Source: a virus
Taxonomy: Duplodnaviria > Caudoviricetes
DNA length: 64,000 nucleotides
Strand: one strand, 5' to 3'
Virus record (IMG/VR): IMGVR_UViG_3300021255_002539
Span: 128,001-192,000 of that record
Shown: positions 1 to 64,000 of the stretch, in pieces
How the letters are laid out: every line of letters starts with the position of its first letter
How positions within the stretch are numbered: position 1 is the first letter of the stretch
Translations under genes and position numbers: made by a program
The notes under the pieces: model-generated
Told to the model about the DNA's origin: nothing
The model's database searches: none
What the model saw: the letters and a program-made list of their open reading frames with translations, nothing else

Positions 1-116
1 CTATGTTTTGAACAATGGTGCATACTATAGGTCAGTTGACAAAATATGCAGAGGATACGAAAGCACATTTGGACAAATAGCACAATGTCTATGTGCTTCT
101 AGGCACTTTATGTAAG

Positions 117-1586
117 TCAAACAACCACCATCTCCACGCCATCTACCATCTTGACCACTCCATCTGGAACCCACACATCCAGTTCCAATTTGTCGAAGTC
201 CTTGAAGTCGAATGGCACATACATCACAGTTGATCCCTTCCACTTCTCCTTCTCAATCGACCCAATTGCGTCTGCACACATCTCCACGATGCTATGGTTC
301 CTGGACTTCCCCGAGAGTATCTTCTTGTCTATGGGCAGGACATTCAAGTCAGCTTCCTTGAAGGACTCCTTGAACCGATTGTTGTCGGTTAGGAACACCA
401 CAGTTGGGTTGATTCCATGACCTGGGTTGTATTCTGACTCAATCTTGTTCTTGAAATCCACAAAGTCCTTGAACTCAAGTCCAAAGCAGTCCTTCACGAT
501 TGTACATACGAACAAAGGATGCTTCTCGTCTGGGGTACCGAGTCTGTTGCGCATCTCCTGATAGTACGAACCACTTATGTCCTGGTTGTCCTCAATGTTG
601 TTTTGAAGCAGTTTTCTGATTGCGTCCACACTCGCCAGACCTGACTTCCACACAGGAATGCCATTTCCACCATCCTCAATCAAACTGTCAATGTCCTTTA
701 CGCCAGCTGCATTCAGAAGTCTGGTTATGGCTTCGTACTTGCCACCTGGATCGCCATGCCACACATGGCAGGCGATGTTGTTTGCATACCCAAGTGATAG
801 ATTGTACCCCAGGGCGTGTGGGTTGTCCAACTTGAACGAGGATGTCCACTTCTTGAATGGCGCGAATGTGGATTGTCCCATCAAGGTGTGGAATGTGCGC
901 AGGTCGTCGAGAATCAGAGCTGGCTTGAACTTGCCAATCTCCTGCCACGCCTTTTTGGTCATTCCAATGGTGAATCCACAATGCGAGTTCTCCACGGTCC
1001 TCTTCACTGCCCATCTATACCCTATGCTTTCATGCAGGGAACAAGAATCGTCAGCCTGACAATACTGGTGCGAGGCAAGGGACAACACATCCAGTCCCGA
1101 ATCGAATGCGTCTCGGCACTTCTCCACCCAATCGGAGTTGCACATCACCACATCAGAGTCCAAGAAGCACAGTCTGTCCTCGACGCAATTCTCGACGCCG
1201 ATGTTCCACAAGGGGTTCTTGAGTAGAATTCCATCGCTGTTTGAGGTTGTCTTCACGAAGATGTGCCTTATGCCATACTTCTTTACCCAATTGAACACAC
1301 ATTCTGACTTGCTCTTCTGTGCCTCAACGAACACCCATGTGCTGGGCTTCCTGGTCATTTGCAGGTTGAACTCCAGTGCCTGGGTGGTTGCGCTTATGCG
1401 GGAGATGTCGTTGCCATAGAAGCACTGAACCAACGCGATTCCATCAATGGTCTCGGTCTTCTGCTCCACCTTGTCGTATAGAACCTCTGGCGTATTTGCC
1501 TCCCCAAGCAAAACCCTCAACTTCTCCAAAAGAGTTGGCTTGGAGTCGAATTTCATCATCGTTTCGTCTGTAATTGGATGTTCCAT
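117..1586 (-). CDS. Glycosyltransferase-like protein (GT-A fold)
   Basis: Long ORF with KNPLWNIG...LCFLDSDVV (DxD-type motif) and a later HVWHG, as in GT2-like enzymes. ORF is open to 1688; start placed at ATG 1586, downstream of a CGTATAAT box at 1608-1615. Confidence 0.55.
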   Translation of the reverse strand: MEHPITDETMMKFDSKPTLLEKLRVLLGEANTPEVLYDKVEQKTETIDGIALVQCFYGNDISRISATTQALEFNLQMTRKPSTWVFVEAQKSKSECVFNWVKKYGIRHIFVKTTSNSDGILLKNPLWNIGVENCVEDRLCFLDSDVVMCNSDWVEKCRDAFDSGLDVLSLASHQYCQADDSCSLHESIGYRWAVKRTVENSHCGFTIGMTKKAWQEIGKFKPALILDDLRTFHTLMGQSTFAPFKKWTSSFKLDNPHALGYNLSLGYANNIACHVWHGDPGGKYEAITRLLNAAGVKDIDSLIEDGGNGIPVWKSGLASVDAIRKLLQNNIEDNQDISGSYYQEMRNRLGTPDEKHPLFVCTIVKDCFGLEFKDFVDFKNKIESEYNPGHGINPTVVFLTDNNRFKESFKEADLNVLPIDKKILSGKSRNHSIVEMCADAIGSIEKEKWKGSTVMYVPFDFKDFDKLELDVWVPDGVVKMVDGVEMVVV

Positions 1587-1608
1587 TGATGTACGCATAC
1601 ATATACAA

Positions 1609-2043
1609 TTATACGACATCTGATCCTTTGGTGCTGCCTCTCTCCCCAAGCCAGATATAGATGTAGTAGGTGGTGATATATTTGTCATTGAGGCGGTAGT
1701 GACCCTCGTTCAACTCAACGCCCTTGACCTCCTTGTTGAAAAGCTCAACCTGGTCGAAGAGATATGCGATGGCGTCCTCAGACCTGTCGAAGTCGTGGTT
1801 GCCCATGTCCGTGACATGCTCCATCACCCGAAACACGATGTCGTTGCCAGTGCAACTGGCAATCGTCTCCATCAATTCGTCGAAGAATCCTGGGTCAGTG
1901 TAGTGTGTCATGCCATTCTTGATCCCATTGCAGAACTGCACCAAGTTACATTCCATGTCTTCCATCATCAATCCTCCACTTTTCCACCAAGACAAGTTGT
2001 CAGGTCTTGGGGTTCTTGGAAATGCGCATCCTGACCAAATCAA
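1609..2043 (-). CDS. Hypothetical protein, tandem paralogue family (xLFD motif)
   Basis: ORF in a minus-strand early operon; AIAYLFDQVE matches its neighbours. True start is probably an internal ATG near 1968. Confidence 0.55.
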   Translation of the reverse strand: MIWSGCAFPRTPRPDNLSWWKSGGLMMEDMECNLVQFCNGIKNGMTHYTDPGFFDELMETIASCTGNDIVFRVMEHVTDMGNHDFDRSEDAIAYLFDQVELFNKEVKGVELNEGHYRLNDKYITTYYIYIWLGERGSTKGSDVV

Positions 2044-2377
2044 GTATGGATTCGCTTCCTATAAGTGCCTTTGGGTAATATTCCAATTTGACTATGTACC
2101 ATCTGTTCAGCTCAACCTTGTCGAATAGATATGGGATGATTTCGTCCACGCCATAGTAGTCGTCAATGGACTTGACTATGCCACCGATGTCCTCAAATGG
2201 CTTGAAGTATATCCCCCTCCTGGGGCAATTGGATACAATCTCAAGCAGCTCCTGGAACTTGTCCCCAGCTCCAAGGGCAAGTGGATTGTCCTTGAGCAGA
2301 AGATCAGACTCGTTGATGTATTCCACCAGTCTGCAGATCTGCCCTCTTTCAATTGTCCCAAGCATGTCGTTTCCCAT
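2000..2377 (-). CDS. Hypothetical protein, tandem paralogue family
   Basis: Starts MGNDML after the GGAGAGGAAGG RBS; contains IIPYLFDKVE. Confidence 0.6.
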   Translation of the reverse strand: MGNDMLGTIERGQICRLVEYINESDLLLKDNPLALGAGDKFQELLEIVSNCPRRGIYFKPFEDIGGIVKSIDDYYGVDEIIPYLFDKVELNRWYIVKLEYYPKALIGSESILDLVRMRISKNPKT

Positions 2378-2378
2378 A

Positions 2379-2765
2379 TCACGCCTTCCTCTCCTCCACA
2401 TACAGGTAATACACCCACCTCTCTTCGCCGTACATGAGTTTGACCGAGCCAATTTCAGTATGTAGAACCTCCCAACCAGATGTACCGCACTTGTCGAAAA
2501 GGAAGTCGCAGAATTCCTGGGTGTTCATGTAGTCCCCATACATCCTCCATGCTATTGGATGCTTGTTGAGGTTCTTGAACTTGAAGTTTGTGTGTTCGCC
2601 GAGATATATGCCGAAGACAAATCTTGTGTGGGGCTCGTCTGGGATGGCATTCACGAAGTCTGATATGAAGTCAGCAGTGGATGTGCACTTGTCCTCGTAC
2701 TTGCTGAACACCTGCCATATCTTGTTCGTCTCCATTGGGTCGTCTATGTTGTCATAGCAATCCAT
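2379..2765 (-). CDS. Hypothetical protein, tandem paralogue family
   Basis: RBS plus ATG; contains FCDFLFDKCG. Confidence 0.65.
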   Translation of the reverse strand: MDCYDNIDDPMETNKIWQVFSKYEDKCTSTADFISDFVNAIPDEPHTRFVFGIYLGEHTNFKFKNLNKHPIAWRMYGDYMNTQEFCDFLFDKCGTSGWEVLHTEIGSVKLMYGEERWVYYLYVEERKA

Positions 2766-2783
2766 ATCACACCTTCCTCTCCA

Positions 2784-3191
2784 CTATTGAACATCCCTGT
2801 AAACCCAAATCTCCCAGAACAGAAACCCTCCCCTATGATGACCCTCCCGAAGCCTCCATACATCATAGCCCTTGCATCCACACAGGTCAAAGACGCATTC
2901 AAGGATGGATTTCTCGTCCTGCGAAATGTACTTATTCAGATTGTATTTCCCATTCTTCTTATCCTTGGAGCAGAGGAAGATGTCGAATTGGGGTGACTTG
3001 CCTTGGTTCTCCTTGGACGAAAGTATTTCAGTCAAGCGAGTCATGAATTCCCCAGTGTCAATGTGTTCATCGTAGGAACACAAGAACATATGAGCCAACT
3101 CAGATATGTAATGGCTCTTGTGGGCATTTGTCGCTAGGTTATACATACTCGATGGTGGAGCGGATGTCAACGATGTCGATGTCAACGCCAT
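2784..3191 (-). CDS. Hypothetical protein, tandem paralogue family (ends at TAG)
   Basis: Contains ILECVFDLCG. Start is probably near 3146. Its TAG is in frame with the next gene. Confidence 0.55.
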   Translation of the reverse strand: MALTSTSLTSAPPSSMYNLATNAHKSHYISELAHMFLCSYDEHIDTGEFMTRLTEILSSKENQGKSPQFDIFLCSKDKKNGKYNLNKYISQDEKSILECVFDLCGCKGYDVWRLREGHHRGGFLFWEIWVYRDVQ

Positions 3192-3876
3192 ACTTGAAGG
3201 AAATCTCCTGGCGAAGCTCGTTGATCTTGGTCTGGAGCTTCACATCAGCAAAGTCCTTCTTGGATGACTTCATGTGGACGGCGAAGCAAAGACGCGCCTT
3301 GTTGTCCTTGGTCAGATTCACCTTCACAGTGTTCGCGTCGATGCTGAACTCCTGAGGGATGCCCGTGCCAGACAGGTCCTTGGCGAAGGTTGCCTTGACA
3401 TTGCCAACCAGCTCGGAGTTGAAGTGGTTGACTGTCTTGCGCTTGTCCCCGAAGGTGAATATCTTCGTGGTCTTGGATGGTTCGTTGAAGTCGTAGATGC
3501 AAGCAACGCCAAATACCTCGCCCAATCGCTTGGTCATGACCTTCTTCCAGGTGGACTTGGAGTTGATGTGTTTAGCGTCCTTGTTGAACGTTCCCTTGGT
3601 CAACTTGTCCTTGATGGAAGCCACCACCTTGGGCCAGGAGGCGTTCTCGTAGACCTTGACGACCCCATAGCCATCGTCAGCCTCAAGTTCGACTATGGCA
3701 ATCATCCTCTGGGCTGCGGACGAGCCATCCCAGCATTTGCCCTTCACAGCAAGACCATAGTAGAGAATCTTTATTGCCGACAGATTGCAAGACTTCGCGT
3801 AATCGTGGAGTGCCTGCTCAGTGGGAAGTCCGCCATTGGGATTGCCGTAGATGATGATATCGTGCCACTTCTTCAT
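3139..3876 (-). CDS. Hypothetical early protein
   Basis: 245-aa ORF with GGAG RBS, first gene after a consensus early promoter. Confidence 0.7.
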   Translation of the reverse strand: MKKWHDIIIYGNPNGGLPTEQALHDYAKSCNLSAIKILYYGLAVKGKCWDGSSAAQRMIAIVELEADDGYGVVKVYENASWPKVVASIKDKLTKGTFNKDAKHINSKSTWKKVMTKRLGEVFGVACIYDFNEPSKTTKIFTFGDKRKTVNHFNSELVGNVKATFAKDLSGTGIPQEFSIDANTVKVNLTKDNKARLCFAVHMKSSKKDFADVKLQTKINELRQEISFKYGVDIDIVDIRSTIEYV

Positions 3877-3920
3877 TGCCGTTCTCCTTTGGTGAACTCA
3901 TGGGCATCACCTTTCCCTCA

Positions 3921-3966
3921 CAACACCTATATTATAGCATATTCAGATTCGGTTTGTCAATACCCC
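3921..3966 (-). promoter_or_regulatory. Early sigma70-type promoter (TTGACA-N18-TATAAT, extended -10)
   Basis: TTGACA at 3955-3960 and TATAAT at 3931-3936, followed by the conserved ATAGGTGTTGTGAG leader. Five copies of the promoter occur in the window. Confidence 0.85.
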
Positions 3967-4086
3967 CTATGAGGGTATTACGGATATCCTTCGGACATCC
4001 TTCAATACCCCCTATCAGATTTCTGTTTTGGTATTTGAGGGGTTTTTTGTAAATACTATAAAGAACCATCTATTACATTCAAAACC

Positions 4087-4434
4087 ATGAAGAACTGGAT
4101 TATAAGGCAATTGTTGAAGATGCTGTCCTATGACACCCTTGTGGAGATCATAGCAAAGGCATTGGCGTACATAATGGAATATGCCAGAAAGCACTCTTCC
4201 GAGGAAGGGTGGGAGAAGGCCAAGTTGGCAGTGAAGCAAGTCAAGAACTGGACAACCCTCCTGGACGAGGTTTACGAGGACGACACCCTCACGCCCGACG
4301 AGGAGAAGAAGATTGCAGACGCCATCTCAGGATGCACTGCAATTGAATCCATCTACGAACTTGTGACTGGGAACAAGAAGAAACCCACGAAGAAAACCAC
4401 CAAGAAAACGACAAAGAGAGGAAATAGGAAATGA
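4087..4434 (+). CDS. Hypothetical late protein
   Basis: 115 aa, downstream of GTAAATA (4049-4055); Lys/Thr-rich tail. Confidence 0.65.
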   Translation: MKNWIIRQLLKMLSYDTLVEIIAKALAYIMEYARKHSSEEGWEKAKLAVKQVKNWTTLLDEVYEDDTLTPDEEKKIADAISGCTAIESIYELVTGNKKKPTKKTTKKTTKRGNRK

Positions 4435-5048
4435 GAACGAGAAAACCACTGTTCAGGGAATCTGCTGACGAAGCAACCCTCAAGGACATCGAGAGGACAT
4501 ATGGCCAGAAGACCGCGCAAGCCCTGGACAAGTACTGCAAGTTGTTCAAGAAGACCCCAACCAATGTGGTCTCTGACTTGAAGGCTGACGGAAATGGCAT
4601 GACAGAGTGGGACAAGTTCGATGTCTGGGCGAAAAGGAAACTCAAAGTCGACATCATGGACAACTTCGACGACACTGTTGACTGGACTGGCGCAGAGGGA
4701 AGGGATGCCGCCGACAAGAAGGACATGAAAAGGCGCGAGTAGGACGAACTTCGGGCCACACGGAAGATCAAGAGGGGTCTCAGGGAACTTCGCAAGAACA
4801 AGCAGGACTTAAAGAAGGTCAGAAGGGGCTTGAGGAATGGAAGGAGACTGACCAGGGAATCCATGGAACCTGAGTTTGAGCCAATGAGCGCAGCTACCAT
4901 CGCTGACTGGCTGAACGACCAACTGTCCAAGAGGGGCTTGGTTGGTCATGTTGGCACGGTAAAGGTGGATGGAGATGGAACTGCGAGGTTCAGCGCCGAG
5001 ACCGAAGATGGGGGCTTGTTCAGCATCACTGTAAGCGACATTGGCTGA
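4431..5048 (+). CDS. Putative head-internal protein (205 aa, one TAG read as Gln)
   Basis: ORFs 4431-4742 and 4830-5048 share a frame, with TAG 4740 the only stop between them. Carries LFRE|S and LTRE|S motifs. Confidence 0.65.
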
Positions 5049-5107
5049 ATGCCGATGCAGTGAATATGCTTTACGGCATGACCTGATGGCAATTGGTTCA
5101 GTGTGGT

Positions 5108-5374
5108 TCAGCACTGAACCTTGCTTTTTCTGGAGTCCTTCTCCTTGGTGAGTTTCCACATCTTGTCCCAAAGGTCCAGATGCTCGTCCTTGCTCAACTT
5201 GATGCAGTCCTTGTACTTGTCTGGATGGCAATTCGCGTTTTGGCTGTTTGACAGGGTCTCGTGGCAATAGTCAAGATACAAGTCCAATTCGTCGTCAGAT
5301 AGGCTTTCTGGGTTGACCGTATCCAAAGTGAAAACCCCCTCGTCTCCCTCCACCAATTTGTATAGTTCAATCAT
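5108..5374 (-). CDS. Hypothetical protein
   Basis: 88 aa; ATG overlaps the upstream stop. Confidence 0.6.
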   Translation of the reverse strand: MIELYKLVEGDEGVFTLDTVNPESLSDDELDLYLDYCHETLSNSQNANCHPDKYKDCIKLSKDEHLDLWDKMWKLTKEKDSRKSKVQC

Positions 5375-6540
5375 GCTGACGCCCTGTTGTAGTATTCCTT
5401 CATCATCTCTGACAGTTTCGCGTTGTCAATCGCGGGATGGTCAATCTTGTCAATCTGCTTCTGGATGTAGTCGAACTTGTCCACCACAGCAACCAAATCC
5501 TCTGCAGAACCACCTTGCTCCCCATCTTGCTCTCCCTCGGAAACACCCAGGACGAACACAGAACTGTCCTCCTCGTAGACTCCAGCCCCCTCCACCAATT
5601 TGTCCATCTGGGCGCGCTGTTCCTCTGTAAGCACGACATCGTAGCACCTTCTGACCACAGATCCCCTCAACTGGGACTCGTCCAGTGTGCCATTCACCAT
5701 GTCAGACGCATATACCGTGACGAACTTGGGGACAGACGCGCTCACATGGAATGTCTCCTTGTTGCTCTCGTCCAGAATGTAGTATCCATGCAGTTTCTTC
5801 TCGTCGGGCAGACGCTTCATGTCGTGTACCTGGTACTGGGGAGAACCAACTATGTTCCACGTCCTGTTGGCGAATGTCAAGGTCTCGTGGTCGTGGATGT
5901 GACCCATGTAAATCGTGGAGTAGTCGTGCGTATGATGGAGTATCTCCGACACGATGTTCCCTTCCTCCACATCAGAATAGTTCCTGCTTCCACTCTTGTA
6001 TGCGTCAACGTACTTCTGACCCTTGTACTTGATGTCGCCAGAATAGGATATGTCGAAGTGCCCCATCATCATGTCGTAGTTGTCGTCCAGACCCTGCGCC
6101 TTGATGTGTTCGCCAAGGGTGGTGCCGCATAGCCACGGGACGAGAAGGACAGACTGACCATTCAGCTTCACCTCCCTGGGTACCGAGATCAACTCCACAT
6201 TGTTCAGGTCGAATATGTTGAGGGATGTGATTACAGAGTTGTACTTCTCGTATAGGTCGTGGTTTCCCTGAAGCAGGAACACCCTGCACACAGAAGCCAA
6301 TTTCCTCACCAAGTCGTTCGCCACATTGAGGGATGTCACCTCTATGGATGTGCGCTGATGGAACAGGTCTCCGAGGAAGAACACCTGCTTGATGCCCTCT
6401 GTCTCAATTCGGCCAACCAGTTCATCCACCAAATCCTCGGCTATCTTCTGCCTGGACGCCTTGTCGTTCGATATTCCAACATGCAGGTCGGTGAACACCA
6501 ACGACTTGCCAGTAAGTTCAATGTCAGTTTTCGTTTTCAT
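5371..6540 (-). CDS. Recombination nuclease subunit, T4 gp47/SbcD/Mre11-like
   Basis: Phosphoesterase motifs TDLH, GDLFH, GNHD, GHF and GHIH, plus GSPQY; about 390 aa. Confidence 0.85.
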   Translation of the reverse strand: MKTKTDIELTGKSLVFTDLHVGISNDKASRQKIAEDLVDELVGRIETEGIKQVFFLGDLFHQRTSIEVTSLNVANDLVRKLASVCRVFLLQGNHDLYEKYNSVITSLNIFDLNNVELISVPREVKLNGQSVLLVPWLCGTTLGEHIKAQGLDDNYDMMMGHFDISYSGDIKYKGQKYVDAYKSGSRNYSDVEEGNIVSEILHHTHDYSTIYMGHIHDHETLTFANRTWNIVGSPQYQVHDMKRLPDEKKLHGYYILDESNKETFHVSASVPKFVTVYASDMVNGTLDESQLRGSVVRRCYDVVLTEEQRAQMDKLVEGAGVYEEDSSVFVLGVSEGEQDGEQGGSAEDLVAVVDKFDYIQKQIDKIDHPAIDNAKLSEMMKEYYNRASA

Positions 6541-7366
6541 CTGTATTGTCAATTATATCGGTTTTGGTGGCTTCAACCTATCGCCTTTGCTGAAGCTCAA
6601 GCATCTTCTTGTAGTATGTGTCAGTGTACATCCTGTCGAAGTAGTCTGTGAAGTTTGGTATCGTCCTGTTGAATGTGGACTTGATTTCCACGGCAATCGC
6701 AGAGTACTCTCCGACATGATCGTAGTACCTTCCCTTGAACACCTCCCATGCGTCCTGCATCTCGTAGTGTTCGTAGCAGTCCCGTATCTTCTGAGCCAAC
6801 TCTGGCATGAATGGAAGGAGCAGGAGGGGAAAGTCTCCAGACATCACATACTTGTCCAACCTATGCTGCTCTGCCAATGTCTTCACGCACTGGGATGGCT
6901 CGTTGTACCCAAGCGAGTAGGTGAGGTGCAGGTACTTCTTCACGGCGGACTTGAACCTCTCCACCAACTTCTGCCGCCCCTCGACCAACCTTCTGTTCCT
7001 CAAGAACCGCTTGGTCTCGTCAATCACGATTCCAACCAAATGCTCCATTCCGACACAGTTCTTTGGCACATGCACAGCCCTCTCAGCGACCTTCTTGAAC
7101 ACAATGTGCCTCTCGCGTTCGTCCACATTGTTCTTCAGAAACAACTCGTACATCCTGTCGAAGTGCCTCTTGAACTTCCTGTACAGCGACTTCCCATCGT
7201 AGTTGTCTATGTACGCCTTGGACACATTCCTCACAATCCCATTGTCGTTGTATACCTTGATGTACAACGACAGAACCCTGGCGATGTCGGTTGGGGAGAT
7301 GATGTTCTCCTTCCCCAAAACTGCATGCAGGTTCTCAATGTACGGGTTGTCGCTTGTAGCCATCAA
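6524..7366 (-). CDS. Hypothetical protein
   Basis: 262-aa ORF ends at TAG 6578; read-through adds 18 aa to TGA 6524, overlapping the next start. Confidence 0.6.
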
Positions 7367-7760
7367 TTATCTTCTTTACTATGTTCGCTGTCCTCTTCCC
7401 TGTGTAGAAGTAGTATCCATATACAGCATATATCGTCTACAGAATCCTGTCTATGCCAAAACCCCACTGGTCTTGGAACTGATGCACAAACCCCTCGTCC
7501 ATCAAGAAGGTCTTAATGTTCTTCAGAAGGGAGTCTGACAACGCCTTCAATTTCGCAACCCTGCAAGATGGCCTCATCCCCTCTATGCTCTGAACACGGG
7601 CGTAGAACTTGTCGGCAGACAGTTCTGGATACTTGTCCACAATCTTGCTGTATATGAAGTCGTACTCGTACAAGTCCTCGTTGTTGTCCCTGCATATGGA
7701 CACAGCACTTTGCTTCGTCGCAAATGGAAATCTATTGTCCCTACTGTCGTATTCAACCAT
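7335..7760 (-). CDS. Hypothetical protein (TAG read-through)
   Basis: After TAG 7437 the frame continues TIYAVYGYYFYTGKRTANIVKKIIDG to TGA 7335, filling the gap to the next gene. Confidence 0.6.
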
Positions 7761-7855
7761 TCGTCATACCTCTATGTCTTTTCCACCAACAATTGTCAAT
7801 ATAATTATACGACTTGTGTTGGAAATGGTAAATATTCCAAAAGGACGGCAATCAT

Positions 7856-8596
7856 ATGGGAACAAAGGAAAAGTCAAACCAGCACCTCAACCAAAATGGA
7901 CAGGGATTGGATGGCATCTACCGTGGGGAGGTGCGGAAGCAAATGTCAGATGGACGAGTAAAGGTGTTCGTCCCGGGCGTCTTTGACCCACAATTCGAGG
8001 CAGATGGCAACGAGGACTTCTTGCCCAATGCTGAGGTGATGCAGCCAGTATGGGCGAAGTCAATTGGACAGAGTGGGAGCTTTGGCCTTCCTGATGTCGG
8101 CGCCATCGTGTATGTGGTGTTCCTGAACCAAGATGCCAACTACCCATTGGTAATAGGCACTGTCCTCAACGCGACACCTGGATTCGGAAAGGCCAGTTGG
8201 AACAGGTTGATCAGGAAGAAGAAGTATGTCAAGCAGCTGCTCAAGAATGGGAATGCTGAGATTTCCCTGGACGAGAATGGTTCAATAGACCTCACAGTAA
8301 ACTCGATGGAAGGTGCTGCAGAGGAAGCTGGCTCCATGAAGGATTGTCACATAACCCTGGACAGAACCAACGTGAACAACAGGATCATATTGAGCGCGGA
8401 CGACATAGTGCTGGACTGCAGAAACCTGCTTCTCAAGTCCTTCAACACGCAGATAGACGCCGGGAACAAGGTCATAATCCATGGCCGCGGAGGAAGAGTC
8501 GCCATAATGTCGCCATCCATATTCGTGAACAGCAATTTGGGAAGTGGCACAAACGCCACTGTAATAAAGGGGGCAAGCGGAACGCTTGTTGTTTGA
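7856..8596 (+). CDS. Baseplate hub/spike protein, gp5 N-terminal OB-fold-like
   Basis: GIYRGEV..GRVKVFVPG..PDVGAIVYVVF..DANYPLVIG matches the gp5/VgrG OB pattern. Beta-rich C-terminus; GTAAATA at 7828. Confidence 0.8.
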   Translation: MGTKEKSNQHLNQNGQGLDGIYRGEVRKQMSDGRVKVFVPGVFDPQFEADGNEDFLPNAEVMQPVWAKSIGQSGSFGLPDVGAIVYVVFLNQDANYPLVIGTVLNATPGFGKASWNRLIRKKKYVKQLLKNGNAEISLDENGSIDLTVNSMEGAAEEAGSMKDCHITLDRTNVNNRIILSADDIVLDCRNLLLKSFNTQIDAGNKVIIHGRGGRVAIMSPSIFVNSNLGSGTNATVIKGASGTLVV

Positions 8597-8605
8597 GAAC
8601 AAACC

Positions 8606-9532
8606 ATGAAACTACCAACACTACTAACCACAACACTACTGGTATTCCTGCCATTCCTCCCACTGTGTGGTGGGGATTATCAGGCCAGGCTCACGATGGA
8701 GAACGACACCTTCCTGAAGAAGGACGACACCGACTACACGCACGGGACCAAGTTCGAGGTAATAGACCAAGAACGGGGACTGCACTACATGCTCCAATAG
8801 ACCATGTACTCGCCAAACGACCTGTCTCTGAAGCACCATGTCAAGGGGGATAGACCATATGCTGGCATGCTGATAGGTGGTGTTGGGTATGAGTTCTGGC
8901 AAGACGAGTCCAGTCCATGGTCGAACTATGGCGAGTTGGACTTTGGCGTGATTGGTCCTGCTGCTGGATGCAAGGAAACACAAACCTTCATACACAAGGT
9001 TCTGAACTGCCACAAACCCAATGGGTGGGACGATCAACTGCACAACGAGGTTGTTCTGAATGGACAGTGGTGGACAAAGTACAACTGGGATATATGCGAC
9101 TATGTTGCGTTTGTGCCAAAAGTCGGTGGTGCTGTCGGCAACATAGAGGACTTCGCTGAAATAGGTGCAGACTTGAAGATTGGATACAACATCAGAAGGG
9201 CAGCCAACAACGAGATCATGTTCTCCATGCCAGCACCCAGGGGAGTGGACGATCTTCTGTCCTGGAAGGAGAAGTTGTCCATATATGGTTATGTTGGCGC
9301 CAGTGAGAGGTTCTACCTGTACAACCACATGCTGCAGGGAAGTATGTTCAACAACAAGGACGACAAGCTAAAGGTCGACATAGAGAGGTTCGTAACAGAG
9401 GTCAGAGCTGGCATTGTCGCCCAATATGGCAGATTCTACATCATGTACTACGCCGTGTTCAGGACATACGAATACAAGCACCAGAAAAACCACCCTGACT
9501 TTGGTGGGATTGGAATAGGCTGGACATTCTAA
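8606..9532 (+). CDS. lpxR: LpxR-family lipid A deacylase (outer-membrane beta-barrel), 308 aa with TAG read as Gln
   Basis: Signal peptide, ENDTF..DTDYTHG, Q*TMYSP, DRPYAG, Q..IH..GWDDQL and a C-terminal Phe. TAG 8798 joins two in-frame ORFs. Confidence 0.8.
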
Positions 9533-9536
9533 ACCA

Positions 9537-10637
9537 TCAACGTTGCAGATTCAACTTCATCTTGATGCCAAATGCCGATGTGATCAACTTCCCCAACAGC
9601 TTCTCGTTGGTGAACACATCAAGTCTGTTGGTCTTTTTGGCAAAGTCGTTCAAGTCCTTCACCCCAGCAGCATCCAGAATCTGGTACATGTCCAGGAACA
9701 GAAGGTTTGGGTTCTTGTCAGCATGCTTCAATGCAGACTGGATGCCAGCTTCGTCGTTGTCGAACGCCAGCACAATCTTGTGCCTTGGATAGCAGCTCTG
9801 AATCATCTTCTCCTGATAGTCAGTGAGGTTTCTGCCCCCCAACGCAACGCCATTCTTGACGAACAACGAGTCGAACACGCCCTCGGTGCATATGACATAT
9901 GGGAACGATATGTCCACATTGCCCAAGTTGAACACTGGCTTTGACTGGAAATTGATGTTCTCGTCCTTTGGGAAGATGTACTTGGTGGCTCCTTGACCAG
10001 ATATGTCGTACTTGTTGAAGTTCGCCAACTGGTGGTAGATTGTCCTGTCCTCCCAGATGTACTGAATCAGAACGAACTCCCTTCCAGTGATGTCGTACAT
10101 CGACATGAACATGTCCCGTTTGTCTAGAGGGATCAACCTGGAGTCCAGATAGGAACTGGCTTCCTTGGACAATGGCTTTGCCGCCCATCCCATGTCCAGA
10201 AGGTACTTGTACGACGGATTTGGGGACAATATCTCGAAGTCGGGCTCAATCCCTCCTCCACCAATGGTGGCATCCCCATTCTTCCTCTGCCTCCTCACTA
10301 TGCGGTCGAAGTTCAGAACCTTGTAGTCCTGTATGATTTGGTTGAACACATCCGGGGCGCATATCGCCTTGAGCAACGCATATCCAGTGAGGTTGGCTTC
10401 ACAGTTGAAGCAATGGTATGTCCCAGTCTTTCGGTAGAAGTATCCCCGCTTCTTCAGCTTGTTCTTCTTGGAGTCCCCACAAATTGGGCAGCGGAAGACA
10501 ATCTCGGAGTTGTTGCGGGTCTTGAGAGACGAGGCAGGAAGGTACTCCCATACCTTCCCGTCAACATAGTTTATCCAAGATGTGTCGTTGAAGTCAAACA
10601 CAGCACCAATGTCACATATTGTCCCCAGGATACACAA
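9537..10637 (-). CDS. DNA primase, T4 gp61-like
   Basis: Zn finger CPICGDS..CFNC and TOPRIM motifs EGVFD, FDND and KDLND. Likely start is GTG 10601. Confidence 0.9.
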   Translation of the reverse strand: MCILGTICDIGAVFDFNDTSWINYVDGKVWEYLPASSLKTRNNSEIVFRCPICGDSKKNKLKKRGYFYRKTGTYHCFNCEANLTGYALLKAICAPDVFNQIIQDYKVLNFDRIVRRQRKNGDATIGGGGIEPDFEILSPNPSYKYLLDMGWAAKPLSKEASSYLDSRLIPLDKRDMFMSMYDITGREFVLIQYIWEDRTIYHQLANFNKYDISGQGATKYIFPKDENINFQSKPVFNLGNVDISFPYVICTEGVFDSLFVKNGVALGGRNLTDYQEKMIQSCYPRHKIVLAFDNDEAGIQSALKHADKNPNLLFLDMYQILDAAGVKDLNDFAKKTNRLDVFTNEKLLGKLITSAFGIKMKLNLQR

Positions 10638-11367
10638 CGAACCTCACCGCGAACACCTCGTCACCATCCTTGTCCTCCATCGTTGTGGGGAAGCAATAGA
10701 TGTTGGTGTAGCCAGTGTCCTTGAGGTAGTCCTCAATCTCCTGAACCACAGTTGGAGATGCGTTTACCTTGCTGGTGATGTATCCAAGCTCGTCGATGGT
10801 CTCAATCTTGGGAAATGTCTTGCCCTCGTTGACCGCGATTGTCATGGCATTCGGCGCGACCTCTATGTTGGAGGTGTCGAACACGATGGGCTGGATGGTC
10901 TGAATGAGGAATGTGAGGCGGTTTGCGATGAATACTGATGGATCCTTCGCAGGTACAGGCTCATCCTCGTCTTCCTCAATGTGCTTGTTGGCGACATTCT
11001 CCCTCTCAGCAAGCTTCTTGTCAATGATGTCACCAAGAAGCTTCTCCAACCTCTCGTCCCCATTCTCCAGCATCTCCAAGATGGACTTGGGTTCAGGCTT
11101 GGGTTTGGGTTGGGATGGGGTCTGCGTCCACTCGGGAACATCAACATTCGTCCGAACTTCCTTGCGCCAAGTAGGTTCCTTGGTCGGCTGCTCGTTGGGA
11201 CTGACATCGCAGTTGTTGTCGGGGTTGCGACTTCTCCTCGGGAAATAGACCCGTGTATGCGCAATGCCATCGTCATCCACAATGCGATTCGTATTGCGTT
11301 TTCCAAACAGACGTTCGACCAGTTCGTCAAATGCGCCGGTTCCTACAAAGTCAAGACTGTCAATCAT
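10612..11367 (-). CDS. Hypothetical protein
   Basis: 251-aa ORF with a Pro-rich linker, abutting the primase. Confidence 0.65.
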   Translation of the reverse strand: MIDSLDFVGTGAFDELVERLFGKRNTNRIVDDDGIAHTRVYFPRRSRNPDNNCDVSPNEQPTKEPTWRKEVRTNVDVPEWTQTPSQPKPKPEPKSILEMLENGDERLEKLLGDIIDKKLAERENVANKHIEEDEDEPVPAKDPSVFIANRLTFLIQTIQPIVFDTSNIEVAPNAMTIAVNEGKTFPKIETIDELGYITSKVNASPTVVQEIEDYLKDTGYTNIYCFPTTMEDKDGDEVFAVRFVVYPGDNM

Positions 11368-11408
11368 CGTGTGTTTCCTTTCCCTATATTATACAACTTC
11401 TTGGTTGG

Positions 11409-12116
11409 TCAGTAAATAGTCGTGGTCTGTCCCTTGGAATCCTTGAACTGAATCTGCTTGGACTCGGAACCATACCACTCGGTCTCGTATTCCTCGCCAT
11501 AGCCCCTGTCCTCCAGGTTATCCACATTCACATAGGAATAGGTCAGCTTCTTCTTGCCCTTGAGGTAGTCAAGAACCTTCTGGCACTTGTCCTTGTTCTC
11601 GGCATAGTACGAGTAGCTGCGGGAGAAGATTGAAGACCTCTTGCCAGCGACATCACAGTGATACCAATCCTTGAAGTTGATCTCGGAAAGACCAAGCGAC
11701 CTCAGCTTCTTGTTGATGGCCAGGAACTCCTTGCACGGACGAATCAGAAGTATCTTCTTCGTGATGTTGTACTTGTTGTAGTACCCGCTGTACCAAGCAC
11801 TCCCAACCCACTTGCTTTCCTCCCGAACATCGCGGTACAGGATTTCGTTCTTCTTGAGCTTGAACTTCGCGCAAATGGCGTCAGCAATCTGACAGGTGAG
11901 AGAACCAAACGCCTCGTCTGAGAGCTCCCCAAAGTCAACCTCGTCCTTGTGGCCAGAATGGAAGATGGTATGGACACCATTGAACTTGCTGGAACTCACA
12001 TGGTTGAAGTTCTTCGTGATGGAGATTCCAGAAGCCTCATGGTCAGACTTGAACTCCTTGATGAGACTTTTGGCGACGAACGCCACCTTTTCCTCTGTCG
12101 TTGCTGACTTCTTCAT
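11409..12116 (-). CDS. Hypothetical early protein
   Basis: Long ORF in the early operon, with RBS. Confidence 0.7.
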   Translation of the reverse strand: MKKSATTEEKVAFVAKSLIKEFKSDHEASGISITKNFNHVSSSKFNGVHTIFHSGHKDEVDFGELSDEAFGSLTCQIADAICAKFKLKKNEILYRDVREESKWVGSAWYSGYYNKYNITKKILLIRPCKEFLAINKKLRSLGLSEINFKDWYHCDVAGKRSSIFSRSYSYYAENKDKCQKVLDYLKGKKKLTYSYVNVDNLEDRGYGEEYETEWYGSESKQIQFKDSKGQTTTIY

Positions 12117-12142
12117 ATGTCTCAATCCTTCTTGTTTTGTTG

Positions 12143-12418
12143 TTAATGAATTTCGTTGTAGGTATGGCCAGCAGAATTGACCGCTATTCCAAGTTTGTCT
12201 GCGGAAACGCCCTTAATCCTCTCGTCTCCATAGGCTGATGCTATTTCATACCGCCCATTGTCGTCATCGACAACCCAATAGGGTGTCCATTCATAAGTGG
12301 AATCGTCGAACTTGAAGACCAACTGCCCAACAGACACCTTGTCCTTGAAGACCAAAGAGTTTCTACCGGACATTGACCACTGAAGTTCATCCCATGCCTT
12401 TGAACCTGGTATTGTCAT
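12143..12418 (-). CDS. Hypothetical protein
   Basis: GGAG RBS and ATG (MTIPGSK). Confidence 0.55.
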   Translation of the reverse strand: MTIPGSKAWDELQWSMSGRNSLVFKDKVSVGQLVFKFDDSTYEWTPYWVVDDDNGRYEIASAYGDERIKGVSADKLGIAVNSAGHTYNEIH

Positions 12419-12432
12419 TTCTACTCCTCCCA

Positions 12433-12711
12433 TCAACCAACCTTGACCTCGACAATCTTCGCCTTGAAGTACCAATCGTCCAGACCATTCTTGGCAGTGA
12501 CAATCACGCCCTCGGTCCCATCATCGTCCTTGTACTGCTCTGGGGCAAGGTAGTCGCCACACGCCAGACCATAGTTGTCAAGCTCGTCGTCGCAAAGCTC
12601 GAAGCAACGAACCAGAGCCTCGTCCTTGGTGTCGAAGTCGGTGATGACCTCCCTACCGGATTCAGTGGGATAGAGCCACTCGGCAACCACGATGTAGTAT
12701 TTGCTGCCCAT
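12433..12711 (-). CDS. Hypothetical protein
   Basis: AAGGAG RBS and ATG (MGSKYY). Confidence 0.6.
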   Translation of the reverse strand: MGSKYYIVVAEWLYPTESGREVITDFDTKDEALVRCFELCDDELDNYGLACGDYLAPEQYKDDDGTEGVIVTAKNGLDDWYFKAKIVEVKVG

Positions 12712-12722
12712 GTCGTTCTCCT

Positions 12723-13040
12723 TTACTTCCAAGAGATGATCAAGCTTGTGTTGCCATATCCATTGGGCGAAAGCCAATTCTTTTGTCTTGCAGAGAAGCC
12801 TTCACGGGAATAGTGCCGAATTGCCGCTTCTATCGAGGGGCCGCCATACCTATCACCAAGCACAGCCTCTTTGGTGTAGTAGTAGTTTGGTGACACCTCG
12901 CTCTCGCCATCTGCCGCAGCTTTCTCTATCATCTTGTCGATATGGCGGCGAAGCGCGCTGTCATTGAATTCCCTGTCTTCAATCGCTTCCTTGGAAGCAC
13001 GAGCGGTAGCGGTTTGGCTACGAAGTTCAGTAATGTTCAT
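12723..13040 (-). CDS. Hypothetical early protein
   Basis: First gene after the early promoter at 13080-13109; AAGGAG RBS. Confidence 0.65.
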   Translation of the reverse strand: MNITELRSQTATARASKEAIEDREFNDSALRRHIDKMIEKAAADGESEVSPNYYYTKEAVLGDRYGGPSIEAAIRHYSREGFSARQKNWLSPNGYGNTSLIISWK

Positions 13041-13070
13041 TGTCGTTCTCCTTGTTTCCTTGTCTCTCAC

Positions 13071-13115
13071 AACACCTATATTATAGCATATTCAGTGGTC
13101 AGATGTCAATACCCC
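13071..13115 (-). promoter_or_regulatory. Early promoter
   Basis: TTGACA 13104-13109, 18-bp spacer, TATAAT 13080-13085, same leader. Confidence 0.85.
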
Positions 13116-13129
13116 TTGGGGCAGAAACA

Positions 13130-13573
13130 TCAAGAGGCGAACTTCAGAACCCACTTGCAAAACCAGGAGTCGTCCTCCCAATCCTCAGCAATTTCGTCGT
13201 CGAACTCGTCGTCCGGGTCGTATGTGTTTGCCTTGACTTCGCTCGTAGAGACGGTTCGTGGTGATGCTGGCTCCCCATCAACATCGTAAATTTGCCTATC
13301 GTCCTCGTCTCCCTCAACTGTACCAATCTTCACGACTGCAGGCTTGTCAAGCATCTCCTCGGGGAGGCACTTCTCAATCTTCTCAACAATCAGCCCAACA
13401 TCAAGTCCCTCGTCGTCGTGCTGTCCAAGATGGAGAACGCCGTCATTGAACCAAATGTATTGAATTCCCCAACAAGGGGCTTCTGCTCCTTCCGCATAGG
13501 GCATTACTGCCGAGCACTGGTCGTCATAGTCCTTGAGCGACTTGATGAGTTCTCTGAATGTAAGATTGTTCAT
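13130..13573 (-). CDS. Hypothetical acidic early protein
   Basis: 147 aa with AGGAG RBS, after the promoter at 13636-13665. Confidence 0.65.
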   Translation of the reverse strand: MNNLTFRELIKSLKDYDDQCSAVMPYAEGAEAPCWGIQYIWFNDGVLHLGQHDDEGLDVGLIVEKIEKCLPEEMLDKPAVVKIGTVEGDEDDRQIYDVDGEPASPRTVSTSEVKANTYDPDDEFDDEIAEDWEDDSWFCKWVLKFAS

Positions 13574-13624
13574 TTCTCTGCTCCTTGTTATGATTTAGGC
13601 GTTGCTCAAGACCCTTTGTCTCTC

Positions 13625-13671
13625 ACAACACCCATATTATATCATATTCCAATTTCGGATGTCAATACCCC
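13625..13671 (-). promoter_or_regulatory. Early promoter
   Basis: TTGACA 13660-13665, 18-bp spacer, TATAAT 13636-13641. Confidence 0.85.
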
Positions 13672-13679
13672 TTGGGAGA

Positions 13680-14723
13680 TTACTTCTTGACGAGAACATG
13701 CATCCTCTCGTCGTTGTTGGAAAACATCAGTTTTCCACCATCCTCGTATTCGCCACCATTCGCTGCCCCATGGCATCGCTTTTTGTTGGTCATTGCCTCA
13801 ACGCAGACATGCTCAAACCCAATCTTCAGAGACTCGTAGAGGAAATCGCGCTCCAGTGGGTATATCTCGTTGGTCTTGTAGTCCCGGAACGACTTGACAT
13901 TGAATATGAAGTAGCCACCTTTGACGAGATACCTATGGCAGTTCTCCACAGTCTGGGGAATGAACCCATCTCGCCATTCATGATATGTCATTCCCTTCTT
14001 GTACGACTGCTCTTCCCCAATGCCATAGTCCTCAAGGGAGAAGTATGGTGGACTTGAGAAGCACAATCCCATCTTGTCCTCCCACTCGGGGACGAACACC
14101 TGGCTTCCCTGGCATCTGATGTCGCAAGTGGATGTGTTGTTAGCATTCACCCTCTTGTAGTCGTTGAACAGTGCATTCAACTGTGGAACCAGTTCAGTAT
14201 TGGGATCGGTGCCGAAGTAGTTGACATTGTTCTGAAGGGCGGCAAGCAACCTCGACCCCCATCCACACGAGTAGTCGTAGTAGTTGCCATTGACATTGTA
14301 CTTCTTCACTATCGAGGACGCCACCTTCATCGGAAAGTTTGGGAGCTTCACGCAATACCGTATTCCACACAACCTGAAGGCGGTCTCAATCTTCTTCGAC
14401 AAGGACATTGAATCTGGGAACACCTTCTTGTTGTCAGCAACCTTTCCCGCGAAGTACTCCATTATCTCCTTGTTGTGAATGCCATCCCAGATGGACCAGG
14501 ACGCCCTGGTACCCACGCACTTGGACATCACTTCCTTGAAGTAGAAGTCGTAGACGACATTCATCTTGGTCTTGCCTGAGGCAATGGTCTTCAGTTGCTT
14601 CTCCACCAGACCGAAGTCAGGCTTGGTGTAGTATTCCCTCGCAATTGACTCGAACTCCTCGTCCGTGAGGAGCTTCGAAATGGACGAGTTCTGGGAGATG
14701 CCCTTGTATGTTATCAATGCCAT
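13680..14723 (-). CDS. DNA amino-methyltransferase (N4-C/N6-A)
   Basis: SAM motif YDYSCGWGSRL and catalytic FSSPPYF. Confidence 0.8.
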   Translation of the reverse strand: MALITYKGISQNSSISKLLTDEEFESIAREYYTKPDFGLVEKQLKTIASGKTKMNVVYDFYFKEVMSKCVGTRASWSIWDGIHNKEIMEYFAGKVADNKKVFPDSMSLSKKIETAFRLCGIRYCVKLPNFPMKVASSIVKKYNVNGNYYDYSCGWGSRLLAALQNNVNYFGTDPNTELVPQLNALFNDYKRVNANNTSTCDIRCQGSQVFVPEWEDKMGLCFSSPPYFSLEDYGIGEEQSYKKGMTYHEWRDGFIPQTVENCHRYLVKGGYFIFNVKSFRDYKTNEIYPLERDFLYESLKIGFEHVCVEAMTNKKRCHGAANGGEYEDGGKLMFSNNDERMHVLVKK

Positions 14724-14801
14724 GACATGATCATTATACGACAAATGCCAACCCAATAATGGAGTCGGCATTGTCTATTTGCGCCATCTGAAATGGTCAA
14801 A

Positions 14802-15179
14802 TTACTTCGCGAGTGGATCAAATCCACCAGTTGGTTCACCCATCGCTGGCTTCGGTGGTTCAGTTGCAACTGGCTTGTCCGATGTTGCGTTGATGTTCTC
14901 GCTCAGCTTGAACATTGCCAACCGCTTGGACATGTTCATCAGGGCGATATCTGATTGCACGGAACGTACCAAAACTCCGGAATAAGCGTCCAAAAATTTC
15001 GAAAAATTCAAAAATTCGGCCGGTATGTCCGAAAGTCCGATGACCTCATAGAACTTCTTGATGAACTCCTGCTCGAACTGCTTGAACTTCGCCTCGTCTG
15101 AGCCAAAGCCCGTGGACTTTGCGATTTCAAGTGCTGTCGCGCTCATGTCGACCTTGTTGTTTTGTGCTGCTTCTGCCAT
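14802..15179 (-). CDS. Hypothetical protein
   Basis: 125 aa downstream of CGTATAAT at 15215-15222. Confidence 0.6.
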   Translation of the reverse strand: MAEAAQNNKVDMSATALEIAKSTGFGSDEAKFKQFEQEFIKKFYEVIGLSDIPAEFLNFSKFLDAYSGVLVRSVQSDIALMNMSKRLAMFKLSENINATSDKPVATEPPKPAMGEPTGGFDPLAK

Positions 15180-15234
15180 AGTTTGTTTCCTTTTTGTATG
15201 TGTATCTTGTTTTAATTATACGCGGATTCCCTTG

Positions 15235-15642
15235 TCAGAAATCCAATCCCCTATGCCAATCCACGATTTCGTAGTTGGACATCAGATGCTTGTGGTCAAC
15301 GACATCCACATAGAAGTTGTTGAGTAGGTCTGCCTTGATGACCACCCAATCCCTCGGGCGAATGACCAACTTCTCGGGTGGATAGACCTCGGTGTTCAGT
15401 TTCCCAGGAAGGGTGAACACTGAATCCCTGGTGCAGTACTTGCGGAGGGTGGCATCAGAGAACTTGCCCTTCTCGGTCCACTCCTTGACATCTGGCTTCG
15501 GGAAGTCCAGGTTTTCGATGCCTATCATCCCAATGATGTCGTTGATGTCGTTGTATGAACCAGTGAACTGGATGGCAGGATAGGGTTCCGTGAATCCAAT
15601 CCTGTCCTTTTCCCTGTGCTGAATTGCCTTTACCTTGCCCAT
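15235..15642 (-). CDS. Hypothetical protein
   Basis: ATG immediately after the uvsX stop, with GGAGG RBS. Confidence 0.6.
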   Translation of the reverse strand: MGKVKAIQHREKDRIGFTEPYPAIQFTGSYNDINDIIGMIGIENLDFPKPDVKEWTEKGKFSDATLRKYCTRDSVFTLPGKLNTEVYPPEKLVIRPRDWVVIKADLLNNFYVDVVDHKHLMSNYEIVDWHRGLDF

Positions 15643-15643
15643 G

Positions 15644-16834
15644 TCACTTGACCTCCTTTTCGTCGTTGTCAGACTCGACCACCAACTGCTTCTGCTTTTC
15701 CTTGGCACCCTTCACAGCAGACTCAATCTCTGCCAGGTCGTCCTCGGAACGCGAAGTGTACGCCATCTTCTTGGCAGACTCCTCGTTGAACTTCTCGATG
15801 AAGGTGTCCCAGATTTCGTCCTTGGAGACCAGCTCCTTGTAGGTAACTCTGGTGTCCTTGTAGGTTGGCACGATGTAGCCACCCCGAACCTCCTGGATGA
15901 AGCCATACTTCACGGCGTCCTGGATGATGCCATCGTACTTGGAGATGCCGGTATCGAAGTCAATGAACACATCAGCCTCGAACGCGGGCTTGATTACACG
16001 GTTCTTGGTGCAGAAGAAGCGCATCCTGTTGCCCTTGTAGAAGCCAACGTGACCACCATCGGACTCCTTGCCTGTTGCGAACTCCGTGTCACCATCCTTG
16101 ACCATCAACTTGGAGGCCTGGAGAATGACATGCGAAGCGTACTCAATTCCCTGACCACCAGCCATGTTGTGAATCTTGGAGGGATACATCTGACCAGGAT
16201 TGGAATATTCATGGTTGATTACGATGAGGGAGCAATTGGAGACCACCACGCGCATCATAAGGGTGCGAATGAGGGCGTTCCTGGTCTTGGCGGCCATACC
16301 CTGGTCAGCAACCATCTTGTCCTTGTCAACTGCGTCAGAGACGACCTTGGACGAGGCGAGACCACCAAAGGAATCCAGCACGACGATGTACTTCGGCTCG
16401 TCGTTGTTACTAGGATCCTTCTCCCATTCCTTGTGGGCTTGTACCAAGCTTTCGTAGATGTTGACGAGCTTCACGCAAGCATCCTCGGCGTCAAGAACAG
16501 GGACATACTCGACCTTTTCAAGATCGACCCCGAAGTTCTGGAGCAACTGAGTGCCACCACCCTCTGAATCCACCCAGAAGCAGCCATCAATCTGGCCAGC
16601 CTTGAGCGCGTTTGCAACGACCTGAGCAGCGATAAGCGACTTGCCCGACTGCGAAGGTCCATATACTGTAGTGATTCGCCCACGGGGAACACCCTTGTGA
16701 ACATCTCCTGTTATTACTCTGTTGAGTGCATACGAGCCTGTGCTGTAGAACTCATGGACAATGGCATCGGCATCTGCCGCCGTTCCTGTGTCGTTTTTCT
16801 TCCTCAAACCCTTGAGGAGGTCTTTTGCTTTCAT
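15644..16834 (-). CDS. uvsX: UvsX/RecA-like recombinase
   Basis: STGSYALN, Walker A GPSQSGKS, DSE, IVVLDS, INH, GGQG..Y and KNR. Confidence 0.92.
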   Translation of the reverse strand: MKAKDLLKGLRKKNDTGTAADADAIVHEFYSTGSYALNRVITGDVHKGVPRGRITTVYGPSQSGKSLIAAQVVANALKAGQIDGCFWVDSEGGGTQLLQNFGVDLEKVEYVPVLDAEDACVKLVNIYESLVQAHKEWEKDPSNNDEPKYIVVLDSFGGLASSKVVSDAVDKDKMVADQGMAAKTRNALIRTLMMRVVVSNCSLIVINHEYSNPGQMYPSKIHNMAGGQGIEYASHVILQASKLMVKDGDTEFATGKESDGGHVGFYKGNRMRFFCTKNRVIKPAFEADVFIDFDTGISKYDGIIQDAVKYGFIQEVRGGYIVPTYKDTRVTYKELVSKDEIWDTFIEKFNEESAKKMAYTSRSEDDLAEIESAVKGAKEKQKQLVVESDNDEKEVK

Positions 16835-16953
16835 CTTGTTTCCTTTAATTGATGAAAGTGATGTGGGTATCGCAACCCACGAATTGGTTGTTCGCGCCCT
16901 ATGCGTGAACCACATAATCAATTATACGAAAACCTCTGGAAAGATTAAACTGT

Positions 16954-19900
16954 TCAACCAACTTCCGAATATCCCGAATTGGCGTCTGGTACTGGCGTGG
17001 TCTGTTCGCTTCCTGGGTCTCCACCAGCAACAGCAACTGCAACGGGCATGCCATTCTTGTTCCTGTCCTTGAGCTTGTTGGTCTCTGTGGCAAGTCCCTG
17101 GCGCATCACTTCAAGTCCATCCCTTACTGCATATATGGTCTTCGCGCTCTGTAGAAGCGAACCTGCAGCCTGCATCGCCTTGTCAAGTGGGATCATCACT
17201 GGTCCTTCCTCAGAGACCTCTATTCCATATTGCGCAAGTTCCTCCACCGACATTGGAGACCTCGCGCTCCAGTCAATCTTGCGCTGCTTGCGTTCGACAC
17301 CCAATGGTATCCTCTTTATGCCATCCTCTGGCATTCCATGCATCTTTCTGTAGTACCTCTACCACTCCTCCCATGTATACTTCCGCAATCCTGCCTTTTC
17401 CAACTCTTCCTCGCTTTTGCCACGGGCCTGGAGTTCCCTTCTCTTCTCCATGTGCGCATACCATGCCTTCTACATGGCGGCGGTGTCCTCCCCAATCTTC
17501 ACCTCTATGAAGCCGTCGCTTGATATCTTCGCGGAGTAGTCCAATATCTCCTGTTCGCGCTTCCTTTGGCGGTCCTCCTCTTCCTTCTTGGCTTGCTCCT
17601 CCATCCTCTTCTTGCGGATGCGCTCGGCTGCGGCCTTGTCTTGCGCATTCAGTTCCAGTGCCAGTTCGTCTTCGTTGATGACCACAGACTTGTTCATCTC
17701 AACCCACTCTGGGGAGAACATGTACAAATCCTTCTGGAGTCCATTCGTGGCTACCTGCAATATCGTTGGCCGCTCTCCGACATTGAATCCAAGTCCTGCC
17801 TTCTGCCCCTGGTTGTGGTACGCAGACACCATCTTGGACAACCTGAGCGCAGAACTCCGCTTTGCATTGTCCTCCCTCTCCTTCTGAAGTTGCTCTGGGG
17901 TCTTTGGGTGGATTTCCCTGTATTGCCTCTTGAACTCATCGAATGTCATGGACTGATACCCCATTCCAGACACCTGTTGCTCTGTATGACCTGTGGCAAG
18001 CAAGCTCCTGCGCTTCTCCTGATGCTCGTAGTACTTCTTGAGCAAATCTTCGTCGGCGTTGATTGTGTCTTCTGGCACTGGTGGATTCGATCCTGGTGGC
18101 AGGACAACTTGACCAACCTTGTCTTGGTTCTCCTGCTTCTCCTTCTCGGTTGGTTCCTTGGAGACGAATTCGCTGTCCTGCACATCCACTTGGCCAGAGG
18201 GTGTTGTCTTCACTTCCTTGAACTCAAACAGCTTGTTGGTGTCCAGCTCGTCCTCCCCAGTGACGCTTTTGATTCGCTTCGTCTTCGCGTCCCCCTGGGA
18301 AATCTGGTTGAACGACTGCCTTGATGTCTGCTTGTCGAACAGGTTACCCTTGTTTAGCTTTTCTATGTACTTCGTCACATCCGCCATTCCACTCGATACG
18401 ACATCCTTGTTGCTTCTGTCGTACTTCACTATCTTGTCCGCAAAGTCCTGAAGTACATCGCCCTGGTTGTTGATGATGTTCGACCGTTCCTTGTTCAATT
18501 GATCAAACGCCTCAATCAATGTCTTGAATGCCTCTTCGTCGTCACGGTCGGGGTCAGACATCATGGACCGTATGTTGTCCAGGAACTGACCTATGTAGGA
18601 CGATGGCATCAACATCACTGTCTGTCCATCTTGTGGGTTGTAGTAGAAGAACGCCGACAGAAGTCTCTGGGAGTTGTCTGGATCCTCCAACAACTGCCTC
18701 AATATCTGTTGCGCCGCTATTGGGCCAGTGCTGCCCAACTCCCACACATCCTCCAGGAACTGGTTGTAGTTCTCAACCTGTTGGGAGTTGTACTGGTACA
18801 GCTCGTTCATCGCCTCAATCTTCTTCGCTATGTCCCCACCTGCCTTGTTCGCGTATATCCTCTGATACTCCTGGAAGAACTTCAAGTTGTCCTGAACAGT
18901 ACCCTTCATCTGCAGACCCCTTACGGCAATCCTGGTCTGCCTCGCCTGCTCGCTGTTCCTCTCGGTTGGATCCTCCTGAAGCGTCTCGTTGTTCACTCCC
19001 CTGAATGCCTGACCAGAGAATATGCCCTTGATCTGCGCCCATATATCCTTCCATGGTGCGGTTATCGCGTCTATTATCCCACCAAAGTCGCCCTTTATCA
19101 GCTTCATGAAGCCGCCCGCCAGACTTCTCCACAGGGCAGTACCCAGGTTGCCTATCAGCTTTCCAACAGCAGTTATCGCATTCACTATACCCATCACAAT
19201 CTTCATGAACTTCGTGTCCCTTATCCAATGCCAGAGCTTTATGCAGAGGCCAGCAATCATGTGTATTGCCATTCCAAGCCAATCACCAGCCAGGAACATG
19301 CACAGAACGTCGATACTGCTCTTGCCCGTCGCCTTGAGCATCTTCTTGATTCCAGCCTTGATCATCCCAATGAACTTTATGCCCCACACTATGAACTTCA
19401 CTATTATGCCCTTTGGGTTCGTTATCCAACCCACGACCTTGACCAGGGCGGCTCCAACCATCTTCGTTATCTCCCATATGGCAGAGAACAGCTTCACCGC
19501 TCCAGACACGAACCCAGACACCATTGGCACGATGTAGTCCCTGAAGCCACCAACGAGGGTCTGCATCCACCCCAACAACTTGTCCTTGAACAAGAAGAAG
19601 ATGCCACCTATGATGAGCGCAATCGTCAAGGGGTTGAACAAAACCCGCTTGAATAGACCCCAAGTTGACTTCAAAACCTTCTTCGTCTGATGGACTATCG
19701 CAGAAATTGCCGACAGAATCCTGTCCACGGTCGACGAGACAAGCCACTTCATGAAGTTGATTGGAGCCATCACAATTCCACCCACAAATCCAAACACTGT
19801 CGTCAATATGGTCGCAATTGGCCTGAGGATGAACCGATATGCCTTGTCGATGGCACCAGCACCTATTATCTTCATCCAGTTGCCAACCTTGTTGACGAAC

Positions 19901-21276
19901 TTGCCCATGAAGCCAAACAACCTGGCGAAGAACTGAAATGCGTTGAACGCCAGCTTCTTGATTCCAGCCCACAGCTTCTTGCCAACGAACTTAATTGCCT
20001 TCCACCCCATCTTCGTCACGAATACTGCAGGATTGAACTTGCTTGCCGCTGTTATCAAAGCCTGGCCAATTCCAATCTTCCTGACTGTGCCTATTGCGGA
20101 CTTCACGCCCCTGCCAACAGCCTTTGCTGCCCCAATCGCCGCCTTCCCAACGAACACTGAGGCCTTGACAAATGCCTTGGCAACAAACTTCACTGTCTTG
20201 TAGATTGCCTTTACAGTCTTCTTGATGGCCCGACCAACCTTCTTCATGACACCCAACGCGAACTGAAGTGCCTTCTTTACTGCACGATACGCCTTCCCGA
20301 TGAATGACCGCGAAATCTTGTTCTTGATTCCAGTGGACATGCCACCAATCTTCTGCCCAATTGATGACTTCTGCCTCTTTTTGCCAAAAACCTGCTTTCT
20401 GTTTCTGACACCAAATGGATTCACACCAATCTTCGACTTTCCTGATGTCATCTTGTCGTCCTTTGCGAGTACACCAGACCACTTGTTGTCGAACACCAAA
20501 CCACCAGTCTTTTGCCTCTGACGCCCACCTTCAAGGTCTCCATTTACCTTGTCCACCAATGTCTTTACCCCAGAAACAGTGGTTGCCATCTACTGACCTT
20601 GACCTCTGCGCCTGTCATTGAGTTCGCCTATACGGTGGTTGAGGGCGTCTATCTGCTCCTGGAGTTGGGTCTTTGTGCTCTATACCTGCTCGTCGAACTT
20701 CTGGATTGTGTCTTGGTTGTCCTTGATTCTGTCCACGAGGGTGGTTATCTGATGGTCGCGCCTCAGATACTCGCTCTGCTCGTCCAGTTGCTTCACTTGA
20801 CCATCGACATCAGAGAATATCCTGAATATCTATGCCCTCTGGGTCTTCAACAGGGCGATTGCCTATGTCACCCTGTCAACAATCTCCCGGTGTTCCTGCG
20901 TAGACACGGCCTCAACAACCTCAACCTTCGGCTGGTCAGATGTGGTCTTGCCATTCTGATTCTTGAACACACACCCTCTTTTCACTAGTTCGTCAGCAAC
21001 CCAATTGGTGAACTTGTTCTCGTCCAACTTGTCAGAAAGCAGTTTCTTGATGTTGTCGTAGAGGATGTTGGTCAGAACATCTTTGTTGAAGTCCAGATTC
21101 TGCTCGAACTACTTCGATGCGAACTATACGCAGTTGTCGACGAGCTGGCATATCAGTTCGTCTATTCGCCACTTGTGGTTCTGCCCATTCCCATTCTTGA
21201 CCGCGTCAGCAGTCTGTTGCGACGGCTGTGCGTCGTTCATGGGGTGGCGCTGCGTTATCTTGCTGTCCTGGTTCAT
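16954..21276 (-). CDS. Tape-measure-like tail protein (1440 aa, 8 TAG read as Gln)
   Basis: One frame from ATG 21276 to TGA 16954, interrupted only by TAG at 21124, 21109, 20863, 20830, 20680, 20590, 17470 and 17359. Long amphipathic/hydrophobic helical region; GTAAATA at 21283-21289. Confidence 0.7.
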
Positions 21277-21350
21277 ATACGGTATTTACCATTTGTTGCC
21301 ATTCTTTGTAAATAGATATATACAACAACCAAAGATGGGAATTGACGACG

Positions 21351-22298
21351 ATGATTACAGGATTCATGGGAATAGCCTACTCCACTGACAAGATAGGCAA
21401 GGACGGCAGGTTCTTGGACAAGACGCTTGAGTCTGACTTCATGCAGGCGAGGTACGACATGCTCCGCGCCCCGAACAGATGCTGCTTCAACGAAAGCGCA
21501 TGGAGGAAGAACACAGTCCAGGCCAGGCAGGAATTCCTCAAGATGATGGAGGACACCAACGAGCGCAACAGGATTGACTTTGGCGAGGATGACAGCGACC
21601 AAGATGCAGGGGATTCCGAATCCAAGATCTACAACTACAAGGGTGGTGGACAAGTTGATGCCAGCCCAGAAAAGGTTGAGACCGTGATTGTGGAGTCTGA
21701 TGTGGAGGAAATTGCAGATGGCGCGTTCAAGGACTTCAAGAACCTTAAGTCGGTCGTGTTCAACGAGGGATTGAGGAAGATTGGCAAAAACGCCTTCGAG
21801 AACTGCTCTGGATTGGCGAACATCAGGCTAAATGGCGTTGAGTACATCGGAGACGAGGCGTTCCTCAACTGCACAGGGCTTGTGGCTGTTGAACTTGGCT
21901 CCAACATCCAACACATTGGCATGGGGGCGTTCAAGAACTGCACATCGCTCGGTGCTGCATCCATCCCCCCAAACACCACATTCATTGGGGACTATGTGTT
22001 CGCCAACTGCCCCAAACTGAAGACAGTACAGATGGTGGATGGCGTGGTGGAGATTCCCGCCTACATGTGTCAGAACGATGTGGAGTTGGAGCAGATAATC
22101 CTCCCATCGTCAATAGAAAAAGTCGAGAAGGGCGCATTCGACAACTGCCTCAATGTGGAGGTCTATGTGCCAACTATGGACATGGACGAGGCACAGGATC
22201 TTTTGGGAAGCAAGTTCGTGGCGAAGGACGCTGACGACGACTGCGTGTTCAAGACAGAAGATGGATATGTCGTGAGACTGTACAAAGATCTTTACTGA
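21351..22298 (+). CDS. BspA-type leucine-rich repeat (LRR_5) protein
   Basis: Repeated IGxxAFxNCxxLxxV units; GTAAATA at 21308. Confidence 0.85.
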   Translation: MITGFMGIAYSTDKIGKDGRFLDKTLESDFMQARYDMLRAPNRCCFNESAWRKNTVQARQEFLKMMEDTNERNRIDFGEDDSDQDAGDSESKIYNYKGGGQVDASPEKVETVIVESDVEEIADGAFKDFKNLKSVVFNEGLRKIGKNAFENCSGLANIRLNGVEYIGDEAFLNCTGLVAVELGSNIQHIGMGAFKNCTSLGAASIPPNTTFIGDYVFANCPKLKTVQMVDGVVEIPAYMCQNDVELEQIILPSSIEKVEKGAFDNCLNVEVYVPTMDMDEAQDLLGSKFVAKDADDDCVFKTEDGYVVRLYKDLY

Positions 22299-22311
22299 GG
22301 AGACAACGAAA

Positions 22312-22776
22312 ATGAAATGGTATAAACTGTACAATGAAGGACAAGAAAGGGGAAACCCCATAACCTGCAGCGATATATTTACCTATGACTCTGAATTGTA
22401 TATGCATATAACAGGGAGAGGCGATGAAGGAAAATACTGTTCTGGCACGATTCAGTTCTTATGGAAACCAAAGGGTAAATGGACGAACAATGACTTCTTA
22501 TGGCAATTCAGGGAACCTGAAGACTCCAAACCCCTGAGTGGATACTACGAAAACCACTATCAAATGATTTCCCAGGGAACGACACGCCGCGAAGCACTGA
22601 ATGTGTGCAACAAAGTAAAGAAAATGATTAATAAAGACCCATACATGAACTGGGACCAACTTCTCAAAAAAGTGGAGGCGATTGTGGATGAGTTCAGAAA
22701 GCAAAAGGAGGATGATGGATTTGAAACATCTGGACATCCTTGGTGGTATGGAAAGTCAGACCATGGCAGAGACTAA
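22312..22776 (+). CDS. Putative head-internal protein (MKWYK..NE leader)
   Basis: Shares a 24-bp RBS-plus-leader sequence with the next gene. Confidence 0.65.
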   Translation: MKWYKLYNEGQERGNPITCSDIFTYDSELYMHITGRGDEGKYCSGTIQFLWKPKGKWTNNDFLWQFREPEDSKPLSGYYENHYQMISQGTTRREALNVCNKVKKMINKDPYMNWDQLLKKVEAIVDEFRKQKEDDGFETSGHPWWYGKSDHGRD

Positions 22777-22792
22777 TTTGGAGACAACGAAA

Positions 22793-23092
22793 ATGAAATG
22801 GTACAAGATAAACGAATCCAAGAGACTGTTCAAGGAAAGAACCGCATATGATTTCATGGAAATTCCCTTGGGGAGATACCCAATTGAAGTTGTCGATGTG
22901 GTATGCGACAATCCAGACGAGGCGTATGTCGTCTACAAGTGGATTGGTCCCGACAACTATGGTTACAGGGAAAAGATAGACGCTGCAACAGAAGCGCTGC
23001 GTCATGACATCAGCGAGGAATGGCACATTGACGACAATGGTGGATACGCCAATTGCGGACCAGGCGAGAAATGTATGATAGTGTGGAGATAA
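22793..23092 (+). CDS. Putative head-internal protein (MKWYKINE|S leader)
   Basis: Same ggagacaacgaaaatgaaatggta leader. Confidence 0.65.
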   Translation: MKWYKINESKRLFKERTAYDFMEIPLGRYPIEVVDVVCDNPDEAYVVYKWIGPDNYGYREKIDAATEALRHDISEEWHIDDNGGYANCGPGEKCMIVWR

Positions 23093-23096
23093 GCAA

Positions 23097-24128
23097 ATGA
23101 AATTCTCGATTACATTCAAATACAGCAATGTCACCTTCAAGAACAAGGAGACGAAGGAGACCATTTCCTACGACACCAAGGCAGAGGGCAACACTTTCAC
23201 CTTCGACAATGTGGACGAGGATGTTGTTCTTGGCATCGTGAAGGGCATCAAGGACAAGAAAGCCGCGCAGGTCTTTTCCTACGACGACTTCCGCACGAAC
23301 TTCATCAACGTGATGGCGAGGAACAAGTGCAAGGAACTCTACGACAAGCTCGACAAGGGAGGTTGGAAGGTCGAGGACATAGCAATTTCCAACATAACGA
23401 TAAAGGACTTGGAATTCACCAAGCCCACGATGAACGCAAGGGAGGCAATAACAGTGGAAAGCAGAAAGATGGTGGTGCGCGAAAGTGAGAGTAGTCTATT
23501 GGACAAGGAATACCACGAAGTGTATCTAAATGGAGTGGAAATCCAGGTAAAGATGAGGGAAATCGGGGAGTTCATGAGGAACGAAGGTTTCGCCGACCAC
23601 TTGGATATGATGAACAGGCTCAATGGCGTCAAGAAGGAGATGCAAGAAATCATGGACGACCTGGAATGCGCAGTAGACGACATCGGGCAAGACGAATATG
23701 TAAACAGCGACGAATTCCACGACAAGATTGACCGAGACGCACAGGCATCCCTCGACAGAGGAACCTATTCTGAAAACAGGACGATTGTGAAAGAGGGTTC
23801 TGAAAACATCGAACCTGTCATCTTCAAGCGGGACAGACACGATGGAGAGGTCGTGGCGTTCTTCCCAGAGACGATGTTCGATGGCTCTGTGAACAAGGGA
23901 AACATCATGTGCTACGCCCACAACGGTCAGAGTTCCGAGGCAAGCATAGAGTACTTCCAAGATTGCAGACCCTGCAAAGACGAATCTGAATACGCAGACT
24001 TGCTTGCCGAACTCGAGGACTACTTCATGCAGGACCCAGATGCTGGCGACATACAGTTAAAGGTCGTGAAGAAGCCCAACTATGGAAGGGGTCCAAGCAG
24101 AAGGAAGATGTGGCCTTCCAGGTTTTGA
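23097..24128 (+). CDS. Putative multi-module head-internal protein
   Basis: 343 aa with ITVE|S, VVRE|S and IVKE|G motifs between segments. Confidence 0.6.
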   Translation: MKFSITFKYSNVTFKNKETKETISYDTKAEGNTFTFDNVDEDVVLGIVKGIKDKKAAQVFSYDDFRTNFINVMARNKCKELYDKLDKGGWKVEDIAISNITIKDLEFTKPTMNAREAITVESRKMVVRESESSLLDKEYHEVYLNGVEIQVKMREIGEFMRNEGFADHLDMMNRLNGVKKEMQEIMDDLECAVDDIGQDEYVNSDEFHDKIDRDAQASLDRGTYSENRTIVKEGSENIEPVIFKRDRHDGEVVAFFPETMFDGSVNKGNIMCYAHNGQSSEASIEYFQDCRPCKDESEYADLLAELEDYFMQDPDAGDIQLKVVKKPNYGRGPSRRKMWPSRF

Positions 24129-24148
24129 TAACCAAATGCATACACAAC

Positions 24149-26434
24149 ATGGCGACGAACACTGACAAACTTGCACCAAGGATAATCGTGAACGAACACG
24201 ACATCCCATCCCCTGAATCCAGAATCAGGAGGAAGCCCGTAACATTGATGTTCGGCTTCTCCCCCATTGGACGCACATGCGAGATGGTCGTGTGCAACAC
24301 CATCCAGGAGATAACGCAGGAGTTCGGTCAGCCAGAGTCAGCACCAGAGAAGTACTTCATAGACTCTGCCCAGAGGTTGGTTCAAGAAAACGCCACTGTG
24401 TTGATGACCCGTCTGCCATACGACAACGACCAGTCCCACACCGTGAAGTATGTGGACTACAAGGTTGAGGATCCAATATCCACCAGGGACATCGTTACTG
24501 TCCCACAGGAGACCTTGATGCGCAAGAAGGACGACAAGGCGGTGACTGTCCTCAAGGAAATGCACAATCTGGACAGCAAGATGACGCAGGTTCAGAGGAT
24601 ATCCCAAGTCTCCAACAACCTCGGCGAACACATCCACAAGATGACGAACGAGGAACTGGTGGAGCTTGAGATAGACCCACAGGCGAACCTCGATGCCAAC
24701 ACCTTCAGAATCGTGGACATCAGGGGAGAGAGGTATGGGGTTGGTGCTGCCAAGGCTGCCTACACTGGCATATTCCCTGTTGTCGTGACATCCCCAATGG
24801 CTCTGTACTACCAGGGGAGCATATAGAACACCACAGATCTGGATTCAGCGATGTCGATGATGGATCTCTCAGAGGGGATTGAGATGTCCACAGAGTGGTT
24901 CAGGACAGCCGACCCAATAGACGCCGACACCAAGGACACCCAGGCTGAGATAGTGGCAAGCATAGAGCAGCAAATCAACTTCGATACCACCACCAACAGG
25001 TTCCACAGAAGCGACTCCTTCCAGGACACTTGCGTGAAGGGGTTTCCGAGGGTTGGATTGACTGCCCCAAACACTCTGGACAGAACCCACTTGAACGAAA
25101 TTGGGGTATTGGTGTGTGGCATCAGATGGAACGACGACGAGCAGCGCACCAACTTGGTCGTGCTGGAGTCCTTCTTTGGTAGACTGGGGGCTGGCAGGAA
25201 TTCCGTGGACAAGAAGATCAACTCGCAGTCCCAGTACATCAGAATGTACAAGAATGTGTCAATCCCCAACCAAACAGACTTCTTCGTGGTGAACGACCAG
25301 AAGCTCACCTCGCTTGGAATGGCGTCCGAGGAATGCCAGAAGTTCGTGAACTACAAGACCTCGATAGTCGATCCAATCACCTATGTCCTGGAAAGCATCT
25401 ACTCTGATGTGGATTCGCTTGAACTCGATGTGATATTGGACGCGGGTCTGTCCTCCACGGCGTTCATGGCATATGTGGCGAAGAACCAATATGGCGAGTC
25501 CTACGAGCAGAACGAAAAGGTCAGGACAAGGATAGACTGGGGTTCGGGCGAATACCCAATCGACGAGTATGTGGAGAAGTACGCCCTGGTCTGGAACAAC
25601 ATGACCAAGCTGTTTGGGGACTTCGTGAAGAATGTGCGTGGGGACTGCGTCTACATTGCCGATGGACCCAGAATCCTGAATCTGGAGCGCAACTACCCCA
25701 TCTCCAACTACACGGAAATCGACAACTCAGAGCTGTTCAACAAATACCTGCCCCTGTTCAATGGCTACACCAACAACTATGTGGCGAGGTACTGGAACTG
25801 GGTGTTCATAGAGGACATGCAGTGGATCAACAGGGGATTCTGGGTGCCTGGCTCTGTCGTGATGGGAAGTCAGCTGGCCGTGAACGACCACGATGGGCAG
25901 GTTTGGTACGCACCAGCAGGTCAGACCAGAGGATTGGTAGATGGCGCGTTCGATGTGAGTGTGAAGACAAAGGCCTACAACCAGGAGAACGACTTGCTCT
26001 ACTCCAACCAATGGAACTTCTTCAACATCTACCAAAACGAGGGCGTGGTGGTTGAGGGGCAGAAGACCCTCCAGACGCGGAAGACATCACTTGACAGGCT
26101 AAATGTGCGTAGAATGGTGTGCTGGATCAAGCAACAAGCCAGAATAATCGCAAACAGGTACAAGTACGAGCCACACACCAAGACAACGAGAGATGGGTTC
26201 AGAGCAGAGATAGTGGCGATGCTGCAATAGATACAACGCACCAGTGGCATATCTGACTTTAGGGTTCTGTGCGACGAGACCAACAACACAATCGAGAGCA
26301 TCGACCGTCACGAACTGTGGTGCAAGATAGCCATCAAGCCCATAAAAGCGGTTGAATATATATTGATAGACCTTGACATAATCAATGGCAAGGTCGGAAT
26401 GCAAGAAGGAAATGCTGTGATTGTCTAGCAGTGA
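24149..26434 (+). CDS. Tail sheath protein paralogue (761 aa, 3 TAG read as Gln)
   Basis: WYAPAG..RG, EGQKTLQ..SLDRLNVRR, and past TAG 26228 the sheath C-terminus CDETNNT..IDRHEL..IKPIKAVEYI. TAGs at 24824, 26228 and 26426. Confidence 0.88.
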
Positions 26435-26435
26435 C

Positions 26436-26942
26436 TTAGCCAAGTTCCTCGGCCACCTCGCACCTCATCAGCTCTGCGTCGAACACATAGTCCCTGTCCT
26501 CGGTTTCGTCAGCATCCTCGTCGGCATCCTCAATGTCGTCCATCGAGATTGGTTCGCTTCCATAGGCGCAGTTCATCATGTGGTTGTAGGCATTGCCGTC
26601 CGATGGAATGTAGCCATGAAGTCTGTCGTCCTCCCCAATATACACCACGAACACCAGAGGCTTCTCCCAATCCCCTCCTGCAGCACACCATGCCACAGGA
26701 AAGGCCTTCTCCCCCTCTCCAATCATCTCGAACTTGTCGAGATACTCGGTGCCGGGCATGTCGTACTCGCCTATGTAGTCCATGTTCTCGAAATCGACAT
26801 TGACCTTGGATGTCAGTTCTGACAGAATTCCAGGGCAAGTCTCCCCTCCATATACAACAGATTCTATGCCACCCACGTCCTCTATCCTGGACTCAAGGTT
26901 GTCAATCGTCAATCCACACTTTTTCGACTTGATCATATCCAT
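26436..26942 (-). CDS. Hypothetical protein
   Basis: Acidic ORF containing AGGDWE.PL..GYIP.DGN. Confidence 0.65.
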   Translation of the reverse strand: MDMIKSKKCGLTIDNLESRIEDVGGIESVVYGGETCPGILSELTSKVNVDFENMDYIGEYDMPGTEYLDKFEMIGEGEKAFPVAWCAAGGDWEKPLVFVVYIGEDDRLHGYIPSDGNAYNHMMNCAYGSEPISMDDIEDADEDADETEDRDYVFDAELMRCEVAEELG

Positions 26943-26955
26943 GTTGTTCCTTTCC

Positions 26956-27681
26956 TTACTTGAAGAACGACGCCAGGGCAGAATTGCTCCGAACCACAAC
27001 GACATCTTCCATTGATGAGTCAGCATTGTCCTTCATGATGTTGCAGAACTCGTCGTACAGAATAGGCACTTCATATCTCATCTTGTCGGCATGGACAATC
27101 GTGGAGTACTTCTTCCCAGACAGACACCCAAAGGCATCCCCAAGGAACGGAAGACCCCTGCCACTCAAGGATCGGACCAACCTTACCATGCCAGACATCT
27201 TGTTCACCTTGCCCAGTTGACAATCAATCCACTTGAACAAGTCCATCCCAAAGTCCTGCTCTGGATTGAACTTGTATTGTGGAATGTCCTGGTCGAATAT
27301 GCATTCACCATCGTCTGGCGACACATCCACTATCACGAAGTTCAGAGCCTGAAGCAGCTTCTTCATGTAGAGCCGCTTTGTGTGTGCCATGGGGGACAAC
27401 ATCCAATCCTTGAACTTCTCTGACACCACTATGTTGTTGTACCTGGTGGCGGTGGTGGACAACTCGAATATGAAGTCGTTGAACCAAATCTCCCTCTCCA
27501 CATTCGCGTCAATGTCACCAATGATGTTGAAGTGGCAGTGGTTTTGAACATCTCCGCCACCACCATCCTCCTTGAATGTGGAGTTGATGTTGTCGGCAAC
27601 AGAAATGGCAATTGGGGAGCCACCAACCAACAGGATGTTGAACACCCCTATCTCGTCTATCGTCGTTTTCCTCTTTTTCAT
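26956..27681 (-). CDS. Hypothetical protein
   Basis: 241-aa ORF in the operon. Confidence 0.6.
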   Translation of the reverse strand: MKKRKTTIDEIGVFNILLVGGSPIAISVADNINSTFKEDGGGGDVQNHCHFNIIGDIDANVEREIWFNDFIFELSTTATRYNNIVVSEKFKDWMLSPMAHTKRLYMKKLLQALNFVIVDVSPDDGECIFDQDIPQYKFNPEQDFGMDLFKWIDCQLGKVNKMSGMVRLVRSLSGRGLPFLGDAFGCLSGKKYSTIVHADKMRYEVPILYDEFCNIMKDNADSSMEDVVVVRSNSALASFFK

Positions 27682-27701
27682 GTCTCAAATCCCCTCTATC
27701 T

Positions 27702-28172
27702 TCAAAACTCGTGTATCTTCGTCCATTCGTTGTATGGCATGAAACCCGAAAAGAACTCGCATATCTTCTTGTATTCCCTGCAACGACCACTTTCTGACAT
27801 CTGACCCAGTTGAACTGAACTCACTATGATCATCTTCTCTGGGATGGAATTGTACTCAGACGCCTTTTCGTCGTAGTCCAAGTCGTATTCAAGTGTCGTT
27901 TGAACCCGTTTCTGCCACTCGTCGTTCTCGTCTATGGGAACGCACTTGGAGAAGTAGTTCAATATGACATTCACCATGAAGTCTGATGTACAGAGGAATG
28001 TCATGTACCAATTGCCCTTTCCATGACCACAACAACTCATGGCGGTTCTGACGCCAGGTAGGTTGTTGAACACATCCAACATGGGCAAAAGCTCCTCGTC
28101 CACGTCGTCTGGATATGTGAACTTCCTGTGGTTTGCGTGTTTGTACCACTTCTTTAATACATAGTTTTTCAT
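27702..28172 (-). CDS. Hypothetical protein (T..SCCGH motif)
   Basis: 156 aa with RBS; contains VRTAMSCCGH. Confidence 0.6.
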   Translation of the reverse strand: MKNYVLKKWYKHANHRKFTYPDDVDEELLPMLDVFNNLPGVRTAMSCCGHGKGNWYMTFLCTSDFMVNVILNYFSKCVPIDENDEWQKRVQTTLEYDLDYDEKASEYNSIPEKMIIVSSVQLGQMSESGRCREYKKICEFFSGFMPYNEWTKIHEF

Positions 28173-28175
28173 CTT

Positions 28176-28766
28176 TTAAATCACCTCGTCTTGGAATTTG
28201 TATGCTGTTGGCGAAAGTATCTGCTTGAGGTAGCTCACCAATGTGACCTCGCTCACTGGCTGATAGTCCCACAGGTCTGTGCAGACATTTATGTTCAACA
28301 CCTTGTTCACCTTGTCCACATAGTACTTCTCGCCATTCCAAAGCGAGTGGCAGTGTCCGCAGATGTTGATGTCTCCTGGCTTCAAGTGCAATCTACTCCT
28401 GGGGTCGGTTGACGGATAGTGGCACAGAACCACATTGAATATCTTGCCTATCGTCATCCTCATGGATGTAGCCATGCTCTTCACGCCATTCGTGGGATCG
28501 TGGTTACCCTCGATGTTGACTACATTGGCTTGGAATCGCTTTTTCGTTTCCCTCCAAGGCAGCAACATCCCAGGGCTTCCATTGTCGTCCTTGAGGCAGT
28601 ACAAGTCCCCTATGTGGTAGATGATGTCGTCCTTGTCTTTCGCAATCTCGTTGCAGTTTGCTATCAACTTGTCCGTCATCTCTATGTTGTCCAAAAAGGG
28701 TCTCTTGCACAGCTCAAGGATCTTTGTGGAGCCAAGATGCAAATCTGATGTGAAGTACCTCCGCAT
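28176..28766 (-). CDS. Calcineurin-like metallophosphoesterase
   Basis: FTSDLH, GDL, GNHD, HYP and GHCH motifs. Confidence 0.85.
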   Translation of the reverse strand: MRRYFTSDLHLGSTKILELCKRPFLDNIEMTDKLIANCNEIAKDKDDIIYHIGDLYCLKDDNGSPGMLLPWRETKKRFQANVVNIEGNHDPTNGVKSMATSMRMTIGKIFNVVLCHYPSTDPRSRLHLKPGDINICGHCHSLWNGEKYYVDKVNKVLNINVCTDLWDYQPVSEVTLVSYLKQILSPTAYKFQDEVI

Positions 28767-28792
28767 GTGGATTCGCCATCTTGGTATTCCTG

Positions 28793-29881
28793 TTAGAGAG
28801 ACATCCCCGAGAGAATGTCGTCAATCTTCGCGTTGATGTCCTCAGTGGCAACTGGGGCAGGTTCAGCCTTCTTCGCAGCCTTTGGAGCAGGTGGGGGTGG
28901 AGGAGGAAGGTCGTCAACATCCTCAGTCACATCCTTTGCGACTGGGTCAGGAGCAGGTGCTGCCTTTGGTGCAGCAACAGGCTTCGCCGCTACTGGCGCA
29001 GGGATGTCCATCGGAATGTCGTCGTTGGATACCTGGGACGAGAAGTTCTCCACATAGAACGCCTCAAGCTCCTCCTTGGTCGGGACCGTGTACCAGTTGG
29101 CGTCGAACTGCGCGTCGTCAACAAGATCGTCCGTCAAGGCATCAATGTGCTTCGGCGCAGTGGTGAAGCCAATGCGGGTGAATCCGTTCTTCTTGAAGCG
29201 GTACTCGTTTGGCTTGCCCTCGTTCTTGACCTTCTCGACCTTGCCCCAAGTGAAGAACAAGTCGCAAGCGTCGTTGTTCCAGATTGGCGTGTTGCTTCCC
29301 TGAGACGCCTGGATCTGCGCAAGCAGTGCCTGATAGCAATCCTCGTCCAGAGTCAGAACCTTGACGGCTCCGTTGTTCGCCTCGTAGTTGGGGTCGTTCA
29401 CGACATAGACCAATGCACGTGCCATGAAGGTGTTGTGCAGGGCCTTCATCTTCGCCTTCGCCTCCTGGTTCTTGAAGTGGGAGTCCGTGTATGCCTTCCA
29501 CGCAGCACCATAGGCGTTGCACATTGGGCAGTGCGCCTTGGAGAGGGTGGAGTTGGCCTTCACATAGTCCGTCTGAGGGCAGACAATCATATGCGAACGG
29601 CGCTTCGTCTTCTCTGGGTCGTCCGTTGGAACATCCTCCCACACCTGGTGGACATGCTGGATGATGAACGGGAAGTCCCTGTAGTGGGCGAAGTTGGAGG
29701 AAGCAACGAACTTCTCGTTGGGCTGCGTATTCAAAAGGCGCAGGCGATAGAACTTGCCATCCTCGGTTGGCTTCAAGAACAACTGCGTGGTGTTCTTGGA
29801 GAACTCACGGGCTTTCCTCTGAGTGAGTAGACCCGTCATGATTGAACTCGTCGGCATTCCGACATTTGTATTTAGCATCAT
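28793..29881 (-). CDS. Single-stranded DNA-binding protein, T4 gp32-like
   Basis: H..CP..CPMC zinc ligands, YVVNDP..NNGAVK, Pro/Ala linker and acidic tail; adjacent to uvsY. Confidence 0.8.
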   Translation of the reverse strand: MMLNTNVGMPTSSIMTGLLTQRKAREFSKNTTQLFLKPTEDGKFYRLRLLNTQPNEKFVASSNFAHYRDFPFIIQHVHQVWEDVPTDDPEKTKRRSHMIVCPQTDYVKANSTLSKAHCPMCNAYGAAWKAYTDSHFKNQEAKAKMKALHNTFMARALVYVVNDPNYEANNGAVKVLTLDEDCYQALLAQIQASQGSNTPIWNNDACDLFFTWGKVEKVKNEGKPNEYRFKKNGFTRIGFTTAPKHIDALTDDLVDDAQFDANWYTVPTKEELEAFYVENFSSQVSNDDIPMDIPAPVAAKPVAAPKAAPAPDPVAKDVTEDVDDLPPPPPPAPKAAKKAEPAPVATEDINAKIDDILSGMSL

Positions 29882-30004
29882 TTTTTGTACCTCTTTTCTG
29901 TTTTGTTGTTTTCTGTTTTTCTTTCATCGGTTCAGTGCAAACAACCTTGCTCACATTGAACAATATTATTTACACTTTCACGATAAATAATTATACGAAT
30001 TTGC

Positions 30005-30463
30005 TCAGGAATTGTTAAGCTTTATTACCTCAATTGCGTTTTTTATGTTGTAGGAAAACTCAGACAACGATGTTATGGCCTGTGCTATCACTTCAAGCGA
30101 CAGTTCTATGTTCTTCCTCGTGGCGTCTATCTTCTTTAGGGTCTCGTCCTCCTGCGTCGCGGTCTTGAGCTTGTCAAATGCATTGTTGCCCTTGTTCTTG
30201 GAAAGCAGGTTCTTCTGATACTCGGCACGCAAGGAAACCAGCTTCTGCAATGCCTCCTTTTCCTTCGCCATGTACCCAACCCACTTGGCCTTCATGGATG
30301 ATGTAGTCAGAGACTTCTCGCGGAGGTTGGACAACGACAACTCCAAGTCCTCCTTCAACTCGTTGGAGTATTGGATTGCGGGGGATACCTTCTTGTTGTT
30401 CCTGGGTTCTATGTCTATATTGGGCAAATCTTCCATGTTCAAATTCCTTGCTATATTATACAT
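30005..30463 (-). CDS. uvsY: Recombination mediator UvsY-like
   Basis: Helical, about 150 aa, ending FSYNIKNAIEVIKL; in the SSB context. Confidence 0.7.
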   Translation of the reverse strand: MYNIARNLNMEDLPNIDIEPRNNKKVSPAIQYSNELKEDLELSLSNLREKSLTTSSMKAKWVGYMAKEKEALQKLVSLRAEYQKNLLSKNKGNNAFDKLKTATQEDETLKKIDATRKNIELSLEVIAQAITSLSEFSYNIKNAIEVIKLNNS

Positions 30464-30527
30464 GTTTTGTTTTGGCCCGTAAAGATGTAAATATTATCCG
30501 ACATTTCTTGTATAATTCAAGTTGAAT

Positions 30528-32204
30528 ATGGCGCACAATGGCACAGAAAAGAAAGACAGAAGCGAGACCACAGACAAGTGCATGGTCTCCGTGTGTCTGC
30601 ATGGCGTGAAGTTGAGGGACGAAAAGAACCTGCCACTGATGGTGGATTTGGCGAAGACCTTCAACTCTGCGTCACGTTGCGCCTTCAAGCGGTTCAAGGA
30701 CATTGGGTTGAATGGAATGCTCAAGTCCCATAGGGAACCAACCAAAAGGGCATTCCAGTTCAGGGATGTACCAATGGTAAATGGCAGACCTGTGTGCTTC
30801 GACAAGCCAGTTGGAATGTCGGACGAGATGTGGTTGAACATGCGTCTGGAATCCTACAAGCGCAAGGTCAATTCGCACCAGGCAAACCCCTTCTGGCAAA
30901 TTGACAAGGATTTGGGCAGCCCGATATTGGGTACAGAGAGGATTGTTGGGGAATGGTTGGACAACAATGGCTACAAATTGGACTCCAACCTCCTACACAA
31001 CGCCATATTGGATGGACTGAAGAACTACAAGTCCTTTGAAAGGCAAGTGTCCAATTTCAAGACAGGCAAGTTCAACCCATCGTTTGGGGATATTCAGAAT
31101 AGATCAAAACGACGCATTGACCAGGACGAGTTCCAATTGACCAGAAACGCATCCTTCACTGTCGTTGGAAGCGCATCCCAAAAAGGCAACCCCAAGTTCA
31201 GGTTCAATGTAGACGACAACACATTCACCTTCACATACCAAAGAAGGAAGATCGAGTTCGACTTCTCTGCCCACCACTTCTCCAAGAACAACCTCAAGCA
31301 GGTGTCCAGAATAGTGGAGATGATGGAGTCCAGAAAACTGCCAGTGACCGTGACATTGAAGCGCATTGGCAAGGGCAACTCCTTCGAGGTGACTTTGACC
31401 TGCTCCCAATCCCAATTGTCCAGGTGCATTGGAGAGGACCAGAACTGCAAGGATAACAACATAGTGTCTGGCATTTGGGTTGGTGGAGACATCATCCACC
31501 ACAACATAGTGGACCAGACGTCAGGCAGGACATTGTACTCCAAGACATACAGAATGGATGAGTTGTCTGGGGAGAAAAGGTGCGCCAAGCAAATGGAGTC
31601 CTTGAGGTTCAATGGGGACTACAAGACCCTATCAAAGGCCAGAAAGCACCTGAACAACAGAATTTCAAACACCACCCACAATCTGCTCAAGAAGGTATTC
31701 AACATCAACAAGGCACATAATGTGGGATCTGTCGTAGTCGAGAAGCCATCGTCAATGACCAAGAGGAAGTTCAACAACTCCTTGATTGGCTTCGACAAGT
31801 ACGATGTGGAGAATGGAACAGGAGCAGCCTGCTTCATGAACCCAACCAAGTTCAACGCAATGGTGAAAAGCCATTGCGCCAGGAACATGATGGAGTTCAA
31901 GCAGGTAAATGGAGAATTCATACAGACAAAGGCTGTCCTGGAGTCAAAGACCATGGGAGAGGCAATTGGAAACGCCGGCCTCGAAATGGTATCCAGGGCA
32001 GATTCGAAAACAGGCAAGACCTCTCTGACCGACTTGGCTTTGGAGATGTCCCTTGACCCTTCCATGCTTGATTGGGTCGGGCATCTTCTCCACAACAAGC
32101 GCAGTCGGCAGGCGAGAATCGAGCTGAAAAGGGCGTTTCAAGCAAGGGCAGTCGAGAGAGCTGTCCGCCTGGTTGACAACAGGTCCAGTTCTATTCTTGT
32201 CTGA
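30528..32204 (+). CDS. TnpB/IS200-IS605 OrfB-like protein, RuvC apparently inactivated
   Basis: N-terminal FNSASRCAFKRF helix and GSASQKGNPKFRF. RuvC-I region reads GIWVG (Asp lost), RuvC-II reads VVVEK, and no clear RuvC-III Asp is present. Confidence 0.55.
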   Translation: MAHNGTEKKDRSETTDKCMVSVCLHGVKLRDEKNLPLMVDLAKTFNSASRCAFKRFKDIGLNGMLKSHREPTKRAFQFRDVPMVNGRPVCFDKPVGMSDEMWLNMRLESYKRKVNSHQANPFWQIDKDLGSPILGTERIVGEWLDNNGYKLDSNLLHNAILDGLKNYKSFERQVSNFKTGKFNPSFGDIQNRSKRRIDQDEFQLTRNASFTVVGSASQKGNPKFRFNVDDNTFTFTYQRRKIEFDFSAHHFSKNNLKQVSRIVEMMESRKLPVTVTLKRIGKGNSFEVTLTCSQSQLSRCIGEDQNCKDNNIVSGIWVGGDIIHHNIVDQTSGRTLYSKTYRMDELSGEKRCAKQMESLRFNGDYKTLSKARKHLNNRISNTTHNLLKKVFNINKAHNVGSVVVEKPSSMTKRKFNNSLIGFDKYDVENGTGAACFMNPTKFNAMVKSHCARNMMEFKQVNGEFIQTKAVLESKTMGEAIGNAGLEMVSRADSKTGKTSLTDLALEMSLDPSMLDWVGHLLHNKRSRQARIELKRAFQARAVERAVRLVDNRSSSILV

Positions 32205-32947
32205 ATAGGCAAGAATACCTCAATCTCGCAATATCCACTATGGCCAAACCTGCCATCTTAAATGTAGGTATATGGTCGCACTTTGCACACTTGGTCCCAC
32301 TCTATACATAATATGCCTTGGAGATTAATGGACAACTTCAATCAACTTCCCTTTACACAACCCCTTGAACTTCACGAAGCATGAAAAGCAATGTAGATGA
32401 TTTTCAAATCAAGGAGACATGAACTACACCCACAATCAAATTAAACGATGATGTTGGAAAAGAAATGTTGAATTCCCATCGAAGATGGGAAGATATTGTA
32501 GAGAAAGCGACACGATGATGGGAAATTGTGGGTGTATTGTAGATAGAGCAGTACATGTTGGAGATGTACATGTGGAACAGACAATGTAGAAAGACAACAT
32601 GGAAAGTATTGTAGGATAATACACAATACGATGCTTCGCATCGTAAGTCACGAAGCTTGAAGTCACATAACCGCTAAACGCGGTTGGTGTTCCGCTTAAC
32701 GCATCGCTTGCCTCGCTGCTTACGCAGCGCGCGATGCTACGGAACAACCGAAACAGAACATGTTTACGCCACGAAGATGGGAACTCGGAAAGATTTGGGA
32801 ATTTGACGGATGTTCACCGTAATATTCGACGAATGTGCTTTTGGCGAATGTTCAGCCATCATGTGTCAATTCAACAACCAAGGGGAGAGCTTCTTTTTAT
32901 TATAGTCTTGATATAATGTACATTGAAAAAGGCAGGGGAGGGGGTTA
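32205..32947. ncRNA. Structured non-coding region (candidate ncRNA or origin)
   Basis: No credible ORF. Hairpins at 32192-32217, 32473-32491 and 32627-32645, and a nested four-stem helix at 32681-32750. Confidence 0.4.
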
Positions 32948-34627
32948 TTATATTTCGTTTCCGTCGTCATCCGTGACAGTGACAGAGTTTTCGTTCGGCT
33001 TGTTATCCTTGTTGTCGTTGCTGTCGATGTTCACAGCCCCAACCTTGACAACTTCATCTTCTGGAGTCTTCTCTGGTTTTTCCACCTCTTGCTCCTCCTT
33101 GCCCTTCACGACCTCCACCTTCTTTGGCTTGTTGGGGTCTTCCTTCTTTGGAATCTGTTTGGATTGCTCGATGTCCTTTTTCGTCTTCTGCTTCGCCTTG
33201 ATCTCGTGTCCAACATTCTTCGCCTTTTCCTTCTGTGCCTGCTCCTGCTTGGCCTTCTCTTCCTTCTCCCTCTGTTCGTCGTCAATCCTCTTCTGCTCAA
33301 GTCTGTCGATTTCCTGCTTGATTTCCACATTGAACTTGGGGAAGAAGGACGATGGGGACTTCTTGGCGTCCAGGCAGTTGTCCACCAGGAAGCACTTGAT
33401 GGTGTGATCCTCCCCTGGGGTGAAGTCCTGTCCATAGAAGTATGTCGCCTTGCCACGTATCTTGGTTCTCCTGGTCCGATACGAATATGGCGCAACCCTT
33501 CTGGATATCGTCTCGCCATCCACTGTCTCGTACTTCAGCCACACCATCTTGCGGTTCTCTGCGCACCAGGCGATTGTATCCCACATGTCGTCGAGTGATG
33601 ATTCCCTGAGCAATCTCCTGCGACTTTTCCTCCTTCTGGTCGGTCTCTCGTCAGCTTGTCCAGTGACGAACCTCTTTCCGATTGGCATTGGGGCGTTGAC
33701 GCCTGGAACCTCCACATCGTCAACTATCCACTTGCCACCCTTTGAGGCGACACTCACGCCACAGAACTTCATGGTGTAGGTGTTGTTGACGATGAGCCAC
33801 TTGGTGTAGATTGGAAAGGATGTCAACACGTCATCATCACCATTTCTGATGATGCGCTCTATGTGTTGCTCCCCAGAGGACATGTTCTCGAAGTCGCCTA
33901 TGAACACGGCGCCAGTGGAGATGTCAGTGCCAAACCAACACAGGTCTATGAGGTCTTTGTTGGTGATTCGCACGTCCATGTAGTCACCCCTTTGCATCCA
34001 ATGTTCCTTGGCGTATTGCCTCAACTTCTGACCACATTGGAACATTATTTCGTGGAACATCTTCCTGGCCTTGCAGACATAGGTGGCGTTGGTCTTCTTG
34101 TGTGAGATTCCATAGAGGGTGCCATCGGTCAACCTCACTGTCGTGTCAGAACGGTTCTGCTCCCCATTCGTCCCATGGCTTGCAGATGCGTCTATGACCT
34201 CAACTATGTCCAGTTTCACCCTGACTCCATAGTTGTCAGAGATGTCGAGGTGGCAAACGCCATTCCTCTCGATTTCATCCAAGATGAACTTCTGAAAGTC
34301 CTCTTCGTTCTTCCTCCCCGCCCTGTGGCTGCCACCCTTCTTGATTCTGACCACTATTGGCTCTCCCTCGTCCTCTTCCTCATCGTCCAAATATGTCGGA
34401 ATCTCCAGGGTGTAGCCATCCTTCTTCGTTTTCCTCGGTGCGAGAAAGTCAATTCCCAGTTTCGGGCCGATGACCCTCACCAATTCCCTTCGCATTGCCT
34501 TGGGGTCAGGGGTATTGACTTGCAGAACCCTGTAGTCTTTCCTCACCTGGACGATTTGCACATCCAGACCTTCAACTTCTTGAAGAAGGTCGAAGTACTC
34601 GTCTATTGTGTTCGCTTCAGTTTTCAT
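32948..34627 (-). CDS. PD-(D/E)xK-like nuclease fused to a WYL domain, with a charged tail
   Basis: E..RSD..YGISHKK nuclease-like motif. After LLRE|S comes a WYL pattern, VWLKYETVDGETISRRVAPY..YFYGQD..IKCFLVDN. Confidence 0.6.
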   Translation of the reverse strand: MKTEANTIDEYFDLLQEVEGLDVQIVQVRKDYRVLQVNTPDPKAMRRELVRVIGPKLGIDFLAPRKTKKDGYTLEIPTYLDDEEEDEGEPIVVRIKKGGSHRAGRKNEEDFQKFILDEIERNGVCHLDISDNYGVRVKLDIVEVIDASASHGTNGEQNRSDTTVRLTDGTLYGISHKKTNATYVCKARKMFHEIMFQCGQKLRQYAKEHWMQRGDYMDVRITNKDLIDLCWFGTDISTGAVFIGDFENMSSGEQHIERIIRNGDDDVLTSFPIYTKWLIVNNTYTMKFCGVSVASKGGKWIVDDVEVPGVNAPMPIGKRFVTGQADERPTRRRKSRRRLLRESSLDDMWDTIAWCAENRKMVWLKYETVDGETISRRVAPYSYRTRRTKIRGKATYFYGQDFTPGEDHTIKCFLVDNCLDAKKSPSSFFPKFNVEIKQEIDRLEQKRIDDEQREKEEKAKQEQAQKEKAKNVGHEIKAKQKTKKDIEQSKQIPKKEDPNKPKKVEVVKGKEEQEVEKPEKTPEDEVVKVGAVNIDSNDNKDNKPNENSVTVTDDDGNEI

Positions 34628-34637
34628 GTTCGCCTCC

Positions 34638-37600
34638 TCAATCAAACTTCGCCCAGGATGGTATGCTCCAGGACGGGTGGAACTCGTGGAACACCTCAAG
34701 GCATCTTCCAATCTCGTGTCTCGTGTCGGGGTTCTGCCACATGTCAGAATCCACAAGCGCGTCCCAGGCGTCCCTTGGAGTCAGTATGTCGTCGCTCGTG
34801 AGGGTCTTGTCGTTGTAGAGGAACTGCACTATCTCGTCGGGGTCGTTCGTGACAAGTTGCTTGTCCACCACGCTCCACTTCGCATATGTGCCGTTCTTCT
34901 TCTGTTTCCTGGCGCGCCGTATTCTGTACAACCCCACTCGGTAGTCGTAGTCGTACCTCGTCATCTCAACTGGTTGGTTCTTGCCCTCGCCTGGTATGTC
35001 GGCGGTGGCAGTGACCTCAACATGCCCGCCTCTCGCAATAGCTGTGAACAGTCCGTTTCTGAACCCACTCTTCGGATTCACATCTTCGTCAGCCTCGCCG
35101 TTCTATACCTCCTTCAGGTCAGGCGAGAACATGCCCCACTTGGTGAACTTCATGCTGGGGGTGAGGCACAGATCAACCTGGACATACTCCCCTTCCTGCT
35201 CCCCGTCCACATTCTCGATTGGAAACGCATACGATGTAGCAGTCCATCCGTCGTTCTTGTTTATGGAGTGGTCTACGCCCAGCCTGTCTGCCACATCGTA
35301 GCACAGGTCTATGAACTCCTCTGGGGTGTTCAGTCCATTGGCGTCAGCCAGAGCCTTCTGGTCTATGGCTATGTCCAGGTCGCCCGATGTTGGCTTCTTG
35401 CCAGCAGACCCAACCAGTTCTATGGAGCCGTCTGGGAGGCTGAACGCCTGTTTCAGCGCCTCAACAGCCTTCCTAGCGGTCTCTGGTATGTTCGCCTTGT
35501 TAATCCTAGTTGTCTGCACCTTCTTGAAGTGCTTGTCTCCACTTTCGTTCGTCATCTTCGCCTTCCTATTCTACTGTCCTGCGTTGAACTTGTCTGCCCT
35601 CGCTTGGTCTGTCATGGATGGGTAGTCCCCACTCTCTGGGTTCATCAACTTGTACACTTCGTCGAATTGCTGGTCGGACAGTTCAGATGGAAGCACCTTT
35701 TTCAACGCCTCCTTGTCGTCAATGTGGTCTCTCACATAGGTCGCTGATATGTTGGAATCCCCATCTGTGGTCGCGTTGATTGCGTTCTCCTCTATTGGCA
35801 ATATCTCCACATTCTGAAGTGTGTCCTTGAATCTGTCGGTCGTAAATGCACTGAACCTGGACATGTCGTCCTTCTTGGACAACCCAAACATGACCTTGCA
35901 GTTGGAGAAGTGGCGCACAGTTGCAGAAATCCAATTCATCGGGTTCAGTGTCATCGCAATCTGAACATTGTCCAAATGGGCAGCCTCACAATATATCTCC
36001 AGAATCTCGCCAGCCACGAAGTTGGGCATGGAGCGCCCGAACTTGTCGTATCTTTGGGACGCGACATTCGTTTGCCCAGACACAGCGACAATCACTTCGT
36101 CGCATATCTCGGCATAGTGCCTTATCATGTCGAGGTGTCCCTTGTGTGGCGGTCTGAACGAGCCAGGAATCAGCGCTATCGTCTTGCCATTCTGGTCCAC
36201 GACCTTGCCATCCACCATCTCCACGAGGGACATCACATCGTTCGTGAGCAGGTTGGGGTCGAACCTCTTCGGAAGACCTTCCGCCCTCGCCTTTGAAATC
36301 TTGTCTATGAACCTGGGGAGGTCTGTCCTTCCCTTCGCGTGCGCAGCCAGTTCTTGTGCTCTGTCTATGTACTTGGGCAACAACTCCTCGTACTTCGTCT
36401 GGTACTCCTGTGGGTTCTACCGTATTGCGTTCACCATGGCGACCAGGCTCCCCTTCTCGCTCTTGCCAGTTATCGCCGACAGAAACCTCTTGGTGAAGTC
36501 CGACATCTCGTCTATCTCAGAGAAGTAGCCATTTCTGATGTCCTTCCAAGATTGGTAATGTATGCCATACAGGTTGCCCTTCAACTCAAACGCAACTCCC
36601 TCCAAAGAACCATCGTCTGCCTTCATTATGTCGGGGTTCTTGAACTTGCGCTTCATTATGTCAGTGAGGGCGGCGTTTATCTTGTCCCTGAGCTCCTCTG
36701 CCTCCTGCTTCTTCATCTTGTCTATGGTTGCTGTATTGAAAGCCTCAACCACATCATCTCCAAAGTCCTGTGCCTTGAGTTCCACCTCCTGCGCGAACTT
36801 GTTGATGTCGAAGTAGGATGCGTTGGCGTCTGACAGCTATGAGCAGGCGAAGTCCACGACCTTCTTCTTCGTTTCTGGCTCCAGGTCAAACGCCTTTTCC
36901 TTCGTCATCCCCTTCACATCAATTATGACCAGTGAGCCACGTCTGCCCAGTTTCTTTGCGTCGTAGGTGGTTCCGACATAGGTTATGGTGCCATCGTCGT
37001 CTGCGAACTCGTCGCCGTTGGAGAGCAGTTCACCAACCAACTTCACGCCATCCAGACCCAACCCCTTCACGAACTTCGCCATCTTCTCGTTTTGGTTTTC
37101 CTCCACATAGGTGAAGAAGTTCAACTCGTGGTCGTGCACCTGTGGCGTGGCTTCAGCACCTTGTCTGTCGAGCAATCCAGAATACGAAATCTCCATCAGA
37201 ACCTTGCCATCCAGCCAAGCCACCCTGAACGGGTAGCCGTCAATCTTTGGCGTGACCTTCACAATCAGCGTGGAGTCGTTGACGCTCGATATGAAGTCGT
37301 GCAAGAATTGCCTCAATTGCTTCCCTGTGAGTTGGTGTATCTTCGTCATTGCCTGGCGTGGCGTGTCTATCTCTGACATGTCCTTGGTGCTGCCGATGGA
37401 CTCGTCGACCTCCTGTGTTGTGTAGTCAGATGCCTTTAGCCCAAGGAAGTCCTCTAGTTCAGGTGGAATGTAGTCTATGTTGCCTTTCTTCAGAGGCCGT
37501 TCCAGTCCAGTTCTGAGAGACTTCTTGAACTGCTCCATCCTCACCGGGTTCTTCAATATGCCTTGCTTCTTCACTGCGTTCCAAGCATCTTGCCAAGTGA

Positions 37601-39437
37601 GCATGTTGGCAGAATCAACTCCAAACAGAATCTCGCATATCTCGTCTGGGTCGTCGGTCACCAATTCCCTGCCAACTTCCTTTTCGCCCGAGACATGGAT
37701 TCCCTCTTCTCCCTTCTTGCCCTTCATCAAAGGACGCTCAAATGTCTTCTTGAACAAACCACCTTCTTCATGTGTATAGGAATATCTTTCCCATTTGGTT
37801 GGTTGTTCCTCGTCTCCCATTCCATTGACAAGTCCAGTGTCAAGAACCCTGAATCCAGACACCCTTGCTGCTGCAGTGATTATCTGATTTCTCACCAGAC
37901 CCTTGACATACTGCTCACCCTCCACTTCTTGTGGACCGAATTGCCCCCACGCCTGGAACTTGAGGTTGTCCACTGGGATGAGGTCCAGCTGCACCACTTG
38001 ACCTTCCTGCTCTCCATCGTCGTTGCTGATTGGGTAGCCAACGGATGTTCCCTGCCACTCCCATCTCGGAAAGTTCTTCACCTCAAGCCCGTACTTCCTG
38101 CCGAACTCGTCGGCGAGGTCGAACCACTCTGAGACATCTGTTATGCCATGCTTCTGCTCCAGCGCCTGTTTGGATATCGCTATGTCGATGTCTCCGCTTG
38201 AGCCAGAATCCAGCTTCTTCCCCGTTGAGCCAAGAAAGGACACCTCGTCCTCAGACAGACCAAAGAAGTCCAGAACCTTCTGCTTCGCCGAGTCCATGGT
38301 GGACTTCGCGTTGCGCTGGTTCAGCCTTACTGCTCCTGGTATCCTCTTGCCACCCTCCTTCACCAGGGTGCTTTCGGTAACGGGCCTCCCATGACCATCT
38401 GGTCCGTCTGGGTCTGGCTTCTCTATCCCCAGCTCGTCCAACATCTCCTGTGGCATCTCCAATCCGTCGTTGATTCTATCGAGCAGCTTCTTCTTCATCG
38501 AGTCCACGAAGATCTGCCACTGCTCTGGGTTCTTTGCCCATTCGGCATCGTGTGCTGCCCTCCAGCATCCATCCCAGGTGAGCAAGTCCTTTCCCTTCAC
38601 CTTTGGTCCGAACATCAGCTTCGCAATCTTGTCAGGGTCGTCAGAAACCAGAGTGCGCTTTGTCCTGGACTTGTCCAGACCCTGGTTGTACACAGGACCC
38701 TCCACGCCGTCTGGGAGGTTCTTTGGCTGGTTCTTCATCAGAGACCGCTCCTTGTGCCACTTGTTCAGACCCTCAGGGGTGAAGAACACATACTCCTCCC
38801 AGACCACGGGCTCCTCCACGAATCCTCCATCCTTCTTCACAGTGCCAGTCTTCAGCACCTCCATCTTCTGCATGGCGTGGGAGGCAGCCTCAAGAACCAG
38901 GTTCCTTATCACGCCCTTGATGTACTTCTGTCCAGCAATCTCCTTTGGCGCGTACCTGGACCAGGCCTAGAACTTCATGTTGGTCGTTGGCATGAGGTCT
39001 ACCTGAACGAACTGACCCTTCTGCTTTCCATCGAAGTTCACAATAGGAACCCTTATGGAGAACTGCTCAACCTGGAAATTGTGCTTCAGACCCAACTTGT
39101 CCAGTATGGGTGATGCGTACTGGTTGAACTCGTACGGCTTCCTCGCAAATTCGTACTTGTTCGCGTCAATGCCAATGTCGAGGTCGCCAGATGTGGAGCC
39201 TGGCAGCTTCTTCGTGACAGAGCCAACTGGTTGCGTGTCCTTTCTGTCGATTCCCAGAGCAGGAAGTATCTCGTCGTAGATGTACTTCAGCGTTGCGGCC
39301 ACATTCTCCTGGTTTATCCTGACTGTGTCGTCGAACATCTTTCCACTTTCAAGCAACAACTCCTTGGTTTCGCCAACCAGGATTGTCCTCAAGTCGTCAG
39401 CACTCATTTCACCAACTACATCTTCTATGTTGTTCAT
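34638..39437 (-). CDS. 1599-aa polyprotein: 3 Pol-beta-type nucleotidyltransferases, a KxDG ligase-like domain and an HxGH nucleotidyltransferase (5 TAG read as Gln)
   Basis: Six ORF-track fragments share one frame, separated only by TAG at 38967, 36837, 36417, 35571 and 35103. Motifs: GS..K..SGD(L/I)DI..Q(V/L)DL three times, TPKIDG..EGVAF, and PGSFRPPHKGH. Confidence 0.85.
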
Positions 39438-39477
39438 GGTCTATTGTGTCTCTCTTTTGGGAAGTTCATGTCTTGTC

Positions 39478-39509
39478 TATTTACCATTTCAACAAAACAA
39501 AGGTAAATA
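39478..39509. promoter_or_regulatory. Divergent pair of late-promoter motifs (GTAAATA)
   Basis: Minus-strand copy at 39478-39484 and plus-strand copy at 39503-39509; resembles the T4 late promoter TATAAATA. Confidence 0.7.
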
Positions 39510-39517
39510 GTGTCATC

Positions 39518-41437
39518 ATGGATACGACAAGCAAGAACACTGTTGTGCTGGAGGGTGGACACATGCCCTTCAAGAACGACAAGGGGGAGATGTTGGAGGT
39601 TTCACCCATTGACCAGGATAATGCCGCAGCCACCCTCGACGACATCCAGGACAGGTTCATATCTGGGTTTCTGCATCTGGACCCAAGCGAGGACACCGCC
39701 ACCCTGGGTTCCACTGGCAAGAGGTTGAGTGGGGAGTAGAGTTCTGACATTGACATAGCCATAGACTATTTCAAGCTGCAAAAGGAATGGGATTTGCCAG
39801 ATTGGACAGGGAAGCGCATTGAGGAATGGGTGGATTTGGCAAGGTCTGGCGCAGAGGAATGTGGAGTGGAGTTTTCCATGGTTTCCACGGTGTGTTCATT
39901 GCGCTGGCCGATAGTGAACGACGATGGAAAGCAAGAGGACCAGTATGTTCAGGTTGACTTGATGCCGACAACCAACATGAAGATGACAAGGTTCGGAAGG
40001 TTCTCCCAGTAGCAGAGGGATGGAGAGACCTTCTTCAAGGGGTCGGTCAGGAACATCATGTTGGCAATCATGGCAAGATGCGCATACCACAAGGATTTGA
40101 CTGACGAGACCCATGTGAAGGTTCTGTCGGACGGCACCGAGAAGGAAGTCCACAACGAGTACGAGGGGTGGACATACGACCAGAACACGGGTCTGCACCT
40201 TTGCCACAAGAAGTATTAGCAATACACCAGAAATGGAAATGGATTCAAGAAGGGCGATTGGAAATCCCATGCAACTGTGGTCGATTCCCCAGTGATATCT
40301 TCTGACCCCGACGAGATTTGCGAGATGATATTTGGCAAGGGCGTTACCCCCGACGATGTTGACACAGTTCAGAAGATGTGGAGGGCGTGGAAGAGTTCAC
40401 CTGCTGTCAAGGAGAATCCAGACTTGGTCGAAGAGGTGAAGATTCAGGTTCAGCGGTCAGCACAAGGCAATCCAGACATGACATTCCCAGACTTCGATGG
40501 TGAGGAATTCGTAAATGAAGCCAGGGTGAAGAAGGATCCAACCGAGCAAGTCGACGAATACATCAAGTCCCTGTCAGAAGACCAGATTCAGACCCTCACA
40601 TTGAGGTGTTCTGAACTCCTGGACAAGTGGGACGAACCACAGGGTTCAGACACAGTCCTCAGAGTGAGGCAAGTGGTTGGCAACGACGAGAGGTTCCTGA
40701 AGTTCCTGCGAAAGACAGTTCCATTGACCGAGCCAAAGGTCAGGGACATGGGGGCAAACACCTTCGTTTCGCATTTCTTCGACCCACCATTTGACAACGA
40801 GGCGTTCATAGGCAAGATGGCGAAGGAGAAGGGTATACCATTTACGCAAGCTGAGGAAGAATGGAATAGATCCAATTTGGACAAGACCCACGTTGGGAGG
40901 TATGCCCATATGCTTGCTGACGATGCCGTGAATGGTAGGCCACCATCAAAGGAGGGGACGAACCCCAAGGAGGTTGCGATATACGAGGCTGTGTACGAGT
41001 ACGCCAAGAATCTGGTGCAGGGTGCGTCTGATGTCGAAAGCGAGGTTTCCCTACATGCTTCAAGCGTTACGGTTGGTGGCAAGTTCGACCTGATGATGAA
41101 GAAGGGCAGCCAATGGGTTTTGGTGGATTGGAAGACCAATGGTGAGGAGCTTGAGGACATACCCAATGGCAAGGTTGGTCTGGACGAATTGACCAAGAAC
41201 ATCAACAACAACGCCTACAACAAGTACGCACTTCAGTTGAATGTATACGAGTGGGCAGCAAAGGACAGTGGCAAGATACCGAAGAATGCTGTCGTGAGCA
41301 AGGAACTCCACCACTTCCAGTACCTTGAGGATGGAAAGCCAATTCAGATTAGGGTTGTCAAGGTTCCAGACCTTCAGCCACTGGTTCAAGCAATGGTGGA
41401 CAGGGCGGTAGAACTTGGCGTAGTCAAGCGCAAATAA
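39518..41437 (+). CDS. Pol-beta-type nucleotidyltransferase fused to a RecB/Cas4-like PD-(D/E)xK nuclease (639 aa, 3 TAG read as Gln)
   Basis: LGSTGKR..SSDIDI..QVDLMPTTNMK. C-terminal GRYAH..E..GKFDL..VDWKT..YALQLNVY. TAGs at 39737, 40010 and 40217. Confidence 0.8.
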
Positions 41438-41480
41438 TTGTAAATAGAACAAGAAGAACCTACATAGAGGGAACAAGCAA

Positions 41481-42734
41481 ATGAAATTCAAGAAGATTGT
41501 AAGGGAAACATCCAATTTGGACGACATGGACTATGAAATTGCGCAGAAGATGCGGGATTTCGCAAAGAAGAACATTCCAGAAGTAAGAAATGTTGTTTCC
41601 GGAAGCGCAACTGGGCAGGTATATGTGATGCTCAAGCCCGATGTTTACATAATGGCTGATGAAGCGAAAGAAATCGCACGGGAATTGATACGCGCATCTG
41701 GCGCACGTGGTTATAGATATGTTGGTGTGAACAAGGCAGACCCATATATCGTCATTGCCAGAAGGGGAATTGCAAGCGAGGCGATGAAGAAGAGGAGGAG
41801 CAAGACGCATTCCAAAGATGCCGAGAAATACTGGTTTGGCATCAAGGACGCGGAGTTCATATACCACGGAGACTGGAACGATCCAGAGGTGGAGTACAAG
41901 GGCGTGTCGTTCAACTACTATGACATCGAGAGTGGATTGCTTGGAATATACCGTGACGAGCATCCAGAGGACAGGAACGACAAGGGATTCGACGAGTGGA
42001 TGGCAGCCCACCCAGAGGAAATCAAAAGCGAATTGGATATGCTCTACGACGCCGAGATGGAGTACAGGGCAAACAACCCAAAAGGGCAGTACAACGAGGT
42101 GGAGTACAAGCCTTCGCCTGAATACGACGATAGCTGGACTTGGGGCGGAAAGCGTCACGAATGGGGCGACACCTACGGAACACTGTGCAGTAAATACGGT
42201 CCGATGGTCAGCCTTGAGCAAAAGCACTATATCCAGAAGCTTGTGAAGGAGATAGCGGACGAGTTTGGCGTGAAGACCTACGATGGATTCAACAACCTCG
42301 TCTGCGTGTCCACCAATGGAGTTTCTGACGAGGATGCTGAAGACTTCATCCAGGAGATTCTCGACAACTATCCAGAGCTGGACTATGTTGAGACTGGGAA
42401 GCACTGGTTCAAGTTCGCGCTAAAGGAGGATGACTTCATTGACCATCTCGTTGACGACGACGACAATACGTATAAAGACATTGACTACAGCGGGTTGAGA
42501 AAATACGACGAGTCCTGGGTTGGGGACAAGGCGAAGGCTGGATGGAAGAAGATCAAGTCTGGCGCAAAGAAGATGGCGAAGGCTGTTGGCGATGTGTTCA
42601 AGGGTCCGTTTAGAAAGGGCGATCATATCGTCATGAGGGGCGAAGATGGTGAGGAGTTCAAGGGAACAATCAAGTCCTTCGACCTCGGAAACAAGACATA
42701 CGAGGTTTTGCTTGGAAATCCAGTTGGCGAGTAA
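41481..42734 (+). CDS. Putative multi-module head-internal protein
   Basis: MKFKKIVRE|T leader, internal IASE|A and YDE|S; GTAAATA at 41440. Confidence 0.65.
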   Translation: MKFKKIVRETSNLDDMDYEIAQKMRDFAKKNIPEVRNVVSGSATGQVYVMLKPDVYIMADEAKEIARELIRASGARGYRYVGVNKADPYIVIARRGIASEAMKKRRSKTHSKDAEKYWFGIKDAEFIYHGDWNDPEVEYKGVSFNYYDIESGLLGIYRDEHPEDRNDKGFDEWMAAHPEEIKSELDMLYDAEMEYRANNPKGQYNEVEYKPSPEYDDSWTWGGKRHEWGDTYGTLCSKYGPMVSLEQKHYIQKLVKEIADEFGVKTYDGFNNLVCVSTNGVSDEDAEDFIQEILDNYPELDYVETGKHWFKFALKEDDFIDHLVDDDDNTYKDIDYSGLRKYDESWVGDKAKAGWKKIKSGAKKMAKAVGDVFKGPFRKGDHIVMRGEDGEEFKGTIKSFDLGNKTYEVLLGNPVGE

Positions 42735-42754
42735 TTGGAGTGGCAGAAGATGAA

Positions 42755-42789
42755 ACGAAGATGGGCTGGATTTCTCCAGCCCATTTCGT
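42755..42789. terminator. Hairpin between convergent genes
   Basis: atgggctgga-tttc-tccagcccat inverted repeat. Confidence 0.65.
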
Positions 42790-42821
42790 CTATCATGTAG
42801 TTGACTCAACATGTAGTTGAC

Positions 42822-43223
42822 TTAATGCGTGTATTGCTCGGTGAATTGCCTGAACAGGAGATTGCCATATAGATACGCCTCTCCCTCTATTTCCTTCAAC
42901 TTGGAGTCCTCCTTCAATGGGAGGTTTGAAGCAGATTGGGCGAAACCCTCTGGATCGACCAGATTCTGGTTTCTGTGAACCATCTCGTGGCAAAACGACC
43001 TCAATATGTCCTTGATGTGCCGGTTGTCCACGAACAACACAATCTCGTTGTTGTTGGGGTCGTAGTATCCCGTTTTGATGAACAGTTCGTCCTCTGGGTT
43101 TGGCGTCTCGTCCAATGTGACTTTGGGCAGAGGGTCTATGTCGAACTTCTGGTCTCTGAGGTACTTCACAATCTCCTCAATCCAGTAGTTGATCATGTCT
43201 ATCTTCGTTTCGTTGGTTGTCAT
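42822..43223 (-). CDS. Zincin-like metallopeptidase (HExxH)
   Basis: TGYYDP..ILRSFCHEMVH..EGEAY; GTAAATA at 43233-43239. Confidence 0.75.
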   Translation of the reverse strand: MTTNETKIDMINYWIEEIVKYLRDQKFDIDPLPKVTLDETPNPEDELFIKTGYYDPNNNEIVLFVDNRHIKDILRSFCHEMVHRNQNLVDPEGFAQSASNLPLKEDSKLKEIEGEAYLYGNLLFRQFTEQYTH

Positions 43224-43271
43224 GGCAAGTTCTATTTACCAAAGTCGCCTCCAAATGGTAAATACCAACAT

Positions 43272-45353
43272 ATGAAAAGGTTTGTCTTGAACATAGAGAG
43301 GTTGTACACAGGAGCCACTGCGAATGCCCTGGTTTTGTCGCAGGTTGACGAGGACTTTCCTGTTCTCTTGCCGTCGCTCACAATTGAGCATGATGGTGAA
43401 ACTACCTTTGGCCAGTGGAAGTCCAAGTGTCTTGAGTTGTATTCGATGTTCGACCCCATTGGACACGAATACGAGGTGAAGTTCGACAACATCAATCCAA
43501 GTCGGTATCCCATTATAGTGAAGGGCAAGTTCCTGTAGGCGGTTCGCATACCCACAACGACCACTATGGTTCAGGCCGCTTAGATGGTCATCGAGCATCC
43601 ATCTGGGGATCACCAATGGCATACCGATACCACTGTGTTCGATTTGTTCAACTCATACATACTGGACTTCAACCTGGAGAGACAAAGGGACTTCAGGAGG
43701 AATGGGCACGACGAGTTGTACTTGATGGACGACACGCAGTGGAGGAAGCCAATCAACGCAGACTCCACATACTCGTCTGACAAGACATACATGCACAGCA
43801 TAAATGGACTGGGTGACATTGGGTATGAAGACGACAAGGTTGAGGTGGTGTCTTCCCAGATGAATGTTCTGTTCCCCTTCAAGAAGGTGTCGAGCAAGTC
43901 CTTGTATGCAGCCCAGTTGGATGTGAAGTCGGCAGGCGCAGTAGACGACGCGATGGAGAGGTCCCGAACGATAACGATGCAGGGTAAGGACACGCAACAG
44001 CAATGCGTGAATGGAACTGCCGTGGTTGGTGGTCATCTCTATGTGATGTCCTCTTTGCTGAACACATTGTTCCCATCCAGGTCAGGTGGTAGACCAAATC
44101 TATCTTCCAATGGGTGGTAGATGTTGAATTCGATGATTGTGGGGAATGTGGATGACGCATACGCATTTCCACACACGATGACACTGTTCCAGCCATCTGG
44201 CGAACATAGTGGGGACGACAACCTGCAGGGGGTTACTGAATTTGCCGAATGGTATGGAATGCACGACAGAAAGACCGTGGTTTCGTTGTCCGAGGAATAT
44301 GGTGGAGACACATCGTATCTTTGGTGCCTGTGCGTTGGTGCGTATGAACTGAAATTGTCCACGCATGGACCAACAAGCATTGTGCTTGGGGAAGATGGCA
44401 AGGTTGAAGTTCCCCTAGGTGCGTCGAGTTTTCTGAAGATGCGGTCCGGTGAAGATGAACTGAACAAGTATTCTGATGGTAAGTACATCGTCAACAATGG
44501 TGGGCAGGGAACATCAGTTGGCTTCAAGTTCAACCTATACGACAACTTCATTTCTGGGCAGTACCGTAGGCTGGTGGTGAAGGTTCCGAAGGACAAGGAC
44601 TTCGACCATCTGTTGTTGCAGTTCAAGTGCCAGACATTGTTTGATGACTTGATTGGAACAGAAGCGGAGTACAAGTTGTTGGTGAATGGAGAGCAGGCGT
44701 CAGCAGACGACGATGGGTGGATAACGCACCACATAGACAATGCTGTGTCGAGGGAACACGAGGTGGAGATTGGGATATTGGTTCACTACGAAGTTGACTT
44801 CAACAGGCGCAACACAGAAAGCATATACCAGGACATGCTCAAGAATGCTGGCGTGGTGTTGTGGGACATCCATTTGGAGAAAAAGAAGAACGATGTTGGT
44901 TCACAGAAGGAGCATTTGACATTCGCAGACTATGTGAACGAGAATGGGATATCACATGAGGAGTGGGAAAGGCGATACGACCAGTTCTGGCAAGTGTCCA
45001 GGTACATCAAGGACATGCCGTACCAAACGGTGCTGGAGACGCCATTGAAGAACATGTCGGGCTCTGGAATAGCATTTGCCAACAACTACTCCACCGGCGA
45101 CATATACGGTGACACATTCGCCACCAAGTCTGTTCTGAATCCACAATATGACATGGAATTGGATGAGGCAAAGGGGATTCTGAAGTCCAAGGGCAGGGAG
45201 TACATAGGGATGGGAAATTGCTCCAGCCAGTTGTTCTTGCTATATCAGCCAACATAGGTTGAAATTGGTGGAAACGGAAGCATCTACGCATACAGGCAGG
45301 GAATTGAACTTGACGACGAAAGGAGTGGAGAAAACCAAGATGGAAAACATTGA
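43272..45353 (+). CDS. Late hypothetical, probably virion protein (693 aa, 4 TAG read as Gln)
   Basis: Same frame across TAG 43536, 43581, 44118 and 45255 to a TGA overlapping the next start; GTAAATA at 43258. Confidence 0.65.
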
Positions 45354-45618
45354 ACCAGATTCCCCATATAAACTGGGATTCCAAATGGTGGAGGTGGTGA
45401 AGAACATCAACCGCTTCGAGTCCTCCATAAAGCACAAGCCAAATGTGTTCTCTGTCGTTGTCGAGAACTCCAACCTGGAACCAGACGAGAATTCCCAGGA
45501 TTCAGAAATGGAGGACTACAAGCAACAACTGCGCAACTCCATATCCCAATACATCAGAAGCGCATGTGAGGGCATAACGCCAGCGCATACGCAATTGGTA
45601 AAGGTTCAGTTTACTTGA
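45340..45618 (+). CDS. Hypothetical late protein
   Basis: GGAG RBS and ATG (MENIEPD); ends ITPAHTQLVKVQF. Confidence 0.6.
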   Translation: MENIEPDSPYKLGFQMVEVVKNINRFESSIKHKPNVFSVVVENSNLEPDENSQDSEMEDYKQQLRNSISQYIRSACEGITPAHTQLVKVQFT

Positions 45619-45840
45619 TTACCGCTTCCTGAATGTGACGCGACCCCTGGTGAGATCGTAGACAGACACCTCGAACTCAACCTTGTCCCCCAATGTGAGC
45701 TTGATTGAGTTCATCTTCATCTTGCCATTGAGTGTGCAGAGCACCTTCATGTTGGTGTCGTCGTCCTCAATCTCGTATGTACCACCGTGGATCTTCGTCA
45801 CGGTTCCTGTCCGAGATACAGTGCTTTCGTTCTTCGCCAT
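45619..45840 (-). CDS. infA: Translation initiation factor IF-1
   Basis: 73 aa MAK..GTV..VLCTLNGKMKMNSIKLTLGDKVEFEVSVYDLTRGRVTFR, the IF-1 signature. Confidence 0.92.
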   Translation of the reverse strand: MAKNESTVSRTGTVTKIHGGTYEIEDDDTNMKVLCTLNGKMKMNSIKLTLGDKVEFEVSVYDLTRGRVTFRKR

Positions 45841-45862
45841 ATGAATTTCCCACTTAGGATTG

Positions 45863-46150
45863 CTTGTTCCTGAGTATATTGTCATTTACCTCATATATTG
45901 GTGTTCGGTGTGACCCAACCAAACTTGCGTTTGATCAGCTCGTGTGTTTGACTATTACAAATCCGCCTAGTGCGAACCAGTCTGTCACGAATTATCTGAA
46001 TTGATGACTTTGTGGGAAAACTTATACTGAGCCAGACGAAGAATATCAACGTTGAGATTGCCAGTGCCAATAGTATTGCTGCGATTATGTTTGTCATACA
46101 AATTCCTTGGGCTCAGGAGATTACTTGTTCCTGAGTATATTGTCATTTAC
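45863..46150. repeat. 27-bp perfect direct repeat flanking a small ORF
   Basis: cttgttcctgagtatattgtcatttac at 45863-45889 and 46124-46150. Confidence 0.85.
45891..46097 (-). CDS. Small membrane protein
   Basis: 68 aa with an N-terminal hydrophobic helix. Confidence 0.5.
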   Translation of the reverse strand: MTNIIAAILLALAISTLIFFVWLSISFPTKSSIQIIRDRLVRTRRICNSQTHELIKRKFGWVTPNTNI

Positions 46151-46441
46151 AATCCTTGTTACGATTCTTGTCATCAGATCGTTGAATTCCATTGAGTTGC
46201 TTATCGCGTCCACTGTAGTCTCGGTTTTGTCATTCACGAGCCTGCTCACATTGAAATTATACAACTTCTCGGAGTTCTCGTAAAGTCCATTGTCCTTCTT
46301 GAGATCCTGGGTGACGCAATACTCCAGGATGTTCACGACATCTGCGATGTTCCTGATGAAGTACCGCTTGTTGGAGTGTAGGGGGTGTTCGTATGTGCGG
46401 TTGTTGTACTGGACCACATATCTGACTTTTGTATTGTCCAT
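46121..46441 (-). CDS. Hypothetical protein
   Basis: GGGGAG RBS; 106 aa. Confidence 0.6.
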   Translation of the reverse strand: MDNTKVRYVVQYNNRTYEHPLHSNKRYFIRNIADVVNILEYCVTQDLKKDNGLYENSEKLYNFNVSRLVNDKTETTVDAISNSMEFNDLMTRIVTRIVNDNILRNK

Positions 46442-46456
46442 TTCAAGACTCCCCTT

Positions 46457-46804
46457 TCAGTCAATCTCGTCCTTAATCGCCTTGCAATCCAGCCAACTCA
46501 TAGGGACAATGTTGCCCTTCTTCGTCAGAATCATCAATTCGACGTGAATTGCCACCTTGATGGGCATTGTGTGACGACCTTCCACCGGAGGTTCGACCCA
46601 CTTCAGGTCAACAGAGTTCGTCAAGTAGGAAACCATGTCCAATGTGCCGATTTGGGGGTCGGAATATCTGCTGATGAGACTTCCAATTGCCTTTTTGAGC
46701 TCTTCGGGCGTTTCGTATTCCTCAGTACTCATATACACATTTGGGGTTGGCTTGCCATCCCAATCCTCTGCGCGCGATATGATTGCCAGAAATTTGCTTT
46801 TCAT
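46457..46804 (-). CDS. Hypothetical protein
   Basis: AGGAG RBS; 115 aa. Confidence 0.6.
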   Translation of the reverse strand: MKSKFLAIISRAEDWDGKPTPNVYMSTEEYETPEELKKAIGSLISRYSDPQIGTLDMVSYLTNSVDLKWVEPPVEGRHTMPIKVAIHVELMILTKKGNIVPMSWLDCKAIKDEID

Positions 46805-46877
46805 TCTTCTGTCTCCTGTTTGAAATTCAAGGTCAGGGTGGCTGCTAGGTCAACCACCCATCCCCATTGAAATCCCC

Positions 46878-47807
46878 TTACGCGACCTTCACTCCGGTCA
46901 CACCCTCCAGCTTCTTGAGGAAGCCAGTGAACCTCCTGTTGGTGAGCGTGGTCTCCATGAACTTGCTCTCGAACTTGTTCTTGGTATTCTTGCCAATGGC
47001 ATGCGTGGTGTAGTCGGCATAGGCGCGGATGAGACCCCAGGCGTTGCCATAGTGCGCCTTGTTGCCAGCGTCGTCGTAGCAAGCGAGGAACGCCTGACGG
47101 TTCTTGATGATGTTTGCCTTTGCGGTCTCGTTCATGTTCTCTTTCACGGGGAAAAGGACATTCACGAACATCTCAATCTGGTTCTTGTCCATCTTGATGT
47201 TGGCGTACTTCTCGGCAACCTTGCGAAGCCCGTCCATGTACTCGCGGATGCCCGTAAGGGTCTCCTGACCCTGCTTCATGCGGGAGGGAAGGGAGGAGGT
47301 GTGGCGAATCGCAATCGTGTTCGCGATGCCATACAGACCAATGTTGAACTGGGCGTAGTTGGCGTTGTTGAGCGCAACGATGTTGGCGCGGACCTTGAAC
47401 CTGCCATTGAAGCTGTTCTGAAGGACGATGCAAGGCGTGTAGTCCTCGCCCAGAATCTTGATGGAGGGCAGCTGACCAATCACCCAACAAAGGCCCGCAT
47501 AGGTCATGCCACCACGGGTGAACTTGAGCTTTTCGTCGATGTAGTCTGCGAACGCGAACGCCACCTCGTTCTGGCAAATCTCGTACCCCTTGCCAACGAT
47601 GCCCAGGTAGCCATCCTTGTCAGTGCGAACCGTGGCGAATTTGTCGGCAATCTTCTTCATGTCAGGGCCGAAGAAGATGGGACGCTTCTCAACCTCAAAG
47701 TCGAGACCAACAGCCTTCAGGGCGTCGGAAATCTTCTTGGCGTTCGTGGACTTGCCAACATTCTCCCATGTGGCAACGCGGTTGGTCTTGACGATGGACT
47801 TCTCCAT
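46878..47807 (-). CDS. DUF932-family phage/plasmid protein
   Basis: GLDFEVEKRP..ATVRTD..LGIVGKGYEICQNE.AF.F..NSFNG..IRHT..AWG..A..Y.TH pattern. Confidence 0.8.
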   Translation of the reverse strand: MEKSIVKTNRVATWENVGKSTNAKKISDALKAVGLDFEVEKRPIFFGPDMKKIADKFATVRTDKDGYLGIVGKGYEICQNEVAFAFADYIDEKLKFTRGGMTYAGLCWVIGQLPSIKILGEDYTPCIVLQNSFNGRFKVRANIVALNNANYAQFNIGLYGIANTIAIRHTSSLPSRMKQGQETLTGIREYMDGLRKVAEKYANIKMDKNQIEMFVNVLFPVKENMNETAKANIIKNRQAFLACYDDAGNKAHYGNAWGLIRAYADYTTHAIGKNTKNKFESKFMETTLTNRRFTGFLKKLEGVTGVKVA

Positions 47808-47897
47808 TTGACTTACTCCTTTGGAAACCTCTCGGGCGTTTCCATCTCCCATTGCTTGGGATGATTGACTTCACCTTGAAATCACCTTTTCTCCCTC

Positions 47898-47940
47898 ACA
47901 ACACCTATATTATATCATATTCAGATTCAGTTTGTCAATG
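47898..47940 (-). promoter_or_regulatory. Early promoter
   Basis: TTGACA 47933-47938, 18-bp spacer, TATAAT 47909-47914, same leader. Confidence 0.85.
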
Positions 47941-47985
47941 GGGTTTTCAAAGAAAAAAAAACCATTGTTTTTCAATGGGGTTTTG

Positions 47986-48022
47986 AAAAAAAGATGGGCG
48001 CCGTTCAAGCACCCATCTTTTT
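47986..48022 (-). terminator. Intrinsic terminator
   Basis: aaaaaaagatggg..cccatcttttt hairpin with U-tracts on both strands. Confidence 0.7.
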
Positions 48023-48045
48023 CATCTTGTGTGATTCGATTTGGA

Positions 48046-48444
48046 TCACCTATTTAGGCTTCCGGGTGGTGCGGCAATCACATCGTCCACATCCAATATG
48101 AAGGACACGCCATATGACTTGTCGCAGTCGTTGCACTTGAACTCAGAAAGCAACTTGGCTCCAGAGAAATACCCCTCCTCTGGATAGTCGTCAGCATCCA
48201 CGAACTCGCAGTTGTGCCCACCGCAATATGGGCAGACATATGCTGGGTCGGTGGAGACATCACCAACACTTTCCTTGACAGACTTCTTACCGAACTTCTT
48301 GGCGGATTCCTTGAACTTCAGAATCTTGCCCTTCTCTGTCTTGAACAACTTGCCACTTTCTGACACATATTCAAGCTTTCCATACTTGCTTGTGAAATAC
48401 TTGGACTTCTCAAAAGCCTCTTTCGTTATGTTGAGTTTTTTCAT
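48046..48444 (-). CDS. Putative head-internal protein: shared leader domain plus Zn-ribbon cargo
   Basis: First 47 aa closely match gene 49539-50225; CPYC..CNDC; GTAAATA at 48489. Confidence 0.7.
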   Translation of the reverse strand: MKKLNITKEAFEKSKYFTSKYGKLEYVSESGKLFKTEKGKILKFKESAKKFGKKSVKESVGDVSTDPAYVCPYCGGHNCEFVDADDYPEEGYFSGAKLLSEFKCNDCDKSYGVSFILDVDDVIAAPPGSLNR

Positions 48445-48503
48445 TGTTTGTATCCTCGTTCATTGTTGGTATCCTCGTTCATTGTTTGTATTTACCAATG
48501 TGT

Positions 48504-49520
48504 TCAAGCGAAGAATACCTCTGGCATCCCTGCTGTCTCAGAACGCAAGTTCTCCAAGGTCTTGTCAAGTTCCTCCTTGCCCTCAGCACCGATGTCCTTT
48601 GACACCGAGCCACCTCCGGGAAGGGTAATACCCTCGTATTTTCCCCTCACCTGACCTAGCATAATCTTGCAGTATGCCAATGTGAGCCTTTTCACATGCT
48701 CGTTGGCGTAGAGTTCGTAAAGTGGTGGCTCGATTTCGCACTCAAGCACCATTGGGACGCCCCATCTTGGGTCTGGTCTCCTCCCCAGTTCTGGGTATGG
48801 CCATAGGTCAGAGTGGTAGGGTGGTGGCGTCGAGCAGCATCCCTTTGGTTCGGGTATTATCACCAACCGCTTTGAGCTTCTGTTGAACTGCCAGTCAGGT
48901 TGGGTCGCCAAAACCCTTTGCGCCATCTTCTTGAACTCGATGAAGTTGTGGTAGGTTACGAACGATCCAGCCAAGTTGCCAGAGCCATAGTGTCCAGTGC
49001 TGGTTCTGTTGATCATCCAAGGCAGAACCACGCCCCAGCCAGAGAAGTCAATGCCATATTGGAGGTCGTTCACCTGGACGACATTCTCTCTGCTCAAGTC
49101 TATTCCAACACCTGGCACATATTGCCTAGAGGACTTCAATATGTACTTCTTCGGAAACGTGGCGTACTTGGTGTAGGTATACAAAGCATTCTGAATTGCT
49201 GCGTCAAAGTGGTTCTCCCTCAGCTCCACAGTCACCAAAGGATACCCAAGCATAGTCAGAACCCAGTCTATCAAGTCCCTCTTGCCCTTGATGGCAGGAT
49301 GTAGGAATGTGGACTTGTGGTCAACCTTCGCTTCCTCGTACTTGGGGTAGTCTTTGATTGGCGTTTCCTGTTCTGGGTGCAGATACGACACATGCTCGTC
49401 CTCCCGATTCTCGTGGATTTCCCTGTGGGTGTCGTCTGAGATGTCGGGCTTGATCTGCAGGATCTTGTTCAATCCAGCAATGTTGAGGTCAGGAAGCTTG
49501 TCTGTCGTCGTTATCTTCAT
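48504..49520 (-). CDS. Neck protein, T4 gp13-like
   Basis: LIDWVLTMLGYPLVTVEL..AIQNAL and C-terminal KIMLGQVRGKYEGITLPGG..G.EE. Confidence 0.85.
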   Translation of the reverse strand: MKITTTDKLPDLNIAGLNKILQIKPDISDDTHREIHENREDEHVSYLHPEQETPIKDYPKYEEAKVDHKSTFLHPAIKGKRDLIDWVLTMLGYPLVTVELRENHFDAAIQNALYTYTKYATFPKKYILKSSRQYVPGVGIDLSRENVVQVNDLQYGIDFSGWGVVLPWMINRTSTGHYGSGNLAGSFVTYHNFIEFKKMAQRVLATQPDWQFNRSSKRLVIIPEPKGCCSTPPPYHSDLWPYPELGRRPDPRWGVPMVLECEIEPPLYELYANEHVKRLTLAYCKIMLGQVRGKYEGITLPGGGSVSKDIGAEGKEELDKTLENLRSETAGMPEVFFA

Positions 49521-49538
49521 ATGCCAACCATCCTTGCC

Positions 49539-50225
49539 TTACATGTCAACTTCGGTTGAAACAGATATGTCAATCTTGAAGTCAAGTCCATAATATGGAT
49601 CATTAACCAATATGCTCTTGTAGTCCATCATATCAGGTTCCACTGTGTATTCATCACCATCGCACTTCTTCAATGCACTGACAACACAATCCCTGAACTC
49701 CCTAATCTCGTCAGAGTATTCGTCTTCTCCTTCCATGCACTTGAACCTGGGATTGGATTCTGTGCCTTCCTTGGTGAACTTCTTGGTGGATTCGGTTGTA
49801 TCCTGTTTTGGTCTACACCAATCTTGGGGATGCCATTCATCTTTCCTCCAAGAACCATGTGGACGATATGTTCCAGCATTTTCGTCTCCATATCTCCATT
49901 GTCCATCAATCCATTGGACATCTTTCACGACAAATGGATACCATTCATCGCCCTTTGGATATTTCCACTCCAATTCATCCCCAACCTTGAACTTGGGTTT
50001 CCCCTTGAACATCTTCTTCAATCCTTTAATGCCATCGTCCATTCTACTTCCAATATCAGAGAATAATCCCTCATTTACCTGCTTGGATTCCTTGAACATC
50101 AGAATCCTGCCCTTATTCGTCTTGAACACCTTGCCAGATTCACTGACATATTCCAACTCACCATATTTGTTCGTGAAGTATTGGCTTTTCTCAAAAGCCT
50201 CTTTCGTTATTGGTAGTTTCTTCAT
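49539..50225 (-). CDS. Putative head-internal protein with the shared leader domain
   Basis: MKKLPITKEAFEKS..YVSESGK..FKES; further VNE|G and FTKE|G; GTAAATA at 50258. Confidence 0.7.
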   Translation of the reverse strand: MKKLPITKEAFEKSQYFTNKYGELEYVSESGKVFKTNKGRILMFKESKQVNEGLFSDIGSRMDDGIKGLKKMFKGKPKFKVGDELEWKYPKGDEWYPFVVKDVQWIDGQWRYGDENAGTYRPHGSWRKDEWHPQDWCRPKQDTTESTKKFTKEGTESNPRFKCMEGEDEYSDEIREFRDCVVSALKKCDGDEYTVEPDMMDYKSILVNDPYYGLDFKIDISVSTEVDM

Positions 50226-50462
50226 TGTTTGATCCCATTATTGGTTGTGCCATTTGTTATTTACCAAAAAACAGTGCACAAAACGCCAGTTTGTCGTATT
50301 GGACATCTACATTGCTATTTACAATAGAACTTCAAAAATAGAAATAGGGGTTGGTGAAAAAAGTGTTTTCTGTGTAAATATATTTGAACTATGAATTTCT
50401 GAATGGGTATTCAGAATGGAATAGTACAAATAACTATAACTAGCAAAAAAGAGGTATAAATA

Positions 50463-53400
50463 ATGGCAACAAGAGATTTGAGAGCACCTGGTGTGTCTAT
50501 CATTGAACATGATCTCTCTGGCTACACCACGACCAACATTGGTACTTCCTGCCTCATCACTGGTTTTGCGCAGAAGGGCGAGGACCTGGAGCCGATTCAC
50601 ATCACGAACCGCTCTGCATGGCTGCTCAACTATGGTGCGCCAACCAACGAGGCCGAGGAGTACTTCTACAACGCAGGCATGGAGGTACTGAACCAAGGTG
50701 GCTTCCTTTACGCCGCGAAGATACCCTATTCAAACGACATGGCGGGAATCTACGCTGCATCCAAGTTCATAGTTGGAAAGAACCAGCCAATCTACAAGCA
50801 GAATGCAGATGGGTTCTTCATTGCTGACGAACTGAATGATGATGGAAGCGAGATTGAGATAATGGATGATACTGGGACAAATCCCCTTAGTCCAACATCT
50901 CCAGAGGGTCGCTTCATCCGCAACTACAGGGGCTTGAAGGACTTGGGCATCAACACGCTTCAGCTTATCGCTCCAGCAGCACAGGACTTCCTCTCGAAGG
51001 ACTTGGTTGACGAGTACGAGTGTGGCGAGACCAGGCCGAACTCGAATGTCATCTACTTGGTTGACAAGACCCGTGCAGTTTACACCCGCGCACCAGAGGT
51101 TGCCGACAAGCAGGACAACCGTGATTCGCGCTACTGCATTGGCATTGTCCCTGTGATAACCACGATGTGCAACACAGCATGGTTCCAGAAGAATGTGACT
51201 GGCTTGAAGGCAGATGTGGATGAACTCTACCAGCCAGTCCGCTCCCTCAAGACGATTGAGTTCCCAGCGGGCGCTGCAAGTGCTGCTGAGTACAAGGCTA
51301 CCAAGTTCGTGGATTCCGACCTCCACACGCCTTTGATGAAGGACGACAGGGCGTTTGCGACATCCCTCTCTGAGATGGCCGCGACGATTGCCCAGTCTTG
51401 CTTGACGAAGGGTAACTTGGTTGATGGCAAGTTCAAGCCCTACATCTGCAACGATGTGGCTGTCGTTGTGTTCAAGGCGTTCGTCTCCACCGAGGACGGA
51501 AAGCTGGAGTTCACCCCAGTCGAGACTTTCGTTGGCTCCCTGGACCCTGATGGCAAGGACGAGAAGGGCCGCACGACATTCATCGACAAGATCGTGAACG
51601 ACAACTCCGAGTACATCTACTGCTTCTCCAACTTGGCGAATCCACAGCAGGTTCTCAATCCTGACCATGGTTTCGTCGCTGGCTCTGATTCTGAGTATGA
51701 CGAGGTGAAGAAGGAGATCAAGAACGACTTGGAGTACGATGCTGCCTCCTTGTTCTCTGCATATGCGGCGAGGATGCTTGGTTTTGACCACAACGAGTCA
51801 TCTGACATGTCTGGTCTTGCTGCTCCAAGGTACTTCCCTGAGGAGGTTCATGACGAGGACGATCCCACAAGCGAGTTGTATGATTTGTCCAGACGGACAA
51901 TGGGTTCACTTCGCCAGTTCTACAACCAGGACGCCAAGCACCGAGTGTGTGTTTTGGACGAACTGGTCTATGGTGGCAAGTTGAAGGAGGATGACTTCAA
52001 GAAGATTGTTGGAGAAGAAATCTACGGATACATCTCTGGACAGTTGACCGACAAGTACCTCAACATCGTGGACAAGTTCATCACAAAGACCCCTTCGTTC
52101 AAGTACGACTTGGACGCCAACAACAACGAGGGTTCTGTGAACTTCACACTTGAACAGGAGAAGGACTACGACTACGACATCGAGAACTACTCCTACAAGT
52201 TCACGATGGGTGCCGACACAGACAACAAGCAAAACGATTGGAAGGATTGGGTCAACGCAATCTCTGGAATGAAACTTGGCGAGTTGAACATCCTCAACTC
52301 CACCGACTACCTCCGCGCCATCTACGACTTCGACGAGTTGGTTGAAGCTGATGTATTGGCGAAGATTGAGGATCCAAGTGGGAATGTCCCTGATCCAGAT
52401 TCAGAGGAATGGGCGATAATCCGCCAAAAGGCAATCCAGGCGTTGGTAATCAACTCCATCGAGAAGTCCGGCAGGTTCAAGCTCAACCTCCGCAACCTCA
52501 AGAAGGCGCAAATCAACATCGACAAGCTCGATGACGCATTCGTCGCCTCCCAGAGCGCAGAGAAGGAAACCGACAAGGCAATTGGCAAGAAGTATGTCGA
52601 AGACCTGTTCAAGTCCTACAACGACCTTGGACTTCTCTCTGGTATCAACTTCGTGGATGTCGACAAGTAGTCGTCCTCCTCTTCTTCAAGCAAGTCTGAT
52701 GGGGACATCCTCTCCAAGAAGGACGCGCTTGAGGCTAAGCTCGACGCAATCGTGAACATCGACACGAGCAAGCCACAGAAGATGAAGCCCCGTCAGGGAC
52801 ACGATACCCCAACTGGTGGAGACGAGGACCTGGACTTCCTGGAGAAGTACCTCCGCGTGAGGATGTACCTTGAGGCGCAGTTCAACGCGAAGAAGGCCGA
52901 CCTCCTCTCTGCGATTGCCAAGATAATGGAGGATTGTTGCTACGCGCAGCAACGCTATGTCGAGGCAATGCGCAACAAGGACGACTCCTCAATCATGTTG
53001 GGCTTCTACCCAGAGATGGCTGAGCCAATCATCACCTACACCACAATCGCGCAGTCCCTCAACAAGATACTCGACACGATGAAGAACATCAACGAGTGCG
53101 ACATAGATGTGATGTGCGACGCGGGTGTTTCCAACATCGCCCAGTTCGTCAAGCAGGTCTACGACCCAAGCGCAGACGATGGCGAGGATGTTGGTGGTCT
53201 CTACAACCCAGTGAAGTACTCCAGCTACTTCAAGTTCAACAAGAACACGGATCTCGCCTACTGGAAGACGATTGTGTACAAGTTCGACACATTCTGCAAG
53301 TACCGTGGCGACTGCATGTTCTGCACAGAGGGGCCTCGTGGAATGGTTCTGATTGGAAACAAGCAGGTCGTGCGCAAGACCAAGAAGGACACGAACATCG

Positions 53401-54083
53401 ACCTCAACATCTTGCCCTACTTGAGCAAGATCACAGGGTTCAACACCTCCTATGGCGCTGGCTACCTCAACTGGTACCGCACGATATCCGACTACACCGG
53501 AGACACCCTCTGGGTTCCACCATCCATCAAGGCAATGGGTACCTACATCCTCACGGACAAGCAGTACAATTGGTGGGATGCCCCAGCAGGAATGCGCCGT
53601 GGCGTAATCAACATGGCAGAGACCTCCTTCAACCCCAACAAGGATCAGGCGGGAGACATCTACGACGCCAACTGGAACTACGCAATACACTATGTCAACG
53701 ATGGCATCATCCAGGAGGGTCAGAAGACCTTCCAGACGAGGCAGAGTGCGCTTGACCGCGTGAATGTCCGCCGTCTCATTGGACGCATCAAGAGGTATGT
53801 GTACCACGCATCCAGGCAGTTCCTCTACGAGCCACACACTCAGGCAATCCGCGAGAAGTATGTCAAGACAATCACTCCATTCTTCCAGGACCTGATGAAC
53901 AGGGGTGGGTTGTATGGGTACAAGATTATTTGCGACAACACGAACAATACGCCGGAAGTTATCGACCGTAATGAACTCAGAGTGAAGATAGGCATCAAGC
54001 CAGTCAAGACCATAGAGTTCATAATAATCGACCTCTGTGTGTTGAACACCGGAGCGAGCTGGACAGAAATGGACGCGGTTTAA
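50463..54083 (+). CDS. Major tail sheath protein (1206 aa, 1 TAG read as Gln)
   Basis: N-terminal RAPGVSIIEHDLS..GFAQKG..YGAP and C-terminal WDAPAG.RRG, GQKT..ALDRVNVRR, NNTPEVIDRNEL..KPVKTIEFI. The halves are joined in frame at TAG 52668. Confidence 0.92.
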
Positions 54084-54106
54084 TCCACACTCCATTGAAG
54101 TTCAAC

Positions 54107-54142
54107 AACAATCTGCCATCCTTTTGGGTGGCAGATTTGTTT
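54107..54142 (+). terminator. Intrinsic terminator after the tail sheath
   Basis: aatctgccatcc-tttt-gggtggcagatt followed by tgttt. Confidence 0.75.
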
Positions 54143-54167
54143 ATCCACAAGGTATATAATTGACAAT

Positions 54168-55259
54168 ATGACATTCAATATCATGACAGAGCCTGAATTC
54201 CCCTTGACGATAGAGGGTTTGCGTCAGAACAAGGAGTTCCTGAAGGAGCGTCGTGAGTCTGGCGATCCAAACTACCAATATCAGGGGAATTGCACAAAGA
54301 TGTTCGCCGAGAGGGTTTCTGACTTGTACTTGGACAGAGAATGGGATTGGGTCCGCAACCATGCCATGCCGAGCCCGATGGAGAAGCAACCATCTGAAGC
54401 AACCTTCAGAAACGAGATACGCACTTTGGTGCAGGAGCAAAGGAGTTGGAAGTCCAGGTCCAATCTGATCAAGGCGTTCCACCCCAGCGCGTTGGATGCA
54501 TCGAAGGGTGGATCGAAGTCGCCAAACGAGGGTTGGAGGCTGCTGCAGTCCAACAAGGACGAGTTCAGGAAGTTCTACTTGAACAGGTTGAGGTGTTCAG
54601 ATTGGTTCAACGAGCACAGGAGGGGTGAGGATGTCGAGGAAGAGCGGTGGACGAGTTTGCTGGAGGGTCGTGTTCCACCATTCATATACGCCATTGGACT
54701 CACCACATCTGGGAAATACCCAAATGTTGGCATGTTCAAACCCCATGCAGCGAAGTATCTGACGAACAAGTACCTGTCCAGGTTCGACGAGGTGTTTGAT
54801 CCATTCTCTGGGTTTTCTGGGAGATTGTTGGGAGTCGTTTCAACTGGGAGACGGTATGTTGGTAGGGACTTAAGCCCAATTGTCATAGAGGAGTCCAAGC
54901 GGTTGATGGAGCATGTCGGTCCAATGTTCGAGTTGAATGGTGTGTATCCTGACTATGATTTGGGTGTTGCAGACGCAACCCAGCCATCTGATGTCAAGCA
55001 TCAATCTCTGTTGACATGTTCGCCATATGGGAACTTGGAGCATTGGAATGGTGTTCCTGACTCCAACTTGAGTTGCGACGATTGGATTGACATTTGCATG
55101 AAGAACCATGTTTGCGAGAGATATGTGTTCGTCACTGATGGGAATATAGTCAAGTGGAGACCTTGGGTGAAGGAAGTTTGGCAGAACACTTGCCATTGGG
55201 GTTCAAACGAGGAATGCGTGGTCGTTGTTGATGGAGATGGAGGAAAGGTGGAGAAATGA
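54168..55259 (+). CDS. DNA methyltransferase-like protein
   Basis: FDPFSGFSGRLLG SAM motif and variant catalytic LTCSPY; related to 13680-14723. Confidence 0.65.
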   Translation: MTFNIMTEPEFPLTIEGLRQNKEFLKERRESGDPNYQYQGNCTKMFAERVSDLYLDREWDWVRNHAMPSPMEKQPSEATFRNEIRTLVQEQRSWKSRSNLIKAFHPSALDASKGGSKSPNEGWRLLQSNKDEFRKFYLNRLRCSDWFNEHRRGEDVEEERWTSLLEGRVPPFIYAIGLTTSGKYPNVGMFKPHAAKYLTNKYLSRFDEVFDPFSGFSGRLLGVVSTGRRYVGRDLSPIVIEESKRLMEHVGPMFELNGVYPDYDLGVADATQPSDVKHQSLLTCSPYGNLEHWNGVPDSNLSCDDWIDICMKNHVCERYVFVTDGNIVKWRPWVKEVWQNTCHWGSNEECVVVVDGDGGKVEK

Positions 55260-56326
55260 TCGCAACCAGTTCAAGATTCAACGCCAGCAGAATTGAGATT
55301 GGGGATGGCATGTTGGGTAAATGGAGCAAATTCCTGGTTCTGCCCCCTGTTCTGGATTTACACGATTGCTTGAACAAAAACCCCTTGCCGGACCACATAA
55401 CATGTTGCCCCAGGGGGTTGGAGGGCATGTGCAACGTCATATACTCGTCGTTTGGAATGATGAATGCCCCAATGTTGGATGTAGTGGACTTGAACGACGA
55501 TGCCGCAGATGTAAATGTGGGTGGCAGAAGTGGATGCAAGGATGTGGCGTTGGGGTTTTCTGGTGGATTGGATTCGGTGTACCAAGCCATACGGTTGCAG
55601 GAACTGGGCTACACTGTCCATTTGGTGTTCGTGCGGGGGATGAACACATACGAGGGTGGTCAGGCGTTCAAATACGCCAAATCCATCTCTGACGAACTGG
55701 GGATGGAATTGATTCCTGTGAACATGAAGAAAGCCTGGGCGAAAAGTGGCAATCCATATAGGCAAGGTTGGCCAGAGAACCCAATCAAGAACGAGGTCAT
55801 AATGGCCTTGCTCGTGGACATTTGCCTGTCAAATGGCTATTCCAGCATCTCGTTGGGGGACGACTTGTCGTTGTCTCTGGCAGATTCGGTTCCTGGGGTC
55901 AACACCACCGATGCACACGAGGTAACAGAACATTTCTTGTCGTTCATCCATTCGCGTTTTCCACATTTGGGGTTCTTGCCCATTCCAAAGGAGGATGGAA
56001 AGGACAAGAGGTTGGTGAAGACGATTCAAAGTGGGTTGGGTGATTTGTACTACAGTTGCGTGATGCAAGGTAGATTCAACAAGTCGTTCAAGTCTCGGGT
56101 TGAGGGCAAATATGGTGTGAAACTCCTGGGGAACAACTGTGGCATGTGCAGAAAGTGTTGTATGCACAACCTAATCCTGCACTACATCGGCAACCGCCCA
56201 TTGCCAGAGGAGTATGTGGAATATTGCTGGGAGAAGATGTATTCAACGGGAAAGAACGCAGACGCCAAATTCTTCGCCAAGGAATTGCCATTGGAGACCA
56301 GGATACACAACTTGTTCAACTATTGA
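55256..56326 (+). CDS. QueC-like PP-loop ATPase
   Basis: VALGFSGGLDS PP-loop and YSC..NCGMCRKC zinc cluster. Confidence 0.7.
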   Translation: MIATSSRFNASRIEIGDGMLGKWSKFLVLPPVLDLHDCLNKNPLPDHITCCPRGLEGMCNVIYSSFGMMNAPMLDVVDLNDDAADVNVGGRSGCKDVALGFSGGLDSVYQAIRLQELGYTVHLVFVRGMNTYEGGQAFKYAKSISDELGMELIPVNMKKAWAKSGNPYRQGWPENPIKNEVIMALLVDICLSNGYSSISLGDDLSLSLADSVPGVNTTDAHEVTEHFLSFIHSRFPHLGFLPIPKEDGKDKRLVKTIQSGLGDLYYSCVMQGRFNKSFKSRVEGKYGVKLLGNNCGMCRKCCMHNLILHYIGNRPLPEEYVEYCWEKMYSTGKNADAKFFAKELPLETRIHNLFNY

Positions 56327-56350
56327 CTTCTGCAATGTGTTGTTGAACAA

Positions 56351-56869
56351 TCAAGCTTGTAGTTCGTCTACCACGAACCTGGGGTATTTCTTCTGGTATC
56401 CACTTCTTCCAAGCAAGGTCTCGTACACGAAGTAGACATCGGATATGGTTCCAGCGAGGTAGCCACTTTCCATTTCGTTGTTTCTGTCCCATCCAATTGG
56501 ATCATGTTCGTCCTGGATTTCCTCCTTGGCGATTGCCTTGAGTTTCTTCGCCATGAATTGCTTGATGGCGTCTTTCTTTCCCCCAAGCTTGGTCATGAAG
56601 TAGTTTTCGGTGAAGTGGTTGCTTCCAGGTCTGTTGCTCGCTTCCCATTCGCCCTGTGTGCCATCCACGATGAATACAATCTCCCCACCAGTCTTTTCCA
56701 CATTGATGAATCGCCAGTAGTGTTCCATTGCAGGGGAGTTCTCCCACATTCCATCGGACATCTGCCCGATTATGGAATCCAGAATGTCCCTGGCCTTGTC
56801 GCCCTTCAGTCCGGTTGGAACTATCAATTTCTTCTTTTCTGATTCAGATACCAGTTTCTTCCACTTCAT
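56351..56869 (-). CDS. Putative head-internal protein (MKWKKLVSE|S leader)
   Basis: Leader motif; GTAAATA at 56899-56905. Confidence 0.65.
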   Translation of the reverse strand: MKWKKLVSESEKKKLIVPTGLKGDKARDILDSIIGQMSDGMWENSPAMEHYWRFINVEKTGGEIVFIVDGTQGEWEASNRPGSNHFTENYFMTKLGGKKDAIKQFMAKKLKAIAKEEIQDEHDPIGWDRNNEMESGYLAGTISDVYFVYETLLGRSGYQKKYPRFVVDELQA

Positions 56870-56881
56870 GTTTTTAATACC

Positions 56882-57160
56882 TCAATTGGCTTTTGTAGTA
56901 TTTACAATATCGTGGTTGGATAGGCATGGGCATTTGGGTGAATGCGTCAGTCCGCTTCTATGGCATCCTACCATTACAAGGTATTCGTGTTCATCAATCA
57001 TGATGTACCGGAATGTCCATACCCCTGATCCTGGAAATATAACCGCACCGAATTCGTTTGTTCCATTTCTTTCGGCAATGGGTCTGTCACTCTCGTCGAC
57101 AGGTGATTTCGAGCATCCAATGAGGAAGCACAGTAATCCAATTGCAAGCAGTTTCTTCAT
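56882..57160 (-). CDS. Small lipoprotein
   Basis: MKKLLAIGLLCFLIG-C lipobox signal. Confidence 0.65.
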   Translation of the reverse strand: MKKLLAIGLLCFLIGCSKSPVDESDRPIAERNGTNEFGAVIFPGSGVWTFRYIMIDEHEYLVMVGCHRSGLTHSPKCPCLSNHDIVNTTKAN

Positions 57161-57172
57161 AGTTGTTTCCCT

Positions 57173-57973
57173 TTAGTTGAGTTCAATGTCCTGAAAGATT
57201 TCCTCTGGCTTGGTCTTGAATTCCACTGCGTTCATCCTGTCCTGAATCTTCCTCAATGTCTCCACAGGAAGCACATCAATTGGATTGGGGCAACCCTTGA
57301 AATTTCCACGAATCACGGTGTCGAGGTCGTCATAGCTGAACCCAATCTTGTCCTCGTCGGTCTGCTCGGAAAGACCATCTGCCGGGGTCTTTTCGACGAG
57401 ATACCTTGGGATTTCAGGCATTGTAAGTCCAATTGCCACGACCTCGTTCTTGGTGAGTCTTATCAGTGGTTTGAGGTCTCCTGCAGAATCTCCGTTCTTG
57501 GTGAAGTAGCCCGTGAGGAATTCACTGAGGTTGCTGGTGTTGACCACCCTTCCCCCAATCGTCTGACTCACGGCATACAATGTGGTCATGCGAAGCCTTG
57601 GGGCGAGGTTGATTGTGGTCTGGGAGGACAGCCCCTTCGTCCAATCAAGTTTCTCTGCCAAGTTGAGATCCACTTCAGAGCCAATGGCGTTGTAGGCCGC
57701 GTTGATGTTGACGATGATGTACTTGATTCCAAGCGAATTGCACACTGCAATGGAGTCTCCAATGTCCTTCTGTGTTCCGTTTGGCATCAACACACCAAGA
57801 ACCTTGTCCTTGCCCAATGCCCTAGTACAAAGACCAGCTACAATCGTGCTATCCTTGCCTCCACTGATTCCAATGACCGCGTACTTGTCCTTGCCATTTC
57901 GGTCGAACCAATCCCTGAGCCAGCTCACGAGGTTGTCTCTCGTCTTCTCTGCGTTGAAGTAATTCATGTTCAT
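57173..57973 (-). CDS. nadE: NH3-dependent NAD+ synthetase
   Basis: VIGISGGKDS, N..PRLRM..LY, NLSE..GYFTKNGD, P..LTK.EV, PADGL..TDED..GFSY..LD. Confidence 0.93.
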   Translation of the reverse strand: MNMNYFNAEKTRDNLVSWLRDWFDRNGKDKYAVIGISGGKDSTIVAGLCTRALGKDKVLGVLMPNGTQKDIGDSIAVCNSLGIKYIIVNINAAYNAIGSEVDLNLAEKLDWTKGLSSQTTINLAPRLRMTTLYAVSQTIGGRVVNTSNLSEFLTGYFTKNGDSAGDLKPLIRLTKNEVVAIGLTMPEIPRYLVEKTPADGLSEQTDEDKIGFSYDDLDTVIRGNFKGCPNPIDVLPVETLRKIQDRMNAVEFKTKPEEIFQDIELN

Positions 57974-57974
57974 T

Positions 57975-58160
57975 TTATTTTGTCTCCTTTGTCCAAGTTG
58001 TTCTCCATTTTCTGTCCTGGTTTGGAAATGGGCTACTGCCACGTTCAATCCAGGTTTCAATTTTCAATTCGTATCCTCTTTTGACCATTGATACAACGAA
58101 GTCAATTTCATTCATGATTTCGTATGCCAATCCATTTGCCAATTCTTGTTCAACATCCAT
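57975..58160 (-). CDS. Small hypothetical protein
   Basis: GGAGG RBS; tightly packed in the operon. Confidence 0.5.
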   Translation of the reverse strand: MDVEQELANGLAYEIMNEIDFVVSMVKRGYELKIETWIERGSSPFPNQDRKWRTTWTKETK

Positions 58161-58161
58161 T

Positions 58162-58467
58162 TCAGACCTCCTTGATGTGAACCACGAAGTCGAACATTTC
58201 TCCGACATGTAGGAAATACTTGTCTCGGTTCGCTTGGGTTTCTCTCCTATAGGTTGTGAATGGGATGTCCTTGTCTCCCAAGAATACGCACTGGATGTAG
58301 TATTCGCCCATCTTGAACTCGTACAGTCCATCGGTGTCGTACTCCAATGCCTCCTTGGAGAAGGTATTGTCAATCTTCACCAGTTCGGCATGAACGAGCT
58401 TCCCGCTTCTCTGCCCATGAAGCTTGGTATAGTCGTGGTTGAACATCACTATGTGTTTGTCGTCCAT
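58162..58467 (-). CDS. Hypothetical protein
   Basis: 101 aa with RBS, tightly packed. Confidence 0.6.
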   Translation of the reverse strand: MDDKHIVMFNHDYTKLHGQRSGKLVHAELVKIDNTFSKEALEYDTDGLYEFKMGEYYIQCVFLGDKDIPFTTYRRETQANRDKYFLHVGEMFDFVVHIKEV

Positions 58468-58468
58468 T

Positions 58469-58687
58469 TCAGTTTCTCCTTCCTTCTACTGGTGCTTCCA
58501 TCTTCCTTCCACATCCAGGGCAATACCTGTAGGTTTCGTGGAAGGTCTGGATTTTCTTCTGCGCCTCGTTGGTGCAGTCCCAATCCGTGTATTCCATGAA
58601 CCCACAATTGGAGCAGGTGGCATACTCGTATTCAATGGACTTCCAATATGCGGAAGGAATGTCGCTGATGTACAAATCGTTGTCCAT
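58469..58687 (-). CDS. Small Zn-ribbon protein
   Basis: CSNCG..YCPGCGRKM. Confidence 0.65.
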   Translation of the reverse strand: MDNDLYISDIPSAYWKSIEYEYATCSNCGFMEYTDWDCTNEAQKKIQTFHETYRYCPGCGRKMEAPVEGRRN

Positions 58688-58688
58688 T

Positions 58689-60161
58689 TCACACTCCCTT
58701 GTTGATTCTGTCCCGGATTTCGGCGAAGGTGGTCTTGTTGAGCATCACGCCATCCTTGAACACAGTCTTGAGCGCGCTGGCGGTCTCGTTGAGCATCTTG
58801 TCGTGTTCATCGGTCTCGAACAGGTTGCCATTGCTGTCCCTCATGACCCAAACGATTCCCTTGTGGCTCTTCTTGAGCTTGCCGGTGTCGGTCTTCGGGT
58901 CCTTGTAGATGAAGTGGAACTGGCCATTGGTGACGCCAGCACAAGCCTTGGCCGCGATTCCAAAGGTATCTCGGGTGTTGACAATCAACTTCTCGTTGTC
59001 GAAGATCGCGCTGAAGCAAAAGGCACCCACGCCAAAGCAGACATTGTTGGCTGCGAACCCATGCTTCTCCATCCAATCCCAAATCTTGCGCACTGTGAAG
59101 AGTGTGCATCCATCGCCCAGGATGATTCTGATGTGGGGATCCAGGACGCTATAACCCTTGCTGTTCTCCTCTCCACCGAACTCGTCCCAAAGCATTTCGA
59201 GGGTCTTGGTCACTGTCTCAAACTGGTCTCCCGAATCCGGGCGGATTAGGAGCGTCCCATTGTGCTTGAGGATTTCACCCTTGAGCGCAGGGATGATGTT
59301 CTCGACCAGGTTCCAGTAGTCGTAGGTGTCCGAAACCATGCTGAACGAGGTGTTGGGGTAGATCTCGGTTAGCATGCGCTTGATGAAGGTCACTTCGTCC
59401 CCATCAATGGCGTAGTTGCTTGCCATCACACTGTGTTCAGTCGAGACAGCACCCTGACCAATCTTGGTGTTGCTCACATCGGCTTCGTAATACTTGTCGA
59501 TGTAGGGAAGCGCCGGGATTGTACTGGTCTTGTTGAAGCAAGTAAGCCAGGCAGCCGAGCACCTAGCGGCTTCGTTCGTGCAGCTCATTCCCCTCATGCC
59601 AAAGTCCGACATGGCGTTCTTGGGGTCGCAATTTGGGTCGCAGGTCCTGTCGTAGTATTCCTTCGCCAGCTCCAGGTACATCTTGGAAATGGTGGCGTGG
59701 TTGCAGGTCTTCCAGAGTTCGGCCTGCAGGATGCACTCAACCCACTGGACGAGCCAAGCGAAGTGATCGTTGGTGTTCGTGATTTCGATGCAGGGGATGC
59801 CCATGTTCACCGAAGTTCCCTCGGGGATTGCCCGAATCTGAAGTGGGAGGTAACCCAGCCTGTGGAGGTCGATGATATTCGTGGTTGCGTATCCCCCACC
59901 AGGAAGCTGAACCTTCATGTACTTCTCGTATTCGGCTATGACTTCGTTGATTTCGCGGTCAAAGAAGTTCTCCTTGAAGTAGTCCACCAGGAACTCCTGA
60001 ATGAAAGCCTGAAGCCCGAAGAACACCATCTTGTCGCAGGTCTTGAGCATGGATTTCCTGGGAGTCCAATAGGAATAGAGTTTCGTCAACCCAGGGTTGT
60101 ATTGAAGAATGTGGCAGAACTTGTAAGTGTCGGCCAAAAGCATTGCGTTTGTCTTAATCAT
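58689..60161 (-). CDS. Nampt/NadV-fold phosphoribosyltransferase (Namat-like), predicted to prefer nicotinate
   Basis: ADTYK..H..QY, FFGLQ, DFGMRG, TEHSVM, SMVSDTYD, IRPDSGD, GDG, FGVG, RDT, KDPKTD..KKS.KG. Ser at the NAMPT Asp219-equivalent position. Confidence 0.9.
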   Translation of the reverse strand: MIKTNAMLLADTYKFCHILQYNPGLTKLYSYWTPRKSMLKTCDKMVFFGLQAFIQEFLVDYFKENFFDREINEVIAEYEKYMKVQLPGGGYATTNIIDLHRLGYLPLQIRAIPEGTSVNMGIPCIEITNTNDHFAWLVQWVECILQAELWKTCNHATISKMYLELAKEYYDRTCDPNCDPKNAMSDFGMRGMSCTNEAARCSAAWLTCFNKTSTIPALPYIDKYYEADVSNTKIGQGAVSTEHSVMASNYAIDGDEVTFIKRMLTEIYPNTSFSMVSDTYDYWNLVENIIPALKGEILKHNGTLLIRPDSGDQFETVTKTLEMLWDEFGGEENSKGYSVLDPHIRIILGDGCTLFTVRKIWDWMEKHGFAANNVCFGVGAFCFSAIFDNEKLIVNTRDTFGIAAKACAGVTNGQFHFIYKDPKTDTGKLKKSHKGIVWVMRDSNGNLFETDEHDKMLNETASALKTVFKDGVMLNKTTFAEIRDRINKGV

Positions 60162-60177
60162 TGTCTTGTTCTCCTTT

Positions 60178-61020
60178 TTAGAATTCACGAATAATCTTGA
60201 TCTTGTTGCTGGCAACCTGTACACGGAAGATGGAGTTGGTGGCGTAGATGGTCTTGATGAGGTCTCCCTGAATCAGCTTGCCCTTCTCCTTGTCCATTAC
60301 CGAGTTCTCAAGGTGGGTGACATAGCAGGAGATGTCGTTTGCCCCCTTGTCCTTCAACGCGCAGGCCGAGTAGTAGAATGTTCCACCATAGGCGCAAATG
60401 TCGTCAATCATGAGGATGTTCTTGCCCTTGAGGTCGTCGTAGCCAGCAATGTCGATTCCCAGAATCTTCCCGGTCTTCCAATCGCGCTTCTTGATGCCAA
60501 ACGCGACTGGCAATTCGAGGAACGAGAGCAGGTCACTATACCTCTTGCAAGCACCTTCATCGGGGAAGTAGAGAACCACATCTCTATCGGTTGCGGCGAA
60601 GTGAAGAGCCATCTGGACATCCTCGGCCACGCAGTCGAAGTCAACGGACACCCGGTCGAACAATGCCTCGCTTACAGTGCTGTGGGGGTTGCAGATGGTG
60701 ACGCCCTCGAACCCAAGCCAGTTGATGGTCTCGGCGAACGCCTTGAGGGTGAATACCTCGTCCGAGTTCTTGACCCTGTCCATTCTGGCGTTGGGGACAT
60801 AGGGAAGTTTGAGCCAAATTCTGCACCTTGCCTTGCTCTTGAGGTGCTTGACGAGCGCAATGAGCTGGAACAGCTCGGAGTCGTTGTCGTAAAGCCATGT
60901 GATTCTGTATGCCCCATCCACGAAAGTGGGGTTGTACTTGATGAGCTTCGTCCCATCGGGGAATGTCGTGGGGTTGAGCATCACCGTGTTCTGGTTGTTC
61001 AAATCTTCTACTTTAATCAT
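60178..61020 (-). CDS. Prs-like pyrophosphokinase (Adps-like)
   Basis: FPDG, PYVPNARMDR, NPHS, PDEGA..RY, KKRDWKTGKI, IDDICAYGGTF, YVTH; directly upstream of the Nampt-like gene. Confidence 0.9.
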   Translation of the reverse strand: MIKVEDLNNQNTVMLNPTTFPDGTKLIKYNPTFVDGAYRITWLYDNDSELFQLIALVKHLKSKARCRIWLKLPYVPNARMDRVKNSDEVFTLKAFAETINWLGFEGVTICNPHSTVSEALFDRVSVDFDCVAEDVQMALHFAATDRDVVLYFPDEGACKRYSDLLSFLELPVAFGIKKRDWKTGKILGIDIAGYDDLKGKNILMIDDICAYGGTFYYSACALKDKGANDISCYVTHLENSVMDKEKGKLIQGDLIKTIYATNSIFRVQVASNKIKIIREF

Positions 61021-61045
61021 AGTGATTTCCTCGCTTCCTTGATTT

Positions 61046-61083
61046 GCCTATATTATATCATATTTTGGTTGATGTTGTCAATG
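61046..61083 (-). promoter_or_regulatory. Early promoter driving the prs-like to nadE operon
   Basis: TTGACA 61076-61081, 18-bp spacer, TATAAT 61052-61057. Confidence 0.8.
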
Positions 61084-61120
61084 TGGTTCGTTGGTTTTTA
61101 TCACAATGGTTTTGAACGAA

Positions 61121-61567
61121 CTAGAATATGGTGGTTATTGCATCGTCCGTGATGTTTGTTGTATGATCGTTGTCCTTTTGCACCACAAAATTTAATGTTT
61201 GGTTTAGTGTATTGAGTTTTGTGATGCGACAGCCATTGTCCATCAAATCCTGCAACACTTCAAATACCAATCCCGCATCAGTGGTTCTTTTTTGGTATAT
61301 GACGAATTTGGCGCAGAAGTTTTCTGTTATTCTGTTCACGCACATGTATTCACACCCCTTGAAATGCCTTTTGAATTTTTTAATCATCTTGGGCATGTCA
61401 AAGCCGCCATCCTCGTAGTCTTCAGGATACAACCAAAACTCCTTGCTAGTATCTATGTCAATCTCATTGGGATTTGTGAATTTTGGCAAGAAGTCAGTAT
61501 ACCAGTTCATGGTTTGTGCTACAGAAGTCATGTTGCATTTCCTTTCTGTTAGTTCAAACCACTTCAA
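61121..61567 (-). CDS. Hypothetical protein (ends at TAG)
   Basis: 148-aa AT-rich ORF overlapping the pncA end; read-through would extend it into the promoter. Confidence 0.5.
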   Translation of the reverse strand: MKWFELTERKCNMTSVAQTMNWYTDFLPKFTNPNEIDIDTSKEFWLYPEDYEDGGFDMPKMIKKFKRHFKGCEYMCVNRITENFCAKFVIYQKRTTDAGLVFEVLQDLMDNGCRITKLNTLNQTLNFVVQKDNDHTTNITDDAITTIF

Positions 61568-62099
61568 TCTGGCACATTTCCATCGTCTTGAGGGCAGCTT
61601 CGTGGCTTTCAGGGGTGACGCCAGCAGTGCAATCCCTCAATACCTTGATGGTGCTGTTGGGGAAGCTTGCCCTGATGAGCAAGGCATTGGAAACCACGCA
61701 AATGTCGGTGCAGAATCCAACAATCGTGAATTCATAGTCTTCCTTGGGGTAGTGGGTCGCCGAGAGGTTGTTGACCATCCAAGCCGAGCCAAATGTCTCC
61801 TTCTCGAATCTGTCGGTCAGTTTGCCAACCAGTGCCTCGCCAAGTTCGCTTGGCATCTCCCATCCCCAAGTTCCCTTGATGCAGTGCTCTACAGGGAGTT
61901 TGCTTCCCTCCAGGGTCTTCGTTAGGTAGGTGTCCTTGTCGTGGGTGTCCATCGTCGCGTAAATCTCGTCCCAATCGCTGTTCTTGACGAGGTTGACGAT
62001 GTTGGGCAGTTTCTTGATTGCCTCTTCGTTGCGCAATGCGCCTGTGATGAAGTCGTTCTGGACATCAATCACCAATAGTATCTTTTTCTTCGTTGCCAT
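61554..62099 (-). CDS. pncA: Nicotinamidase
   Basis: VIDVQNDF, DTH, PVEHC..GTWG, KETFG and GFCTDICV (Asp-Lys-Cys triad plus metal ligands). Confidence 0.9.
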   Translation of the reverse strand: MATKKKILLVIDVQNDFITGALRNEEAIKKLPNIVNLVKNSDWDEIYATMDTHDKDTYLTKTLEGSKLPVEHCIKGTWGWEMPSELGEALVGKLTDRFEKETFGSAWMVNNLSATHYPKEDYEFTIVGFCTDICVVSNALLIRASFPNSTIKVLRDCTAGVTPESHEAALKTMEMCQIEVV

Positions 62100-62253
62100 A
62101 ATGGAAATTCCTCCATTGTTTTGGTTGTTATAGATGCCACCACAATCCCGTGGTGGAATCACATCATTGTAATTATACAATATTTACTCAGAAAAAGCAA
62201 GGGGGTCTGGAAAAATTTCCAAACCCCTTCGTTATATGCCCAGTGTGTGGTTT

Positions 62254-62697
62254 TCAGTCGATGAAGTAGACAGAAAGGTTTACAGCATATTTGTTCACAC
62301 TGGCATCTCCAGGAAAAGAAAATATCAAACTGTCGTTTGAATCCAGGAATATTGGGAATGTCTCACCAATGTTGTTACTCAACCAAGTGTCCAACAGTAG
62401 GTGCTTGCCGTAGTTTTCGTTGCCGACATCTTTTTCGTTCGCATATACGAATATGTGCCTAGTTGAACCTGTGTCGTTGTGTATTCTGGTGTAGACGATG
62501 CACTTGCGACCAGGAGTCCAAGTGTGATCCCCACCTGTGTTGAAGCCTGGGATTTCAGATGAGCATCCTCCATCACTGGCATATAGGAACTTGTGTTTTG
62601 CCATGTCGTCGTAGTCTGGGAACGACATCTTCTTGTCCATGTCTTCGGACTATGGGATTGGTGCTGTGGTTGATAGTTCGTTGAAGTTTGTTGCCAT
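62254..62697 (-). CDS. Hypothetical tail-associated protein (1 TAG read as Gln)
   Basis: ATG 62697 follows the fibre stop; TAG 62650 is in frame with ORF 62254-62640. Confidence 0.55.
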
Positions 62698-62699
62698 TG

Positions 62700-64000
62700 T
62701 CAGTTGCCTCCATGGTTTTGCTCAGATGGGTTGTTTATCACGGTTCCACCAAATGCCCTCACGCACGCTGCTATTGCGTCCATGAAGCCTTGGGCTGTGG
62801 CGAAGTTGAATTCCTGACCAACGAGATCCTTGGTGGCGCATTCTTTACCGTCTATGGTTAGCTCTTCCACCTCTATTTCGTCTGTGGTTACGCCATCCTC
62901 CGCCAGTTCCTCCTTCGTGACAATCTCCTTGTCCAGATTGGATGTTGGTATCTTGCCATTGCCATCCACAATAGTCGTGTCCATGAACCTGAGAGAGTTG
63001 GACTGGTCGTTCGCCCTGGTCGAGAAGCCAATTTGCGTGGCTCCCTCCGCTGATGCCCTGGCCCCTTGTCCAATCGCAATCGAATCCTATGCTGTGGCCT
63101 GCGTAGGTGTGTTGTCACTGTACTTTCTGACACCTATGGCAATTGCTCCATCTGCAGTAGTTGTTGAATAGTCTCCAAGTGCAAGTTGGCGGGTCTTTAC
63201 ACTTGAGATTTGGGTGGACATTCCAATCCTCATGCTCTGCTTGCTGTCGTTGAACTCCATGTTCGCGGATGGAATGTTGCTGTCTACTGGATTGCCATTT
63301 GAATCCAGAGATGCGAGGTGGCCTGTGTGTCCCGTGCCAGCATTGATGGCAATGTCGGTATACGGGATGAACCTGATAGGCGTCATGGTACTATTGTCGA
63401 AAATGGAGATTTGAAACTCACCAAATTGAACTGTTTTTAGCCGCGAGATATCATGGAATACAAGGGTACCATCCATCGTCAGCGTTCCTGTCGCAGTCCC
63501 GTCGCTCTTGTCGAGCTTGCCCTCTAGAGCATCACTTATCTTCGTGGTGTCCTCTGCACTGACCGCGATGTCCTCGCCAGTCAGCTCCTCCCACGAGTAG
63601 AACTGAGCAGTGGCGATTGGCACGATGTTCGACCTTATGAAGTAGAAGTCTGGGTTGGAAGCACCCGATGGCAGAGAATACGCCGACATTCCGAAGTTTA
63701 CTGCGTCTCCTTCTGGTGTCTCTGAGAAGTCGAGTGTATAGTAGTTGCCACTTGACGCAAGTTCAACTGACCTTGGGAAGCTGAACACGACATCTGTGTT
63801 GGCAGTGTCGGGCCACACCGTCAGATTCGAAACCCCCAACACTTGCCCATCTGAGTACCTCTTGATTCGCATGTAGACCCCCTGTGGGAATGGGGTGCGT
63901 ATCGTGCTTCTGGTCCTGAGGACGATTCCCTTGAAGAGGTCTCCGTCCCTCATACCGAAGTACCTTGGTCGGAAGTATATAGGGTTGTTCGATGATCCCT
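62700..64000 (-). CDS. Tail fibre/adhesin with YadA-head-like repeats (5' partial; 1 TAG read as Gln)
   Basis: Open from the window edge. GAIAIG, TA*DSIAIG and GATQIG repeats span TAG 63087, joining two ORFs in frame. Confidence 0.65.

Follow-up and report, generated by a model that had tools for sequence, protein, structure and literature searches.

A 1599-residue multi-enzyme with polymerase X-like, RNA-ligase-like and HxGH modules in a giant gut phage that reads TAG as glutamine

The locus and its reading frames

We analyzed a window of 64,000 nucleotides (positions 128,001 to 192,000 of IMG/VR record IMGVR_UViG_3300021255_002539) from a giant gut phage in which TAG, normally a stop codon, encodes glutamine. 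The locus comprises a long minus-strand frame, P0001, its conserved partner P0050, and a divergent gene on the opposite strand (Table 1). It is adjoined by the recombination genes UvsX, UvsY and gp32, and comparison of synteny showed this neighbourhood to be common to four contigs.

Table 1. Positions of genes, modules and sequence motifs at the locus, numbered within the window; a slash marks the junction at a leader end or module start.
Feature	Position	Strand	Details
P0001, ORF with TAG read as Gln	34638..39437	minus	1599 aa, stop TGA
In-frame TAG codons of P0001	38967-38969, 36837-36839, 36417-36419, 35571-35573, 35103-35105	minus	
PolX-like nucleotidyltransferase X1	38415..39419	minus	residues 7-341; GS, DxD and third Asp kept; 30-residue leader ending LLLE/SG before it
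PolX-like module X2	37353..38381	minus	residues 353-695; start at LVKE/GG
RNA-ligase-like module	36213..37295	minus	residues ~715-1075; KIDG (motif I), GE (III), EG (IV), then all-helical C-domain
HxGH (HIGH-superfamily) nucleotidyltransferase, NMNAT/PPAT-like	35628..36185	minus	motifs PHKGH, ISATYVR
PolX-like module X3	34644..35606	minus	residues 1278-1598; MTNE/SG before it
P0050, conserved downstream partner of P0001	32948..34627	minus	559 aa, no TAG; weak WYL-like stretch
Back-to-back GTAAATA pair	39478-39484 and 39503-39509 (39478..39509)	minus, plus	25 bp apart, between the two divergent genes
Divergent gene	39518..41437	plus	639 aa, 3 TAG; 12-residue leader ending VVLE/GG
PolX-like module X4	about 39533-40678	plus	in divergent gene
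PD-(D/E)XK exonuclease domain	about 40973-41383	plus	in divergent gene; phrog_298, E 4.8e-10
417-aa protein	41481..42734	plus	begins with MKFKKIVRE (capsid-targeting-like leader); GTAAATA (41440-41446) about 35 nt upstream
P0051	42822..43223	minus	133 aa; HEMVH motif; metallopeptidase call weak

Under code 11, P0001 is broken into six separate fragments of the same frame (38967-39437, 36837-38912, 36417-36785, 35571-36383, 35103-35555 and 34638-35081), and annotation with that code thus misses it as a whole. Re-calling the genes with a table-15-type code, as an earlier note on this DNA had advised, gave the single chain which that note had predicted, with five TAG codons (residues 157, 867, 1007, 1289 and 1445) and no internal TAA or TGA; all motif strings that it quoted were found in P0001. 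With TAA and TGA jointly accounting for 2.4% of six-frame codons genome-wide, we calculate a chance of ~1e-17 for a run of 1599 codons free of both. Furthermore, orthologous long frames were present in three related contigs (L001, 1888 aa with 3 TAG; L002, 1578 aa with 7 TAG; L004, 1406 aa with 6 TAG). The positions of the TAGs differed among the four frames, and the 15 TAG positions of the P0001, L001 and L002 proteins aligned with 30 ortholog residues, of which 8 were Gln and the remainder polar. That translation really stops at the TAGs, so that the fragments would be separate genes or pieces of a decayed gene, is most improbable given these non-homologous positions, the residues aligned with them, the four orthologous frames that stay open across 1400-1900 codons and the presence of TAGs in sheath genes as well. 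Public gene calls do enter the fragments as separate proteins, and a search of the complete genome detected no TAG suppressor tRNA (CUA); however, such a tRNA is detectable in only 40% of TAG-recoded phages (10.1101/2021.08.26.457843). Judged from its sequence, P0001 is a genuine multi-enzyme of 1599 residues, whose production requires TAG to be decoded as Gln.

The TAG codons also bear on the claim that these are late genes. Homology-supported recombination and NAD genes contained no TAG in 3505 codons, compared with 17 in the 5896 codons of two sheath genes, P0001, its paralogue and a YadA-like gene (P about 4e-5, by our own arithmetic), and a like distribution by gene class is reported for recoded phages (10.1101/2021.08.26.457843). 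The GTAAATA motif occurred 20 times in the window, with 2.1 expected, and 118 times in the genome; the back-to-back pair appears promoter-like, similar to the T4 late promoter. The late label has indirect support, from the membership of P0001 in the TAG-containing class with the sheath genes and from this promoter-like motif.

As the earlier note had claimed, the divergent gene carries a fourth paralogue fused to a nuclease. Two of its other assignments are weak. P0050, 71% identical to its L002 ortholog, had been described as a nuclease-WYL fusion; its WYL match has E 0.13 and the N-terminal nuclease was not confirmed. The proposed flanking zincin, P0051, stays at the level of a motif, with HExxH and a DUF6782 match at E 0.04 (unrelated to DUF6267).

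Three classes of enzyme fold in one chain

We next compared the modules with known folds, and all three classes that had been named for P0001 (Pol-beta, ligase and HxGH) were matched. The predicted structure of X1 (AF2 pLDDT 92) aligned best with ASFV Pol X (Z 9.0, 163/176 residues) and with eight further family-X polymerases, Pol beta/lambda/mu/TdT among them (Z 8.0-8.7); fold Z-scores of about 9 for these modules are moderate. Family X accounted for all of the top 50 Foldseek matches, whereas alignments with RNA-specific nucleotidyltransferases were confined to the palm, about 100 residues, with Z no higher than 6.9. The three Pol-beta domains with a GS motif and three Asp thus agree with the fold search, which refines them to modules that look like family-X polymerases, palm plus thumb, in the predicted models. 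Like ASFV Pol X, they have a palm and thumb and no 8-kDa or fingers domain; they differ from it in their low identity (about 14%), in having no PolX Pfam match, in being about 130 residues longer each and in an RNA-ligase-like partner without OB domain, where Pol X has a DNA ligase. No Pfam, PHROG or NCBIfam model recognized them directly. X1 shares 34% identity with X2 (E 4e-50) and 29% with X3 (E 4e-25), all four copies keep G, S, K, DxD and the third Asp unchanged, and in the tree each of X1, X2, X3 and X4 forms one orthologous clade (support 100/98-100). By these comparisons, the four modules appear to be old, maintained paralogues.

Some members of the Pol-beta superfamily NMPylate proteins or handle nucleotide second messengers, and the earlier note had offered both activities as options. 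For the modules, NMPylation of proteins and the synthesis or destruction of such messengers are both very unlikely: cGAS/CD-NTases and MenT do appear in the X1 fold list (Z 5-6.8), but over the palm only, while the full-length matches are polymerases and the fusion partners found in the family are nucleic-acid end-processing enzymes. The analogy with polyvalent proteins is likewise not supported, as the nucleotidyltransferases of those proteins are of the minimal MNT type, in conjugative elements of Firmicutes (PMC5512222), and are unlike the PolX-like modules.

The KxDG module, which had been proposed to be a covalent nucleotidyltransferase or ligase, looks in its predicted structure (AF2 pLDDT 80) like an RNA ligase of the Rnl2/REL1 type. 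Its best fold matches were REL1, Rnl2 and Rnl5 (TbREL1, Foldseek E 3.6e-5, Z 8.8; T4 Rnl2, Z 7.6-7.8), compared with Z 7.0-7.4 for DNA ligases. No Pfam, PHROG or NCBIfam model recognized it directly and its own sequence does not reach PF09414; hhalign, however, detected homology (probability 99.8%, E 4e-30) between it and a relative with a PF09414 score of 26.7 bits. With T4 RNA ligase 2 and REL1 (Rnl2 clade, PF09414) it shares the adenylyltransferase fold, the KxDG, GE and EG motifs (I, III and IV, invariant in our alignment) and an all-helical C-terminal domain, and the predicted structure has no OB fold. It differs from them in being embedded in a 1599-aa chain and in that the motif V lysine pair typical of ligases is not evident, a single conserved K/R following motif IV.

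The HxGH nucleotidyltransferase (GSFRPPHKGH) scored above the cut-offs of PF01467 and TIGR00125 and the 414-kb genome has no second PF01467 match. It fell far below the equivalog cut-offs of NMNAT and PPAT alike, and sequence alone cannot decide between the two. NAMPT and NadE genes lie 20 kb away, the phage encodes an NAD-dependent LigA-like DNA ligase, and relatives, L004 among them, have a Nudix domain after the HxGH module, the fusion form described for the NMNATs of jumbo phages (PMC7824862). Thus the module resembles phage NAD+ salvage of the KVP40 NatV type (NAMPT plus a HIGH-superfamily NMNAT fused to Nudix/kinase; PMC7824862) in its HxGH and ISxTxxR motifs, in the NAMPT and NadE of the same genome and in the Nudix of its relatives, but it sits inside a repair polyprotein.

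Proposed substrates and function

The PolX-like family has no Pfam model, and its profile covers 1423 clusters. Among 30 long members, the fusion partners were HxGH (9), RNA_ligase (3), Nudix (3), CCA-adding enzyme (2) and AAA_33 kinase plus HD (1). These fusions point to a role in nucleic-acid, probably RNA, end repair, and the end-repair option of the earlier note fits them. We favor, with a probability of about 0.5, a late-class multi-enzyme for break repair and NAD refilling that would be loaded into the prohead, cut at its junctions and injected. In the proposed order of steps, the PD-(D/E)XK nuclease would trim damaged polynucleotide ends, the PolX-like modules would restore missing nucleotides at 3'-OH ends and the ligase would seal the break via a Lys-AMP intermediate, while the HxGH module would convert NMN from the phage NAMPT to NAD+. 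The most likely substrate would be RNA or tRNA that abortive-infection nucleases of the host have cleaved, and the NAD+ step could offset NAD+-depleting defences and supply the NAD-dependent DNA ligase of the phage.

A close functional parallel is RlaP, a nucleotidyltransferase of the Pol-beta superfamily that is physically joined to an ATP-dependent RNA ligase and puts one or two NMPs on damaged RNA 3' ends before ligation, the step proposed here for P0001. The P0001 modules differ in giving no match to PF10127 even at E <= 1, in having a PolX-like thumb and a beta-rich insert where RlaP has a helical C-domain, and in their three to four paralogous copies at the locus, fused in a chain with an NMNAT-like domain.

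Since DNA polymerases head the fold matches, thumb included, DNA is for these modules an equally possible substrate. The locus would then encode a kit that trims, fills and seals nicks, gaps and breaks of the injected or replicating genome, possibly with the Rnl2-like ligase closing short patches of ribonucleotides, analogous to bacterial LigD or to ASFV Pol X, which likewise works with a ligase in short-patch repair. An exonuclease in the partner gene and the conserved recombination-gene neighbourhood are consistent with this, as is the sealing by Rnl2-type ligases of nicks having an RNA 3'-OH strand (PMC1807946, PMC4408790). Yet we consider it unlikely as a whole: the family is fused to RNA-repair domains (PF09414 RNA ligase, CCA-adding enzyme, kinase plus HD), the P0001 ligase, which has no OB domain, finds its best matches among RNA ligases, and a DNA ligase of the LigA type is already encoded by the phage.

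Proposed packaging and cleavage

Leaders of <=14 residues were found in 37 of 51 PolX-like family representatives (mode 10), typically MKTFKQFLAE/GG. Most single-domain relatives thus begin with a decapeptide that resembles, also in its (L/I)xE ending, the T4 capsid-targeting sequence MKTYQEFIAE (PMC8442874), whose determinants are covered in PMC9026906. Neighbouring genes at this locus and in L004 carry a capsid-targeting-like leader of the form MK[FW]KK[IL]VxE, and the phage encodes a gp21-like protease (PF03420, 45 bits). Furthermore, 10 peptides of Atu_ph07 gp65, a 277-aa PolX-like homologue, covering 36.8% of the protein, were detected in the virion proteome (PMC6102473 Table S5), which came from PEG-purified virions and whose list includes obvious contaminants; the ligase-like neighbour gp66 was not detected there (PMC6102473). 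By analogy with T4 IPI-III and Alt, capsid-targeted cargo that is cut by gp21 and injected (PMC9026906, PMC8442874), this suggests that P0001 may travel inside the phage head. The virion packaging claimed earlier has indirect support, from relatives of P0001, the protease and the junction sites, but none from the protein's own N-terminus, a 30-residue leader unlike the decapeptide. P0001 would also differ from the T4 proteins in being a 180-kDa enzyme array whose junction sites are internal, where they have a single N-terminal tag.

The same enzymology could instead belong to a cytoplasmic late enzyme, neither packaged nor cleaved, that protects the pools of tRNA, RNA and NAD+ while late proteins are being made, with E/GG as no more than the structural start of each module. 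We regard this as possible, if on the unlikely side. The N-terminus of P0001, its large size for head cargo, its UvsX, UvsY and gp32 neighbours and the annotated Atu_ph07 homologue, which begins directly at GG with no leader, all agree with it, and the GG that follows Glu almost invariably at module starts could be simply part of the fold. The virion-borne homologue, the leaders widespread in the family and present on the locus neighbours, and the encoded protease argue against it. In the injected multi-enzyme that we favor, P0001 would probably be loaded into the prohead, the gp21-like protease would cut it at hydrophobic-x-E/GG junctions and the products would enter the host together with the DNA. 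An E/[GS]G site lies at the start of every module, with five such sites in P0001 against 1.2 expected, although the P3 residues of the junctions are V, T or M, not strictly L or I.

Recoding and the gene class of the long frame

When TAG was read as Gln, the six same-frame pieces called under code 11 joined into a single frame (P0001) with five TAG and no TAA or TGA codons, as an earlier note on this DNA had proposed, and every motif string quoted there was found in the chain, which runs in the order X1, X2, ligase-like, HxGH and X3, where X1 to X3 denote PolX-like modules. Orthologous long frames were present in three related contigs from pig gut and one other run (L001, 1888 aa with 3 TAG; L002, 1578 aa with 7; L004, 1406 aa with 6). 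The TAG positions were non-homologous among these frames, and at 15 TAG positions in the window, L001 and L002 proteins, 8 of the 30 ortholog residues opposite TAG were Gln and the remainder were polar. Thus, TAG is read as Gln here, since the long frames are conserved while their non-homologous TAGs align to Gln or polar residues. P0001 is a real, conserved multi-enzyme hidden by recoding; it is present in public databases solely as unnamed fragments and exemplifies the large losses incurred when recoded phages are annotated under code 11.

The virus record, of which the window spans bases 128001-192000, comprises 414,060 bp with a terminal repeat at 48% GC, is complete according to CheckV, and encodes 28 tRNAs, a tmRNA and a NAD-dependent LigA-like ligase elsewhere in the genome. 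No CUA suppressor tRNA was found in the complete genome by ARAGORN with relaxed thresholds and introns allowed, or by the Rfam tRNA model; a suppressor tRNA has been seen in only ~40% of TAG-recoded phages (10.1101/2021.08.26.457843). Simple ORF-coverage and stop-pair statistics did not settle the code. The tRNA cluster holds the phage-encoded tmRNA (tag GNDYRMAA) and a tRNA-like gene with a 6-nt anticodon loop (Rfam, 43 bits), which probably reads CAU.

We also analyzed how TAG is distributed across gene classes. TAG accounted for 0 of 3505 codons in the homology-supported recombination and NAD genes, and for 17 of 5896 codons in the sheath genes, P0001, its paralogue and a YadA-like gene, a skew in keeping with what recoded phages show for late genes (10.1101/2021.08.26.457843). 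Genome-wide, 191 genes were free of TAG against 124 expected, an over-dispersion that is indicative only, because the count rests on greedy gene calling, which took some antisense ORFs. Furthermore, the motif GTAAATA was ten-fold enriched and lay 10-45 nt upstream of start codons, often in back-to-back pairs 25 bp apart. The pairs are near-palindromic, TATTTACC...GGTAAATA, and from their sequence the three in the window look like bidirectional promoter units.

P0050, the downstream partner of P0001, shares 71% identity with its L002 ortholog, compared to 46% for the polyprotein. It contains no TAG in the window phage and five in L002, and TAG content therefore shifts fast within one orthologous gene. 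Of the nuclease-WYL fusion described earlier for this protein, the WYL signal is weak, and the protein atlas returned nothing above chance for P0050. Likewise, the flanking protein P0051, previously called a zincin, shows an HExxH motif only.

Features of the locus and its setting (coordinates in the window unless another sequence is named)
Feature	Coordinates	Strand	Remarks
GTAAATA pair	21283-21314		back-to-back, exactly 25 bp; between divergent genes
GTAAATA pair	39478-39509		back-to-back, exactly 25 bp; between divergent genes
GTAAATA pair	43233-43264		back-to-back, exactly 25 bp; between divergent genes
Tail-sheath paralogue	24110-26434	+	774 aa; in-frame TAG
Tail-sheath paralogue	50463-54083	+	1206 aa; in-frame TAG
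ORF adjoining uvsY	30522-32204	+	560 aa; no Pfam match
P0050	32948-34627	-	559 aa; ortholog at L002 4840-6579
P0001	34638-39437	-	1599 aa
X4 gene	39518-41437	+	divergent from P0001
MK[FW]KK[IL]VxE-leader ORF	41481	+	417 aa
MK[FW]KK[IL]VxE-leader ORF	56869	-	
MK[FW]KK[IL]VxE-leader ORF	genome 121757	-	
MK[FW]KK[IL]VxE-leader ORF	L004 2977	-	
P0051	42822-43223	-	133 aa; HEMVH
NAD synthase (NadE)	57173-58060	-	
NAMPT-like phosphoribosyltransferase	58689-60224	-	
UvsX/RecA-like, UvsY, gp32-like			in window; recombination genes
DNA methylase; metallophosphoesterase			in window
gp21-type prohead protease	genome 349663-350115		
tRNA cluster	genome 362-371 kb		
tRNA-like gene	genome 367853-367926		outside window
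tmRNA	genome 368037-368369		
OrfB_IS605/Cas12f-like gene	L004 3200-4381	+	clear match; inserted beside the same locus
Atu_ph07 gp66	L007 3016-4861		

The PolX-like modules and their family

The three PolX-like modules of P0001 share 29-34% mutual identity. A fourth copy, X4, heads the divergent gene, where it is indeed fused to a nuclease as had been claimed, specifically a PD-(D/E)XK exonuclease, and X1 to X4 are the sole copies in the genome. Each of the four forms an old orthologous clade in the tree, and they have therefore been maintained and are not recent duplicates. Across 18 sequences including X1 to X4, the hG[GS], DxD and third Asp of the Pol-beta palm were found as an invariant GS...SGDxD...QxD pattern together with a conserved Lys.

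The predicted model of X1 (pLDDT 92) had family-X polymerases as its best structural matches. ASFV Pol X aligned with Z 9.0 over 163 of 176 residues, and Pol beta, lambda, mu, TdT and Thermus PolX aligned through palm and thumb with Z 8.0-8.7. The alignment spans residues 142-335 of Pol beta and almost the whole of ASFV Pol X at moderate scores (Z 8-9, rmsd 3.6-4.9), and the X1 model carries extra beta hairpins. CCA-adding, poly(A), TUTase, cGAS-like and MenT enzymes aligned to X1 by the palm only (Z <= 6.9). The modules were not seen by any Pfam, PHROG or NCBIfam model: among 18 + 30 members there was no match to the PolX palm or thumb Pfam models, only weak generic NTase hits, and a PolX-like profile searched against PDB sequences returned nothing but a poly(A) polymerase (E 0.39).

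A profile of the PolX-like module recovered 1423 clusters at 50% identity, the majority of them single-domain proteins of ~290 aa, and the locus reveals a large protein family without a Pfam model. Among 30 long members the fused domains were HxGH in 9, DUF6267 in 4, Nudix and RNA_ligase in 3 each, a CCA-adding domain in 2, and an AAA_33 kinase with HD in 1. No match to the locus was found in cultured phages by tblastn or megablast; only a single-domain relative reached the Lak, Phosso and Atu_ph07 phages.

The ligase-like and HxGH modules

The predicted model of the ligase-like module (pLDDT 80) matched trypanosome REL1 (Foldseek E 3.6e-5, Z 8.8), followed by T4 Rnl2 and Naegleria Rnl5 and then by DNA ligases, and has a helical C-domain without an OB fold. 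Motifs I (KxDG), III and IV are present, with K17, D19, G20, G88, E89, E232 and G233 invariant in the module alignment (A4). However, the motif V lysine pair of Rnl2-type ligases is not evident, and one conserved K/R lies ~17 residues past motif IV. The module gave no PF09414 (RNA_ligase) hit itself; relatives came in just under the cut-off of 27 bits, at 26.7-26.8, and hhalign paired the module with a relative scoring 26.7 bits at 99.8% probability. A profile search of PDB sequences gave no useful match for the module, nor did a scan of IMG/VR with it return any. DUF6267, which occupies the same position in some relatives, was considered as its equivalent and set aside, homology being undetectable.

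PolX-like modules are fused to an RNA-ligase-like domain both here and in relatives, and, judged by sequence, the fused domains of the family make up what reads as an RNA end-repair vocabulary. Among concepts already described, the pairing of RlaP with RNA ligase comes nearest (PMC7824862; PMC12776372), and the present fusion differs from it in that a match to PF10127, the RlaP model, is absent from the PolX-like members and genome-wide at E <= 1. DNA is a possible substrate of the PolX-like and ligase-like modules instead, because the best fold matches are DNA polymerases and recombination genes are neighbours. The analogy to polyvalent phage proteins drawn in the earlier note fell away: no MPTase, ART, DdrB-ParB, MuF or helicase-MTase domain was found in the chain or its neighbours, and the NTases of polyvalent proteins are of the minimal MNT type (Iyer et al. 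2017).

The HxGH module carries the PHKGH and ISATYVR motifs of the HIGH superfamily, scores above cut-off with PF01467 (26 vs 21) and TIGR00125 (36.8 vs 27.7), and has no second HIGH NTase beside it anywhere in the genome. It fell below equivalog level with NMNAT models (19-23 bits, cut-offs 127-341) and with PPAT (33.7, cut-off 103), and structures of both enzymes were among its sequence matches, so that PPAT would be compatible with the sequence. NMNAT is nevertheless its best reading. A Nudix domain follows the module in L004, P0053 and P0058, and the NMNAT-Nudix form is known from jumbo phages (PMC7824862), with the same order in L004 and other relatives. With NadE and the NAMPT-like enzyme, the HxGH module would complete a phage NAD+ salvage route. 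P0001 is best read as a predicted nucleotide-fill-and-seal repair kit with an NMNAT, belonging to the late gene class. Phages are already known to repair RNA (Pnkp/Rnl1, RlaP), to reconstitute NAD+ and to inject head proteins, but these three ideas, united here in one chain, have been studied apart.

Capsid-targeting leaders and head cargo

In 37 of 51 family representatives the leader comprised 14 residues or fewer, with a mode of exactly 10, as in MKTFKQFLAE-GG and MKTFKEYLIE-GG (hyphen at the junction). The T4 capsid-targeting sequence is MKTYQEFIAE (PMC8442874), and its determinants, positions 4, 7, 8 and 10 (PMC9026906), are matched by the family leaders. A decapeptide with hydrophobic residues at 4 and 7 and (L/I)xE at 8-10 occurs in most single-domain members and in the gene at 41481, whereas the N-terminus of P0001 itself is unlike the T4 decapeptide. 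All modules of all four polyproteins begin at E-[GS]G with P3 mostly hydrophobic, and the genome encodes a gp21-type prohead protease (PF03420, 45.1 bits). The GG after the junction Glu could be a structural element; the reading that E-GG is merely a fold element and packaging unsupported was revised in view of the leaders surveyed in the family and of the virion proteome of Atu_ph07.

Atu_ph07 gp65 (277 aa) is a distant structural and sequence homologue of the PolX-like module, and in PEG-purified Atu_ph07 virions 10 unique peptides covered 36.8% of gp65 (PMC6102473), the gp numbers being assigned from gene order and the molecular weights of gp65 and gp67-70. The gene for gp66, which is ligase-like by KLDG, EGVVFE and FKTKI, abuts or overlaps that for gp65; gp66 was undetected in the virion proteome (PMC6102473). 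The surrounding gp53-69 block consists nearly entirely of virion-detected hypothetical proteins.

P0001 is plausibly, though not demonstrably, head cargo. We tentatively assign a probability of about 0.3 to a joint reading in which T4-related giant phages carry a large family of small PolX-like proteins as capsid-targeted cargo, and in which this recoded phage has linked such modules to an RNA ligase and an NMNAT within one polyprotein that matures in the capsid. The injected, ready-made kit would repair nucleic acids and refill NAD+ ahead of any phage gene expression, and X1, X2 and X3, which diverged anciently, may differ in the nucleotide that they add. Were the modules packaged, repair-based counter-defence would start at injection, and abortive-infection systems that act by tRNA cleavage or NAD+ consumption would be expected to work differently against such phages.

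A second leader, MK[FW]KK[IL]VxE, resembles the T4 capsid-targeting sequence and heads three ORFs of the genome. One of these is the 41481 gene within the locus, whose syntenic counterpart in L004 bears the same leader. By this sequence likeness these ORFs are candidates for head cargo. Both of the in-window ORFs begin ~30 nt past a GTAAATA motif.

Follow-up and report, generated by a model that had tools for sequence, protein, structure and literature searches.

Putative capsid-cargo polyproteins built from PolX-like nucleotidyltransferases and other enzyme modules in an uncultured phage

The window analysed here is a 64,000-nucleotide stretch of DNA from an uncultured phage with a genome of 414 kb. 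Two of its genes, A and B, each encode a string of independent enzyme modules bounded by the motif aliphatic-x-Glu↓small, where the arrow marks the predicted scissile bond. An aliphatic residue at P3 and a glutamate at P1, followed by a small residue, is the cutting rule of the T4 gp21-type prohead proteases (Peptidase S77), which raises the question of whether these proteins are precursors that are matured inside the capsid. The first-pass annotation had taken the range 34638-41437 to be a single polyprotein of this kind, but it consists of two divergent genes, A on the minus strand and B on the plus strand (Table 1).

The reading frame of gene A depends on the meaning of TAG. It contains five in-frame stops, all TAG, and the standard genetic code was rejected for this gene since it splits it into six ORFs, while translation of TAG as glutamine gives a single frame again. 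One TAG is placed opposite a Gln in the alignment with a paralogue, and 7/7 homologues have a Gln at residue 157. The assignment rests on alignment, because none of the 28 tRNAs predicted by ARAGORN is a CUA suppressor. The junction motifs listed in the first-pass annotation are all present, but only with TAG as a sense codon. A tblastn search against the GenBank phage collection gave matches in Lak phages only. The TAAATA motif of the region between genes A and B also precedes the genes for the scaffold and the protease. It is further present ahead of two ORFs whose N-termini, by eye, resemble those of an anaerobic ribonucleotide reductase and its activase; if so, TAAATA is no proof of late expression.

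Table 1. Genes, predicted products and predicted cut sites of the locus, in window coordinates.
Feature	Position	Strand	Description
Gene A	34638..39437	-	1599 aa with TAG = Gln; NTase-1, NTase-2, ligase-like + HxGH, NTase-3
Gene A N-terminal leader	39348..39437	-	residues 1-30, ends LLLE30↓S31-G; conserved in close relatives
Predicted product 1, PolX-like NTase-1	38373..39347	-	residues 31-355; core HMM match 41-320
Double junction PVTE355↓S + LVKE361↓GG	38349..38384	-	orthologues: xNE↓S, then h-x-E↓GG
Predicted product 2, PolX-like NTase-2	37401..38354	-	residues 362-679
Junction EVDE679↓S, before ligase-like module	37398..37412	-	pattern kept, sequence around Glu variable
Predicted product 3, KxDG ligase-like + HxGH adenylyltransferase-like	35544..37400	-	residues 680-1298; no internal site
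Junction MTNE1298↓SG, before NTase-3	35541..35555	-	atypical, Thr at P3
Predicted product 4, PolX-like NTase-3	34641..35543	-	residues 1299-1599
Intergenic region A/B, divergent	39438..39517	.	80 bp; inverted pair of GGTAAATAG promoter-like motifs
Gene B	39518..41437	+	639 aa; NTase-4 + PD-(D/E)XK nuclease
Junction FVNE334↓A, NTase-4/nuclease	40508..40522	+	conserved in orthologues
Gene C	32948..34627	-	559 aa; 11 nt downstream of gene A
Gene C site LLRE342↓S	33599-33613	-	follows basic linker
Gene directly downstream of gene B	41481..42734	+	begins with leader MKFKKIVRE↓T

The nucleotidyltransferase (NTase) modules contain the residues G64, S65, D77, D79 and D147, which are invariant or nearly so and correspond to a G-S...D-x-D motif with a third carboxylate. 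Foldseek retrieves Pol beta/lambda for their fold, although weakly (E 9e-4, TM 0.33-0.36), and these motif residues together with the palm-like fold place the modules in the Pol-beta superfamily. The NTase modules have no Pfam match, and the domains of the family, which comprises about 1000 cluster representatives, are without a match in the two libraries searched, Pfam and PHROGs. In the ligase-like module, K731, D733 and G734 of the KxDG motif, which is motif I of the covalent nucleotidyltransferases (ATP-dependent ligases and capping enzymes), are invariant, and searches gave no Pfam match and no PDB sequence match. The HxGH domain scores 26 bits to PF01467 (cut-off 21 bits) and shows weak matches to PPAT/NMNAT (best E 5e-5), with H1098, G1100 and H1101 nearly invariant. 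No peptidase, MuF or portal domain was detected in genes A and B with Pfam or PHROGs.

Gene B consists of a leader at residues 1-12 (VVLE12↓GG), NTase-4 at 13-334, the FVNE334↓A site and the nuclease at 335-639. A site of the FVNE334↓A type stays with the nuclease module where the upstream domain is instead a NUDIX domain. In gene C, the Glu of the site is kept in the orthologues (LMEE↓A, LLEE↓S and FLE↓R). The WYL domain that had been assigned to this gene was not upheld (Pfam 12.6 bits against a cut-off of 21.8 bits, E 0.15), and the gene has no Pfam or PHROG match, with nothing at E 0.01. The gene after gene B is one of ten mutually unrelated ORFs of the phage that share the leader M-K-[WF]-x-[KR]-h-x(1-3)-E↓[SAT], compared to 0 in shuffles. 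The neighbourhood of genes A and B contains recombination and replication genes, among the neighbours gp32-like, phosphoesterase, TnpB-like and DUF932 genes, and head genes are absent.

The motif is present at every module boundary except that between the ligase-like module and the HxGH domain, and the earlier claim of a motif ahead of each catalytic domain thus holds with this one exception. The claim of a hydrophobic residue at every site likewise holds at all sites but MTNE1298, where gene A has Thr at P3 and the orthologues have V, L or F (MVKE↓GG, LVAE↓GG and FNE↓GG). Counted over about 50 homologues, the motif reaches a density of 2.40 per 100 aa in junctions versus 0.23 in cores, a tenfold difference that bears out the enrichment at domain boundaries. 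It was found in 80 of the 91 linkers that precede an NTase or ligase module, while about 17 were expected from shuffling each linker 2000 times. The four linker classes had the motif in 23/27, 32/34 (domain to NTase), 17/19 (domain to ligase) and 8/11 cases, compared to 4.3, 6.9, 4.1 and 1.5 expected. The linkers between the ligase-like module and the HxGH domain contain it in 0/22 homologues, and these two domains would consequently remain joined as one product. The motif is also portable, in that the unrelated NTase, ligase, nuclease and NUDIX modules each start after it whatever the upstream domain, and it occupies one aligned column in the four NTase copies of the window. Among 98 representatives, P1 is Glu in 80, the Met of the start codon in 13 and Asp in 0, and P3 is L, V, I or M in 82%. 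These results confirm that the association of the motif with the junctions is real, and it is stronger than could be seen when it was first noted. Internal initiation from a Shine-Dalgarno sequence and a start codon behind E-G-G was rejected as a source of the pattern: the codons differ and most sites have no downstream Met.

The phage encodes an S77 protease in an ORF of 245 aa, with a match to PF03420 above the cut-off (E 1.6e-12) at genome positions 349663-350115, and its termini carry the sites LITE↓S, LVKE↓S, ILE↓S and VVE↓S. In the capsid protein, a T4-like propeptide carries the site LFTE↓AA, which by our own count lies 34 residues upstream of the conserved P-x-V-M..RR block, similar to the 27 residues for FLTE65↓AE in T4 gp23. 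An S77 protease was identified in 10/10 complete genomes that contain the NTase family, namely 8/8 viral genomes, the source phage and Atu_ph07. All family members are from S77-bearing lineages, which leaves this co-occurrence without a negative control; the contigs with leaderless forms that were checked for the protease are fragments (9-38% complete), as are 25 further contigs.

Targeting leaders of the T4 type are N-terminal and 10-19 residues long. The stand-alone NTases have a 10-residue leader, M-K-T-F-K-Q-F-L-x-E, which is followed by GG and agrees with the capsid targeting sequence (CTS) of T4, MKTYQEFIAE (PMC8442874), at positions 4, 7, 8 and 10. As described in PMC9026906, positions 4 and 7 of the CTS are important for targeting and positions 8 and 10 for processing. 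The leader is dispensable, since 13 representatives lack it and start with M-GG, exactly at the predicted P1'. The leader of gene A is 30 residues and that of gene B 12 residues, ending in L-x-E and V-x-E, respectively, but both are without the aromatic pattern at positions 4 and 7 of the CTS and without the phage's own MKW-type leader. In the AlphaFold2 models, the leader and its site are located outside the confident fold, which fits the exposed position expected of a T4-type cleavage site: residues 1-14 of NTase-4 have a pLDDT below 50, and the protein P0043 has a mean pLDDT of 62 for residues 1-10, 89 for residues 11-20 and more than 94 for the rest.

A member of the family has been detected in virions. 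The protein gp65 of the cultured jumbo phage Atu_ph07 (AUZ94877.1) belongs to the NTase family (HMM E 2e-27, TM 0.71-0.76), and residue 3 of this protein, which starts with M-G-G, aligns with residue 32 of gene A in BLASTP. It was identified in the virion proteome by mass spectrometry (10 unique peptides, 36.8% coverage; PMC6102473 Table S5), in a PEG-purified preparation that also contained some replication proteins. The gp numbering was confirmed by mass matching.

The joints between the modules match the cutting rule of the head protease, and the modules of genes A and B are therefore predicted to enter the capsid as cargo, to be separated there by cleavage and to accompany the DNA into the cell, which we consider probable. 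With moderate confidence, genes A and B may be regarded as putative capsid-cargo polyproteins that are cut at their junctions by the prohead protease. The precursors would be produced alongside the head proteins, incorporated in the core of the prohead and then cut, which would give about four products from gene A (Table 1) and two from gene B, the NTase and the nuclease. The released products would remain in the head and pass into the cell together with the DNA. Their targets there would be nucleic-acid ends, which they would extend by nucleotides, ligate, adenylylate and trim, as suggested by the domain types only. The original proposal is thus retained in part. Its prohead-protease sites are consistent with the S77 protease, the T4-like capsid site and the conserved, portable Glu motif, but they are distributed over two separate genes. 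Its capsid cargo is in line with the CTS-like leaders of the stand-alone relatives and with gp65 in virions, but not with neighbours that are not head genes, and its release of separate enzymes agrees with the sites at the other module boundaries but not with the ligase-like module and the HxGH domain, which stay together. More tentatively, and with slightly less than even confidence, T4-like and jumbo phages may widely head-load a previously undescribed PolX-like NTase family with ligase, adenylyltransferase, NUDIX and nuclease partners by means of T4-style leaders, some of them as protease-cut polyproteins, and so inject an end-repair or modification kit that would act before phage gene expression.

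An alternative explanation is that there is no cleavage. The aliphatic-x-Glu-Gly-Gly sequence would then be intrinsic to the N-terminus of the NTase, or a relic of the leaders of once-separate genes, the Glu residues at the other junctions would be ordinary linker residues, and the full-length enzymes would be cytoplasmic, with a role in, for example, RNA or DNA end repair. In the NTases the Glu is followed by a nearly invariant GG, a conservation that exceeds the need of a protease, and part of it therefore belongs to the NTase itself, while the four copies in the window share the motif by paralogy. The replication and recombination genes in the neighbourhood and the leaders of genes A and B, which are not CTS-like, also fit this explanation, as does the overall density of the loose motif in gene A, which equals the proteome average (6 seen versus about 5 expected from 0.31 per 100 aa). 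However, the leader is both dispensable and modelled outside the confident fold, and the unrelated ligase, nuclease and NUDIX modules carry the same boundary motif within variable surrounding sequence, whereas the linker between the ligase-like module and the HxGH domain of the same proteins lacks it in 22/22 cases. Furthermore, Asp, which according to PMC9026906 blocks processing in T4 when placed at P1, never replaces the Glu, and one family member has been detected in virions. An absence of cleavage is considered unlikely.

It is less probable still that the junctions are cut in the cytoplasm, by S77 or by a different Glu-specific protease, as a late timing switch or a zymogen activation without stable packaging or delivery. 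According to PMC12991175, CBASS CD-NTases are activated by a T4-type prohead protease, both in vivo and in vitro, and the lack of a canonical targeting leader in genes A and B is compatible with such a switch. Against this, the stand-alone relatives have targeting-type leaders, gp65 is virion-associated, and T4 cargo is processed in the prohead core according to PMC9026906. Chance placement of a short, loose motif near domain borders is extremely improbable and is refuted by the linker shuffles, of which 0/2000 reach the observed counts in the four junction classes, and by the densities in junctions and cores, with a column that aligns throughout the copies and homologues, even though the loose motif shows no enrichment in the genome (399 occurrences versus 391 expected) or at the N-termini of the phage proteome, for which use it is too loose.

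If genes A and B do encode capsid-cargo polyproteins, a dsDNA phage would use its prohead protease for a polyprotein strategy, by which one gene gives rise to several enzymes in equal amounts that are all delivered with the genome. The large family would then represent virion-borne nucleotidyltransferases that act in the first seconds of infection.

[quoted passage not shown] Enzyme cargo that is delivered with the DNA is represented by Alt in T4 and predicted for genes A and B. However, the precursors from genes A and B contain several catalytic modules and internal sites, their own leaders are not CTS-like, and they are putative nucleic-acid enzymes, whereas the T4 proteins are small and basic or an ADP-ribosyltransferase. 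Atu_ph07 has an S77 protease and a ligase-like gene that adjoins the gene for gp65, but gp65 is a single-domain, leaderless protein that is nonetheless virion-associated, and the ligase-like gp66 is encoded by a separate gene and was not detected in virions.

The giant phages phiKZ, 201phi2-1 and SPN3US also contain diverged gp21-type proteases, and many of their head and ejection proteins are described as cut after Glu, some of them at several sites (PMC5694885, PMC9026906). These proteases are said there to prefer S/A/G or A at P3, whereas the family studied here has L/V/I/M, as in T4. Their substrates mostly lose propeptides, and the accounts of processing in these two sources do not describe several distinct enzymes from one chain (PMC5694885, PMC9026906). 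A parallel in domain organization is offered by the polyvalent proteins, in which several unrelated enzymatic domains, including Pol-beta NTases, are joined in one phage polypeptide; packaging of these proteins and their delivery along with the DNA have been predicted, perhaps in processed form (Iyer et al. 2017, PMC5512222). Genes A and B similarly hold two or more unrelated enzyme domains in one polypeptide. However, embedded peptidases are the proposed means of processing for the polyvalent proteins, which are often MuF- or portal-linked (PMC5512222), while no peptidase domain was detected by Pfam in genes A and B, and their junctions match a separate prohead protease.

The virus record is complete (414,060 bp with direct terminal repeats; bases 128001-192000 form the window). 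With the standard code, the region 34638-39437 is split into six minus-strand ORFs that share one frame; TAG accounts for each of the five interruptions of that frame, and its terminator is TGA. One of these codons, in K-F-TAG-A-W of gene A, aligns with K-F-Q-A-W in a paralogous domain, and seven of seven aligned homologs have Q in this column. No CUA suppressor tRNA was found by ARAGORN among the 28 tRNAs of the phage genome, so the glutamine assignment is based on the alignment. TAG is a sense codon in this phage, with glutamine as the best fit; the standard code hides many of its long genes. With TAG read as glutamine, the region 34638-41437, described in the first-pass annotation as a single polyprotein, separates into two divergent genes, A and B. 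Two long ORFs next to gene B overlap on opposite strands, and the plus-strand ORF is probably the real gene since it lacks TAG and has a shared leader.

Positions of genes, ORFs, and sites (window coordinates unless otherwise stated)
Feature	Position	Strand	Description
Gene A	34638-39437	-	1599 aa, TAG = Gln
Gene B	39518-41437	+	639 aa; divergent from gene A across an 80-bp spacer
Gene C	32948-34627	-	559 aa; follows gene A at 11 nt
A/B spacer	39438-39517		GTAAATA as inverted pair, CTATTTACC-N13-GGTAAATAG
E-S-G-K-M	39336-39347
E-G-G-H-M	39554-39565
Overlapping ORFs, extent	41424-42812
Overlapping ORF, leader-bearing	41481-42734	+	directly after gene B
Overlapping ORF	41424-42812	-
Leader-bearing ORF	56869	-
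Ten leader-bearing ORFs, including those at 41481 and 56869	genome 16006, 95935, 121757, 150793, 169481, 184869, 212188, 213864, 215161, 390060
Probable scaffold gene	genome 203488-204558		356 aa
Atu_ph07 gp65/gp66 locus	52163-53137		gp66 overlaps the gp65 start by 11 nt

The N-terminal part of gene B is 31-33% identical to three stretches of gene A, so the two genes together hold four paralogous nucleotidyltransferase (NTase) domains. Each bears the G-S, the D-x-D, and the third Asp of the Pol-beta signature. The family has no match in Pfam or PHROGs, and AlphaFold2 models (pLDDT 87 and 96) weakly resemble Pol beta/lambda. Between NTase-2 and NTase-3 are two further modules, a ligase-like module with an invariant K-x-D-G and an HxGH domain (PF01467) with weak PPAT/NMNAT matches. 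At its C-terminus, gene B carries a PD-(D/E)XK nuclease (Pfam, PHROGs). The WYL domain previously assigned to gene C falls below threshold.

The junction motifs quoted in the first-pass annotation are all present in the translations of genes A, B, and C. In a four-way NTase alignment, L-L-L-E-S-G, L-V-K-E-G-G, M-T-N-E-S-G, and V-V-L-E-G-G share one column block, about 10 residues ahead of a conserved R-I-N-Q-x-N. The loose motif is not enriched across the whole of gene A (6 observed, about 5 expected); the signal lies in the placement of the motif rather than its number. The Glu at the gene C site is conserved in orthologs. The first NTase of genes A and B and of their orthologs has a Met after the site (E-S-G-K-M, E-G-G-H-M), and several database gene calls begin at a Met just past a site of this type; a second, leaderless isoform starting there is conceivable, though unsupported.

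A word-indexed search yielded 23 multi-domain relatives, and an exhaustive profile search 1026 cluster representatives, most of them stand-alone and about 290 aa long. Core HMMs that leave out the motif set the module limits for about 50 multi-domain proteins, which differ widely in module order, and [LIVMFYWC]-x-E-[SGA] was scored in the linkers against 2000 shuffles of each. Counting related homologs, which are not independent events, the motif occurs in 23/27 linkers between the N-terminus and an NTase (4.3 expected), 32/34 between another domain and an NTase (6.9), 17/19 between a domain and a ligase (4.1), 8/11 between the N-terminus and a ligase (1.5), and 0/22 between a ligase and HxGH (2.3). 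The first four counts were reached in 0/2000 shuffles. The proposed enrichment at domain boundaries was borne out, with 2.40 motifs per 100 aa in flanks versus 0.23 in cores of the multi-domain homologs. The claim that every catalytic domain follows a motif holds for NTase, ligase, and nuclease boundaries but not between ligase and HxGH. The same motif separates NTase C-termini from NUDIX, nuclease, and other domains, and accompanies the nuclease even when NUDIX is upstream. The residues around the Glu differ while the pattern is kept (V-D-E/S, V-S-E/S, L-D-E/A, I-L-E/A, F-F-E/A; slash, predicted cut). The junction motif is genuine, conserved, and portable, and its type is that of the T4 protease.

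Among N-terminal NTase representatives, the residue before the cut (P1) is Glu in 80/98 and Asp in 0/98, and P3 is L/V/I/M in 82%. T4 leader processing requires residues 8 and 10 and is blocked by Asp at 10 (PMC9026906). In the giant phages phiKZ and SPN3US, the proteases favor S/A/G at P3 (PMC5694885), so the P3 preference places the junction rule with T4. The phage genome encodes a T4 gp21-type prohead protease (S77), the termini of which bear such motifs, and the propeptide of its capsid protein is homologous to that of T4 gp23. By hand count, L-F-T-E/A-A is 34 residues upstream of the conserved P-x-V-M..RR block, compared to 27 for F-L-T-E65/A-E in T4; MAFFT puts the two sites about 10 columns apart. 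The gene that directly precedes the capsid gene has a high density of h-x-E/S or A motifs and probably encodes a scaffold, which the protease would degrade. The T4 gp22 scaffold is degraded by the T4 protease. In several related contigs (G014, G015, G032-G034; loci L072, L074, L070, L076, L077), the S77 domain lies in open frames of 550-650 aa and is therefore fused to something else. S77 is present in 8/8 complete viral genomes tested with a stand-alone family member; no complete genome lacked it, and the other 30 contigs tested were fragments or incomplete (7-53%).

The modal leader of the stand-alone NTases has 10 residues, M-K-T-F-K-Q-F-L-x-E, followed by G-G. It agrees with the T4 capsid targeting sequence (CTS), MKTYQEFIAE (PMC8442874), at positions 1-4, 7, 8, and 10, including four positions shown to matter. 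AlphaFold2 gives the leader low confidence and the chain high confidence from G11 on, and 13 representatives begin with M-G-G, exactly at the predicted P1'. The leader is not tied to one domain, since ligase-first relatives have other leaders with similar endings (V-I-L-E/A or V-V-F-E/S).

A single experimental result connects the NTase family with virions. The best viral Foldseek match (TM 0.71-0.76), also found by the family HMM (E 2e-27), is a protein of the cultured jumbo phage Atu_ph07, identified as gp65 by ten neighboring computed masses that match the published table exactly. It is among the listed virion proteins (10 unique peptides, 36.8% coverage; PMC6102473 Table S5), although the virions were PEG-purified and the list includes some replication proteins (PMC6102473). 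It begins with M-G-G, and BLASTP pairs its residue 3 with gene A residue 32, two past E30. The separate ligase-like gene gp66 contains E-K-L-D-G-S; gp66 and gp65 are the split form of the ligase-NTase fusions, and gp66 was not detected in virions (PMC6102473).

Ten phage ORFs begin with M-K-[WF]-x-[KR]-h-x(1-3)-E-[SAT], versus 0 in shuffled six-frame translations, and share no pairwise similarity past residue 12. This start is a candidate capsid-targeting leader, and it resembles the M-R-W-x-Q-L-x-E start of gp59-63, neighbors of gp65 that are all five virion proteins (PMC6102473). TAAATA lies 32-51 nt upstream of 8/10 leader-bearing genes, at -33 of the scaffold gene, -36 of the protease gene, -46 of gene A, and -14 of gene B, and precedes 61/421 genes genome-wide; 61 of the 118 copies of the promoter-like GTAAATA have a same-strand start 8-80 nt downstream. 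Two TAAATA-preceded ORFs have N-termini that by eye resemble those of anaerobic ribonucleotide reductase and its activase; if so, TAAATA does not prove late timing.

The most likely reading, which we favor with some reserve, is that the polyproteins of genes A and B are capsid cargo and are processed by the prohead protease. Gene A would then release three NTases and one ligase-like plus HxGH unit, and gene B one NTase and one nuclease. Several points count against it: neither gene A nor gene B has a CTS-like leader, their neighborhood is one of recombination genes, and the G-G conservation exceeds what a protease needs. Published frameworks account for the individual parts: the T4 CTS with gp21, head proteolysis in giant phages, and the polyvalent proteins (PMC5512222). 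In the literature covered on these subjects, no multi-enzyme chain with prohead-protease joints was found described.

Follow-up and report, generated by a model that had tools for sequence, protein, structure and literature searches.

Based on our data, a four-enzyme operon in the 414-kb genome of a gut-type phage probably serves as a counter-defence that rebuilds NAD+ from ADP-ribose and nicotinamide via deamidated intermediates, a reading to which we assign a probability of roughly 0.57. In the window, that is, the whole stretch of 64,000 nucleotides analysed here, pncA, an Adps-like Prs homologue, a Namat-like transferase and nadE all lie on the minus strand between positions 62099 and 57173 (table 1). 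The closest known system is NARP1, the combination of Adps and Namat described for the phages SPbetaL1, Bas63, ICP1 and FADO and for Paenibacillus foliorum (bioRxiv 10.1101/2024.02.11.579819; PMC12774641; PMC13586617).

The transferase has as its best solved relative the Namat of SPbetaL1 (9w5w/9w5x, E 2.5e-106; human NAMPT about 1e-56). Namat was also its top Foldseek match, with a TM of about 0.9 to the crystal structures, and its AF2 model has a pLDDT of 94.4. In our trees it groups with Adps-linked Namats, split from the NARP2-type Nampts at 100% support, and both the alignment and the site census showed the Namat core (D13, Y15, F189, R192, H245, R306, D308, T398, R399 and D400) to be invariant. 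Because WLTCFNKTSTIP of the window aligns with HLVNFKGTDTVA of human NAMPT and LLSFTGTDTIPA of SPbetaL1 Namat, the Asp219 of the former, as the original prediction had claimed, and the Asp215 of the latter are replaced by Ser; the residue in question is S213. A second pocket change is S240 at the position of Ala242 (SPbetaL1 Namat numbering). In SPbetaL1 Namat, Asp215 hydrogen-bonds nicotinamide and D215A cuts activity about 8-fold (PMC12774641). A table in PMC4919578, citing Khan (2006), lists D219S of human NAMPT as switching the substrate and D219A as inactive.

The state of the pocket was compared with gene content in 244 related loci, in which the presence of PncA and NadE was scored by HMM. 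All 102 loci of the subtype to which the window belongs, here called SS, have Ser at position 215, as does the window, whereas 58 loci of a second subtype, AS, have Ala there. Ser or Ala at 215 always came with Ser at 242 (159/159 loci), and these loci have PncA in 146 and NadE in 120 cases; in the 85 loci where position 215 is Asp or Glu and position 242 is Ala, neither PncA nor NadE was found (0/85 each). This association spans phages and Clostridium chromosomes, with no exception seen. Since the pocket state tracks PncA and NadE in this way, and given the phylogenetic placement of the transferase, the switch from nicotinamide to nicotinate proposed earlier is well supported, and we strongly infer from these sequences that the enzyme would take nicotinate as its base. 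A point against the proposal is that the non-acidic pocket has only one or two origins on the tree, and the association therefore reflects long co-retention, not repeated convergence.

Table 1. Features of the operon and its surroundings (positions in the window)
Feature	Position	Strand	Details
Terminator-like hairpin, then T run	62202..62227	-	11-pair stem, 6 G-C pairs
Candidate sigma-A/sigma-70 promoter of pncA	62173..62200	-	TTGCTT, 17-nt spacer, extended -10 TGTATAAT
pncA, nicotinamidase, 181 aa from ATG at 62099	61554..62099	-	Pfam PF00857 (Isochorismatase), E 1.9e-19
ORF without family match, 148 aa (TTG start) or about 136 aa (first ATG)	61121..61567	-	closest relatives only
Perfect sigma-70-type promoter	61052..61081	-	TTGACA, 18-nt spacer, TATAAT, upstream TG; 12/12 matches
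Adps-like Prs homologue, 280 aa, predicted ADP-ribose pyrophosphokinase	60178..61020	-	PHROG 619, E 4.9e-65
Namat-like transferase, 490 aa, SS subtype	58689..60161	-	PHROG 448, E 1e-159; NCBIfam PRK09198, 454 bits
72-aa zinc-ribbon ORF	58469..58687	-	ATG close behind transferase stop
101-aa ORF, no assigned function	58162..58467	-	in 5 SS-type loci, one possibly the window itself
61-aa ORF, no assigned function	57975..58160	-	in 3 SS-type loci, one possibly the window itself
nadE, single-domain NH3-dependent NAD synthetase, 266 aa, ATG at 57973	57173..57973	-	Pfam PF02540 (NAD_synthase), E 1e-49

The Prs-like protein falls under the curated cut-offs of every canonical Prs model that it matched, and its PP loop, DDICAYGGT, is of the Adps style, whereas canonical Prs has DDxIDTxGT. 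Residues R87, H121, D161, K185, D212 and D213 (ICP1 Adps numbering) are invariant in the alignment with it. In the tree, it shares a clade of 37 rows (support 99) with the Adps of SPbetaL1, to whose group it is sister; ICP1 Adps falls outside it, with E. coli Prs on a distant branch (length 2.35). The Adps genes that partner the Clostridium AS transferases also nest within the SPbetaL1 Adps clade. SPbetaL1 Adps yielded no product with ribose-5-phosphate (preprint 10.1101/2024.02.11.579819). An Adps-clade gene thus adjoins a Namat-clade transferase, at a distance of 17 nt, which bears out the predicted kinship with NARP1 and not with ordinary Prs and NadV; a phylogenetic check of the kind suggested earlier assigned the transferase to the Namats rather than the Nampts, and its partner to the Adps clade.

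The best solved relatives of PncA are the nicotinamidases 1im5, 2h0r and 3pl1, and compared with the P. horikoshii enzyme (1im5) it retains the Asp/Lys/Cys triad and the Asp-x-His...His metal site. NadE scores 162 bits with TIGR00552 (cut-off 63.65), has the SGGxDS motif in the form GISGGKDS and is without a glutaminase domain; its best solved relative is the archaeal 2e18 (140 bits), followed by Francisella 3fiu (101 bits).

The original description of a four-enzyme cluster on one strand holds for strand and coordinates, but the genes are not contiguous, being interspersed with four small ORFs (roughly 136-148, 72, 101 and 61 aa). The order pncA-adps-namat-nadE is kept in 80 of 80 close viral relatives, as far as the contigs extend. 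Family searches with the product of the ORF next to pncA gave no match; a 97% identical copy occurs in one relative (L006), and two SS-type loci, one of them possibly the window itself, have this ORF. The 72-aa ORF, found in five SS-type loci (again one possibly the window), showed weak, sub-threshold Pfam matches to zinc ribbons, among them that of NADH pyrophosphatase (E 0.0019).

Sigma70-type promoters had been anticipated for the operon, and two were recovered, a perfect TTGACA-18-TATAAT before the Adps-like gene, 32 nt ahead of its start, and a candidate with an extended -10 before pncA. The -35 of the latter lies under the threshold of the scanner, so that this promoter was read directly from the sequence. 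The total count of promoter-like sites in the stretch is not above chance, and the chance expectation of a 12/12 match in the stretch is about 0.002 as a rough estimate. The terminator-like hairpin ends the upstream gene and the promoter region of pncA comes next. Ribosome-binding sites precede the ATG of pncA (GGAGGA) and of nadE (AAGGAG). As had been noted, the four enzyme genes are free of in-frame TAG codons (stop codons TGA, TAA, TGA and TAA); in a neighbouring 1599-aa gene of the same phage TAG is a sense codon. Early expression would be in keeping with the host-type consensus of the promoters, the strong Shine-Dalgarno sites and the TAG-free genes in a TAG-recoded phage.

The donor side of the transferase is less simple than its base pocket. 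Compared with Namat, the adenine clamp of the SS subtype shows R40M (98/102 loci), S190G, A362G and S391A (102/102), Y396V (100/102) and a 9-residue β-hairpin (102/102); in the transferase of the window, the clamp residues are M38, G188, G351, A380, F381, F383 and V394, with the hairpin insertion at residues 385-394. Its SCH stretch reads GAFCFS, the 9-residue insert and VNTRD, so that the Phe of position 3 is kept and position 7 is a Val after the insert, which DSSP assigned as a β-hairpin in the AF2 model. Unlike NARP1, the SS subtype departs from the published selectivity clamp, in that its SCH motif is interrupted and that the third SCL residue, an Arg, Lys or Tyr stacking on adenine in NARP1 Namat, is Met in 98 of 102 loci. 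The SS form retains, however, a long, Namat-like SCL loop and two aromatic SCH residues, both absent from Nampts. In the AS relatives, which come from Clostridium chromosomes, from Oscillospiraceae and from phage phAss-1, the substitutions are confined to the two pocket residues, the full published clamp (R40, S391, Y/F392, Y394 and Y396) is intact, and the transferase genes adjoin PncA, with or without NadE.

Another line of evidence concerns the supply of ADP-ribose. A macro-domain ORF occurs in 70 of 102 SS loci (69%) and aligns end to end with Adpp, the validated ADPR-1''-phosphate phosphatase of Vibrio phage Gary; in the genome studied here an Adpp-like macro ORF is present but outside the window. 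Such phosphatases would make no sense unless ADP-ribose is consumed. The prediction that ADPR-PP and nicotinate are joined to NaAD is only partly upheld: the Adps-nested partner, the intact AS clamp and the Adpp-like phosphatases favour it, but the donor side of the SS form has been rebuilt. ADPR-PP can be named as the donor with moderate confidence, and the joining of ADPR-PP and nicotinate is a likely reading and the most parsimonious one.

Under this scheme, host NADases (Thoeris, SIR2, DSR, TIR and similar) would split NAD+ into ADP-ribose and nicotinamide while the operon is expressed early. PncA, judging by its family and conserved catalytic residues, would convert nicotinamide into nicotinate, and the Adps-like enzyme, bracketed phylogenetically by validated Adps, would make ADPR-PP from ADP-ribose and ATP. 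The Namat-like transferase, with its amide-binding Asp and the neighbouring Ala both turned into Ser, may then form NaAD and pyrophosphate directly from nicotinate and ADPR-PP, and NadE, given its family and its closeness to archaeal NaAD-specific enzymes, would produce NAD+ from NaAD, ATP and ammonia. That the Ser-pocket enzyme catalyses this reaction, and with PncA, Adps and NadE constitutes a deamidated NARP1, has in our view slightly better than even odds. The use of twice as much ATP as in canonical NARP1 counts against the NaAD route, and a resistance of NaAD to defence NADases is speculation. Our literature search found no paper describing the deamidated route or the reaction of ADPR-PP and nicotinate to NaAD.

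The main rival is a Preiss-Handler-like salvage, in which the Prs-like enzyme makes PRPP, PncA supplies nicotinate, the transferase acts as a nicotinate phosphoribosyltransferase yielding NaMN, and NadD and NadE lead on to NaAD and NAD+, with a phage NadM or HxGH domain as a possible replacement for host NadD. We consider it rather unlikely, in spite of several points that speak for it. To our knowledge, NadD is universal in hosts. The SS clamp is without R40 and Y396; it has G190 and G362 in common with PRPP-using phage Nampts, and A391 and G362 in common with H. ducreyi NadV. Namat uses PRPP in vitro (PMC12774641). Of the 102 SS loci, 16 encode a NadM-type NMNAT, whose gene comes immediately behind nadE in the one locus examined (L027), and archaeal NadM accepts NaMN (PMC3376133). 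Against it stand the nesting of the Prs-like gene in the Adps clade, beside an enzyme that does not use ribose-5-phosphate, its Adps-like PP loop, the complete adenine clamp of the ancestral AS forms, the loop and aromatic residues that the SS form shares with Namat, and the Adpp-like phosphatases. The cluster has no NadD or NMNAT, as noted earlier: the sole PF01467 match of the genome lies about 22 kb away, an HxGH nucleotidyltransferase domain of ambiguous specificity (35643-36305) inside the recoded 1599-aa polyprotein. Among the records of ten relatives searched, five have a PF01467 protein and in five, all at least 94% complete, no adenylyltransferase was found. The earlier claim that none is needed thus stands as regards the cluster, but is weakened by the NMNAT of some relatives and the HxGH domain elsewhere in the genome.

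A Francisella-type route, with NaMN made in the same way, converted into NMN by NadE and then into NAD+ by a NadM-type adenylyltransferase, is improbable. Francisella NadE is the second-best solved relative, and NadM-type genes exist in some relatives, but the NadE of the phage is nearer to the archaeal type, which in M. jannaschii is without NMN synthetase activity (PMC3376133), NadM is absent from the window and from most loci, and deamidation followed by re-amidation would bring no apparent gain. We give even less credence to an ordinary NARP1 working on nicotinamide, in which PncA and NadE would be unrelated neighbours or would separately boost the Preiss-Handler pathway of the host. The locus would count as NARP1 under the operational definition in the literature, which asks for a gene of the Adps clade close to a Namat homologue; nevertheless, the amide-binding Asp is gone in all 159 loci of the Ser/Ala kind, the D215A and D219A enzymes are impaired or dead with nicotinamide, a phage nicotinamidase would consume the substrate of the transferase itself, and PncA and NadE do not accompany the Asp/Glu-type Namats (0/85).

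The preferred reading, a deamidated NARP1, shares with NARP1 the adjacent Adps-clade and Namat-clade genes, the catalytic residues of both enzymes, the fold and the presumed role against NAD+-depleting defences. It differs in the two Ser residues of the pocket, in having PncA and NadE as obligatory partners and in its predicted product, NaAD and not NAD+. NARP1-AP, that is, NARP1 with the macro-domain phosphatase Adpp (bioRxiv 10.64898/2026.01.28.702374), resembles those SS loci with an in-cluster Adpp-like gene, but the cluster of the window has none and the base chemistry differs. NARP2 (Nampt/NadV with a bifunctional NMNAT-Nudix, as in Vibrio phage KVP40) also restores NAD+ through a phage Nampt-fold transferase, but its Nampts keep Asp219, a Gly-rich SCH-equivalent (GGGLLQ) without aromatics, a short SCL and an NMNAT partner, whereas the transferase of the window lacks the Asp, has an aromatic SCH-equivalent and a long loop, and is accompanied by a Prs-like partner instead of an NMNAT. 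The bacterial Preiss-Handler pathway (PncA, PncB, NadD and NadE) has in common the nicotinamidase, the NAD synthetase and deamidated intermediates; the module differs in a transferase of the Nampt/Namat subfamily in place of PncB, in a cluster without NadD and in a dedicated Adps-like enzyme in place of housekeeping Prs. Another TAG-recoded gut phage, phAss-1 (OQ749652, 'Caudoviricetes code 15 clade'; PMC10607447), likewise groups genes for a nicotinamidase, a Prs-like and a Nampt-like enzyme and NadE in a single block, but with Ala at 215 and a canonical SCH motif; the passages of its paper that were searched make no mention of a pathway.

If the proposed reading is true, the operon would represent a further phage pathway of NAD+ reconstitution, an undescribed variant of NARP1. 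Such a pathway would be widespread among gut phages, TAG-recoded and others, and would be fixed in Clostridium chromosomes as well, and the subtype found in the window would also have rebuilt its adenine clamp around a new β-hairpin.

The virus record from which the window was taken (bases 128001-192000) is 414,060 bp long and carries direct terminal repeats. Family searches clearly named pncA, a Prs-like gene, a Nampt-like gene and nadE, all on one strand, as the original prediction had stated, namely the minus strand. They are transcribed in the order pncA, an ORF of ~136-148 aa, the Prs-like gene, the Nampt-like gene (hereafter the transferase), ORFs of 72, 101 and 61 aa, and nadE. The three small ORFs before nadE have near-abutting starts and stops, and a 132-aa ORF was dropped as a gene in favor of these tightly packed ones. 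Alignment with solved nicotinamidases showed that PncA keeps the Asp/Lys/Cys triad and the Asp-x-His...His metal site. The Prs-like protein scored under the curated cut-off for all Pfam and NCBIfam Prs models that it matched. NadE has a single domain and is of the ammonia type; its nearest solved relative is archaeal 2e18 at 140 bits, with Francisella 3fiu scoring 101 bits. Closely 3' of the transferase, the 72-aa ORF encodes two CxxC pairs and weakly matches, below threshold, the NADH pyrophosphatase (NudC) zinc ribbon. This ORF was found in five loci of the SS type (defined below), possibly counting the window itself. At the DNA level, comparison with GenBank phages returned a single weak match, MT835544.

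Features of the NAD+ module, of its genome and of the related locus L027 (window coordinates unless a genome or locus is named)
Feature	Coordinates	Strand	Match or remark
Four-enzyme cluster	62099 to 57173	minus	
pncA			Isochorismatase family, E 1.9e-19
Prs-like gene			PHROG 619 'ribose-phosphate pyrophosphokinase', E 4.9e-65
Nampt-like gene			PHROG 448, E 1e-159; NCBIfam PRK09198 over cut-off
nadE			NAD_synthase, E 1e-49
72-aa ORF	58469-58687	minus	
132-aa ORF	57975-58373		dropped
1599-aa gene	34638-39437	minus	20 kb from the module; open only with five TAG codons as sense
Frame of ~1679 aa upstream of the module	62700 onward, past window end	minus	five in-frame TAGs
Adpp-like macro-domain ORF, window's own genome	G000:C1:217459-217839		156 aa; ~25 kb beyond window end
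Transferase with C-terminal extension	L027:8004-9953		
Genes between transferase and nadE	L027:9969-15066		

Alignment to solved structures places FNKTSTIP of the transferase against FTGTDTIP of SPbetaL1 Namat and FKGTDTVA of human NAMPT, which confirms the predicted replacement of human Asp219 (Asp215 in the Namat numbering used here) by Ser. A second pocket change, absent from the original prediction, is that Ala242, another nicotinamide contact, is also Ser. In Namat crystals Asp215 hydrogen-bonds nicotinamide, and the D215A mutant is about 8-fold less active (PMC12774641). A review table citing Khan 2006 gives the human NAMPT mutant D219S as switching the substrate and D219A as inactive (PMC4919578). 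Acidic 215 with Ala242 versus Ser or Ala215 with Ser242 makes a simple marker for sorting these enzymes.

We collected loci with 8-kb flanks (80 viral ones near the window's transferase, 80 viral ones near SPbetaL1 Namat and 80 prokaryotic ones) and scored PncA and NadE on their six-frame translations, using HMMs built from PncA and NadE matches. Each of the two proteins was found in 93 of the 101 loci with Ser215 and Ser242 (SS). Those with Ala215 and Ser242 (AS, 58 loci) had PncA in 53 cases and NadE in 27, and none of the 85 loci with Asp or Glu215 and Ala242 (acidic) had either one; contig ends account for many of the loci missing PncA or NadE. The non-acidic forms fall into a single clade of the transferase tree (support 99), apart from phAss-1 on its long branch. 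The pocket change thus arose only one or two times, too few for a test by independent contrasts. The association of pocket state with PncA and NadE is one of strict co-retention, not of convergence. It holds across deep divergence, with identity falling to ~40%, for phages as well as bacterial chromosomes, and in two gene orders, pncA-adps-namat-nadE in phages and adps-pncA-namat-nadE in Clostridium. It is well supported that the transferase uses nicotinate and that the four genes form one functional unit.

Of 50,697 phage records in GenBank, 1468 have Adps homologues and 2044 have Namat/Nampt homologues, but just 42 have NadE and seven have window-type PncA. These seven are all gut-metagenome phages; one is phAss-1, whose gene block is that of the module. 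A Namat subgroup with Glu215 (GSET) and with STRD changed to KSRD was found at loci L130-L157 and L170 (the crAss-like Bacteroides phage DAC17); there the Adps gene is present, and PncA and NadE are absent.

The genes adps, pncA and namat, often also with nadE, were found in dozens of Clostridium species (loci L191-L251), such as Clostridium beijerinckii (L193), C. manihotivorum (L226, on the chromosome) and C. carboxidivorans (L233), many of the copies lying on large scaffolds or complete chromosomes. Their transferase has Ala215 and Ser242, a fully canonical adenine clamp and 55-61% identity to SPbetaL1 Namat. This set looks like a fixed bacterial form of a nicotinate-type pathway.

As to the ribosyl donor, direct synthesis of NaAD from ADPR-PP appears to be the most parsimonious mechanism, and we give it a probability of roughly 0.55-0.6. 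The proposed kinship with NARP1 was recovered in both trees. The transferase groups with the Adps-linked Namats, apart from the NARP2-type Nampts (RB43, KVP40-like phage, CcrPW), with 100% support, and the module's Prs-like proteins form a clade (support 93) that is sister to the SPbetaL1 Adps clade (joint support 99); ICP1 Adps branches outside both, and the branch of E. coli Prs is very long. Namat crystals are the nearest solved structures to the transferase by sequence and by fold, its AF2 model (pLDDT 94.4) matching them with TM ~0.9 and rmsd of 1.6-2.2 Å. The PP loop of the Prs-like protein, DD-I-C-A-Y-G-G-T, follows the Adps pattern and not the canonical Prs DDxIDTxGT, and PP-loop variants are common to the Prs-like partners of acidic, AS and SS transferases. 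All 58 AS-type enzymes depart from canonical Namat at the two pocket residues only and retain the published adenine clamp (R40, S190, S391, Y/F392, Y394 and Y396); those of Clostridium pair with Adps genes nested within the SPbetaL1 Adps clade. The SS forms descended from AS forms in the transferase tree, with partners unchanged throughout.

Of 102 SS loci, 70 contain a macro-domain ORF with a full-length alignment to Adpp, a validated ADPR-1''-phosphate phosphatase supplying ADP-ribose to NARP1 (bioRxiv 10.64898/2026.01.28.702374). Genes for NADAR (33 loci) and for Tpt1 (23 loci) are frequent in SS loci too. The Adpp-like ORF of the window's genome is 29% identical to that of the related SS locus L027 (E 5.7e-11). 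In L027 and similar loci, the gap between transferase and nadE is filled by genes of ADP-ribose metabolism, namely Tpt1/KptA, an Adpp-like macro domain, a YAcAr (SLOG) protein and NADAR. In one subgroup, L027 and ~30 other SS loci, the Namat-like protein is extended at its C-terminus by ~154 aa; this part contains a DVDG motif and matches HAD phosphatases weakly, below threshold (Pfam E 0.04-0.1).

The main rival, a Preiss-Handler-like route via NaMN, seems less likely to us. The donor side of the SS enzymes has been rebuilt in a way that favors it. S190G, A362G, S391A and Y394F occur in all 102 SS loci, R40M in 98 and Y396V in 100, and an insert of 9-10 residues forms a beta-hairpin at 385-394 in the AF2 model, so that the published clamp signature is lost. 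PRPP-using phage Nampts likewise have Gly190 and Gly362, and H. ducreyi NadV has Ala391 and Gly362. The SS form still has Phe392, another aromatic residue and a long SCL loop, and published double mutants hint that losing R40 and Y396 alone costs only ~2.4-fold (PMC12774641). A route via NaMN is further favored by a NadM-type NMNAT in 16 of the 102 SS loci (in L027, the sole one examined, it lies directly 3' of nadE) and by a PF01467 protein in 5 of 10 relatives' whole records. The NMNAT of L027 is 191 aa long. Against the NaMN route, five of those ten records, each at least 94% complete, are without any PF01467 protein, and the Prs-like clade is sister to SPbetaL1 Adps, an enzyme that yields no product from ribose-5-phosphate (10.1101/2024.02.11.579819). 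The sole PF01467 match in the window's genome is an HxGH nucleotidyltransferase domain (GSFRPPHKGH ... ISATYVRD) in the recoded 1599-aa polyprotein; its reading as an NMNAT was not adopted, the match being confined to the HxGH region and PPAT and NMNAT fitting about equally. The claim that the pathway runs free of an adenylyltransferase holds for the cluster itself and is tempered by the NadM-type genes of other SS loci.

The predicted sigma70-type promoters were found, a 12/12 consensus with TG extension 32 nt 5' of the Prs-like start and, on the 5' side of pncA, a terminator hairpin followed by an extended -10 box and a GGAGGA ribosome-binding site. The transferase and nadE are each preceded by an AGGAG-type site. 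Likewise, the four enzyme genes (stops TGA, TAA, TGA and TAA) proved free of in-frame TAG, where ~4 would be expected at the rate of the 1599-aa gene (P ~0.02, a rough estimate), which is suggestive of early expression. The frame upstream of the module, read with TAG as sense, does contain TAGs, so the TAG-free NAD module adjoins a recoded gene. The TAG trinucleotide stands at just 0.35-0.43 of expectation on each strand of the whole window. Antisense ORFs of great length are frequent there, and among the longest ORFs under TAG=Gln antisense frames outgrow real genes (e.g., 542 aa opposite the transferase), so that simple gene calling by ORF length cannot be relied on in this genome. ARAGORN detected 28 tRNAs, with no clear CTA suppressor among them. 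A Bacillota host would fit the consensus sigma-A-type promoters, the strong AGGAG sites and also the copies of 55-63% identity, which come mostly from assemblies of Lachnospiraceae, Roseburia, Ruminococcus and other Bacillota.

Depleting NAD+ is one of the defences that bacteria use most often against phages, and the chief phage response known is NARP1. The deamidated branch of NAD+ synthesis is used by most Bacillota. In the literature searched, no paper was found that joins ADPR-PP with nicotinate, NaAD or nicotinamidase, and the searched passages of the phAss-1 paper mention no pathway (PMC10607447). Published NARP1 surveys define the pathway by the nearness of Adps and Namat genes, and the module's loci would count there as ordinary NARP1 (10.1101/2024.02.11.579819). 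If true, the making of NaAD directly from activated ADP-ribose would be a new enzyme reaction and a second NAD+ repair chemistry, and a sizeable share of the loci annotated as 'NARP1' or 'nicotinamide phosphoribosyltransferase' would call for re-annotation. Phages would then be able to send NAD+ repair via the deamidated branch, and the chromosomal Clostridium operons suggest that the same chemistry may serve routine recycling of ADP-ribose and nicotinamide in bacteria.
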